Of a stretch of DNA of 32,000 nucleotides, positions 1 through 32,000 are shown piece by piece. A program made the translations under genes and the position numbers. Source of the DNA: Candidatus Electrothrix yaqonensis (lineage in GTDB: Bacteria > Desulfobacterota > Desulfobulbia > Desulfobulbales > Desulfobulbaceae); contig CP178758.1 of NCBI GenBank assembly GCA_047651235.1, positions 3,690,001 through 3,722,000 on the forward strand, written 5' to 3'. Under the pieces are notes generated by a model. That model worked only from the letters and a program-made list of their open reading frames with translations, had not been told where the DNA came from and ran no database searches. How positions within the stretch are numbered: the stretch's first letter is position 1; every line of letters starts with the position of its first letter.

Positions 1-1842
1 AGCCCGGTACATTTTCAGACTTTCCAGCAGAGGAACGATGATCTGATCAACAAGGATTTTGCTCTTTGCCCCGGTCTTGGGATCACGCACAGCGATCATG
101 GTGCCTGCCCAGGAGGCAAGTTCCTGCAGCGCTGTGACAAGCTCTGCTATGCGGGCAAACAGATGCAGATTTGCCGGTTCAGTTGTGCCGGGGAGAACCG
201 CCTGAAAATCCGTATCCTGCAGCAGGCTTTTTTTCCGCTGCAGAAGAATATCTTCAAGCTGCTCCCTGCTGTCTGCCACCAGAAGATTCCCGTTAACAAA
301 GGCGTAGGAAGGCTGCAGCATACCATTGGCTGCCAGCAGCGAGACAACCGGTATGCTGGCGATCTGATCGCGTTTGACCGGCAGTCCGGCAGTGATTTTC
401 CGGAGAAAAAATTCTAGCTTTTCCTGATTGCGCACCGCAATGCTGAAGCAGATGCGGGGGACAGGAAAAAAACCGGCCGTGCTGATTGCGGTCACATTGA
501 AACCGAATTCCCGGCCGAACAGTCCCCAGAAGGTCTCCATATCCATTCCGATCTGCTGATTAATCCAGTCTGTCATTCTGGCTGCTGCCGCCAGTTCGCC
601 CTCTTCCCCCCGGGCAACAGTGGTCTGCCACCAGAGCTGCGGCTCCAGCCAGTTGCACCAGAACGAGATAATCTGGTCCGCCGATGTTGCCTGCAGACTG
701 TGGTTGCGGATCGGGGATCTGGTATAGATTCTGCGCTGAAAAGGACGCAGCTGATTTTCTGAAAAACGGGTTACCGCCCTGAAATGCAGGGAAGGGCCTT
801 CCGCATGGTAAAAAAAGCCCATGCTGCGCACACCTGCAGCCCAGGGACGGTTTTCAGGGGGCTGATTATTATTCTCTGCGCCGGACAGCGCATTCATGAA
901 GCCGTGGTGGAGCTTGAAACGAAAGAGATCTGCATAGAGAAAAAGTTCGTTTTTTTCTGACCGGTGTTCCCGGAGCCGAGTATAGTCTTCCTGCCGGAAA
1001 CCGGACTGTCCGGTGAAAATATGATGGAGAAACAGGTCAATGCTCTGTCGGACCGGCTGCCGGGCAAAGGAAAGCGCAACATATTGTCCGACCGGAACGA
1101 GGTACAGCTGTTTTTTATCTTTCAGGCGCAGGGAAGTAATAGTGAACCCGTAATACTTGCGGGTAGCTCTTTTTCCGCCGAGCATGTTGAGCAGGGCAGA
1201 TTGGACCGCCTGCGGGTCGTCCGGGCCGCACTGCAGCAAAATAAGCAGATTGTCGGGCAAGGTATTTTCTTTTTCCCTGCGGGGCAGAGAAAACGGGGCG
1301 GCAAGCCGGGCAACAACAACTTGCCTGCTGAAGATCTCCGGGAAATCCGGATGGGTAAGCAGCTCCATCAGCCCGGAAGTTGTACGCTCCAGCGGGCGGC
1401 GCAGGCTCGGTTTTATGCGTAGCCGTTGCATGACGGAGCGCCATTGAATCTCATTCAGAGCCCGGCCAAGCGGCGAGGCAAGGAATGCCCGGCCTGTTGC
1501 TGCGGCATCACGTATGTCCAGAATTAGTGCAGCATTCCGGGAAACCAGCGCCAGAGGTTCCATCGGAGGGGCATGGGCCGGGATCTGTTCGCTGATGTAT
1601 TTTCCGGGAAGCGACAACAGGATCGACCGGTCAATGCTGCAGAGCTGGCGAACCGGTCCGGAGGTAAGGAATTTTCCGGTCAGGGAAATAAGGCCGGGGC
1701 TGCTGACCTTTTTGACTTTTTGTACGGCTTCCTGCGTATTTTTTTTCAGGGGAGTTTTGCTGTTTCGGGAAAAGAATACCGGGCTGGACAAAACAGCAGA
1801 AACGGCAAGGAAAAGAAGGAGAATAGGGCGCGGACGTTTCAT
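1..1842 (-). CDS. Exported hypothetical protein, 3' end outside the window (614 codons visible). Possibly DUF3352-like, which I cannot verify.
   Basis: Absent from the supplied ORF track because no stop codon lies in the window. I translated the reverse complement codon by codon from the ATG at comp(1842..1840) down to nt 1 and found no stop: MKRPRPILLLFLAVSAVLSSPVFFSRNSKTPLKK...KILVDQIIVPLLESLKMYRA. The N-terminus has a basic then hydrophobic signal-peptide-like segment. All + strand ORFs in this region are short. Confidence 0.65.
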   Translation of the reverse strand, partial: MKRPRPILLLFLAVSAVLSSPVFFSRNSKTPLKKNTQEAVQKVKKVSSPGLISLTGKFLTSGPVRQLCSIDRSILLSLPGKYISEQIPAHAPPMEPLALVSRNAALILDIRDAAATGRAFLASPLGRALNEIQWRSVMQRLRIKPSLRRPLERTTSGLMELLTHPDFPEIFSRQVVVARLAAPFSLPRREKENTLPDNLLILLQCGPDDPQAVQSALLNMLGGKRATRKYYGFTITSLRLKDKKQLYLVPVGQYVALSFARQPVRQSIDLFLHHIFTGQSGFRQEDYTRLREHRSEKNELFLYADLFRFKLHHGFMNALSGAENNNQPPENRPWAAGVRSMGFFYHAEGPSLHFRAVTRFSENQLRPFQRRIYTRSPIRNHSLQATSADQIISFWCNWLEPQLWWQTTVARGEEGELAAAARMTDWINQQIGMDMETFWGLFGREFGFNVTAISTAGFFPVPRICFSIAVRNQEKLEFFLRKITAGLPVKRDQIASIPVVSLLAANGMLQPSYAFVNGNLLVADSREQLEDILLQRKKSLLQDTDFQAVLPGTTEPANLHLFARIAELVTALQELASWAGTMIAVRDPKTGAKSKILVDQIIVPLLESLKMYRA

Positions 1843-1965
1843 GCACGCTTCATATCTGTTGATTGCACAGCTCCGGGAGGCGTTTTTGAGCGGAGCTGTC
1901 CGTTAACCGGCAGAACACACAAAGGGCAGCTCTGCCGGAAACGTTTATCCGGGCCTGCCGGACCT

Positions 1966-2379
1966 TCAGACAGTAAATTCAGTTATCCAGAAATCGTGTT
2001 TATTGCAGAAGCTGGTTGCACATGCCTTGCCGGTGTAGTCTTTCGGCAGATCAAAGGATGATTCCGGTTTGTCGGCCGGGGAGAAAGTCTTGCCGCCGAG
2101 CACGGTTCCGTCGGATAGGACAACCGTATGGCGGACAATAAAATGTTCTGCGCTCATGGGATGGTTTGTTGTAACAGAGACCTTACCCTCTGCAATGCTG
2201 ACCTGCGGGGCATGGCTGCCTGACTTACCCGCCCATTGGCCTTCTTGGTCCTTGCTGTAAAGCACCCCGGGACAGGAGCAGGCCGAACCTTCGGCAAAGG
2301 CGGTACCGGTTGAGCCCACTGCAACGGCAGAGGCGGCAACTGCTGTTGTTTTCAGGAACGTCCGTCTGTCAATCATCAT
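1966..2379 (-). CDS. TAT-signal desulfoferrodoxin/neelaredoxin-family (superoxide-reductase-like) protein
   Basis: 137 aa. The N-terminus MMIDRRTFLKTTAVAASAVAVG...AFA is a twin-arginine style signal. The motifs HPMSAEHFI and FCNKHDFW match the SOR iron-site motifs HPMxxxHxI and CNxHxxW. GGAGGAAAA lies upstream of the ATG. Confidence 0.75.
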   Translation of the reverse strand: MMIDRRTFLKTTAVAASAVAVGSTGTAFAEGSACSCPGVLYSKDQEGQWAGKSGSHAPQVSIAEGKVSVTTNHPMSAEHFIVRHTVVLSDGTVLGGKTFSPADKPESSFDLPKDYTGKACATSFCNKHDFWITEFTV

Positions 2380-2468
2380 TTTTCCTCCGGTTGGGATTGC
2401 AAAATAACTGTTGCAGTCAGCAACAGTCTGAATAAAGAGAGGTTTACGGGGTTGGCGGAGAATGCGCT

Positions 2469-3899
2469 TTAATATTTTACCCGTACCCGCCAGGTAAGTA
2501 CTGTACTTTCTTTGGGCTCGATTTTGATCTGCCAGACCGCTGTATTGGAAGCCTCCTTGGTATGGGGTGCGGATTCTTCCACCATTTCCCAGTCACCAGG
2601 CACCGGCTCTTCGACCCGTACAGTGACCACCTCCTCCTTGGCATTACGCAGCACCATTTCAAAGGCGCTTTCAAAAGCGTAATTATAGCGGCTGAAGCCG
2701 GAGAGCTTTTTGAAATCGATCTGCTTTTTATCTGCTGTGACATCAAAGGCTTCACCGAGTTTGAGGCGAATTGTCTCGTTTTCCGGGGTATGATCGATCA
2801 GGTCTTCGCCCACGAACTGGAGGCTGCCGGCACTGTCTTTTTTATAGACCCGCATGATCCCGGCAGGCAGCGGCTGCCCGGCACCGGCCTCCTTGGAATT
2901 TTTCAGCTCAACAAAAACGCCGACTTTGAGCTTTTTACCCAGATCACCGGCCCGGCTGCTGTAATAGTAATTCTGGCCGTTCAGGACAAATTCTTTGTTG
3001 ACCCGGACTTCTTCAGCCTGCAGCAGGGCGACCTGCTTGGACTGCTTTTCTTTGATGGTGGTCGGGCGTCCGAGGGTGTAGAGGTGGTACTCAAACATGG
3101 ACTCTTCAGCCATGCCGTTGTCCATTGCAGCCGATTCCGCCAGAACAGCTCCCCGCGCCATCATCGGCTGTATCCGTTTTTTTACCCGGTTCACATCACC
3201 GGCCACCAGCTTGAGCTGCGCATTCTCATAGGTTGCGCCGCTTTCGTTGTCCAGGGTCACCCAACCGTTGAGATCCAGAGTGGTGTCATCCGGTCCGAGT
3301 TCCGCCACATAATCCGCCTGCCAGGAAAGGCCGCCGGTCAGGTAGCTGAGCACCACGGACTGCGGTTCATCAGTGTGGCTGTTTACCAGCATGGTCAGGG
3401 TAGGGCGGTCCCGCAGATTTTCCGGCACCGAAGGGAAAATCAGACGGCCCGGAATGCCGGATTCGATATGATCTTCCACCCGGAGGACAGTACCGTTCCC
3501 TGTGCTGAGCACGGTTGCCTCCTGCTCAGTTTCTTCGCCGGTAGTTGGATGTGTTTTGATCAGCATTACCTTTTTCCCGGCGTATTTTTCCAGCAGGGAC
3601 TGGGGGGTGAGCAGGTCATATTCAAAATTCTGCTCCAGGATCTGCAGACCCGGTGCGGTCAGCAGGGCGGTCTGGGGTCGGATTTTGGCGCTGACTTCCC
3701 GGAAGGCAAGGGTCTGCTGCCCCGGTTTCAGGGTGAGCTGCCGGGTATCGCGGACCAAGGCAAGATCCTGATTATAGATGGTGACAGAAACAGATTTCTG
3801 ATCATCAAGCGTGGAAACTGTCTCATCAGCAGCGGAAGCTACAGATAGGGGGAGCAGGAAAAGTAGGCCGAGCAGGCTGAGGCAGATGATATGCAGCAT
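2469..3899 (-). CDS. DUF4139-family (MuiA-like) exported protein
   Basis: The ORF track extends to 4052. The internal ATG at comp(3899) gives MLHIICLSLLGLLFLLPLSVASA, a clean signal peptide. VSVTIYNQDLALVRD, FEYHLYTL and LPAGIMRVYKKD...FVGEDLI...LKLG follow the DUF4140/DUF4139 pattern as I remember it. Confidence 0.7.
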   Translation of the reverse strand: MLHIICLSLLGLLFLLPLSVASAADETVSTLDDQKSVSVTIYNQDLALVRDTRQLTLKPGQQTLAFREVSAKIRPQTALLTAPGLQILEQNFEYDLLTPQSLLEKYAGKKVMLIKTHPTTGEETEQEATVLSTGNGTVLRVEDHIESGIPGRLIFPSVPENLRDRPTLTMLVNSHTDEPQSVVLSYLTGGLSWQADYVAELGPDDTTLDLNGWVTLDNESGATYENAQLKLVAGDVNRVKKRIQPMMARGAVLAESAAMDNGMAEESMFEYHLYTLGRPTTIKEKQSKQVALLQAEEVRVNKEFVLNGQNYYYSSRAGDLGKKLKVGVFVELKNSKEAGAGQPLPAGIMRVYKKDSAGSLQFVGEDLIDHTPENETIRLKLGEAFDVTADKKQIDFKKLSGFSRYNYAFESAFEMVLRNAKEEVVTVRVEEPVPGDWEMVEESAPHTKEASNTAVWQIKIEPKESTVLTWRVRVKY

Positions 3900-4102
3900 A
3901 GGGCATCTCCGGGTTGACGTTGAACGTTGAAGAAAGTTGACAAGAGGAAGAAAGGTAACGTTGGTCCAGGTACGAAAAATATCTGTTCTCATTGTATCGG
4001 TCTGTGTTGTCGGCTGCTGTTTCCTGTGGTACAAGGAAAACAGTACGCACATCCCGATCCCGCCAAAAGATGTCCGGATAGGGAAAACTGCAGAGAAAGC
4101 TG

Positions 4103-4130
4103 TTGACAGCTTACCGGATGAGCATACAAT
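4103..4130 (+). promoter_or_regulatory. Sigma70-like promoter candidate: TTGACA-N16-TACAAT
   Basis: ttgaca at 4103-4108 and tacaat at 4125-4130, read directly. It lies about 200 nt upstream of the ExeA-like start at 4331. Confidence 0.4.
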
Positions 4131-4330
4131 GGGGCGCTAAGTCCTATAAAGATAAAGGTATAAGATAAGTACATATCCGGCTGACCGCTGTTCGCTATTT
4201 TTCTATCTCGGCAGAGAGATTACGCTGAAATTCCGTTGCTGTCAATCAACAGTTCATCGGGCAGTGCAGGATGATGCGGTTGCGCACTGCTTTCCCTGTC
4301 CGGCAGAAAATAAATTCAGCATATATTGCA

Positions 4331-6496
4331 ATGACGTATCTTCACCATTTCGGTCTGGGGCAGCCGCCGTTCACTCGGCAGCCTGATCCGGATGTTTTTT
4401 ATACCGGCGCCAGTCGGCTGGATATCCTCAGAGGCCTGCACAATGATCTTCGGCAGGGCAGGTCACCGATTCTGCTTACCGGCCCGCAGGGATCCGGCAA
4501 GACCGTGCTCTGCAGACTGCTGTGCTCTTTAGCGCCTTCAGGCCGCAGAGTTGTGTATCTGGACAACCCGGCAGGTTCCTTTGATGCCCTGGTTCGACGG
4601 ATTTGCGGACATCTGGGCATGGATTCTGCAAAGGAGCCGGATGCCGTTGCCGGACTGCATGGACTGCTGGACAGGAAGGAACAGCAGATTCTGCTGATTT
4701 TTGATGAGGCTGAGAAGATGTTTCTTGCTGCCCTTGAACGCATGTTCCGTCTGTTCAGCACTCTGAACAGAACGAATCTTCAGGTTGTTCTGGCTGGCCA
4801 GTCTTCTCTGCGTACCTCTGTTGAACAGCTGGCTGACTACTGCTCCGAGGTGAATATTGCCTCGGAATATACGCTGAAGGCTTTTACCAAGGAGGAGGCA
4901 GGAGCGTACCTTGATTTTTGTCTTCAGGCTGCCGGATTGATCGGGACAGACACCGGAGAACCTGTTTTTTCTGCCGGAACAGGGCAGAAACTCTTTGAGC
5001 TGTCCGGCGGTCTCCCGGGTTCACTGAATATGCTGGCTGAAGATGCTCTGCAGGCAGCAGCGGAAGCAGGCTCGCCGGTTGTGCTGCCTGTGCATGTTGT
5101 TGAGCGCCTGGAACAGGAGGTTCCTGTAGAGGAGGACGATGAAGGGAAGGGCGGCGGATTACGGATGCTGCTGCTTTTTCTTCTGCTGGCCAGTTGTGCT
5201 GTGTGGTATCTACAGAGCGGTTTTCGGTCGGAGCACGGAACTGCCCGTTCCGAAGCAGAGCAGGCTGATATGTCGCTGCTTTCTGCAGAAGATGCAGAGG
5301 AGGCGGAACCGTTCCCGGAGGATATTTCTGCTCCCCAATACATTGTTCAGGAAGATGCTGCCGGTGTCCCGGACGATTCTGATCACAATTCTGATCATGA
5401 CGCTGACCCTACGTACCCTTCTGATAATTCCGCAGAGTCACCTGCATTCTCCCTTGCCCTGCCGCAGCTTCTGGATTTCAGGTCCGGGGATAAAGAAGCT
5501 GAAGAGGCAGGGCTGAAAGATAGCGGATCATTCAGGGAACATGAAGAATCGCTTGGCGAATACGCAGGGGTGAAGTCAGACAGGGAAACTCCTGTCGTGC
5601 CGGTTCTTTCTGCTGTGCCGGAGAAGAAGGTATTGCGGGAAGCGGTTTCTCTGGACAAGGAAGAGGGCGCCGAAACAGAAGACGAGGTATCTGCACAGAA
5701 CGGAACCCCGGAACTCGTGCCGACGGCAAAAAAACTGCCGGATATCCAACCGGAAAAAATTATTGAACTGAAACCCGACAGGAGAAAGACTCGGCCGAAA
5801 TCTGCAGAAAAACTGCCTGCCAAAGAAAATGCGGCAAAAATAAAAACCCCTGCGGAACCTGCAGGGCCGGAAACCGCGCAGCCGAAATCCGGGGAAAAAG
5901 TTGAACCGGAAGAATCCGGAAAGAAAGTTGGACCGGAAGCAGCAGAAGAACTGGCCGCAGAAAAGGAGGCAGCAGGGCAGGGGACCGGAACAGCAGGCTC
6001 GGTAACTGCGCCGCCGAAAAAGAAAACCCTGGTTTCTGCTGCATCCGCACGGGGAAAAGGGCTGCCTGTGGTTCCTCCGGTGCAGATACCTGCTGATATT
6101 ATCCGTATAGAAGGGAATGCGGTGGAACCGGTAAATCCCGACCGACCGGTTGCTCCGGATCCTGACCGCCTTTTCCGACGTCTGCTCAATGCCGGAAAGC
6201 AATGGCAGGCAGCTGCACAGACAAAAAAATATACAATCCAGCTCCTTGTTCTTGCGGCCGAAGATGCGGCAGCCAAAATCAAAGAGATGCTTGTGCGGGA
6301 TGAATATCTGGAATACAGCGACAGGTTGTATCTTCTGCGCCGGGAAACCGTGCCGCCCACCCTGTTTCTCTGCTACGGAATGTACGGGAGTATGCAGGAG
6401 GCCCGTAGGGCCCGGAACACGATGCCGCTCTTTCTGCGCAAACATCACCCCTATGCCCTGTCTGTTGCCGGTGTGCTGAAAAAGGCGCGGAATTAG
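4331..6496 (+). CDS. ExeA/GspA/MshM-like AAA ATPase with a TM helix, a long disordered acidic/Lys-Pro-Glu-rich linker and a C-terminal DamX-type SPOR domain
   Basis: The ORF opens at 4271, and MTYLHHFGLGQPPF (ATG 4331) is the usual ExeA-type N-terminus. Walker A is LTGPQGSGKTVL and Walker B is LLIFDEAE. The hydrophobic segment is LRMLLLFLLLASCAVWYL. The C-terminus KKYTIQLLVL...LFLCYGMYGSMQEARRARNTMPLFLRKHHPYALSV resembles the DamX SPOR pattern YTLQL...[23 protein letters not shown]. Confidence 0.7.
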   Translation: MTYLHHFGLGQPPFTRQPDPDVFYTGASRLDILRGLHNDLRQGRSPILLTGPQGSGKTVLCRLLCSLAPSGRRVVYLDNPAGSFDALVRRICGHLGMDSAKEPDAVAGLHGLLDRKEQQILLIFDEAEKMFLAALERMFRLFSTLNRTNLQVVLAGQSSLRTSVEQLADYCSEVNIASEYTLKAFTKEEAGAYLDFCLQAAGLIGTDTGEPVFSAGTGQKLFELSGGLPGSLNMLAEDALQAAAEAGSPVVLPVHVVERLEQEVPVEEDDEGKGGGLRMLLLFLLLASCAVWYLQSGFRSEHGTARSEAEQADMSLLSAEDAEEAEPFPEDISAPQYIVQEDAAGVPDDSDHNSDHDADPTYPSDNSAESPAFSLALPQLLDFRSGDKEAEEAGLKDSGSFREHEESLGEYAGVKSDRETPVVPVLSAVPEKKVLREAVSLDKEEGAETEDEVSAQNGTPELVPTAKKLPDIQPEKIIELKPDRRKTRPKSAEKLPAKENAAKIKTPAEPAGPETAQPKSGEKVEPEESGKKVGPEAAEELAAEKEAAGQGTGTAGSVTAPPKKKTLVSAASARGKGLPVVPPVQIPADIIRIEGNAVEPVNPDRPVAPDPDRLFRRLLNAGKQWQAAAQTKKYTIQLLVLAAEDAAAKIKEMLVRDEYLEYSDRLYLLRRETVPPTLFLCYGMYGSMQEARRARNTMPLFLRKHHPYALSVAGVLKKARN

Positions 6497-6543
6497 TCTT
6501 TCTTCCGGAAAGATACAAGGATTTGTACAGAGTGCAGTGCAGC

Positions 6544-7479
6544 TCAGCTGCCTTTGTTCAAAAAAGAGGCAAGGTTGATCTTTTTGCCGGACAGATTGAG
6601 TTTTTTCCGGATGTTTTTCCGATGGGTGGCCACAGTCTGGGGAGAAAGCGTAAGCAGCTCGGCAATTTCCTTGGTTCTTTTTCCTTGGCGGATAAGGTTC
6701 AGCACCCGCAGTTCCGTGGGGGTGAGGAGGGTATAAATGTCCTCGCGTTCACAGCTCAGAGGGCGGACAAGGTCAAGCAGATTGCTGCGGATCAGATTCC
6801 TGAGCCGGGCCCGTTCCTCAGCCGGAGCCTGGACTGTCCTGTCAAGGTCGGGCAGGATCAGCCGTTCGATATTCAGCCGCATAATCCTGCCGAGCTTCTT
6901 TTTTTCCTGTTCAATTTCCTGCAGCAGGCGTTTGAGCACAATGTTCGTCTCCTGCAGCTCCTGATTTTTTCTCTCTAGTTCCGCAGTTCGTTTTCGTACC
7001 TCCTTTGCCAGGTTGTTCCGCATACGCTGGAGAGCGAGGTGGGTGCGCAGCCGGGCGAGCAGCTCAATCCTGCTGTATGGCTTGACAATGTAATCAACGC
7101 CTCCTGCCTCAAATGCTCTGACTTTTTCCTGGGGAGAACCGAGACCGCTGAGAAAAAGGACAGGGATATCTGCTGACAGCGGGTCTGCTTTCAGGCGTCG
7201 GCAGACCTCGTAGCCGTCAAGATCCGGCATGACCAGATCAAGCAGGATGATGTCCGGCCTGTTCTCTTTCTTCTGTACGCTCTGCAGGCCTGCCTCGCCG
7301 CTTGCGGCAGTCTGTGCCCGGTAACCGTGTTCTTCCAGGGTCAGTTTCATGAACCGCACATATAAGGCATCGTCGTCGATAACCAGAACAGTCGCGGCAG
7401 CTCCGGGCGGAATATCCCTTCTGTCCTTCGAAACAGACGGTGTCTGCTGTGCGATGTCAACTGAGTGCACGGAATGCAT
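6544..7479 (-). CDS. Response regulator: REC domain, coiled coil, LuxR/FixJ-type HTH
   Basis: The REC domain shows VLVIDDD...ILLDLVMPDLDGYEV...PVLFLSG...KPY. The heptad-like region is KEVRKRTAELERKNQELQETN. The C-terminus LTPTELRVLNLIRQGKRTKEIAELLTLSPQTVATHRKNIRKKL is a LuxR-type HTH. The ORF track extends to 7614. I prefer ATG comp(7479), which is preceded by GGAAAGGGG, because a promoter-like element sits inside the longer extension. Confidence 0.8.
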   Translation of the reverse strand: MHSVHSVDIAQQTPSVSKDRRDIPPGAAATVLVIDDDALYVRFMKLTLEEHGYRAQTAASGEAGLQSVQKKENRPDIILLDLVMPDLDGYEVCRRLKADPLSADIPVLFLSGLGSPQEKVRAFEAGGVDYIVKPYSRIELLARLRTHLALQRMRNNLAKEVRKRTAELERKNQELQETNIVLKRLLQEIEQEKKKLGRIMRLNIERLILPDLDRTVQAPAEERARLRNLIRSNLLDLVRPLSCEREDIYTLLTPTELRVLNLIRQGKRTKEIAELLTLSPQTVATHRKNIRKKLNLSGKKINLASFLNKGS

Positions 7480-7584
7480 GTTTTCCCCTTTCCTCGAAGT
7501 TTTCCAGGCACCGAAATGCTTATTTTTGAGCAGTTTTTTTGAGTAATTATTTCCTGAAAGGATATTTTTTCCACCTCCTGATTC

Positions 7585-7614
7585 ATTGTAACCCGGTGTA
7601 GGATGCCTGGTCAA
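7585..7614 (-). promoter_or_regulatory. Sigma70-like promoter candidate on the minus strand: TTGACC-N18-TACAAT
   Basis: The reverse complement of 7609-7614 is ttgacc and that of 7585-7590 is tacaat. The element is about 100 nt upstream of the preferred response-regulator start. Confidence 0.3.
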
Positions 7615-7693
7615 CAGGGAAAAATAACCGGGTGGGTATTTTTTATACCCGTTCTGCCCCCTTTTTTTACACCTGTATTTGTTCCTAACTTAA

Positions 7694-7722
7694 TTGATAT
7701 AATTAATATTATAAGGTATAAT
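7694..7722 (+). promoter_or_regulatory. Sigma70-like promoter candidate: TTGATA-N17-TATAAT, for the giant gene
   Basis: ttgata at 7694-7699 and tataat at 7717-7722, in the AT-rich divergent intergenic region. An imperfect palindrome TTAATT-N5-AATTAA (7690-7706) overlaps the -35. Confidence 0.45.
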
Positions 7723-7768
7723 TTTTTGTCCTGCAGTAAAAGAAATTAAATGCCCTTTACGGTCAAAA

Positions 7769-10700
7769 ATGTTCACGGAACAGAAAGTAAGGACGTCCTT
7801 TATGCTATCAATATATCTTCATATAGCTCCTCATATAGCCGGGTCGCTATCTCGTATCATCAGAATTCGATTCACTGCAGCAGTATTCCTGCTGTTTACC
7901 GTGCTGTTCACCCTCTTTGTGCAGGCAGCTCCGGTCCGGGCGGCGGCAAATGATATTCAGGGCAGGGTCATGGAGGACGGGAATGCAGATGCTTCCCTTG
8001 ATGACGCTGTAGATACCCCGTTGGGGGGAGTGCATGTCTATCTGTTCAGAGATACTACCGGTGACGGCATACCGAATACAGGGGATGACAAAGTTGCCTC
8101 GACCGTGACGAATTCAAACGGAGAGTACAGCTTTTCCGGTCAACCAGACGGCACCTACTGGGTAGTTGTCGAGTCTGCTGATTTTGCCCGCAGCGGCGGC
8201 ACAATGGAGCAGACCTACGGCGGAATCGGTGCATTGACCGATCCTGACGGCAAGGAGCTGACTCCTGCTGAGCCCCGGACAACAGCTGGCCCGGCCTTCG
8301 GCGGCCGACGCATGGAAGTGCCGGACGGCTTTTCCTCAGATGATCCCAATAATCTGGAACCTGCTGAACATGTTATACAAGTTGTCCTGGACAGCGTCAC
8401 AACGCATACTGCAGTGGATTTCGGTTTCGGCTTTGTCAAAGGGCTGGCAGCAGGATATTCAGAATTTTATATTCCCACCCAAGTTACAGGCACAGGCACC
8501 GAACCGGTTGTTGATACCTTCGGTGAAGTGGACGGCGGTATCTGGAATATCTTAAGGGATCTGGATCCTGACCCTGCTATTACCTGCGGGATGCACTATA
8601 TTATTTCCGTAACCGCGTCCACGGACAGTACCACGATCTATTATGATCATTGGGAAGACGGATATAATTTTGATCCGCTGAACCCGTCCACGGCTGATGA
8701 AACCGTGGTCAGAAATTCCGGTGAAGTGGCTGTTTTTGAAAGCGGGAGCATTCCGGAGAACAGGGGAACGGACGTATACTACGATGGTCGGGATAGAATC
8801 TTTGTCGCCGGTGGCCCTGCCGTTGTTACGCTGGCAATTTATCCGGAATGTGTGGACGGCCCTCCTGGGAGCGGCAGCGTCTATAATGCAGCATGGGAAA
8901 TTTTGCCGGTCAAACCGTTGCAGACAAAATATACCGTGCCTGTGGGCGAGGGGATGACAGGCAATGGTGCCATAGATTTTCAGCAGACCTTCCTGACGAT
9001 CCAATCGGCCGCTGATAATAATACAATTACGGTGAATGATCCGGTTCACGGCGTGCTGACCAAAACTCTGCAGCAAGGTGAAGTATTTGATGTCAGGCAT
9101 ACTTCCCCCGGCACGGTCGTGACAGGGACGGAACCCCTTCAGGTGCATGCCCTGGCCGGGTTTCAGTGGCCCACGGCAGCATCAGAGGCTGATGGTATAA
9201 CGATTTTTCCGGAAACCCTGATGGATAATGAGTACTACAATCCGATGGGCAGTTACGGAGACAGTTCTGGTGATGGGGGCAGTAACAGCGAGTATGCGAC
9301 TGAGTTATATATCAACAATCCGAACGACAGTCCTATTACCATTCAGTGGGAAGATGCATCAGGCACGGGCACAGCGAAAATACCCGCCGGTGAAACAAGA
9401 AGTTACTCTGAAATTTCCGGGCATTTTGTTCCTGTTGATTCCGCGTCCTATCTCAAATCTGTCGGCGGGGAAAAATTCTGGGCTATCGGGCAGAGCGGGG
9501 TCAGCACAGCTGATGTCACTGGAGATACGGCGATAGGAGATAATACGCACACCTTTTTTGACGGCGGCTTCAGTCTGGTTCCTGAGTATCTGCTCCGCTC
9601 GGATTATTATCTCAGCTGGGCGCCCGGTGATGCTGATCCTGTTCCGGGGACAAACGCTTCAGCTGCATATGTGACTGCGGTTAATGACGGTACTGAAATT
9701 TTTGTTGATTTTGATGGCGACGGCGAGCCGGATCCGTTTGACATCGACGGCACCATTGTAACCAGTTATGTGCTCAATCGGCTGGAGTCCATAGCAATCC
9801 GCAATCCTGACAGTCCTTTTTCCCTGACAGGTGCGCACATCTGGAGTAACGGTCCGACTTCTCTGGTCTGGGCGCCTTATGCCAAGACAGCCAGTTATGT
9901 CAGCCCGTCTCTGGACTGCGATTATACAGGTTCCCCTTTACCCCTGGACTGGATGGATGCTGTGCTCAGCGTCATCAAAACAACCGATTCAACCGCCCTC
10001 AGACCTGAGGCGAATCAGATCGCAAATTTTTCCCTGTCCATTCCGGCGTATAAAGCAGTCGATAATGTCGTCGTCCGGGATACCCTGCCCTTGGGCTGGA
10101 ATTATGAGGCAGGAAGTTCAACCGCCACAGTTACTAATTCAAGCGGTACCTTTACGTCCACTGCCGATCCGGGTCGCAGCGGAGACGGCCTGACAACCCG
10201 GGAGGTCCTGACATGGGATCTGGACAGCCTGATAGCTGCCGGTGCAAACGATCTTGATCCGACCGATTATATTTTTATCACCTTTACCGCAAGGACGAAC
10301 GCAAATGTCAAGCCCGGGTACAACCAGAATGATGTTGAAGTGACCGGTACCCGTGATCCGGGCGGAGAAACGCAGACCTTTACGACCACTGATAAAAAAG
10401 CGGTCTATGTCACCCCGCTGACCATTGATAAAGACACCTCGACGCCTGTCGTGGTCATGAACGGCGAGGCCACTTATACCATTGCCCTGGAAAATACAGA
10501 CCCTGATAATGATCTGACCGCTGTTCGGGCAACCGATCTTCTGCCTGCCGGTTTTACGTATATCAGTTCAAGTTACAGCGTGATCGATAACGATCCTGCA
10601 GGAGACGGGAGCGGCATAGGGGATACCATACCTGGCGATGCCGCTGCACCGACCACGGAACCGGCCAGCGGTGCCACTGATCTGACTTGGGGTGACTGGA

Positions 10701-13700
10701 CCCTGGGGAACGGTGACAAACTGATTATTACCTTTATTGTCAATGTCGGAAATGTGCCGGGTACGTATGACAACACGGCTTCCGCCGATGCAACCCGGGG
10801 CCCGGATACCTTTACGGTAACAGATATAGGTACTTCCGGTAACGATCAGGGGACTCCGGAAGGTGAGGACCCGGAAGAGGACGAAGATGTCACGATTGAG
10901 CCGGACATCAATATGGACAAGATTTCCGAGGTTGAGGCCGGCGTTTTGGCCAGCCCCGGAGAGATAATCACCTATACGGTCAATATTGAAAATCCCACCG
11001 GCGGTCCGTTGAACAATATCGTGGTGACAGATGCTGTGCCGCCGGGAACCACGTATGTGCCGGGTACGGTGACGATTGTTGAAGGGCATAAGCTGGATCC
11101 GCCAACGGTTATTGCCGAGGAGGACTTTGCAGTTGCAGGCCTTTCCGGTGGTACAGGTTGGATTGGTGATTGGAAGGTACTTGGTGGTGAAGCTGATTTT
11201 GATGGGGGTGATGTCCAGATCAACAACGGTCGGCTCCTAATACAGGATAATGAAAATGGCGGTGAAGGCGCATATCGTGAAGTAGATATAACAGGTTACG
11301 ATTCCGTTGAACTGAATTTTGACTACATAGGGCGTAATTTAGTAGACCCAGGGGATGACCAGTATGTGATCATTGATATTTCTACCGACGGTACAACGTG
11401 GACAGAATTAGCTCGTGTAGATGAATCCGGCGTAGGGTCAATGCAACTTGACATTACAGGATTTATTGATACCGATACCCAGATTCGTTTCTTAACGTCA
11501 TCCAGCAATGCAAATAGGGCGGGCAGTTTTTTTGACAATATTGAAATCATTGGCACAAAGACTGACTTCATCAATGTACCCGGTCATGACCCGGCTGATC
11601 TGGTGATTGCCGCTGACGGGTATGATCTGGCCGCAAATGACGGGGTAGATGGAAGCGGGCCGGATTTTATGCAGATTACCTATCAGGTGAGAGTCGATGA
11701 TCCTCTTGCTGCCGGTATTATCAGCATTGACAATACGGCCGGGGTTACCTCTGATGAATTTATGGGGGTATATAAAGAGGACAGCGAAAGCACGCCTGTC
11801 TTTATACAGCCTGAAAAATTGTTGGTGACCACCTCCGAGCCATCCACAGGCGAGGTGGACGGCAGCGAACGTGTCACGATCGGTGAAATGGTGCGTTATC
11901 GCATTGCAGCCCGTATTCCCGAAGGATCGTTCCCGAATTTCCAGCTGAAGGATAATATACCGAGCGGTCTGCAGTTTCTTGATGACGGTACTGCCCGGTT
12001 TTCCTTTGTCTCCAACGGAGGCGGGATTACCTCTTCGACCTTAACCTGCATTAATGATTCCGGCGATGCGTATGATCTGATCAGCTTGCCTTCCGCAGCT
12101 GTGGATTGCGTATTTCCAGCTCCTCCAGCAGGAGCAATCAGCGGAGGGCCGTTCGGTTCAGATGTGGATGTAACGTTCAGTCTGGGTGATCTTACCAACT
12201 CCGATTCTGATGAAGATGCAGAATACATGGTTGTTGAATTCAACGCATTGGTCCTGAACGTCAACGAATCTCCTGAGATTAATCAGGGGGTAGACAACAC
12301 GACCGGAGCTTCCATTGCAAATTTCCGGCCAAATACTGCAACACTTTATGTTGATGATGTACAGGAAGGCGATCCCTCTGACATCGTGACGGTGGATATT
12401 GCTGAACCTGCCATCACGGATTTGGCCAAAACGGTCAGCCCCGGACCGTATCTGCCCGGCAGCACGGTGACCTATACATTGACATTCAGCAATACGGCAA
12501 CAGGCAACAATGCAACCACTGCCTTTGATCTTGTTCTGACCGATACGTTGGACGCAAACTTGACGCCCGGTACGGTAACGTGGTTATCCACCACGCAGAC
12601 AGATCCATGTGCAGGGGGAACAGCATTTAACCACTCTGAATCGGCCACTGGTCAGAATGTTACTGTCAATGTGTCCTGTCTTGATCCCGGAAATCGGGTT
12701 ACGATCACAATTGAAGCAACCATTAAGGATGGAACACCAGGCGGTACAATATCCAATACCGGAGATGTTACCTACACCAGTCTTCCCGGTGAACAGGGAA
12801 ATTGCGGTGCAGCACCGTTTGTCTGTAGTGCTGATATAGATGAACGGGACGGAGATGACGGGGCTGGCTCAGATGATACGGTGCTGGATAATTACGCAGA
12901 TTCTGACACGGTACCCTTGGATGTTGAGGAAAGCGCGGATCTGAGCCTGGTCAAGGTGGTGAACGATACAACGCCTGCGGTTGGTGATACGGTAACGTTC
13001 ACGCTGCAGGTGACCAACAACGGTCCGAACACGGCCACGAATGTTGCGGTGACGGACGTTCTTCCGGGCGGTTATACCTATGTTTCCGGGAGCATGAGCG
13101 GCGGGGACGGGCAGGATCAGAGCGGCGATCCGACCCTGGTGTGGACGGTGAACAGTCTGTCTGCGGCGGCAGGTTCCAATACGGTGACCCTGACCTTTGA
13201 TGCGGTGGTGAATGCGCCGACCGGCACGGCGGACGAGTATCTGAATTCGGCCCAGATCACGGCTTCGGACCAGTACGATCCGGATTCCGATCCGGATTCG
13301 GACGAAAACACGGACGATCTCGGCGACGGTCTTCCGGACGACGACGAGGATACGGCGGCGGTGATGCCGGAGAGCGCGGATCTGAGCCTGGTCAAGGTGG
13401 TGAACGATACAACGCCTGCCGTGGGCGACACGGTGACCTTCAGCCTGACCCTGACCAACGACGGGCCGGACACGGCCACGAATGTTGCGGTGACGGACGT
13501 TCTTCCGGGCGGTTATACCTATGTTTCCGGGAGCATGAGCGGCGGGGACGGGCAGGATCAGAGCGGCGATCCGACCCTGGTGTGGACGGTGAACAGTCTG
13601 TCTGCGGCGGCAGGTTCCAATACGGTGACCCTGACCTTTGATGCGGTGGTGAATGCGCCGACCGGCACGGCGGACGAGTATCTGAATTCGGCCCAGATCA

Positions 13701-16700
13701 CGGCTTCGGACCAGTACGATCCGGATTCCGATCCGGATTCGGACGAAAACACGGACGATCTCGGCGACGGTCTTCCGGACGACGACGAGGATACGGCGGC
13801 GGTGATGCCGGAGAGCGCGGATCTGAGCCTGGTCAAGGTGGTGAACGATACAACGCCTGCCGTGGGCGACACGGTGACCTTCAGCCTGACCCTGACCAAC
13901 GACGGGCCGGACACGGCCACGAATGTTGCGGTGACGGACGTTCTTCCGGGCGGTTATACCTATGTTTCCGGGAGCATGAGCGGCGGGGACGGGCAGGATC
14001 AGAGCGGCGATCCGACCCTGGTGTGGACGGTGAACAGTCTGTCTGCGGCGGCAGGTTCCAATACGGTGACCCTGACCTTTGATGCGGTGGTGAATGCGCC
14101 GACCGGCACGGCGGACGAGTATCTGAATTCGGCCCAGATCACGGCTTCGGACCAGTACGATCCGGATTCCGATCCGGATTCGGACGAAAACACGGACGAT
14201 CTCGGCGACGGTCTTCCGGACGACGACGAGGATACGGCGGCGGTGATGCCGGAGAGCGCGGATCTGAGCCTGGTCAAGGTGGTGAACGATACAACGCCTG
14301 CCGTGGGCGACACGGTGACCTTCAGCCTGACCCTGACCAACGACGGGCCGGACACGGCCACGAATGTTGCGGTGACGGACGTTCTTCCGGGCGGTTATAC
14401 CTATGTTTCCGGGAGCATGAGCGGCGGGGACGGGCAGGATCAGAGCGGCGATCCGACCCTGGTGTGGACGGTGAACAGTCTGTCTGCGGCGGCAGGTTCC
14501 AATACGGTGACCCTGACCTTTGATGCGGTGGTGAATGCGCCGACCGGCACGGCGGACGAGTATCTGAATTCGGCCCAGATCACGGCTTCGGACCAGTACG
14601 ATCCGGATTCCGATCCGGATTCGGACGAAAACACGGACGATCTCGGCGACGGTCTTCCGGACGACGACGAGGATACGGCGGCGGTGATGCCGGAGAGCGC
14701 GGATCTGAGCCTGGTCAAGGTGGTGAACGATACAACGCCTGCCGTGGGCGACACGGTGACCTTCAGCCTGACCCTGACCAACGACGGGCCGGACACGGCC
14801 ACGAATGTTGCGGTGACGGACGTTCTTCCGGGCGGTTATACCTATGTTTCCGGGAGCATGAGCGGCGGGGACGGGCAGGATCAGAGCGGCGATCCGACCC
14901 TGGTGTGGACGGTGAACAGTCTGTCTGCGGCGGCAGGTTCCAATACGGTGACCCTGACCTTTGATGCGGTGGTGAATGCGCCGACCGGCACGGCGGACGA
15001 GTATCTGAATTCGGCCCAGATCACGGCTTCGGACCAGTACGATCCGGATTCCGATCCGGATTCGGACGAAAACACGGACGATCTCGGCGACGGTCTTCCG
15101 GACGACGACGAGGATACGGCGGCGGTGATGCCGGAGAGCGCGGATCTGAGCCTGGTCAAGGTGGTGAACGATACAACGCCTGCGGTTGGTGATACGGTAA
15201 CGTTCACGCTGCAGGTGACCAACAACGGTCCGAACACGGCCACGAATGTTGCGGTGACGGACGTTCTTCCGGGCGGTTATACCTATGTTTCCGGGAGCAT
15301 GAGCGGCGGGGACGGGCAGGATCAGAGCGGCGATCCGACCCTGGTGTGGACGGTGAACAGTCTGTCTGCGGCGGCAGGTTCCAATACGGTGACCCTGACC
15401 TTTGATGCGGTGGTGAATGCGCCGACCGGCACGGCGGACGAGTATCTGAATTCGGCCCAGATCACGGCTTCGGACCAGTACGATCCGGATTCCGATCCGG
15501 ATTCGGACGAAAACACGGACGATCTCGGCGACGGTCTTCCGGACGACGACGAGGATACGGCGGCGGTGATGCCGGAGAGCGCGGATCTGAGCCTGGTCAA
15601 GGTGGTGAACGATACAACGCCTGCCGTGGGCGACACGGTGACCTTCAGCCTGACCCTGACCAACGACGGGCCGGACACGGCCACGAATGTTGCGGTGACG
15701 GACGTTCTTCCGGGCGGTTATACCTATGTTTCCGGGAGCATGAGCGGCGGGGACGGGCAGGATCAGAGCGGCGATCCGACCCTGGTGTGGACGGTGAACA
15801 GTCTGTCTGCGGCGGCAGGTTCCAATACGGTGACCCTGACCTTTGATGCGGTGGTGAATGCGCCGACCGGCACGGCGGACGAGTATCTGAATTCGGCCCA
15901 GATCACGGCTTCGGACCAGTACGATCCGGATTCCGATCCGGATTCGGACGAAAACACGGACGATCTCGGCGACGGTCTTCCGGACGACGACGAGGATACG
16001 GCGGCGGTGATGCCGGAGAGCGCGGATCTGAGCCTGGTCAAGGTGGTGAACGATACAACGCCTGCCGTGGGCGACACGGTGACCTTCAGCCTGACCCTGA
16101 CCAACGACGGGCCGGACACGGCCACGAATGTTGCGGTGACGGACGTTCTTCCGGGCGGTTATACCTATGTTTCCGGGAGCATGAGCGGCGGGGACGGGCA
16201 GGATCAGAGCGGCGATCCGACCCTGGTGTGGACGGTGAACAGTCTGTCTGCGGCGGCAGGTTCCAATACGGTGACCCTGACCTTTGATGCGGTGGTGAAT
16301 GCGCCGACCGGCACGGCGGACGAGTATCTGAATTCGGCCCAGATCACGGCTTCGGACCAGTACGATCCGGATTCCGATCCGGATTCGGACGAAAACACGG
16401 ACGATCTCGGCGACGGTCTTCCGGACGACGACGAGGATACGGCGGCGGTGATGCCGGAGAGCGCGGATCTGAGCCTGGTCAAGGTGGTGAACGATACAAC
16501 GCCTGCCGTGGGCGACACGGTGACCTTCAGCCTGACCCTGACCAACGACGGGCCGGACACGGCCACGAATGTTGCGGTGACGGACGTTCTTCCGGGCGGT
16601 TATACCTATGTTTCCGGGAGCATGAGCGGCGGGGACGGGCAGGATCAGAGCGGCGATCCGACCCTGGTGTGGACGGTGAACAGTCTGTCTGCGGCGGCAG

Positions 16701-19700
16701 GTTCCAATACGGTGACCCTGACCTTTGATGCGGTGGTGAATGCGCCGACCGGCACGGCGGACGAGTATCTGAATTCGGCCCAGATCACGGCTTCGGACCA
16801 GTACGATCCGGATTCCGATCCGGATTCGGACGAAAACACGGACGATCTCGGCGACGGTCTTCCGGACGACGACGAGGATACGGCGGCGGTGATGCCGGAG
16901 AGCGCGGATCTGAGCCTGGTCAAGGTGGTGAACGATACAACGCCTGCCGTGGGCGACACGGTGACCTTCAGCCTGACCCTGACCAACGACGGGCCGGACA
17001 CGGCCACGAATGTTGCGGTGACGGACGTTCTTCCGGGCGGTTATACCTATGTTTCCGGGAGCATGAGCGGCGGGGACGGGCAGGATCAGAGCGGCGATCC
17101 GACCCTGGTGTGGACGGTGAACAGTCTGTCTGCGGCGGCAGGTTCCAATACGGTGACCCTGACCTTTGATGCGGTGGTGAATGCGCCGACCGGCACGGCG
17201 GACGAGTATCTGAATTCGGCCCAGATCACGGCTTCGGACCAGTACGATCCGGATTCCGATCCGGATTCGGACGAAAACACGGACGATCTCGGCGACGGTC
17301 TTCCGGACGACGACGAGGATACGGCGGCGGTGATGCCGGAGAGCGCGGATCTGAGCCTGGTCAAGGTGGTGAACGATACAACGCCTGCCGTGGGCGACAC
17401 GGTGACCTTCAGCCTGACCCTGACCAACGACGGGCCGGACACGGCCACGAATGTTGCGGTGACGGACGTTCTTCCGGGCGGTTATACCTATGTTTCCGGG
17501 AGCATGAGCGGCGGGGACGGGCAGGATCAGAGCGGCGATCCGACCCTGGTGTGGACGGTGAACAGTCTGTCTGCGGCGGCAGGTTCCAATACGGTGACCC
17601 TGACCTTTGATGCGGTGGTGAATGCGCCGACCGGCACGGCGGACGAGTATCTGAATTCGGCCCAGATCACGGCTTCGGACCAGTACGATCCGGATTCCGA
17701 TCCGGATTCGGACGAAAACACGGACGATCTCGGCGACGGTCTTCCGGACGACGACGAGGATACGGCGGCGGTGATGCCGGAGAGCGCGGATCTGAGCCTG
17801 GTCAAGGTGGTGAACGATACAACGCCTGCCGTGGGCGACACGGTGACCTTCAGCCTGACCCTGACCAACGACGGGCCGGACACGGCCACGAATGTTGCGG
17901 TGACGGACGTTCTTCCGGGCGGTTATACCTATGTTTCCGGGAGCATGAGCGGCGGGGACGGGCAGGATCAGAGCGGCGATCCGACCCTGGTGTGGACGGT
18001 GAACAGTCTGTCTGCGGCGGCAGGTTCCAATACGGTGACCCTGACCTTTGATGCGGTGGTGAATGCGCCGACCGGCACGGCGGACGAGTATCTGAATTCG
18101 GCCCAGATCACGGCTTCGGACCAGTACGATCCGGATTCCGATCCGGATTCGGACGAAAACACGGACGATCTCGGCGACGGTCTTCCGGACGACGACGAGG
18201 ACAATGTCTGTGTGACCCTTGCCTCCCTGCAACTGATCAAGCAGGTGGATCTGACCACGGATACTGCTCCGGAAGATGCAAGCAAGGACGATATCATAAC
18301 CTACACATTCAGGGTGCGGAATACCGGTGCTGAAACGCTGACGGACGTGACTGTAAGCGACCCGCTGCTCACCGGCTTGAGCTGTGATCCCATTCTTTCC
18401 CTTGCCCCGGGTACAACGGTGGACTTCAACTGTACAGGGGGCAACACGTATACGATTACGCAGCTAGATGTGGATAATGGCTATATCGACAACACGGCTA
18501 CAGCCACGGGAACGCCGCCGTGCGGGCCTGATGTGACCTCTTCCGTCGTAGCCCGCGTGAATATCGGCACTACTCCGACCTATGCCGTAGTGAGTTCATT
18601 CAGTGCGTATTTAAATGATAAAAATCAGGTGGTGCTGGAATGGAAGACCTCCAGTGAAACCGGTACGGTCGGTTTCATGCTGGAGCGGCAGAATGAGCGG
18701 ACCGGCAGATATCAGCCGGTCACGAAAAAAATACTGCCCGGTATGCTGACTCCGCCGCACGGCGGCATCTACCGCCTTGTGGATACAAGAGCAAAAGCGG
18801 GTAAGCAATATACCTACCGGGTTGTCGAAGTAGCGGCCAACGATCAGGGCACGGTTTCCGGGCCGTACACGGTGCAGGCCGATGAACCTCTGCCGAAGAA
18901 CAGCCGGATGTTTTCCGGCGGGGCCGGAGGCTACACCCTGACGCATCATAAATTTTCCGGCAGACAGTTCAGGCGTTTTACAGCCCGCAGTAAAGTGCTC
19001 CGTAAATTCGCTGCAAAGCGGAAAAACAGGGCCGGTACCGTGCTGAAGATTCCGGTCTCCCGGAACGGTTTGGTGTATTTGAGCGCTGCGGAGCTGGCAG
19101 CCGCCTCCGACCTTCCGGAGAAGCGGGTGATCAGGCAGGTGAAGTCCGGAAGATGCCGGCTGACCCTGGCAGGGAAGGCTGTTCCGCTGCTCAGGGCCAA
19201 TACCGGTTCCGACCTCTGGTTCTACGGCCGGGCTCCGGAGCGGAGCGACATCGGACAGAATATCTACCTTCTCGATTTCGGGAAAAAAGGCAAGAAAATG
19301 AAGAGTACGCGGGGCCGGGCAAAGAAGGAAGTCTCTGCGGAGCAGTCCTACCCCGCCCGTGTGCGTGCAGAGGAGAATCTGCACCCCTTCCACCTGTATA
19401 TCAATACTCCGGTGCATGATTTCTGGGCCTGGGAACTCCTGTTCGCTCATGATGCCGCCGATGATCCGGCGGGCAGTACTGCTGTTCATCCTGTTGCCGC
19501 GCCGTATCTGACAGGGGAGGGCGATGCGGCGGTTACGGTCAACTTGGTCGGAATGACAGGCCGTGGACCTGCCGGAGTGCCGCTGTACAAGGTGACAGTC
19601 TTTCTGAACGGCACGGATATCGGCACGGCGGAATGGTCGGAAAAGGGCGACTATCAGTTCCGGGCCGATATCCCGGCTGCTCTGCTGCGTGAGGAGGGCA

Positions 19701-21175
19701 ATGAAGTACAGGTCGTTTCGCAGCTGAACAGCGGCGTGACCTACTCGCTGATCTACCTAGACTCCATTGAGCTGGAGTATCTGCGCAGCTACGAGGCGGT
19801 CGATGGAGAGCTGACCTTTTCCGACGCCGGATATGACAGCGTGACGGTCCGGGGGTTCAGCAGCAGCAAGGTGCTGGCCCTTGATGTGACAACGCCGGAT
19901 GCGCCTCGGCGGGTACGGACCCTGCCCGGTAAAAATCAGGCCGGAGAATATACGGTCACTCTGCTGACCGAGCCGGGGCATACGTACTTTGTCACGGAAA
20001 ATCTCAGCCCTGTCTTTGCCGGAGAGCTGAGTGCGGACACGCCGTCGCGGCTGCGCAGGCGCTATAACCGGGCTGATTATCTGATCATTGCGCCGTTGCA
20101 TCTGATGGAGTCGGCACAGCGGCTTGCTGATCACCGGGCATCTGAAGGCCTGAAGGTCATGCTTGTCGATATCGAGGATGTGCAGGATGAATTCAGCCAC
20201 AGCCTGGCGGCTCCTGAAGCGGTGCATGACTTCCTGTCCTATGTCTATACAAACTGGATTCAGGTGCCCCCGCATGTGGCTCTGGTCGGTGCCGGATCCT
20301 ATGATTATAAAAACTACCTTGGTTACGGCTATCCCCTTGTGCCGGCCAAGCTGGCAGCAACCCCTGACGGTTTCTTCCCGTCCGACAATGTCCTGGCGGA
20401 TGTTGTCGGCAATGACGGGGTGCCTGAATTTGCGATAGGTCGGATACCTGCGGTGGACAGCACCGAGCTTGACCGCTATACTGAAAAACTGATACACTTT
20501 GAACAGGATCAGGCGGAACGCGACACCGGTACGGTAATGACGCTGGTGACGGATATGCCTGATCCGTCTGCCGGAGATTTTGCGGCCGGTGCGGACAGAG
20601 TTGCGGAACTGGTGTCGGCACAGGGAGTTGCGGTCAACCGGCTTGCCGCAGATGCGCTGGGTGTGAACGGGACGCATGACGGGATTATCAATGCGCTGCA
20701 GCAGGGAGGCGGCATTCTGCATTATATCGGTCACAGCTCGATGGTGGCCCTGGGCCGGAGCAGTGCGCTGCTCACTGCAGATGAAGTTGACGCCATGCCC
20801 GATATCGGTGTGCCTATGCTGATGGTCAGCATGACCTGCTCTGCCGGGGCCTTCGGCTATCCGCCCATGGACAGTATCGGCGAGACCGCAGTGCTGCGGG
20901 CGGACGGAGCAGCGGTGGGCTTTTTCGGGGCCTCCGGTCTGTCCGAAAACCATCTTGCCGACATAATGGCGAAAGGCTTCTACCGCAGCCTGTTTGATCC
21001 GGAGAATGTGAACCCGAGGATCGGCGATGCAGTTGTCGGCGCGAAACAGTATTATTCTGCTCAGGGCGGGGAACGGTCCGTTCTGGATATTTACAATCTG
21101 CTCGGTGATCCGGCACTGCACGGGCCGGTTGCAGTACCGGACAATAAACCAACGGACAAGATCAGGACGGATTGA
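7769..21175 (+). CDS. Giant (about 4468 aa) secreted repetitive surface/adhesin-like protein with a C-terminal peptidase C25 domain
   Basis: A single uninterrupted ORF. The signal-like segment is IRFTAAVFLLFTVLFTLFVQAAPVRAAA. The alternative start ATG 7802 has AAGGA 8 nt upstream. An SdrD-B/Cna-B-like segment (GGVHVYLFRDTTGDG...TNSNGEYSFSGQPDGTYWVVV) follows. Several dispersed DUF11-type domains carry the pattern L.K......G..vTYT....N.G......v.DxLP.G.tyv. Then come 12 tandem 147-aa units, and a C25 domain at the C-terminus. Confidence 0.88.
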   Translation: MFTEQKVRTSFMLSIYLHIAPHIAGSLSRIIRIRFTAAVFLLFTVLFTLFVQAAPVRAAANDIQGRVMEDGNADASLDDAVDTPLGGVHVYLFRDTTGDGIPNTGDDKVASTVTNSNGEYSFSGQPDGTYWVVVESADFARSGGTMEQTYGGIGALTDPDGKELTPAEPRTTAGPAFGGRRMEVPDGFSSDDPNNLEPAEHVIQVVLDSVTTHTAVDFGFGFVKGLAAGYSEFYIPTQVTGTGTEPVVDTFGEVDGGIWNILRDLDPDPAITCGMHYIISVTASTDSTTIYYDHWEDGYNFDPLNPSTADETVVRNSGEVAVFESGSIPENRGTDVYYDGRDRIFVAGGPAVVTLAIYPECVDGPPGSGSVYNAAWEILPVKPLQTKYTVPVGEGMTGNGAIDFQQTFLTIQSAADNNTITVNDPVHGVLTKTLQQGEVFDVRHTSPGTVVTGTEPLQVHALAGFQWPTAASEADGITIFPETLMDNEYYNPMGSYGDSSGDGGSNSEYATELYINNPNDSPITIQWEDASGTGTAKIPAGETRSYSEISGHFVPVDSASYLKSVGGEKFWAIGQSGVSTADVTGDTAIGDNTHTFFDGGFSLVPEYLLRSDYYLSWAPGDADPVPGTNASAAYVTAVNDGTEIFVDFDGDGEPDPFDIDGTIVTSYVLNRLESIAIRNPDSPFSLTGAHIWSNGPTSLVWAPYAKTASYVSPSLDCDYTGSPLPLDWMDAVLSVIKTTDSTALRPEANQIANFSLSIPAYKAVDNVVVRDTLPLGWNYEAGSSTATVTNSSGTFTSTADPGRSGDGLTTREVLTWDLDSLIAAGANDLDPTDYIFITFTARTNANVKPGYNQNDVEVTGTRDPGGETQTFTTTDKKAVYVTPLTIDKDTSTPVVVMNGEATYTIALENTDPDNDLTAVRATDLLPAGFTYISSSYSVIDNDPAGDGSGIGDTIPGDAAAPTTEPASGATDLTWGDWTLGNGDKLIITFIVNVGNVPGTYDNTASADATRGPDTFTVTDIGTSGNDQGTPEGEDPEEDEDVTIEPDINMDKISEVEAGVLASPGEIITYTVNIENPTGGPLNNIVVTDAVPPGTTYVPGTVTIVEGHKLDPPTVIAEEDFAVAGLSGGTGWIGDWKVLGGEADFDGGDVQINNGRLLIQDNENGGEGAYREVDITGYDSVELNFDYIGRNLVDPGDDQYVIIDISTDGTTWTELARVDESGVGSMQLDITGFIDTDTQIRFLTSSSNANRAGSFFDNIEIIGTKTDFINVPGHDPADLVIAADGYDLAANDGVDGSGPDFMQITYQVRVDDPLAAGIISIDNTAGVTSDEFMGVYKEDSESTPVFIQPEKLLVTTSEPSTGEVDGSERVTIGEMVRYRIAARIPEGSFPNFQLKDNIPSGLQFLDDGTARFSFVSNGGGITSSTLTCINDSGDAYDLISLPSAAVDCVFPAPPAGAISGGPFGSDVDVTFSLGDLTNSDSDEDAEYMVVEFNALVLNVNESPEINQGVDNTTGASIANFRPNTATLYVDDVQEGDPSDIVTVDIAEPAITDLAKTVSPGPYLPGSTVTYTLTFSNTATGNNATTAFDLVLTDTLDANLTPGTVTWLSTTQTDPCAGGTAFNHSESATGQNVTVNVSCLDPGNRVTITIEATIKDGTPGGTISNTGDVTYTSLPGEQGNCGAAPFVCSADIDERDGDDGAGSDDTVLDNYADSDTVPLDVEESADLSLVKVVNDTTPAVGDTVTFTLQVTNNGPNTATNVAVTDVLPGGYTYVSGSMSGGDGQDQSGDPTLVWTVNSLSAAAGSNTVTLTFDAVVNAPTGTADEYLNSAQITASDQYDPDSDPDSDENTDDLGDGLPDDDEDTAAVMPESADLSLVKVVNDTTPAVGDTVTFSLTLTNDGPDTATNVAVTDVLPGGYTYVSGSMSGGDGQDQSGDPTLVWTVNSLSAAAGSNTVTLTFDAVVNAPTGTADEYLNSAQITASDQYDPDSDPDSDENTDDLGDGLPDDDEDTAAVMPESADLSLVKVVNDTTPAVGDTVTFSLTLTNDGPDTATNVAVTDVLPGGYTYVSGSMSGGDGQDQSGDPTLVWTVNSLSAAAGSNTVTLTFDAVVNAPTGTADEYLNSAQITASDQYDPDSDPDSDENTDDLGDGLPDDDEDTAAVMPESADLSLVKVVNDTTPAVGDTVTFSLTLTNDGPDTATNVAVTDVLPGGYTYVSGSMSGGDGQDQSGDPTLVWTVNSLSAAAGSNTVTLTFDAVVNAPTGTADEYLNSAQITASDQYDPDSDPDSDENTDDLGDGLPDDDEDTAAVMPESADLSLVKVVNDTTPAVGDTVTFSLTLTNDGPDTATNVAVTDVLPGGYTYVSGSMSGGDGQDQSGDPTLVWTVNSLSAAAGSNTVTLTFDAVVNAPTGTADEYLNSAQITASDQYDPDSDPDSDENTDDLGDGLPDDDEDTAAVMPESADLSLVKVVNDTTPAVGDTVTFTLQVTNNGPNTATNVAVTDVLPGGYTYVSGSMSGGDGQDQSGDPTLVWTVNSLSAAAGSNTVTLTFDAVVNAPTGTADEYLNSAQITASDQYDPDSDPDSDENTDDLGDGLPDDDEDTAAVMPESADLSLVKVVNDTTPAVGDTVTFSLTLTNDGPDTATNVAVTDVLPGGYTYVSGSMSGGDGQDQSGDPTLVWTVNSLSAAAGSNTVTLTFDAVVNAPTGTADEYLNSAQITASDQYDPDSDPDSDENTDDLGDGLPDDDEDTAAVMPESADLSLVKVVNDTTPAVGDTVTFSLTLTNDGPDTATNVAVTDVLPGGYTYVSGSMSGGDGQDQSGDPTLVWTVNSLSAAAGSNTVTLTFDAVVNAPTGTADEYLNSAQITASDQYDPDSDPDSDENTDDLGDGLPDDDEDTAAVMPESADLSLVKVVNDTTPAVGDTVTFSLTLTNDGPDTATNVAVTDVLPGGYTYVSGSMSGGDGQDQSGDPTLVWTVNSLSAAAGSNTVTLTFDAVVNAPTGTADEYLNSAQITASDQYDPDSDPDSDENTDDLGDGLPDDDEDTAAVMPESADLSLVKVVNDTTPAVGDTVTFSLTLTNDGPDTATNVAVTDVLPGGYTYVSGSMSGGDGQDQSGDPTLVWTVNSLSAAAGSNTVTLTFDAVVNAPTGTADEYLNSAQITASDQYDPDSDPDSDENTDDLGDGLPDDDEDTAAVMPESADLSLVKVVNDTTPAVGDTVTFSLTLTNDGPDTATNVAVTDVLPGGYTYVSGSMSGGDGQDQSGDPTLVWTVNSLSAAAGSNTVTLTFDAVVNAPTGTADEYLNSAQITASDQYDPDSDPDSDENTDDLGDGLPDDDEDTAAVMPESADLSLVKVVNDTTPAVGDTVTFSLTLTNDGPDTATNVAVTDVLPGGYTYVSGSMSGGDGQDQSGDPTLVWTVNSLSAAAGSNTVTLTFDAVVNAPTGTADEYLNSAQITASDQYDPDSDPDSDENTDDLGDGLPDDDEDNVCVTLASLQLIKQVDLTTDTAPEDASKDDIITYTFRVRNTGAETLTDVTVSDPLLTGLSCDPILSLAPGTTVDFNCTGGNTYTITQLDVDNGYIDNTATATGTPPCGPDVTSSVVARVNIGTTPTYAVVSSFSAYLNDKNQVVLEWKTSSETGTVGFMLERQNERTGRYQPVTKKILPGMLTPPHGGIYRLVDTRAKAGKQYTYRVVEVAANDQGTVSGPYTVQADEPLPKNSRMFSGGAGGYTLTHHKFSGRQFRRFTARSKVLRKFAAKRKNRAGTVLKIPVSRNGLVYLSAAELAAASDLPEKRVIRQVKSGRCRLTLAGKAVPLLRANTGSDLWFYGRAPERSDIGQNIYLLDFGKKGKKMKSTRGRAKKEVSAEQSYPARVRAEENLHPFHLYINTPVHDFWAWELLFAHDAADDPAGSTAVHPVAAPYLTGEGDAAVTVNLVGMTGRGPAGVPLYKVTVFLNGTDIGTAEWSEKGDYQFRADIPAALLREEGNEVQVVSQLNSGVTYSLIYLDSIELEYLRSYEAVDGELTFSDAGYDSVTVRGFSSSKVLALDVTTPDAPRRVRTLPGKNQAGEYTVTLLTEPGHTYFVTENLSPVFAGELSADTPSRLRRRYNRADYLIIAPLHLMESAQRLADHRASEGLKVMLVDIEDVQDEFSHSLAAPEAVHDFLSYVYTNWIQVPPHVALVGAGSYDYKNYLGYGYPLVPAKLAATPDGFFPSDNVLADVVGNDGVPEFAIGRIPAVDSTELDRYTEKLIHFEQDQAERDTGTVMTLVTDMPDPSAGDFAAGADRVAELVSAQGVAVNRLAADALGVNGTHDGIINALQQGGGILHYIGHSSMVALGRSSALLTADEVDAMPDIGVPMLMVSMTCSAGAFGYPPMDSIGETAVLRADGAAVGFFGASGLSENHLADIMAKGFYRSLFDPENVNPRIGDAVVGAKQYYSAQGGERSVLDIYNLLGDPALHGPVAVPDNKPTDKIRTD
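12932..18201 (+). repeat. Tandem array, about 11.95 x 441 bp (147 codons, in frame), inside the giant CDS
   Basis: Unit starts (agcgcggatctgagcctggtc) fall at 12932, 13373, 13814 and so on to 17783, exactly 441 bp apart. The units translate identically except for a 50-bp variant patch in units 1 and 6. Each unit is a DUF11 domain (ADLSLVKVVNDTTPAVGDTVTF...VTDVLPGGYTYVSGS) plus an acidic DPDSDPDSDENTDDLGDGLPDDDED linker. Confidence 0.95.
20063..21123 (+). other. Peptidase C25 (gingipain-like, clan CD) domain of the giant protein
   Basis: YNRADYLIIAPLHLMESAQRLADHR...VMLVDIEDVQDEF...VALVGAGSYDYKN...IGRIPA is the C25 N-terminal pattern. The candidate catalytic His is in LHYIGHSS (codon 20732-20734, residue 4322). 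The candidate Cys is in VSMTCSAGAF (20837-20839, residue 4357). The 35-residue spacing is similar to the roughly 33 residues in RgpB. Confidence 0.7.
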
Positions 21176-21471
21176 TGGTGCAGCTCGATAGTATTTACAG
21201 ACAGGCCGACAATATCGTCACCCGCAGGATTATGGATGAAACCCTGCTGGTGCCCGTTTCCGGTGAGCTTGCCTCCATGGAGGAACTGTATACCCTCAAT
21301 GAGACCGGGGATTTCATATGGCAGGCGTTGGACGGCGTTCGTCCTCTTTCCGAGATCAGGTGCCAGCTTGAAGAGCAGTATGACGCACCGGCAGAGGAGA
21401 TTGAAGCGGATCTGCTGGAAATCATAAGCGGGCTGGCCGATGCCGGGCTGGTTACTTCTGTTGGAGGATGA
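21175..21471 (+). CDS. PqqD-family protein (RiPP recognition element / peptide chaperone)
   Basis: 98 aa. ...RRIMDETLLVPVSGE...LYTLNETGDFIWQALDGVRPLSEIRCQLEEQYDAPAEEIEADLLEIISGLADAGLV fits the PqqD pattern (LN.tg..iW..ldG..t..ei...l...y......e.D...fl..L...gl). The ATG overlaps the giant gene's TGA (TGATG), and AGGA lies 7 nt upstream. Confidence 0.8.
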   Translation: MVQLDSIYRQADNIVTRRIMDETLLVPVSGELASMEELYTLNETGDFIWQALDGVRPLSEIRCQLEEQYDAPAEEIEADLLEIISGLADAGLVTSVGG

Positions 21472-22628
21472 CGACTTTGGAAACAGACTGCACCGGCAGA
21501 GAACCTGATAATTCTGATGATCTGGCTCGTTATTTTGCCAGAGCTGCGCAGGCGAGGACACCGCTGGCTGCTACGTTCGAGCTGACCCGGCGGTGCAACT
21601 TCCGTTGTGTCCACTGTTATCTTGGTGATCAGCAGGCAATTCGTCAGCATCGCCATCAGGAACTGGACACGGACAGCGTTATCAGGCTGCTTGATGAGAT
21701 GGTGGAGGCCGGAACCCTGTTTCTTACCCTGACCGGAGGGGACCCCATGCTGCGGCCTGATTTTGTCAGGATTTACGCACATGCGGTCCGCATCGGTCTG
21801 TTGGTTTCAGTGTATTGCAACGGCTCACTGATCACAGAGGAGATTACAGAGGTATTTGTTCAATATCCTCCAAGGATCGCTGAAATTACTTTGTACGGTG
21901 CAACCCGGAAGACCTTTGAGACGATAACACAGCGCCGGGGGAGCTATGCAGACTGCATGAAAGGTATTGCTCTGCTGCACAGGGCAAAGGTGCGGCTGCG
22001 GCTGAAATCCATGGCCATGACGCTGAATTACGAAGAACTGCCTGCCATGCGGAAGATAGCCGGGGATTTGGGCCTGTCATTTCGGCATGACTGCTCCGTC
22101 ATTCCCGCTCTTCCTCATGAAGATAATGGCAGTCGGATAAACATTCGGGATACCGGAAAAAACGGCCTGCGGGAGACCTTGGGTTTCCGCCTTGAACCTG
22201 AGCAGGCTGCGGCAGTGGATTTCGGGGCAGCCGAAGTAAAGAAAAAACTGCAGGAGCTGACGGCTGAGAAAGGAGCTGCTGCAGAGCCGTCAACAAAATT
22301 GTACCAGTGCGGGGCAGGGCAGGCATCATACCATATTACCTCGTACGGCAGAATGCAGCCCTGTCTCATCACGCTTCGGCCTTCTGTTGATCTCGTCGCC
22401 GGGGAACAGCGAATTGCAGACGGTTGGAATACGTTGTGCGCACAGGTTGAGGAACAGACAGTAACAACTGATTTTCCCTGTATCGAATGCAAGGACAGCA
22501 AGTTATGTACGGGCTGCCCAAGCAGATTCTTTAGAGAAACAGGCTCGCCGGAGGAACCGCCTTCCTTTTATTGTCATTATGCGGCATGCCGCAGGCGAGG
22601 AAGCTCAAAGGAAACAGGGCTTCAATAA
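21468..22628 (+). CDS. Radical SAM / SPASM-domain peptide-modifying enzyme
   Basis: CNFRCVHCY gives CX3CX2C (Cys codon at 21594), and TLTGGDPMLRPDF is present. The C-terminus CGAGQASYHITSYGRMQPC gives CX12GX4C, and CIECKDSKLCTGC gives CX2CX5CX2C plus later Cys residues, which is a SPASM-type pattern. ATG 21468 overlaps the PqqD stop (ATGA). An alternative start is TTG 21477, 9 nt after GGAGG. Confidence 0.85.
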   Translation: MTTLETDCTGREPDNSDDLARYFARAAQARTPLAATFELTRRCNFRCVHCYLGDQQAIRQHRHQELDTDSVIRLLDEMVEAGTLFLTLTGGDPMLRPDFVRIYAHAVRIGLLVSVYCNGSLITEEITEVFVQYPPRIAEITLYGATRKTFETITQRRGSYADCMKGIALLHRAKVRLRLKSMAMTLNYEELPAMRKIAGDLGLSFRHDCSVIPALPHEDNGSRINIRDTGKNGLRETLGFRLEPEQAAAVDFGAAEVKKKLQELTAEKGAAAEPSTKLYQCGAGQASYHITSYGRMQPCLITLRPSVDLVAGEQRIADGWNTLCAQVEEQTVTTDFPCIECKDSKLCTGCPSRFFRETGSPEEPPSFYCHYAACRRRGSSKETGLQ

Positions 22629-22727
22629 AATACAGCTTACTGAGATTATTCCTACCTTAGGAATTTTTGAAGAAAAAGTCAAAAGCTCGGAGCATTCGAT
22701 ACTGAGCGAATAAATGGAACAGAAATA

Positions 22728-22916
22728 ATGAAAGAACAACAACACGGCACAGCTCCTGTTAAGCAGCAGGAGGAGACCGAAGGAATCGTGCAGAAACAGC
22801 CTTATGAAAAACCCCGGCTTGACAGGGTGAAATTATTTGCCGATCAGGTCTTGGCTTCCTGTTCAGGGGGGGCAATGGCTCCTCCATGCGGCATTTTTGA
22901 CCCTCTTGCATCATAA
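22728..22916 (+). CDS. Candidate RiPP precursor peptide (62 aa)
   Basis: MKEQQHGTAPVKQQEETEGIVQKQPYEKPRLDRVKLFADQVLASCSGGAMAPPCGIFDPLAS. It sits between the rSAM/SPASM and kinase genes on the same strand. It has a polar leader-like N-terminal half, YEKPRL (YxxPxL, 22803-22820), two Cys in a Gly/Ala/Pro-rich tail, and a terminal Ser (22911-22913). The RBS is weak (GGA about 11-13 nt upstream) and no homology can be checked here. Confidence 0.45.
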   Translation: MKEQQHGTAPVKQQEETEGIVQKQPYEKPRLDRVKLFADQVLASCSGGAMAPPCGIFDPLAS

Positions 22917-22926
22917 CAGGCTTGAT

Positions 22927-23862
22927 TTGAGCAACGCAGGGCATCCTGTTGTAGACAGCGTATACAGTATAGGGGGGGTATTTGTTACGCTTAACTCGGA
23001 ACGTTATCTGGTGCCGGAAGACTCTTCCGCTGCAGAGAACAGTGTCTTTGTTTATCCTGCAACTGCAGAATATGCAGCTGCTTCAGCTGCAGTCCCCTGT
23101 ATTTATGTATATATAGCTGCTTTACAGCAGAGATCTTCTCCAGCAGTAGGCGAAAAAATATTTTCTCAGCAGCGGGCATGTCTCTACAGGGCTGAAAACG
23201 GCTACATCCAACAGTATTATCTGGATGATAAAAAACAGGAGATCCTCTGGAAACTCGCAATTGACCATGAGTTTTCCCGGTTTAACTATTTTCTCTGCGC
23301 AGATAAGGTTAACCGGGAGGAGTCGGTCCGGCTTGATCCCTGGAAACTGGCATCCACTCTTTTTCTCTTGCAGCACAGTTTTATCAATCACCAGGGCCTG
23401 ATCATTCACGCTGCCGGAGGCTCTGTTTCCGGGAAAGGGCTGGTCTTTTCCGCTCCTTCCGGCACCGGAAAATCCACCCTCAGCAGGCTGTTGCTGCACT
23501 CTCCGGATAACCGGCTTTTCAGTGAAGAGCGTCTGATCATCCGCTCTGTTGAGAACAAGTGGCAGGTATGGGGAACCCCCTGGCATGGGGAAGGGAACAT
23601 TGCCCGAAATGAATCCGCCCCGCTCTCCGCGCTGGTTTTTCTCCGACAGGCCCAGAAAACAGAAATTACCCGACTGTCTCCGGCGGACGGGCTGCACCGG
23701 CTGGTGCAGACAGCGTCCATTCCTTGGTACAGTAAGCAATGGACAGAAAAAGGGCTTGCTCTCTGTGAACGATTGATTCAGGATATCCCGATCTTCGAGC
23801 TTGCCTTCCGGCCGGACCGGACTGCAGTGCAGGCTGTGGAGCGTCTTGCAGCGGAGTTGTAA
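22927..23862 (+). CDS. HPr kinase/phosphorylase C-terminal-domain-like P-loop protein (HprK-related kinase)
   Basis: GLIIHAAGGSVSGKGLVFSAPSGTGKSTLSRLL matches the HprK C-domain pattern (H...v...g.GvLi.G.SG.GKS). The stop is secure but the start is uncertain. The ORF track opens at TTG 22837, overlapping the 62-aa ORF by 80 nt. No in-frame ATG exists. TTG 22927 lies just after the peptide's stop and keeps the N-terminal YSIGGVFVTLNS segment. Confidence 0.7.
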   Translation: MSNAGHPVVDSVYSIGGVFVTLNSERYLVPEDSSAAENSVFVYPATAEYAAASAAVPCIYVYIAALQQRSSPAVGEKIFSQQRACLYRAENGYIQQYYLDDKKQEILWKLAIDHEFSRFNYFLCADKVNREESVRLDPWKLASTLFLLQHSFINHQGLIIHAAGGSVSGKGLVFSAPSGTGKSTLSRLLLHSPDNRLFSEERLIIRSVENKWQVWGTPWHGEGNIARNESAPLSALVFLRQAQKTEITRLSPADGLHRLVQTASIPWYSKQWTEKGLALCERLIQDIPIFELAFRPDRTAVQAVERLAAEL

Positions 23863-23897
23863 ATTCTAAACTCAACGGAAAAGTGAGGCAGGGGCGT

Positions 23898-24467
23898 ATG
23901 GAACACAATTTTTTTCTGCTGCGGATATTTTTTCCTCTCTTCCTGTTCTGCTTTTCTCCGGTTGCAGCAGCAACAGAACTGCTCTCAGAGTCATTTTCCG
24001 CCTGTGAACTCCCTGAAAACTGGGAAGTGGAAAATCTTGGCGGTGACTGTCGCTGGATATTTGACAGCAACAGGCAGAACGAGACCGGCGGAGAGGGTTG
24101 TTATGCGATGGCCAGCAGTGAGGACTGCAGTTCAGGGACAAGCATGGATACAGTACTTTTCGTTTCTCCTGTTGACTGCTCCAGGTTGACAGAAACAACT
24201 CTTTCTTTTCAATACGATGCGTATGAACAGCTGAATGCCAGCACCTTTGCTGTAGAAATTTCTCTTGACGAAGGAAACGACTGGTCTCAAATCTGGGTTA
24301 GAAACCAGTCCGATCCCGGACCAAAAACAGCTGTCTTGGATATCAGCGCAGAAGCAGACAGGCGACCTTCCGTGTTGATCCGGTTTCGCTATACAGCTTC
24401 TGCAAAGGATTGGTGGTGGCAGGTTGATGATGTACAAATTTCCGGCAAGAAAGGAAAGAACAGGTGA
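23898..24467 (+). CDS. Secreted beta-sandwich protein (MAM / choice-of-anchor-J-like, tentative)
   Basis: ATG 23898 is preceded by GAGGCAGGGG (the ORF track opens at GTG 23883). The signal peptide is MEHNFFLLRIFFPLFLFCFSPVAAA. The pattern ESF....LPENW.....GG...W......GGEG.Y......LSFQY......EISLDEGNDW...LIRFRY......WWQVDDVQISG supports the fold call, which rests on pattern memory only. Confidence 0.55.
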   Translation: MEHNFFLLRIFFPLFLFCFSPVAAATELLSESFSACELPENWEVENLGGDCRWIFDSNRQNETGGEGCYAMASSEDCSSGTSMDTVLFVSPVDCSRLTETTLSFQYDAYEQLNASTFAVEISLDEGNDWSQIWVRNQSDPGPKTAVLDISAEADRRPSVLIRFRYTASAKDWWWQVDDVQISGKKGKNR

Positions 24468-24993
24468 ACTGGCTCCTTTTTCTGCCTGCGATGATCAGTC
24501 GGCAACAGCAGCCTCTATGAGTGTGTCATCCGTTATCAGTATCCGGGATCAGGGTGCGCTTGATCTGGTACGCTCTCTGCTGAAACAGGGAATATCTGTC
24601 CGCATCCGGGTTTCCGGCAGCTCTATGCGGCCGCTGCTCAGCGGTGGAGAAATCATTGAAGTGGCTCCCCCTGCAGCCCGATCACCCAAAATTGGGGAGA
24701 TCCTTTTGTTCTATGATCAGCAGGGGAACCCGCTCGTTCATCGCCTGATCAGACGTCGTTGTTGCAACAAGGTCCTTTATCTGCAGACCAAGGGTGATGC
24801 CTGCGCAGGTTGTGATGGTTTTATTCCGGCAGGGCAGGTTCTCGGCCGTGTTCAGCGTATCATTATCAAGCATAATACTATTGATCTGCAGCACCCGGTC
24901 ATGCATTTTCGTTCCTTCTTTATTGCTCTCCGAAGTCTGATATTGTATTATTATCTGCAGTTCTGCAATAGACTGTCTTCTGCATCTGATTAA
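24427..24993 (+). CDS. S24/S26-family serine peptidase, SipW-like (S26B signal-peptidase fold)
   Basis: VSGSSMRPLLSGGEIIEV...GEILLFYD...LVHRLI...LQTKGDACAGCD parallels the SipW/archaeal-type signal peptidase I motifs SGSMxP...GD...V, HR and TKGDNN..D. The start is uncertain: ATG 24427 overlaps the upstream gene by 41 nt, and the alternative is ATG 24517. There is a hydrophobic C-terminal segment FRSFFIALRSLILYYYLQF. Confidence 0.65.
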   Translation: MMYKFPARKERTGELAPFSACDDQSATAASMSVSSVISIRDQGALDLVRSLLKQGISVRIRVSGSSMRPLLSGGEIIEVAPPAARSPKIGEILLFYDQQGNPLVHRLIRRRCCNKVLYLQTKGDACAGCDGFIPAGQVLGRVQRIIIKHNTIDLQHPVMHFRSFFIALRSLILYYYLQFCNRLSSASD

Positions 24994-25197
24994 GTATCAA
25001 ATTACAGCCGGTCTTTTTGTAAATAGCTGGCCGAATATAATTGATAGCTCCAGCTTGACTACCGAACCTCTTTTTCAGCATTTTTACAGCGCCAGAAGTC
25101 TCGGTTATTAGGGTGGACTGCTTGTTCCAAGGTCTTCCCACAACAGTTTCAGAAGAGCGAATTACATGCGGTAAGACACCCTCCTCTCCTTCTACAA

Positions 25198-25226
25198 TTT
25201 ACAACCAGCTTTATTTCCGTTATAAT
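25198..25226 (+). promoter_or_regulatory. Sigma70-like promoter candidate: TTTACA-N17-TATAAT
   Basis: tttaca at 25198-25203 and tataat at 25221-25226, about 45 nt upstream of ATG 25273. Confidence 0.4.
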
Positions 25227-25272
25227 TTCATATTAGAGGAGCTTGAAAATTATTCGAGACAGGGAGGAAAAA

Positions 25273-26031
25273 ATGAAAAGTCCGTCGTTCATAAACTGCA
25301 ATGTAATATTTTTGACTGTTCTGCTGACTGTCTGTTTTTGGGGGACGACAGCCGCCGAAGCGCAGACCGGTTCTATAAAAGGTTATGCGAAAGATAAGGA
25401 CAGTGGGGACGGTATACCGAATATACATGTGCGGGTATGCATTGATCCATGCCTTAAGCAGAGCGATTGGATTACCGAGGCAGAAGATACACAGACGGAA
25501 CCTGTCGGATACTATGAAGTGACGGGACTTCCTGCAGGAACATATAAAGTGAGATATCTCACGTATAGCATTGATACTCCTTCGTATGTGGCTCAATGGT
25601 ACAACAGCTTGGATTATGCTGATGCTGAAGATGTAGATGTTAAAACCGATCAGGCTGTTAGCCTGGACGATGTGCTGCTTGAGCAGGGTGTAAGCATTAC
25701 AGGGACGGTGACAGATGCCGACTTTGCCCCTATTGCAGAGGTGAGAGTATATGCGTACAAGGAAGGTGACAGGGATAACTGGGTGGCCTCTGCTATAATA
25801 ACTGAACCGGACACAAATTACACTCTTTCCGGTTTGGCTCCGGGGATCAACTATAAAATATATTTTATGGCCGACGGGTATATCAGCGAGTGGTATGATG
25901 ATAAACGCGGTTCTGTCGAATCGGTTCCTGCCGGTGCTGCTGATGTTCTTAGCGGCACTACCGATATCGATACTGTCCTGAATAAACGAGTATCTCTTGT
26001 GCCGGTATATTATCTGCTGTTACTGAAGTAG
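25273..26031 (+). CDS. Secreted protein with two carboxypeptidase-regulatory-like (CarboxypepD_reg) domains
   Basis: ATG 25273 is preceded by AGGGAGG (25261-25267); the ORF track opens at 25243. The signal peptide is MKSPSFINCNVIFLTVLLTVCFWGTTAAEA. The two domains are GSIKGYAKDKDSGDGIPNIHVRV...GYYEVTGLPAGTYKVRY and VSITGTVTDADFAPIAEVRVYAY...YTLSGLAPGINYKIYF. A short hydrophobic tail follows: VSLVPVYYLLLLK. Confidence 0.7.
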   Translation: MKSPSFINCNVIFLTVLLTVCFWGTTAAEAQTGSIKGYAKDKDSGDGIPNIHVRVCIDPCLKQSDWITEAEDTQTEPVGYYEVTGLPAGTYKVRYLTYSIDTPSYVAQWYNSLDYADAEDVDVKTDQAVSLDDVLLEQGVSITGTVTDADFAPIAEVRVYAYKEGDRDNWVASAIITEPDTNYTLSGLAPGINYKIYFMADGYISEWYDDKRGSVESVPAGAADVLSGTTDIDTVLNKRVSLVPVYYLLLLK

Positions 26032-26041
26032 AAGGAAATAT

Positions 26042-26060
26042 ACTGATTATGTTACGCAGT
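26042..26060. repeat. Solo IS-end-like sequence (ctgattatgttacgcagtt)
   Basis: It shares the GTTACGCAGT(T) core with the terminal inverted repeats of both downstream IS remnants. It resembles the 26192 IR with a 2-bp insertion. Confidence 0.35.
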
Positions 26061-26191
26061 TTGCGAGACTGTAGCCTGTTGCTGAAACATGAGATTTATT
26101 CTCTGCGCAGAGCGATCCGTGCGGCACGGGTTCCCCACCCTTGACCGGGCCATCGGGTCCGGACTTGACATAGAGAACAGAATAAGTCTAT

Positions 26192-27140
26192 AACTGATGT
26201 TACGCATTGGCGCCAAATATATTATCTTGGAGGCAATGAATACAAAATATATTGACCTCTACACGGATTATCTTGCCGTGACGTTCGGATACGCCACGGC
26301 AACCGGCCTGTCGGACATGCTGCGGATGGCGAGTATACCTCTATGGATTTATGGAAACAGGTCAGACCGGTCATCCGCGAAGTGGAAGCCGATGACGGTG
26401 TGCTGATATTCGACGATACCATTCAGGAAAAACCGTGAATGGATGAAAATGACCTTATCTGTCGGCATTCTGATCACTGTAAATGGAAAAACGCCAAAAG
26501 AATCAGTCTACTGAACTGCGTTTATCATGTCGATTGGCTTGAGCTGCTGCGTTCAATGGTTAATACTTGTATGAGGAACCGACTGCGGTTTACCCGGATT
26601 CTGTCTGATTCATGGTTCAACTCTGTTGAAAATATGGAGCATATCGAACTCGGACATAACAAGGAGTTCATCGGTGCATTGAAAAACAACCGACTCGTCG
26701 CGTTGACTGAGGAAGACCGTAAAAACAAAAACCGTATAGATCAGATCAAATGGTCAGAACAGGAAGCCGTTATCGGTTGGCTGAAAGGACTGAAGTTTCC
26801 AGTTCGTCTCGCCCGGCAGATCTTTACAAACAAAGACGGAAGCACCGGCATCCTGTATCTCGCCTGCAGCCAAGTTTACGACAATCTATAGAAAACGATG
26901 GAAAGTCGAGGTGTTTCACAAGTCATTGAAGTCGAATGCGGCGTTATCCAAGTCTCCTGCGCGCCGTGTAAATGCGCAGGGCAATCATATTTTTGCCTCC
27001 ATTGTTGCTGTGTTTAAAATGGAATGCCTAAAAATCAAAACAAAGATGAACCACTTTGCCCTGAAGTCGAAGCTCTATCTGAAAGCCGTCCGTTCAGCAT
27101 TTGATGAGCTTCAGAAACTCAGGACTGCGTAACATCAGTT
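26192..27140 (+). mobile_element. Decayed IS701/IS4-superfamily insertion sequence (about 950 bp)
   Basis: It has perfect 15-bp terminal inverted repeats: AACTGATGTTACGCA at 26192-26206 and its reverse complement at 27126-27140. The interior encodes transposase fragments in three frames. I found no clear target-site duplication. Confidence 0.7.
26236..27132 (+). pseudogene. DDE transposase pseudogene (frameshifted, in-frame stop, internally deleted)
   Basis: The fragments are MNTKYIDLYTDYLAVTFGYATATGLSDML, then (frame change) ...VRPVIREVEADDGVLIFDDTIQEKP*MDENDLICRHSDHC...ILSDSWFNSVENMEHI..., then (frame change) RKRWKVEVFHKSLKSNAALSKSP...NHIFASIVAVFKMECLK. DDT, DSWF and RWKVEVFHKSLK are the DDE-type motifs. 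The total length is too short for an intact enzyme. Confidence 0.65.
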
Positions 27141-28425
27141 GTTAACTTATCGATCTTTTTTTCTGTCATTTACAGCACAGGTTTTCTCCGCAGGAGCTTC
27201 TTTGCTGCTTAATGTTATGATCGCTCGAATGTTGGGTGTCTCAGGAACAGGTCTTTTTTTTCAAGGTATGATGATTGCCGGTATCGGCTCTGCTGTTGCC
27301 CGCTTGGGGATGGATAATGTTATCACACGCTTTATAAGCGTTTATTTTTCCGAGAATGATTTTGACAACATGGTACGTGTTGTACGTACCGGGCTGAAAG
27401 CAGGCTGTGCAGTGACTTTTGTTCTTTTCTTTCTGTATGCAACGGTCAGCCTGCTGACCCCTTTTTCTTCTTTTCAGTTTATGGTATTATCCATACCATT
27501 TCTGACTTTTTCAGCTATATATTCCTCGGCGTTGCGCGGCATCGGAAAAGCAGTATTGTTTACCCTTATACAGAGAGGTTTCGTCCCGACTGTCTTTATC
27601 CTGCTCTTACTTGTTCATAATGTTTTACAGCAGGAAATGATTCCGGAAAAAAGTTTTCAGCTTTATTTCGTGGCATCTTTGTTGGTCGCAATATTTTCCT
27701 GGGCTCTATGGAGATTTTTTTTATCAGGTCGCGATTCAAATTCAGCAAAGCATTTCAGCTCAGATCATTTTACCTGGACTACCCTCTGGCAGGGAGGAGT
27801 TCAGCATACCTATGTGGTCTCTCTCCTGAACTTGGCTGTATTTCCTTGGGCAGGTATTTTCTTTCTCGGAATATTTTCCAGTCCTGAACAAGTTGGTCTT
27901 TACGGAGTTGCTTGGCGTCTGGCAACTCAATTATCTTTAATCCTGATCGCTTCAGGAAACGTAGCTGCACCTGAATTTGCGAAACTCCATGCACAGGGGA
28001 AAATACGGCAACTTGAAGCAGCTATCCGAAAAACCTCACTGACTGTTCTGCTTGTTTCTGCCGTTTCGGCCTGTATAATGATAGGTGCCCACCGGGAAAT
28101 CCTTGCTTTGTTCGGAAAAAAATTCATAACAGCTTCTGGTGTTTTTTTTATCATATTGACAGGACACATAATCCGCTCCTCTGCAGGGAATACAGGAATG
28201 CTGCTCATGATGACAGGACACGAGCGGGAGGTGAAAAAAACGCTTCTTATCTCGTCATCAGTTCTGATTTGCTGTACCATTCTGCTTAGTTGGATATGGG
28301 GGGCGCCGGGAGCAGCTTGGGCCAATACGATTGCTTTGAGTGTACAGAGCGGTTGTCTTATCTACTATTGTATTGCAATTCTTCATGTAACCCCGCTTCC
28401 TTATTGGAAATATATATCTCCTTAA
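27139..28425 (+). CDS. Polysaccharide/oligosaccharide flippase (Wzx/MOP-superfamily-like) membrane protein
   Basis: 428 aa and highly hydrophobic with many predicted helices. The N-terminal ...LLLNVMIARMLGVSGTGLFF is a typical Wzx pattern. The only available start (TTG 27139) lies inside the IS right inverted repeat. Confidence 0.65.
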   Translation: MLTYRSFFLSFTAQVFSAGASLLLNVMIARMLGVSGTGLFFQGMMIAGIGSAVARLGMDNVITRFISVYFSENDFDNMVRVVRTGLKAGCAVTFVLFFLYATVSLLTPFSSFQFMVLSIPFLTFSAIYSSALRGIGKAVLFTLIQRGFVPTVFILLLLVHNVLQQEMIPEKSFQLYFVASLLVAIFSWALWRFFLSGRDSNSAKHFSSDHFTWTTLWQGGVQHTYVVSLLNLAVFPWAGIFFLGIFSSPEQVGLYGVAWRLATQLSLILIASGNVAAPEFAKLHAQGKIRQLEAAIRKTSLTVLLVSAVSACIMIGAHREILALFGKKFITASGVFFIILTGHIIRSSAGNTGMLLMMTGHEREVKKTLLISSSVLICCTILLSWIWGAPGAAWANTIALSVQSGCLIYYCIAILHVTPLPYWKYISP

Positions 28426-28448
28426 AAAGATTCTGCTCACAGGATTAT

Positions 28449-29189
28449 ATGTACCTCTCAGATACTACAGATATAATAATTAAACCGGTACGTTTATTTG
28501 AAAAAGAATTTACATTTATCCTTGATAAGGAAATTAAAGATATTGTAAAAAATATTAACGATAAAACATTATGGATCGTCACCTTTAATTTTCAAATGCT
28601 TGGGAAATGTAGTGAGGATGAAGGATATTTATCGTTACTCTCGTCAGCTGATCTTTTTACATGTGATGGAGCTCCTATTGCGTGGATTGTTACTTTTCTC
28701 ACGAGATATAAAGTTCCTCGTATTACAGGAATACAAATAGTAGAATATATAATAAAGAATACAACCAAATCTTTTGGTATTATTGGAGGAAGATCACATA
28801 CAGCAGCACTTTCCAATATGAAAGTGGATTTTAGTCGAGTTCTATTTATTTTTAACGGAGATATTAATCACAATTCTAATAAGACAATAAGTAATTTCGC
28901 AGATTCTATCAAAGCAACAAAACCAGAATATGTTTTTGTTGCACTCGGAATAGAAAAACAGGATATTGTATGTAAATATTTAAAAGAAACTGGAGTTAAA
29001 TCGATTTATATAGGAGTTGGAGGTACGTTTGAAATATTAGCTGGTGAGCAAAAAAGAGCTCCAGAATGGATTTCAATTATAGGAATAGAATGGTTCTTCA
29101 GATTTATTCAAGAACCAAGAAGATTATTTAAACGATATTTTATAGATTACCCTAGAGGCATTTATTTTTATCTAAAAAATCGTCTTTAA
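28449..29189 (+). CDS. WecB/TagA/CpsF-family glycosyltransferase
   Basis: ATG 28449 has AGGA upstream; the ORF track opens at 28290, overlapping the flippase. The C-terminus ALGIEKQDIVCKYL...IGVGGTFEILAGEQKRAPEWISIIGIEWFFRFIQEPRRLFKRYF matches the conserved WecG/TagA motif (G.P.QE.w.........GvGg.fd..aG...RAP.w.......EW..Rl..eP.R...R). Confidence 0.75.
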   Translation: MYLSDTTDIIIKPVRLFEKEFTFILDKEIKDIVKNINDKTLWIVTFNFQMLGKCSEDEGYLSLLSSADLFTCDGAPIAWIVTFLTRYKVPRITGIQIVEYIIKNTTKSFGIIGGRSHTAALSNMKVDFSRVLFIFNGDINHNSNKTISNFADSIKATKPEYVFVALGIEKQDIVCKYLKETGVKSIYIGVGGTFEILAGEQKRAPEWISIIGIEWFFRFIQEPRRLFKRYFIDYPRGIYFYLKNRL

Positions 29190-30371
29190 CGATTGGATAT
29201 ATTTTTCCTCTCTATCTTTTTGCCAAGCGACGGCTTCCTTAAAAGCAGCATCATTTCTTGTATTAGTATGATGAATAACAGAAGATATCTTTTTCGCAAA
29301 ACTTATATGATCTTTAACTACTGCAACAAAGCTTGGAGGAGAATTTATCCCCCGAAAGGCTTGTTCTGTTGCAACTATAGGTATAGCATAATTAACAGAT
29401 TCTACAGATTTGATCTGTACTCCTGATCCAAGAATTGAAGGGATTGCAATGCATTTAGATGATAAAATAAATTCATCAATATTTTCAATATAACCATGAT
29501 AAGTAATATGACCACCGCAAGGTATAATTTTTTCTGCACCTTTCCCAGCAATACCTATTTTTATATTAGGCAATAGCGGTACAACTCGGTTAAAAAACCA
29601 TATAAGACTCTTTCTGTTTGGCTCCCAAAGCCAATTTCCAAATAAACATATATCTCTTACAATAATAGATTGATAGTAAAATTTCTCTGATAGAATCTTC
29701 TTTTTTACAAATGGAGACAAAGTAATCGTATTTTTTTTATCGATATTTTTATATGTTTCTATAAACAGATGTCGATCTTTTTCACTTATAAAAGTCGCTC
29801 CGTTATTAGGTGCAAAATTCATTCTCTTTTCATATTCCTTTATTTTCTTTGATTCTCTCAAGTAAAGTTTTTTTATCACCCCTTTTTTAAAATATGCCAA
29901 ATCAGAATAAACAGATGGTTCGAAATTATGATTAATCAAATAGTATTTTCTATGCATTTTATTTTTCTTTATACACCTTTCTTGGAGAGTCCAGAGCATT
30001 TGCCCGTGATCAACAATCATTAAGTCATATTCATTTAATGATAATAGAGAATCAAGTATTTTTTTATATGATATAGAAGTATATTTTGCCATACTAAATG
30101 GAATGTCTTTTACAATCGATTTTACCACCCATGATAACGAGATAAGAAAAATATTTTTTGTTTCGATATTACGATAACCAGCTATGTAGATTCTAACATT
30201 TTTTTCTTCTCTAAAAGAAAAATCATTCTTTTTTTCTTTTCTTCTATATCCGACCAAATCTATAGAATACCCTTCTTTCGCAAGGCTTTTGACGAGTGTC
30301 GATGTATAAATCTCTCCGCCTGTAGAAAGCTGAGGGATAACAGTTGTTAGCATGATAATTTTTTTCATCAT
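29172..30371 (-). CDS. Glycosyltransferase, GT4/GT1-like
   Basis: 399 aa. The N-terminus is MMKKIIMLTTVIPQLSTGGEIYTSTLVKSLAKEGYSIDLV (GT-B N-domain pattern). The C-terminus is IAIPSILGSGVQIKSVESVNYAIPIVATEQAF. The 3' end overlaps the convergent TagA-like gene by 18 bp. The start codon lies 1-2 nt from an IS inverted repeat. Confidence 0.65.
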   Translation of the reverse strand: MMKKIIMLTTVIPQLSTGGEIYTSTLVKSLAKEGYSIDLVGYRRKEKKNDFSFREEKNVRIYIAGYRNIETKNIFLISLSWVVKSIVKDIPFSMAKYTSISYKKILDSLLSLNEYDLMIVDHGQMLWTLQERCIKKNKMHRKYYLINHNFEPSVYSDLAYFKKGVIKKLYLRESKKIKEYEKRMNFAPNNGATFISEKDRHLFIETYKNIDKKNTITLSPFVKKKILSEKFYYQSIIVRDICLFGNWLWEPNRKSLIWFFNRVVPLLPNIKIGIAGKGAEKIIPCGGHITYHGYIENIDEFILSSKCIAIPSILGSGVQIKSVESVNYAIPIVATEQAFRGINSPPSFVAVVKDHISFAKKISSVIHHTNTRNDAAFKEAVAWQKDREEKYIQSLKTIF

Positions 30372-30415
30372 TATTAGGAGTTACGCAGTTGGCAAAAATC
30401 TGGTAACATAGCTGC

Positions 30416-31196
30416 ATGAACAAAGCTAAGATAACAGATTACGATTACATAGATTTTCTGATAGGGACGCAGAAAGTCTATAGCTGTACGGAAGCCGGGC
30501 GTGTTCAACCCGATGAAACAGGCGGTCCGTCGCATGATGCCTTCACCCGGCAGCTGCATCGGCTTTTTCCGACTACAGACCGGCTCTGGTCGGAAGTTAG
30601 GGATCATGTTGAGTTCTTTCAGAACAATTTGATATTGTTCATCTTAAAGGTTACGGCATGATCAAGGTATTCAAGAAAGTCACAAAAGACGATGACTTTG
30701 AATACCGGGCCACTAATGACCTGATGCGGCTTAAATATGCTGAGATCAGTTGGATGATTGAAACATATCATCGCGGCATTAAACAGTTCTGCGGCATTGA
30801 ACGCTGTCAGGCCTGTTCAGAGAGAGCGTAGCGAAATCATATCGAGATGGCTTTACGGGCCTTTCTTCGGCTTGAATATCATTGCTTTGCTAAAGGAATC
30901 TCTTGGTTTAAGGCAAAAATTTCTGACTGTTACGGATTTAGGGGAGGGGAGCAGCCAGCCCTAAAAACCTTTAAATGTCTGTCAAACCTGAAAAATCAGT
31001 GCGTTATCTTCAGCCAGTCTGGTCTATTGAACCCCTCAAGCTTTAATCCTAATCGGTTGATTTAAGGATGTTCTATCGGGGGTCCCCTAAATCCGTAACA
31101 GTCAGAAAAATTTCAATTGTCAGAGATGCTGTCAGAGCATATTTGGCAAAGCCAATTTATACCCTCGAACCTATCAATCTTTATGCAACTGCGTAA
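30416..31196 (+). pseudogene. IS701-family-like DDE transposase pseudogene (catalytic core deleted, in-frame stop, interrupted by a MITE)
   Basis: The N-terminal fragment is MNKAKITDYDYIDFLIGTQKVYSCTEAGRVQPDETGGPSHDAFTRQLHRL. The C-terminal fragment is ...ISWMIETYHRGIKQFCGIERCQACSERA*RNHIEMALRAFLRLEYHCFAKGISWFKAKI, then the insertion, then SIVRDAVRAYLAKPIYTLEPINLYATA*. The middle several hundred codons of a normal enzyme are missing. Confidence 0.6.
30924..31104. mobile_element. MITE-like element (about 181 bp) nested in the IS remnant
   Basis: It has perfect 22-bp terminal inverted repeats: TGACTGTTACGGATTTAGGGGA at 30924-30945 and its reverse complement at 31083-31104. It is flanked by direct repeats AAAAATTT(C) at 30915-30923 and 31106-31114. 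The transposase reading frame resumes after the element. Confidence 0.6.
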
Positions 31197-31300
31197 CTCC
31201 TAATTATATTAGAGTTATTCCTGAATAACTTCCGAGTCCCCAAAAACAGCCACTTGAAAAACGAAAAATGGGCCTGTAATCTTATACAGGAACAACTCTA

Positions 31301-31999
31301 TTATAAAATGAATATCTTTTTTAAAAATTTAACATAATGTTTATTGGAGAACAACATATAGGATTCACCTTGATTTAACATCTGTTTTTTGTATGTAGAT
31401 GCATCAATGTTCATTATATTTTTATCTATATCAAAAAAATCTTCAATTTTTTTAAAATTACCTTCTATCAAGTCTTCATATTTAGTGTTTATATAATCTC
31501 TATTATGAATCTTAGCTTTTAACTTAAATAAGTTAATTCTGTAAAAACTTCTAATTTTGAAAAGGATGTATTCAGATAATACAAAATTGATAGTAGTATT
31601 GTTTGAATCTCCTTGAAAAGAAGACCAAATATTGCTTTTCAAAGCTCTTCTATGTGATGCATACTGAGCTATAGAATTTTTTCGTGTAATAAGAATTATT
31701 TTATAATTCTTATTTGATATAATATAATCCATAACTTTTCTATTATGATTGAAAAATAGCTTGAAACCAAAAAAAGACGCATTTGTATTATGACACGTTT
31801 GTTCCTCTACGGCCTCAAGAAAAGAAATAGGGCTTAAATCTCTCTGATACAGAGTATAAGGTATATTAAAGATATCGCTAAAGATTTTCTTTGGATGGAA
31901 TAACTCCGCATGACAGTATATTTCTGGTATAGAATTAAGTATGCTCATCAGCATATTTGAACCTGTTCTGGCTTCACTTATAATTACAAATTTTTTCAT
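31301..31999 (-). CDS. Sulfotransferase-family protein (NodH/Stf0-like)
   Basis: 232 aa. The N-terminus FVIISEARTGSNMLMSILNS resembles the PAPS 5'-phosphosulfate-binding loop (xxRSGS/Txxl). ITRKNSIAQYASHRRALKSNIW resembles the 3'-phosphate-binding motif (R.N.l....S...A...g.W). The ATG is at comp(31999..31997). The gene is very AT-rich. Confidence 0.6.
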   Translation of the reverse strand: MKKFVIISEARTGSNMLMSILNSIPEIYCHAELFHPKKIFSDIFNIPYTLYQRDLSPISFLEAVEEQTCHNTNASFFGFKLFFNHNRKVMDYIISNKNYKIILITRKNSIAQYASHRRALKSNIWSSFQGDSNNTTINFVLSEYILFKIRSFYRINLFKLKAKIHNRDYINTKYEDLIEGNFKKIEDFFDIDKNIMNIDASTYKKQMLNQGESYMLFSNKHYVKFLKKIFIL

Positions 32000-32000
32000 T

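What the first reader, a model, noticed from the sequence alone, without database searches (positions are those of the whole stretch)
21175..24993. Atypical RiPP-like cassette: PqqD RRE, rSAM/SPASM enzyme, small peptide, HPr-kinase-like enzyme and SipW-like peptidase, with no lasso enzymes
Seen in sequence: six consecutive same-strand ORFs are separated by overlaps or gaps of at most 100 nt. They are a PqqD-family protein; an rSAM/SPASM enzyme with explicit CX3CX2C and CX12GX4C...CX2CX5CX2C motifs; a 62-aa ORF; a protein with the HprK C-domain P-loop (IHAAGG...GKGLVFSAPSGTGKST); a secreted beta-sandwich protein; and an S26B-like peptidase.

Established knowledge: PqqD-like RREs deliver leader peptides to rSAM/SPASM maturases (PQQ, sactipeptides, ranthipeptides, mycofactocin). 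To my knowledge, HPr-kinase homologues act as RiPP tailoring enzymes only in paeninodin-type lasso clusters, where they phosphorylate the precursor's C-terminal Ser.

Inference: this window has no Asn-synthetase-like lasso cyclase and no transglutaminase-like B2 protease. The kinase therefore appears to be recruited to an rSAM/SPASM pathway, which predicts a crosslinked and phosphorylated peptide. I do not know of a described system with this combination.
Basis: partly seen in the sequence, partly recalled or inferred. Interest (0 to 1): 0.85.

Follow-up and report, generated by a model that had tools for sequence, protein, structure and literature searches.

The report
Uncharacterised peptide-modifying gene cassette in cable bacteria
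A cable bacterium carries a conserved gene set that most likely turns a small two-cysteine peptide into a cross-linked, phosphorylated product; relatives are widespread and often sit beside a giant surface protease gene, but none appears to have been studied experimentally.

Summary
The window comes from Candidatus Electrothrix sp. YB6. It encodes, on one strand and tightly packed: a PqqD-type peptide-binding protein, a radical SAM/SPASM enzyme, a 62-aa peptide, an HprK/PEPCK-fold P-loop enzyme, a secreted choice-of-anchor J protein and a soluble S26B-like Ser/His peptidase.

The peptide is a real gene. All 16 related cable-bacterium loci carry a homologue; 14 of them hold the complete PqqD-rSAM-peptide-ScmC order. 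The peptide has a conserved leader (YEKPxLxxVxLFADQVL), a hypervariable core with two Cys, and usually a C-terminal Ser.

Searches anchored on the kinase-like gene and on the rSAM gene both recover the same cassette in many unrelated metagenomes. The RiPP reading and the idea of a kinase recruited to an rSAM pathway are therefore supported.

Two corrections apply. The combination is already catalogued, untested, as the SynChlorMet cassette and Pfam ScmC; this locus is a distant relative that fails all four NCBIfam cut-offs.

The chemistry is inferred, not shown. I rate this a new variant of a known kind, with moderately high interest.

The parts
7769..21175 (+). Giant secreted protein (4468 aa). 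Domain order: signal-peptide-like N-terminus, SdrD_B/CarboxypepD_reg-like domain, about 12 near-identical DUF11 repeats, DUF7507, a conserved pre-C25 region, and a C-terminal Peptidase_C25 domain with His (IGHSS) and Cys (SMTCSAG) present.
   Evidence: ORF. Pfam DUF11 1.6e-39, DUF7507 2.9e-20, Peptidase_C25 7.4e-66. Repeat of 441 bp x 12 at 99% identity. Catalytic motifs. Its stop codon TGA overlaps the PqqD ATG (TGATG). A homologous C-terminal module precedes PqqD in 14 of 16 cable-bacterium loci. It adjoins the cassette in 5 of 6 distinct non-cable loci.
21175..21471 (+). Stand-alone PqqD-family protein (98-99 aa), the presumed leader-peptide recognition element (RRE).
   Evidence: PF05402 1.1e-16, 61.3 bits. 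Weak hits to PQQ PqqD, lasso PqqD chaperones and ScmD, all below their cut-offs. R18, V27, P28, W50, D80 and L93 are invariant in 21 orthologues.
21468..22628 (+). Radical SAM/SPASM enzyme (386 aa) with a short N-terminus and no fused RRE domain.
   Evidence: PF04055 3.3e-22. CX3CX2C and 7 SPASM Cys are invariant in 18/18. The best NCBIfam hits are all far below their cut-offs: AhbD, NirJ2, MftC, StsB, AlbA, ScmE/F, PapB. Best solved relatives are PqqE, BlsE and SkfB.
22728..22916 (+). Precursor peptide (62 aa): MKEQQHGTAPVKQQEETEGIVQKQPYEKPRLDRVKLFADQVLA|SCSGGAMAPPCGIFDPLAS. The bar marks the inferred leader/core boundary.
   Evidence: Called as a gene in an independent assembly. A homologue is present in all 16 cable-bacterium loci, sometimes in two copies. 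The 18-aa leader block has 65% mean pairwise identity against 32% for the core; 23 of 24 cores have exactly two Cys; 17 of 24 end in Ser. Distant loci keep PYxxPxL...EEVL..GCK...C..C..GS. No NCBIfam model matches.
22906..23862 (+). ScmC-family P-loop enzyme (318 aa) with an HprK/PEPCK-like fold; the presumed ATP-dependent phosphotransferase.
   Evidence: Precomputed Pfam PF27840 ScmC. NCBIfam scores: ScmC 34 bits (cut-off 125), HprK_rel_A 29, HprK_rel_B 28. H168, S185, G188, K189, T191 and the GTPW motif are invariant. AlphaFold2 model with pLDDT 87. Foldseek top hits are PEPCK at 1.7e-6 and HprK/P at 2.5e-4. 26% identity to a lasso-cluster Hpr_kinase_C protein over the catalytic core.
23883..24467 (+). 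Secreted choice-of-anchor J / cleaved-adhesin-like protein (189-194 aa). It is an accessory, not part of the conserved core.
   Evidence: NF038128 1.9e-10, above its cut-off; Cleaved_Adhesin 2.2e-4. Present in 7 of 16 cable-bacterium loci and in none of the six non-cable loci tested for it.
24517..24993 (+). Soluble S26B-like Ser/His peptidase (about 158 aa; the ORF opens at 24424); the presumed leader peptidase.
   Evidence: sigpep_I_arch 1.5e-10, 41 bits against a cut-off of 51.85. The family profile's best solved matches are human SEC11C/SEC11A at 2e-8 and 5e-8. GxSMxP, HR and GD are invariant in 13 and in 21 orthologues. No segment reaches transmembrane-level hydropathy. It follows the ScmC gene in 14 of 16 cable-bacterium loci and in most distant loci.
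25243..26031 (+). Secreted CarboxypepD_reg/SdrD_B-domain protein (262 aa). It is a conserved downstream neighbour in cable bacteria and probably a separate transcription unit.
   Evidence: Pfam hits at 6e-16 and 6.6e-8. A homologue lies downstream in 14 of 16 cable-bacterium loci. An 11/12-match promoter-like site lies at 25198-25226. It was not detected in the six non-cable loci tested for it.

Best explanation
This is a ribosomal-peptide (RiPP) maturation cassette.

Proposed steps:
1. The 62-aa precursor is bound through its conserved YEKPxL...LFADQVL leader by the stand-alone PqqD protein. This is inferred from the family's known role.
2. PqqD presents the precursor to the radical SAM/SPASM enzyme, which modifies the short core that carries two invariant Cys. 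The most likely products are Cys-derived thioether cross-links of the sacti/ranthipeptide type. This is inferred.
3. The ScmC-type HprK/PEPCK-fold P-loop enzyme uses ATP to phosphorylate a hydroxyl group. The most likely site is the C-terminal Ser, as HprK-type kinases do on linear lasso precursors. This is inferred from analogy and from the Ser enrichment.
4. The soluble S26B-like Ser/His peptidase removes the leader near the VL(G/A/S) / xC junction. This is inferred.

In cable bacteria and a sister clade, the cassette is co-transcribed with a giant secreted Peptidase_C25 protein. The product therefore probably acts at the cell surface together with that protein, rather than only as a free antibiotic.

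What is shown: the genes, their family and fold assignments, their invariant catalytic residues, the leader/core architecture of the peptide, and the conserved co-occurrence. What is not shown: any of the chemistry or the biological role.
For: - Family, fold and catalytic residues.
- Precursor signature: the leader block is 65% identical against 32% for the core; 23 of 24 cores have two Cys; core length is 15-21 aa.
- ScmC-anchored genome scan: 16 loci, all cable bacteria, 14 with giant-PqqD-rSAM-peptide-ScmC in order and 14 with the S26-like gene.
- Distant ScmC homologues in six further contexts show the same cassette.
- rSAM-anchored metagenome scan, counting only loci with at least 2.5 kb on both sides: ScmC is present in 9/10 of the closest clade and 10/11 of the next clade, against 1/5 for out-group rSAMs.
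- C-terminal Ser: 17 of 24 cable-bacterium peptides, 6 of 8 and about 16 of 20 distant peptides. The closest non-cable clade ends in an almost invariant Gly-Ser.
- PadeK phosphorylates the C-terminal Ser of the linear precursor, and that Ser is 'extremely conserved' where such kinases occur (PMC9266682).
- Related cassettes also carry NTP_transf_5 nucleotidyltransferases. A kinase gene next to an annotated nucleotidyltransferase gene is also found in a lasso peptide cluster described in PMC9266682.
- The leader Y-x-x-P-x-L is shared with a lasso precursor encoded beside one of these cassettes (L020).
- The rSAM has no fused RRE, so a separate PqqD is needed, as in PqqE/PqqD.
- The peptidase has no membrane anchor, and it stays with the cassette in loci where no C25 homologue was detected.
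Against: - No chemistry has been demonstrated for any member. My literature searches found nothing on this cassette.
- The rSAM's nearest models are non-peptide enzymes (AhbD, NirJ) and MftC, all at roughly 20% of their cut-offs. The reaction type therefore cannot be read from homology.
- 7 of 24 cable-bacterium peptides do not end in Ser.
- The residue before the first Cys is not always small, so the cleavage site is uncertain.
- No exporter is encoded in the cable-bacterium loci. ABC transporters appear only in distant relatives.
- The S26-like gene was not called in one automated annotation.
- No expression data are available.
Confidence: 0.6

Rival explanations
1. The cassette is the same, but its purpose is to serve the giant C25 protein. 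The matured peptide would be a covalently attached adaptor, a cofactor-like partner, or a trans-acting regulator or inhibitor of the C25 domain. C25 enzymes include the sortase-like PorU. On this reading the system is a surface-protein maturation or anchoring system, not a producer of a free natural product.
For: - The giant gene's stop codon overlaps the PqqD start codon.
- The C25 module is adjacent in 14 of 16 cable-bacterium loci, in 5 of 6 distinct non-cable loci, and in 7 of 10 well-flanked closest-clade metagenome loci.
- Some loci carry two C25 giants flanking the cassette.
- No exporter is encoded in these loci.
- C25-less relatives instead sit beside Wzy_C O-antigen-ligase-like, Wzz and sugar-modifying genes.
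- PorU-type C25 enzymes cleave and re-attach surface proteins by a sortase-like mechanism (title and abstract of PMC4560394, listed).
Against: - The cassette exists without any detected C25 gene in 11 of 11 well-flanked loci of the next clade and in L020. The peptide pathway is therefore self-sufficient and older than the linkage.
- A hypervariable core is more typical of a bioactive or recognition peptide than of a fixed adaptor.
- No sequence feature links the peptide to the giant protein.
Confidence: 0.25
2. The ScmC-like protein is not a C-terminal Ser kinase. It could phosphorylate an internal Ser or Thr, for example as a leaving group. It could activate a carboxylate. Or it could be an ATP-dependent scaffold for the rSAM enzyme.
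For: - It scores only 28-34 bits against every HprK-related NCBIfam model, and Pfam Hpr_kinase_C did not hit.
- Its top structural matches are PEPCK, which phosphorylates an enolate, rather than HprK.
- 7 of 24 cable-bacterium peptides lack a C-terminal Ser, and the cores are 15% Ser overall.
- Peptide+ScmC pairs are duplicated without a second rSAM in L008, L014 and L020.
Against: - The His, P-loop and acidic residues aligned with the HprK catalytic core are invariant.
- The C-terminal Ser, or Gly-Ser, is by far the most conserved core feature besides Cys, across loci from many unrelated metagenomes.
- No lyase or other partner for an elimination route is conserved in the cassette.
Confidence: 0.25
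3. The rSAM/SPASM enzyme modifies a protein (the C25 giant or the choice-of-anchor J protein), as anaerobic sulfatase-maturing enzymes do. On this reading the small ORF is incidental, and the S26-like protein is a dedicated signal peptidase for the neighbouring secreted proteins, as SipW is.
For: - Several secreted proteins flank the cassette.
- The rSAM's nearest models are not peptide maturases.
- The S26-like protein's closest solved relatives are true signal peptidases.
Against: - The small ORF is conserved in every locus, with a leader/core pattern.
- A PqqD RRE is always present.
- The cassette persists where no C25 homologue was detected; choice-of-anchor J homologues were absent from the six non-cable loci tested.
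- The S26-like protein has no transmembrane anchor, which true type I signal peptidases need.
- No anSME model appears among the 25 best rSAM hits.
Confidence: 0.04

Closest known systems
SynChlorMet (SCM) cassette: ScmC, ScmD (PqqD-like), ScmE and ScmF (two rSAM/SPASM); NCBIfam TIGR04249, TIGR04248, TIGR04250, TIGR04251; Pfam PF27840 ScmC
   Same: It has the same three-way combination of an HprK-like P-loop protein, a PqqD homologue and rSAM/SPASM. The window protein carries the PF27840 annotation, and ScmC is its best NCBIfam hit.
   Different: - All four NCBIfam cut-offs are missed by a wide margin: 34/125, 25/100, 62/400 and 65/400 bits.
- None of 21 clade members reaches the ScmC cut-off, and they are equally close to HprK_rel_B.
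- There is one rSAM here, not two.
- The S26-like peptidase, the defined precursor family and the C25 linkage are not features I know from the SCM definition (own knowledge of the model names only).
- As far as I could find, SCM itself has never been characterised.
Kinase-tailored lasso peptides (paeninodin PadeK, ThcoK, SyanK; pseudomycoidin PsmK/PsmN)
   Same: - An HprK-superfamily kinase acts with a PqqD-type RRE.
- The precursor has a conserved C-terminal Ser that is phosphorylated on the linear precursor (PMC9266682, PMC12639078).
- The leader carries Y-x-x-P-x-L (lasso motif from own knowledge; seen in the L020 lasso precursor).
- Relatives of the cassette pair the kinase-like gene with a nucleotidyltransferase.
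   Different: - There is no Asn-synthetase-like cyclase and no transglutaminase-like B2 protease in the scanned window ORFs.
- The core lacks the Asp/Glu at position 7-9 that lasso cores carry for ring closure (own knowledge of lasso cores).
- An rSAM/SPASM enzyme and an S26-like peptidase take their place.
- The kinase-like protein is only 26% identical to a lasso-cluster kinase, over about 80 residues.
PQQ and mycofactocin pathways (PqqD/PqqE; MftB/MftC/MftE)
   Same: A stand-alone PqqD-type RRE works with a SPASM rSAM that has no fused RRE, alongside a dedicated peptidase. PqqE is the best solved relative and MftC is among the top models.
   Different: Those precursors have highly conserved cores that become cofactors. 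Here the core is hypervariable apart from Cys and the terminal Ser. Those pathways have no kinase.
Sactipeptides and ranthipeptides (AlbA, SkfB, CteB, PapB)
   Same: They use rSAM/SPASM maturases that act on Cys-containing cores after RRE-mediated leader binding. Weak model hits are found to StsB, AlbA, SkfB and PapB.
   Different: - In those enzymes the RRE is fused to the maturase; here it is separate.
- No family cut-off is met.
- No conserved acceptor residue or Cys-X3-Asp/Glu pattern is visible in the cores.
- Thioether formation is untested.
S26B signal peptidases (SipW, archaeal SPase I, eukaryotic SEC11)
   Same: The Ser/His/Asp catalytic motifs GxSMxP, HR and GD are invariant. The best solved matches are SEC11C/SEC11A.
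   Different: - There is no transmembrane anchor.
- Scores are below the NCBIfam cut-offs, and only 20 bits against a SipW cut-off of 190.
- It is genetically tied to a cytoplasmic peptide-modification cassette.
Peptidase_C25 proteins (gingipains; the sortase-like PorU of type IX secretion)
   Same: The giant protein ends in a full-length C25 domain with the catalytic His and Cys. A cleaved-adhesin-like protein lies nearby.
   Different: The C25 domain sits at the extreme C-terminus of a DUF11-repeat giant, in a cable bacterium (Desulfobulbaceae-type MAG titles). No type IX C-terminal domain is evident from reading the last 80 residues (no model was run). Linkage to an rSAM/RRE/kinase cassette is not a known feature of the family.

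Membership tests
SynChlorMet (SCM) cassette | ScmC equivalog (TIGR04249) at or above 125 bits | tested here: not met
   34 bits for the window protein. The best E-value among 21 clade members is 4.8e-9, and none reaches the cut-off.
SynChlorMet (SCM) cassette | ScmD PqqD-like equivalog (TIGR04248) at or above 100 bits | tested here: not met
   24.9 bits.
SynChlorMet (SCM) cassette | Two rSAM/SPASM proteins, ScmE (TIGR04250) and ScmF (TIGR04251), each at or above 400 bits | tested here: not met
   There is a single rSAM gene. It scores 61.9 bits against ScmE and 65.2 bits against ScmF.
Pfam PF27840 (ScmC family) | Match to the family model | tested here: met
   The precomputed PF27840 hit is recorded for the identical protein and for nearly all homologues. 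The local Pfam scan returned no family for this protein, presumably because this model is not in that copy, so I could not reproduce the score.
RRE-dependent rSAM/SPASM RiPP pathway | PqqD-like RRE, separate from or fused to the maturase | tested here: met
   PF05402 at 61.3 bits against a cut-off of 23.4. It is present in 8/10 and 11/11 well-flanked related loci.
RRE-dependent rSAM/SPASM RiPP pathway | CX3CX2C cluster plus a seven-Cys SPASM domain | tested here: met
   All ten Cys are invariant in 18/18 orthologues. Model alignments to NirJ2, ScmE and PapB span the C-terminal domain. The Pfam SPASM model itself did not score.
RRE-dependent rSAM/SPASM RiPP pathway | Adjacent small precursor with a conserved leader and a variable core | tested here: met
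   24 cable-bacterium and more than 25 distant peptides were collected. Leader identity is 65% against 32% for the core.
RRE-dependent rSAM/SPASM RiPP pathway | An rSAM-installed cross-link or other modification on the peptide | not testable with these tools
   This needs expression and mass spectrometry.
Kinase-tailored (paeninodin-type) lasso peptide cluster | Asn-synthetase-like lasso cyclase and transglutaminase-like B2 protease | tested here: not met
   Neither domain was found in the window ORFs that were scanned.
Kinase-tailored (paeninodin-type) lasso peptide cluster | HprK-superfamily kinase | tested here: inconclusive
   The fold and catalytic core match PEPCK and HprK/P. However, Pfam Hpr_kinase_C did not hit, and HprK_rel_A/B scores are 28-29 bits against a cut-off of 200.
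Kinase-tailored (paeninodin-type) lasso peptide cluster | Conserved C-terminal Ser on the precursor | tested here: met
   The window peptide ends in Ser. So do 17 of 24 cable-bacterium peptides and most distant ones.
HPr-rel-A system (NCBIfam TIGR04352/TIGR04353) | HprK-related kinase A at or above 200 bits, plus its dedicated PqqD family protein | tested here: not met
   29 bits for the kinase model. No HPr-rel-A-system PqqD model appears among the five families listed for the PqqD protein.
Type I signal peptidase, S26B (SipW/SEC11 type) | Ser/His catalytic pair and the GD box | tested here: met
   S36, H75 and G93-D94 (numbered from the Met at 24517) are invariant in 13 sequences. They align with the SEC11 catalytic motifs.
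Type I signal peptidase, S26B (SipW/SEC11 type) | Membrane anchor, and a family-model score above the cut-off | tested here: not met
   The maximum 19-residue hydropathy is 0.65-1.54 in four orthologues. Scores are 41.2 against 51.85 for sigpep_I_arch and 20.1 against 190 for SipW.
Anaerobic sulfatase-maturase-type protein-modifying SPASM enzymes | Best match to an anSME model, and a sulfatase-like target nearby | tested here: inconclusive
   No anSME model is among the 25 best of 68 NCBIfam hits, and no sulfatase gene is in the window. The remaining 43 hits were not listed.

The most novel reading that the evidence does not exclude
The cassette and the giant C25 protein form a single surface system. 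A short Cys-cross-linked peptide, phosphorylated at its C-terminal Ser, would be made in the cytoplasm and then joined to, or used by, the C25 (sortase-like) domain of a giant DUF11-repeat protein. It might act as an adaptor between surface protein and envelope glycan, or as a variable recognition tag. The system was found in every cable-bacterium genome recovered by the scan. It could therefore bear on how these filamentous, electrically conductive bacteria build or recognise their shared envelope. A role in sulfur-ligated metal binding is conceivable but has no direct support here.
Probability: 0.12. Interest if true: 0.85.

Novelty: new variant of a known kind. Interest (0 to 1): 0.62.

Why it matters
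Phosphorylated RiPPs are rare. A November 2025 paper lists microcin C, paeninodin, pseudomycoidin, phospeptin, salivaricin 10 and cyanobactins (PMC12639078). As far as I know, none of these is an rSAM/SPASM product.

This cassette would add three things: an rSAM-dependent class with an HprK/PEPCK-fold kinase; a signal-peptidase-family leader protease, which I have not seen described in a RiPP pathway; and a lasso-like YxxPxL leader handled by a non-lasso pathway.

The ScmC-like family is large. A profile search finds 2,670 clusters (at 50% identity) at E <= 1e-30 and 11,091 at E <= 1e-10. One experiment on one member would therefore annotate thousands of genes.

The conserved coupling to giant Peptidase_C25 surface proteins, in all 16 cable-bacterium genomes recovered, gives a testable lead on an uncharacterised envelope system in organisms that cannot yet be manipulated genetically.

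Tried and rejected
A 12-sequence alignment worked, but it reached only cable bacteria.
- Literature searches returned nothing relevant: 'SynChlorMet'; cable bacteria + radical SAM; HPr kinase + PqqD + radical SAM; HPr kinase + RiPP + SPASM; HprK + radical SAM + RiPP; Electrothrix + RiPP terms.
- A search that included 'ScmC' was swamped by unrelated acronyms.
- The RRE-Finder paper and a Bacteroidales RiPP-mining paper do not mention HPr-type kinases.
- The Haft and Basu 2011 paper is not held.
- A sequence-only PDB search with the ScmC profile gave only generic P-loop matches. The fold search was needed.
- I suspected that multi-rSAM metagenome loci (L051, L057, L058) were true SCM cassettes. 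Their proteins also fail the SCM cut-offs, so I never saw a bona fide SCM locus and could not compare its precursor.
- I looked for the leader motif inside the giant protein as a possible second RRE substrate. There are only two chance Y..P.[LVIF] matches, with no LxADQVL context.
- Precursor peptides match no NCBIfam model even at E = 10.
- I considered a lasso reading, with the enzymes encoded elsewhere. I rejected it because of the core sequence and the absence of the lasso genes from the scanned window ORFs; the other 16 loci were searched only with the window's own proteins.

Full report
**Source and anatomy.** The HprK-like protein is 100% identical to a hypothetical protein of Candidatus Electrothrix sp. 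YB6, a cable bacterium, on a 3.74-Mb contig.

- PqqD: 21172/21175-21471.
- rSAM: 21468-22628.
- 62-aa ORF: 22728-22916.
- HprK-like gene: an independent gene call on an identical Logan contig starts it at TTG 22906 rather than 22837.
- Secreted protein: 23883-24467.
- S26-like ORF: 24424-24993. Its real start, by alignment with orthologues, is the ATG at 24517.

The same independent gene call includes the 62-aa ORF but not the S26-like ORF.

**Component identities.**

- *PqqD.* It passes Pfam PF05402 at 61.3 bits against a cut-off of 23.4.
- *rSAM.* It passes Radical_SAM. It has CX3CX2C at C43/C47/C50 and seven further Cys (281, 299, 338, 341, 347, 350, 369). All ten are invariant in 18 of 18 orthologues drawn from cable bacteria and from unrelated non-cable metagenome contigs. 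Only about 35 residues precede the first cluster, so there is no fused RRE. Its NCBIfam hits sit at roughly 15-30% of the respective cut-offs: AhbD 101, NirJ2 93, MftC 84, StsB 74, AlbA 65, ScmF 65, ScmE 62, PapB 60 and PqqE 56 bits. The best solved relatives are PqqE, BlsE and SkfB. Homology therefore does not assign a reaction.
- *HprK-like protein.* It carries the precomputed Pfam family PF27840 'ScmC'. Its best NCBIfam hit is the SynChlorMet cassette protein ScmC, at 34 bits against a cut-off of 125. HprK-related kinases A and B follow at 28-29 bits. H168, the P-loop residues S185/G188/K189/T191 and a GTPW motif are invariant in 21 homologues. An AlphaFold2 model (pLDDT 87) matches PEPCK at 1.7e-6 and HprK/P at 2.5e-4. 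The catalytic core aligns at 26% identity with an Hpr_kinase_C protein from a lasso cluster.
- *Secreted protein.* It is a choice-of-anchor J domain protein, scoring above the model's cut-off.
- *S26-like protein.* It has invariant GxSMxP, HR and GD motifs. Its family profile's best solved matches are human SEC11C and SEC11A at 2e-8 and 5e-8, ahead of bacterial SPase I and LexA. It has no segment of transmembrane-level hydropathy in four orthologues. It also misses the NCBIfam cut-offs.

**The peptide is a real, conserved precursor-like gene.** A scan of 185,579 species-representative genomes with a ScmC alignment returned 16 loci. All are Electrothrix, Electronema or Desulfobulbaceae MAGs (the alignment reached only close relatives).

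- Fourteen loci show the order giant-protein C-terminus, PqqD, rSAM, peptide, ScmC.
- Fourteen carry the S26-like gene.
- Seven carry the choice-of-anchor J gene.
- Fourteen carry a downstream CarboxypepD_reg-type gene.
- Every locus has at least one homologue of the 62-aa ORF. Electronema-type loci have a second copy between PqqD and the rSAM.

Across 24 cable-bacterium peptides, the 18-residue block YEKPxLxxVxLFADQVLx is 65% identical on average without gaps. The remainder is 32% identical even after optimal alignment. It is 15-21 residues long and rich in S, C, G and P. It has exactly two Cys in 23 of 24 cases and ends in Ser in 17 of 24. This is the classic leader/core pattern of a RiPP precursor.

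**The cassette is much wider than cable bacteria.** Six distinct contexts of distant ScmC homologues all contain PqqD, rSAM, a 45-79-aa ORF, ScmC and the S26-like gene.

- Five of the six peptide sets read PYxxPxLxxIxLxxEEVLxxGCK...C-x3-C...GS: three Cys and a C-terminal Gly-Ser.
- A Firmicute-like locus (L020) has three shorter variants, two ScmC genes and an ABC transporter. A separate lasso-type cluster lies 3 kb away. Its precursor shares the Y-x-x-P-x-L leader and also ends in Ser.

I then anchored a search independently on the rSAM. A metagenome scan returned 80 loci. Among loci with at least 2.5 kb on both sides:

| rSAM clade | ScmC present | PqqD present | C25 present |
|---|---|---|---|
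| Closest | 9/10 | 8/10 | 7/10 |
| Next | 10/11 | 11/11 | 0/11 |
| Out-group rSAMs | 1/5 | 1/5 | 1/5 |

Many of these loci encode peptides of the same design. About 16 of 20 clear cases end in Ser, mostly Gly-Ser. A profile of the ScmC-like family finds 2,670 clusters (at 50% identity) at E <= 1e-30 and 11,091 at E <= 1e-10 among 1.84 billion representatives.

**The overlooked partner.** The ORF immediately upstream (7769-21175) encodes a 4468-aa protein. It has a signal-peptide-like N-terminus, SdrD_B/CarboxypepD_reg-like and DUF11 domains, DUF7507, and a full-length C-terminal Peptidase_C25 domain at 7.4e-66 with the catalytic His and Cys present. It includes twelve 441-bp repeats at 99% identity. 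Its TGA stop overlaps the PqqD ATG as TGATG.

A homologous pre-C25 + C25 module adjoins the cassette in several settings:

- 14 of 16 cable-bacterium loci.
- 5 of 6 distinct non-cable loci. The arrangement is upstream and co-directional, divergent in one locus, and duplicated on both sides in two.
- 7 of 10 well-flanked closest-clade metagenome loci.

The next clade lacks C25 (0 of 11). It carries instead ABC transporters, NTP_transf_5 nucleotidyltransferases, Wzy_C O-antigen-ligase-like proteins, Wzz-type proteins or sugar aminotransferases. The peptide pathway is therefore the older, self-sufficient unit. The C25 linkage is a clade-specific but robust coupling that points to the cell surface.

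**Most likely mechanism.** What is shown: the genes, their folds, their invariant catalytic residues, the peptide architecture and the co-occurrence. The following steps are inferred.

- PqqD binds the YEKPxL leader. Stand-alone PqqD-type B1 proteins bind lasso leaders with nanomolar affinity (PMC5067487). The invariant N43, W50 and D80 here recall the PadeB1 residues N40, W49 and D79, whose mutation weakens binding. I could not align the two proteins, so this is only suggestive.
- The rSAM/SPASM enzyme acts on the two-Cys core. A thioether cross-link is the commonest outcome for Cys-bearing cores, but it is not established here.
- The ScmC-like enzyme phosphorylates the C-terminal Ser. PadeK and relatives do exactly this on linear precursors, and that Ser is 'extremely conserved' wherever such kinases occur (PMC9266682). 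The same review mentions an annotated nucleotidyltransferase gene beside the putative kinase gene psmK; kinase-like genes paired with NTP_transf_5 genes recur in relatives of this cassette.
- The soluble S26B-like peptidase removes the leader. In the non-cable clade, the residues at -1 and -3 before the first Cys are small (G, and A/S/G). This fits the signal-peptidase rule. In cable bacteria a V-L-(G/A/S) site fits 15 of 24 peptides (by inspection).

I put about 0.8 on 'RiPP-type peptide maturation cassette' and about 0.4 on the specific chemistry. The overall figure is 0.6.

**Comparison with known systems.** The closest catalogued system is the SynChlorMet cassette. It has the same three protein types, but all four of its model cut-offs are missed and there is one rSAM instead of two. 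Twenty further clade members, and three multi-rSAM relatives, also fail the cut-offs.

- It works like a kinase-tailored lasso pathway at the leader and at the C-terminus, but it lacks the cyclase and the B2 protease.
- It resembles PQQ and mycofactocin in using a separate RRE with an rSAM that has no fused RRE, but its core is hypervariable.
- I found no publication on this cassette.
- A November 2025 list of phosphorylated RiPPs contains no entry I recognise as an rSAM/SPASM product (PMC12639078).

**Verdict.** The feature is real, conserved and widespread. It is bioinformatically flagged at the family level but experimentally uncharacterised. I rate it a new variant of a known kind, with interest 0.62.

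Noticed in passing
window 12928-18201: There are twelve tandem 441-bp repeats at 99% identity inside the giant gene (DUF11 units). GC is about 0.63 here against about 0.52 around it. The 1787-aa antisense ORF at 12869-18232, and the series of 120-aa antisense ORFs, are by-products of this repeat. Copy number may be unreliable in assemblies.
   Followed up: partly
window 26197-27132 and 27139-32000: Short fragmentary ORFs with no Pfam hit (transposase-like by eye only) separate the cassette from a low-GC (0.30-0.43) polysaccharide gene block: a Polysacc_synt flippase, a WecG/TagA glycosyltransferase and a GT1 glycosyltransferase. It is unclear whether this adjacency is functional or an island junction.
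   Followed up: partly
window 2469-7614: Upstream of the giant gene lie a DUF4139 protein (- strand), a 741-aa STAND/AAA_22 NTPase (+ strand) and a LuxR-type response regulator (- strand, divergent from the giant gene). The regulator may control the operon.
   Followed up: no
L020 1-13370: One metagenome contig carries a ScmC cassette (two ScmC genes, three precursor variants, an S26-like gene and an ABC transporter). About 3 kb away is a lasso-type cluster with Hpr_kinase_C, Transglut_core3 and a precursor with a YTAPKL leader and a C-terminal Ser. Both kinase-tailored systems are therefore side by side.
   Followed up: partly
L008 3711-6885; L014 5254-11035; L005 173-1320: Peptide+ScmC pairs (and in L014 a second giant C25 gene plus a peptide) are duplicated without a second PqqD or rSAM. 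This suggests the kinase-like enzyme tracks the peptide variant more closely than the rSAM does.
   Followed up: no
L067, L068, L075-L077, L080, L081, L083: A distant clade has the inverted order ScmC-rSAM-PqqD. It includes one contig labelled human gut metagenome (L081). No precursor of the YxxPxL type was recognised there; the regex hits in L080 and L081 look spurious.
   Followed up: no
L032 10860-12932; L070 8444-10579; L035 11092-14384: C25-less relatives of the cassette are followed by Wzy_C O-antigen-ligase-like proteins, an NTP_transf_5 nucleotidyltransferase and a Wzz/GNVR-type protein. NTP_transf_5 homologues recur in seven loci. This is a second, independent pointer to surface glycoconjugates.
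   Followed up: partly
window 25198-26031: The downstream 262-aa CarboxypepD_reg/SdrD_B protein shares its domain types with the N-terminus of the giant protein. It has its own strong promoter-like site (TTTACA-17-TATAAT). It is conserved downstream in 14 of 16 cable-bacterium loci but was not detected in the six non-cable loci tested.
   Followed up: partly
L017 4082-5980: In Ca. Electrothrix laxa, about 1.9 kb separates the peptide gene from the ScmC gene; the two are adjacent or overlapping in the window and in several other loci (for example L002-L004, L015, L016). The content of the insert was not examined.
   Followed up: no

Follow-up and report, generated by a model that had tools for sequence, protein, structure and literature searches.

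The open reading frame (ORF) at positions 22728–22916 of the window (the whole stretch of 32,000 nt that was analysed) is a real gene of 62 codons, conserved in sequence and in position. It very probably encodes the leader and core of a RiPP precursor that belongs to a widespread, unnamed cassette. Cys cross-linking, phosphorylation of the terminal Ser and leader cleavage are steps that we only infer. Both the sacti- or ranthipeptide-type thioether and the phosphorylated terminal Ser are drawn by analogy. The precursor gene comprises the following features:

22728–22916, + strand: precursor peptide gene, 62 aa plus stop, cable-bacteria two-Cys subtype of a large family
22728–22856, + strand: predicted leader, residues 1–43, from the conservation profile, with a putative boundary
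22803–22820, + strand: YEKPRL, residues 26–31, a YxxPxL-type element and putative docking site for the RRE (PqqD), from family conservation
22857–22913, + strand: predicted core SCSGGAMAPPCGIFDPLAS with Cys45, Cys54 and terminal Ser62, the Cys columns and the terminal residue being conserved

The ORF starts with ATG at 22728 and stops at 22914–22916, and its translation gave the same 62 residues as a preliminary description of this DNA. The NCBI entry ACL93V_17170, a hypothetical protein of the cable bacterium Candidatus Electrothrix sp. YB6, is 100% identical; the preliminary description had suggested that automated callers could suppress the ORF, but the NCBI annotation includes it. The surrounding 12 kb is overlapped by 80 ORFs that are 40 aa or longer. 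The length of the ORF alone therefore means little, and its significance comes from conservation. Scans for promoters and terminators around the precursor ORF gave nothing above background. The predicted leader leads from a basic/polar N-terminus to P-YEKPRL-x4-LFADQVLA, and the start 'MKEQ' is common to other Electrothrix copies. The only acidic residue of the core is D58.

For the analysis of conservation, 36 related loci were fetched independently; they represent at least seven phyla. The preliminary description had proposed to look for a small ORF in orthologous loci. Such an ORF, found with a regular expression of the leader motif, was present in essentially all 36 loci, directly upstream of the kinase homologue and on the same strand. 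Elsewhere in the six frames, the same expression gave only ~5 spurious matches. A word-indexed search returned 755 family proteins at E≤0.01, and an exhaustive profile search returned 1034 family representatives at 50% identity. The members from both searches were all ~50–80 aa long. No Pfam or NCBIfam model matched in a scan of the window peptide and 44 family members, and no description of the peptide family or the cassette was found in the literature searched. The data point to a large, unnamed peptide family and to a peptide-modification system so far without study.

Y26 and P29 of the YxxPxL element were invariant across the family, and its final position was L in 91% (L/I/V in ~97%). The reading of YEKPRL as such an element, made in the preliminary description, thus holds for the whole family. 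Leader positions were 85–100% conserved, with V (92%), L (91%) and A/G (91%) at positions 15–17. The distance from the Tyr to the first Cys was fixed at 19–20 residues. The core contained two Cys in cable bacteria and three elsewhere, and the Cys columns ranged from at least 90% conserved to invariant. Apart from the Cys, core conservation was limited to a Lys and a terminal Gly-Ser in the three-Cys type. The Gly/Ser/Pro-rich loops between the conserved Cys were hypervariable in both length and sequence. Invariant sites together with hypervariable inter-Cys loops make up a classic leader/core pattern.

The C-terminal residue was Ser in 118 of 121 and 135 of 144 members. The remainder was mostly Thr, so that Ser and Thr accounted for ~97%. 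It was preceded by Gly in 94%, and a Cys sat at a fixed distance of 5–6 residues upstream. The two-Cys core and C-terminal Ser that had been singled out in the window peptide (Cys45, Cys54 and Ser62) were verified and belong to these conserved features. Many loci encoded two different precursors. In several two-precursor loci of Electronema, one or both copies had no terminal Ser. The closest homologue, L001, differed from the window by three synonymous and five non-synonymous codon differences and one in-frame 9-nt indel. With eight codon differences only, this pair is too similar to inform a dN/dS test.

The peptide is accompanied by a discrete PqqD protein, one radical SAM (rSAM)/SPASM enzyme and an ScmC-family HprK-like protein, usually also by a C25-bearing secreted protein and an S26 protein without a transmembrane (TM) segment. 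In the window, the neighbours of the precursor gene are:

18575–21175 (gene 7769–21175), + strand: conserved C-terminal ~850 aa of a 4468-aa secreted protein, Peptidase_C25/PorU-like domain, linked in 29 loci
21172–21471, + strand: discrete PqqD-family protein, putative RRE/peptide chaperone (Pfam PqqD 1.1e-16), in at least 23 loci
21468–22628, + strand: rSAM/SPASM enzyme with CNFRCVHC and a C-terminal seven-Cys SPASM-type pattern, in 33 loci
22927–23862, + strand: ScmC-family (PF27840) HprK-like P-loop protein, putative peptide kinase, TTG start at 22927, 311 aa in NCBI
23883–24467, + strand: secreted protein with a choice-of-anchor J domain, with the cassette only in Electrothrix-type loci
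24424–24993, likely start near 24517, + strand: SipW/Sec11-type S26 peptidase homologue, candidate leader peptidase, in 24 loci
25243–26031, + strand: CarboxypepD_reg/SdrD_B-domain protein, in 14 loci, a frequent neighbour in cable-bacteria loci

The conserved order is C25-ending secreted protein, PqqD, one rSAM/SPASM enzyme, peptide(s), ScmC-family HprK-like protein and S26-like protein. Synteny was read from the kinase side and also from the peptide side, using four related loci for which Pfam calls had been precomputed. On the peptide side, independent Pfam calls were obtained for PqqD, Radical_SAM, PF27840 ScmC and Peptidase_C25. A small gene that adjoins modifying enzymes across taxa, with a conserved leader and a variable core, corresponds to what is generally expected of a RiPP precursor. 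The preliminary description had proposed a leader/core peptide on which the neighbouring PqqD, rSAM and kinase-like proteins act; this was largely supported, and the features it had singled out are family-wide.

The C25 domain and the TM-less S26 peptidase are two further conserved partners, which the preliminary description had missed. Two other recurrent neighbours were ruled out as cassette members because they are the unrelated housekeeping genes MnmG and HtpG. In cable bacteria, the cassette is present as several paralogues. Among the loci compared, neither a dedicated exporter nor an immunity gene was conserved, and an ABC exporter occurred in one locus (L018) only.

The rSAM enzyme has CxxxCxxC followed by C281..C299..C337xxC340x5C346xxC349..C368, a pattern of the SPASM type. 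Among solved structures, it is closest to PqqE and SkfB, with PqqE as the best PDB sequence match. The best NCBIfam matches were heme/NirJ, mycofactocin, sactipeptide and ranthipeptide maturases. All of them scored far below their cut-offs, and the rSAM reaction cannot be read from the sequence. The matches of the PqqD protein to the NCBIfam models ScmD and lasso-PqqD were also below the cut-offs of these models. In the clustering, L023 was the only locus in which the rSAM, PqqD and C25 families were not detected, and its peptide has no Cys at all. This Cys-less peptide suggests a link between the Cys and the rSAM enzyme.

The linkage of the C25 domain was seen in four of four peptide-side look-ups and spans phyla. 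Its His/Cys dyad is intact and aligns with gingipain R, and the gene that encodes it runs with its stop codon into the start of the PqqD gene. At its N-terminus, the C25 protein carries a hydrophobic segment that resembles a signal sequence; the maturation enzymes look cytoplasmic. None of the S26 homologues in the 24 loci had an N-terminal TM segment in the alignment and hydropathy analysis; they share the motifs SM..P, HR and KGD. With 0 of 24 homologues carrying such a segment, it is less likely that the S26 protein does nothing but serve the secreted neighbours as a membrane signal peptidase. For the removal of the leader, C25 and S26 are both candidates and compete for the role.

The S26 protein resembles SodX, the signal-peptidase-like NiSOD maturation protease (S26, TIGR02754), which removes a short N-terminal propeptide by cutting after a V-x-A-type site. 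The resemblance is distant only (E 0.005, below the cut-off), and the substrate of the S26 protein is a presumed one. In cable-type peptides, the end of the leader is sometimes Q, E or N instead of A/G/S, which is a poor fit to an S26 site.

Foldseek matched the AF2 model of the ScmC-family protein (pLDDT 86.9) to PEPCK and to the C-domain of HprK/P (E 3e-6 to 7e-4). A profile search of PDB sequences with the kinase gave generic P-loop matches only; the fold came from the Foldseek search. H161, S178, G181, K182, S183 and T184 (S-G-x-G-K-S-T) are invariant in the kinase family. The spacing of 21 residues from His161 to the Walker Lys that follows it is identical to that in lasso kinases (PMC10368454). 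The lasso kinases PadeK and PsmK phosphorylate the C-terminal Ser before leader removal (PMC6993621, PMC10368454), and the phosphate stays on the peptide (PMC6993621). The metal-binding Asp-Asp pair, 17–18 residues after the Walker Lys, was not found in the ScmC-family protein. S199-E200-E201 stands there, and Glu may substitute for Asp. With the Asp-Asp replaced by S-E-E, kinase activity is no more than plausible.

The cassette shares its combination of HprK-related, PqqD-related and rSAM/SPASM proteins with the SynChlorMet (SCM) cassette, reportedly described by Haft and Basu in 2011 as ScmC/ScmD/ScmE/ScmF (NCBIfam TIGR04248–TIGR04251). The kinase-like protein falls into Pfam PF27840 'ScmC' by precomputed assignment, and ScmC (TIGR04249) was also its best NCBIfam match, with 34 bits against a cut-off of 125. 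The PqqD protein reached 25 bits with ScmD (equivalog cut-off: 100), and the rSAM enzyme 62 bits with ScmE and 65 bits with ScmF (cut-off: 400). The SCM cassette has two rSAM genes, whereas the window and every other locus examined have a single one. As far as we know, SCM does not include the C25 and S26 peptidases that are partners here.

Sactipeptide and ranthipeptide systems (AlbA, SkfB, CteB and PapB) likewise combine a rSAM/SPASM maturase with an RRE and have conserved Cys in a core of variable sequence. The StsB, AlbA, SkfB and PapB models matched the rSAM enzyme, with SkfB also among its closest solved structures. However, the scores were far below the family cut-offs (StsB 74 vs 625 bits, AlbA 65 vs 850, PapB 60 vs 340), and a thioether is only predicted for the window peptide. 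In contrast to these systems, the RRE is separate and not fused, there are only two or three Cys, a kinase-like protein is added and the terminal Ser is invariant.

That the ORF is spurious and its sequence merely the 5′ end or leader region of a kinase gene starting at 22837 can be dismissed with near certainty. The longest ORF of the kinase frame does begin at an in-frame TTG at 22837; it encodes 341 aa and overlaps the precursor ORF by 80 nt, as the preliminary description had noted. However, kinase homologues are ~295–325 aa long and align from the first residue (Met) of the 22927 start at 96–100% coverage, the NCBI annotation has 311 aa, and it is the frame of the small ORF, not the kinase frame, that is conserved across phyla. 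As the kinase starts at 22927, the two genes do not overlap, and this part of the preliminary description did not stand. A lasso precursor of the paeninodin type is effectively refuted as well, although several features recall phosphorylated lasso systems (PadeA/PadeK, PsmA/PsmK and BsfA/BsfK). Lasso leaders carry YxxPxL at −17 to −12 (PMC10368454), and the element of the window peptide lies ~17 residues from the predicted core, with a beta-branched Val where lasso leaders have Thr/Ile/Val(−2). A discrete PqqD-type RRE with weak matches to the lasso-PqqD NCBIfam model is present, as is an HprK-like P-loop protein with the His at the lasso-kinase spacing, and the precursor ends in Ser, the target of lasso kinases (PMC6993621, PMC10368454). 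The cassette genes of the window (Pfam/NCBIfam) and of four related loci, however, include neither an Asn-synthetase-like cyclase nor a transglutaminase-like B2 peptidase. Core positions 7–9 lack the Asp/Glu acceptor whether the core starts at residue 43 or 44, just as the preliminary description had remarked, and neither the Gly nor the Thr of the lasso consensus is present in the leader. A rSAM/SPASM enzyme and conserved Cys are found instead, the kinase has S-E-E where lasso kinases have D-D, and true lasso clusters next door in two loci (L038 and L039) look different.

Two other readings are unlikely, and they bear on the product. According to one, the peptide gives rise not to a free natural product but to a small cofactor or prosthetic group, as the PQQ and mycofactocin precursors do, or is handed to or covalently attached by the secreted C25/PorU-like protein. 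In that case, what matters would be limited to the invariant Cys and the terminal Gly-Ser, and the C25 transpeptidase-like domain would use the product or anchor it at the cell surface. This would fit the tight, cross-phylum linkage to a C25 domain with an intact dyad, the overlap of its gene with PqqD, the lack of conservation of exporter and immunity genes and the several paralogous cassettes in cable bacteria. It would also fit the likeness to PQQ (PqqA/D/E) and mycofactocin (MftA/B/C), in which a small peptide, a discrete PqqD-type chaperone and a rSAM/SPASM enzyme act together with critical residues at or near the peptide C-terminus; mycofactocin and PqqE were among the rSAM matches. However, hypervariable inter-Cys loops are typical of natural-product cores and not of cofactor precursors, many loci have two different precursors, and the invariant residues and the accessory enzymes differ from those of PQQ and mycofactocin. 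The signal-like segment of the C25 protein and the cytoplasmic-looking enzymes imply different compartments, and the attachment chemistry is without evidence. According to the other reading, to which we give a similarly low probability, phosphorylation only activates the terminal Ser. Elimination would yield a C-terminal dehydroalanine (Dha) and a product without phosphate. The Dha could be attacked by a Cys to form a lanthionine-type ring or be hydrolysed, and the preceding Gly would then bear a C-terminal amide. Phosphorylation followed by elimination is known from LanL and LanM (class II–IV lanthipeptide synthetases), and the C-terminal amide of thiopeptides arises from Dha. The near-invariant Ser (occasionally Thr) at the very end after Gly, the Cys at its fixed distance upstream and the kinase-like P-loop protein agree with this. 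On the other hand, neither a domain for lyase or elimination activity nor a LanC-like cyclase is part of the conserved cassette, and with PadeK and PsmK, the closest characterised kinase relatives, the peptide retains its phosphate (PMC6993621). Elimination is a variant of the preferred explanation, and the peptide would still be a precursor.

Maturation of the RiPP precursor would proceed as follows. PqqD would bind the leader via Y26/P29/L31 and the following amphipathic LFADQVL, in the way lasso B1 RREs bind YxxPxL. The rSAM/SPASM enzyme, to which PqqD would present the core, would act on or through the conserved Cys; intramolecular thioether-type cross-links are the most likely product. 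With the leader still attached, the ScmC protein would phosphorylate the conserved C-terminal Ser with ATP, as PadeK and PsmK do. The soluble S26 peptidase would then cut off the leader after V-L-A, a site suggested by the −3/−1 rule, and release the ~19-aa core SCSGGAMAPPCGIFDPLAS.

The SCM and HprK-related families, rSAM/SPASM cassettes with an HprK-related protein, were reportedly flagged by bioinformatics years ago. To our knowledge, and in the literature searched, no substrate peptide or chemistry has been assigned to the HprK-related rSAM/SPASM cassettes. The window provides a clear, very well-conserved substrate family with the YxxPxL leader, a fixed Cys pattern and the terminal Ser as handles. 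It also provides a full set of candidate enzymes, including a soluble signal-peptidase-like leader protease, so the system can be tested directly by heterologous expression. That it is linked across phyla to giant C25/PorU-like surface proteins was unexpected and hints at a role beyond that of a diffusible antibiotic, and the multiple cassette copies in cable bacteria are of ecological interest. A bolder reading, which we regard as improbable, is that of a new broad RiPP class (~1000 precursor clusters at 50% identity) whose members are Cys-cross-linked, modified at the terminal Ser and tied in function to giant surface proteins with isopeptide domains and a C25 end. If this were true, the peptide could be attached to giant C25-ending surface structures or be a cofactor of them. 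In cable bacteria, where the cassette is multiplied and the two-Cys core is distinct, the sulfur-rich product could then serve periplasmic or surface structures that are specific to their lifestyle.

The small ORF at 22728-22916 and the sequence features ascribed to it were reproduced exactly on re-translation: YEKPRL spans residues 26-31, the two cysteines are Cys45 and Cys54, and the terminal residue is Ser62. Its 62-codon length is unremarkable, as 80 ORFs with 40 aa or more fall at least partly in the 12 kb around it, and conservation was therefore the deciding question. The preliminary description had suggested that automated callers could suppress this ORF. This is contradicted by NCBI, where an identical hypothetical protein is annotated (ACL93V_17170, Candidatus Electrothrix sp. 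YB6, a cable bacterium), meaning that the ORF escaped suppression. A second assembly carries a variant with 87% identity. The ORF and its main neighbours are:

18575-21175: C25 region at the end of gene 7769-21175 (Peptidase_C25 domain, 6e-65)
21172-21471: PqqD-family protein, upstream of the precursor (Pfam, 1.1e-16)
21468-22628: radical SAM protein after the PqqD gene, with CNFRCVHC and a C-terminal seven-Cys SPASM-type pattern
22728-22916 (+): precursor peptide ORF, translation MKEQQHGTAPVKQQEETEGIVQKQPYEKPRLDRVKLFADQVLASCSGGAMAPPCGIFDPLAS
24424-24993: S26-type protein, a SipW/Sec11-type signal-peptidase homologue, downstream of the kinase gene

The longest ORF downstream of the precursor does begin at TTG 22837, which gives the described 80-nt overlap, but neither this start nor the overlap is supported. 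The NCBI annotation (ACL93V_17175, 311 aa) matches a TTG start at 22927. About 120 homologues of 295-325 aa among the matches listed align from the first residue of that form, with a coverage of 96-100%.

A kinase profile run on one genome per species gave 36 loci. These span the cable bacteria Electrothrix and Electronema, other Desulfobulbaceae, Desulfobacterales, Nitrospirota/Thermodesulfovibrionia, Verrucomicrobiota, Planctomycetota, Lentisphaerota, Anaerolineales and Gammaproteobacteria. A homologous small ORF was present in essentially all 36, on the same strand and directly 5' of the kinase gene (tblastn and motif regex); spurious leader-motif matches away from the kinase gene were few. 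In L016, one of these loci, a DDE transposase is inserted between peptide and kinase.

In an alignment of 44 locus peptides, M1, Y26, P29 and L36 were invariant, and A38, L42, C45 and C54 were conserved in at least 90%. Pfam and NCBIfam models gave no match to these 44 members. A profile search of a 5.8-billion-protein collection found 755 proteins (E<=0.01), all unnamed and none with a Pfam domain. Of 1.84 billion representatives (50% identity), an exhaustive HMMER search matched 1034 at E<=0.001 and 194 at E<=1e-10, almost all 50-80 aa long. The C-terminal residue was Ser in 118 of the best 121 proteins (Thr in 3) and in 135 of 144 further representatives (Thr in 4).

The majority type (n=248) has the consensus Y-E-K-P-R-L-R-x-I-E-L-A-A-E-E-V-L-A-x-G-C-K, in which P, C and K reach 100%. 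A 13-15-residue Gly/Ser/Pro/Thr/Ala-rich loop and then C-x4-5-C-x3-G-S-COOH come after it. The Tyr-to-first-Cys distance was 20 in 253 of 263 sequences. The window peptide is a member of a minority cable-bacteria subtype, whose peptides have LFADQV[LM] and a Tyr-to-Cys distance of 19. They contain two Cys spaced 7-9 residues apart but no Lys, and most of them end in Ser (18/24 copies; the exceptions are in the two-precursor loci L006, L007, L008 and L010). Several Electronema-type loci have two precursors, one in the PqqD-rSAM gap and one in the rSAM-kinase gap; L004 has a tandem pair. The second precursor between PqqD and rSAM is divergent in L006, L007, L010, L011 and L013.

Locus L023 encodes a family peptide (5419-5700) that retains the YEKPRL leader but is free of Cys throughout. 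L023 is the only locus in which no member of the rSAM, PqqD and C25 gene families emerged from ORF clustering, and for this reason the peptide looks like the relic of a decayed cassette. The missing Cys together with the undetected rSAM gene is a small piece of co-variation tying Cys to the rSAM enzyme.

By sequence, the nearest solved relatives of the window rSAM enzyme are PqqE and SkfB. On the kinase-like protein, the NCBIfam models for ScmC and for HprK-related kinases A and B matched weakly, all below cut-off, and the precomputed Pfam family PF27840 ('ScmC') was assigned. By structure, its AlphaFold model (pLDDT 86.9) resembles ATP-dependent PEP carboxykinases and HPr kinase/phosphorylase, the latter in its C-terminal domain; the predicted fold class is that expected for HprK-like proteins. 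Residues invariant among homologues include His161 and S178/G181/K182/S183/T184. His161 lies 21 residues ahead of the Walker Lys, the same spacing as H148...K169 in the characterised lasso-peptide kinase BsfK (PMC10368454). Unlike the lasso-peptide kinases, which have an Asp-Asp pair, the window protein has Ser-Glu-Glu at that place.

Two further conserved partners were found by clustering all ORFs of the loci. In 29 loci, the upstream gene is homologous to the final ~850 residues of the 4468-aa window protein (7769-21175), whose stop overlaps the PqqD start. PorU sortase models match the C25 region below cut-off, and the catalytic His and Cys are kept in an alignment with gingipain R. The C25 domain accompanies the cassette in different phyla. 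The 4468-aa protein has a signal-like hydrophobic N-terminal segment and 14-16 DUF11 repeats, now 'CLIPPER' in Pfam, an isopeptide-bond domain (PMC12617251). Within its gene, twelve tandem 441-bp units of 99% identity (12928-18201) encode such domains; their near-identity suggests that the array expanded recently or is sensitive to assembly. The same units give rise to long phantom minus-strand ORFs (120 aa, one per 441 bp).

An S26-type protein of ~155-185 aa, related to archaeal/SipW-type signal peptidase I, follows the kinase gene in 24 loci and has SM..P, HR and KGD motifs. Every homologue checked in these 24 loci lacks an N-terminal membrane segment, and the protein is therefore probably soluble. 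Its similarity to the NiSOD maturation protease is weak. Four look-ups started from family peptides instead of the kinase each showed Peptidase_C25, PqqD, Radical_SAM, the peptide and ScmC by independent Pfam calls. An S24/S26-like protein was Pfam-flagged in one of the four, and two others had an unannotated ORF of similar size there. In one, the C25 gene lay after ScmC and not before PqqD. MnmG, HtpG and transposases also occur near some loci but have no relation to the cassette.

The family has a conserved leader and a variable core and is invariably linked to a PqqD protein, an rSAM/SPASM enzyme and an HprK-like P-loop protein. By analogy, the mode of action of the system would be that of an RRE-dependent rSAM RiPP pathway, combined with a leader and a tailoring kinase of the lasso type. 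The PqqD protein would dock on YxxPxL, which lies 17 residues ahead of the predicted core; where lasso leaders have Thr/Ile/Val(-2), the family peptides have a beta-branched Val. The rSAM/SPASM enzyme would then modify the core, either at the conserved Cys or through these residues. The commonest outcome of such enzymes is thioether cross-links. Curated NCBIfam maturase models all scored far below cut-off on the window enzyme, and the specific reaction (e.g. thioether formation) cannot be read from the sequence. The ScmC protein may phosphorylate the terminal Ser while the leader is still attached, as PadeK and PsmK do on the leader-bearing precursor (PMC6993621). The S26 protein, predicted to be soluble, is the best candidate for cutting the leader after V-L-A, which fits the -3/-1 rule of its peptidase family, and would leave the predicted core SCSGGAMAPPCGIFDPLAS. 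Across the family, leader positions 15-17 are V (92%), L (91%) and A/G (91%).

Conservation excludes a spurious ORF. A lasso peptide is excluded because the cassette genes of the window and of four related loci include neither a cyclase nor a B2 peptidase, and the acceptor Asp/Glu is missing from the peptide. The tight linkage of the C25 gene and the missing exporter (an ABC exporter occurred only in L018 among the loci examined) would suit a product connected with the C25 protein, either cofactor-like or attached to the surface. We consider this improbable, given the hypervariable loops in the core and the multiple precursors. Phosphorylation might also be a mere activation for elimination, leading to a lanthionine-type ring or a C-terminal amide, but neither a lyase nor a cyclase is conserved in the cassette.

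Directly upstream of the giant gene are a STAND/AAA-type NTPase (4271-6496, +, 741 aa) and a LuxR-type response regulator (6544-7614, -), possible regulators of the locus. Just past the cassette accessory genes lies an IS701-family transposase fragment (26439-26891, 150 aa, model positions 129-231 of 318), and further downstream, at 27139-29189, are a flippase-like gene of polysaccharide biosynthesis and a gene for a WecG/TagA-family glycosyltransferase. Two Desulfobacteraceae-type contigs carry a separate lasso-like cluster ~2 kb downstream of the cassette (L038 8858-14984, L039 6890-13016), with Hpr_kinase_C, Transglut_core3, NTP_transf_5, a second PqqD, a methyltransferase and an ABC transporter. 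In L040, too, an NTP_transf_5 gene and one more PqqD gene lie close by.

The closest relative by name is SynChlorMet, but the window cassette falls below its curated cut-offs and has one rSAM gene instead of two. Pfam and NCBIfam contain no model for the peptide family or for the six-gene cassette. No description of either was found in the full texts searched, and an earlier one may exist in subscription papers outside them. The finding itself is sound, and its generalisation to a whole family is of more interest than the single ORF.
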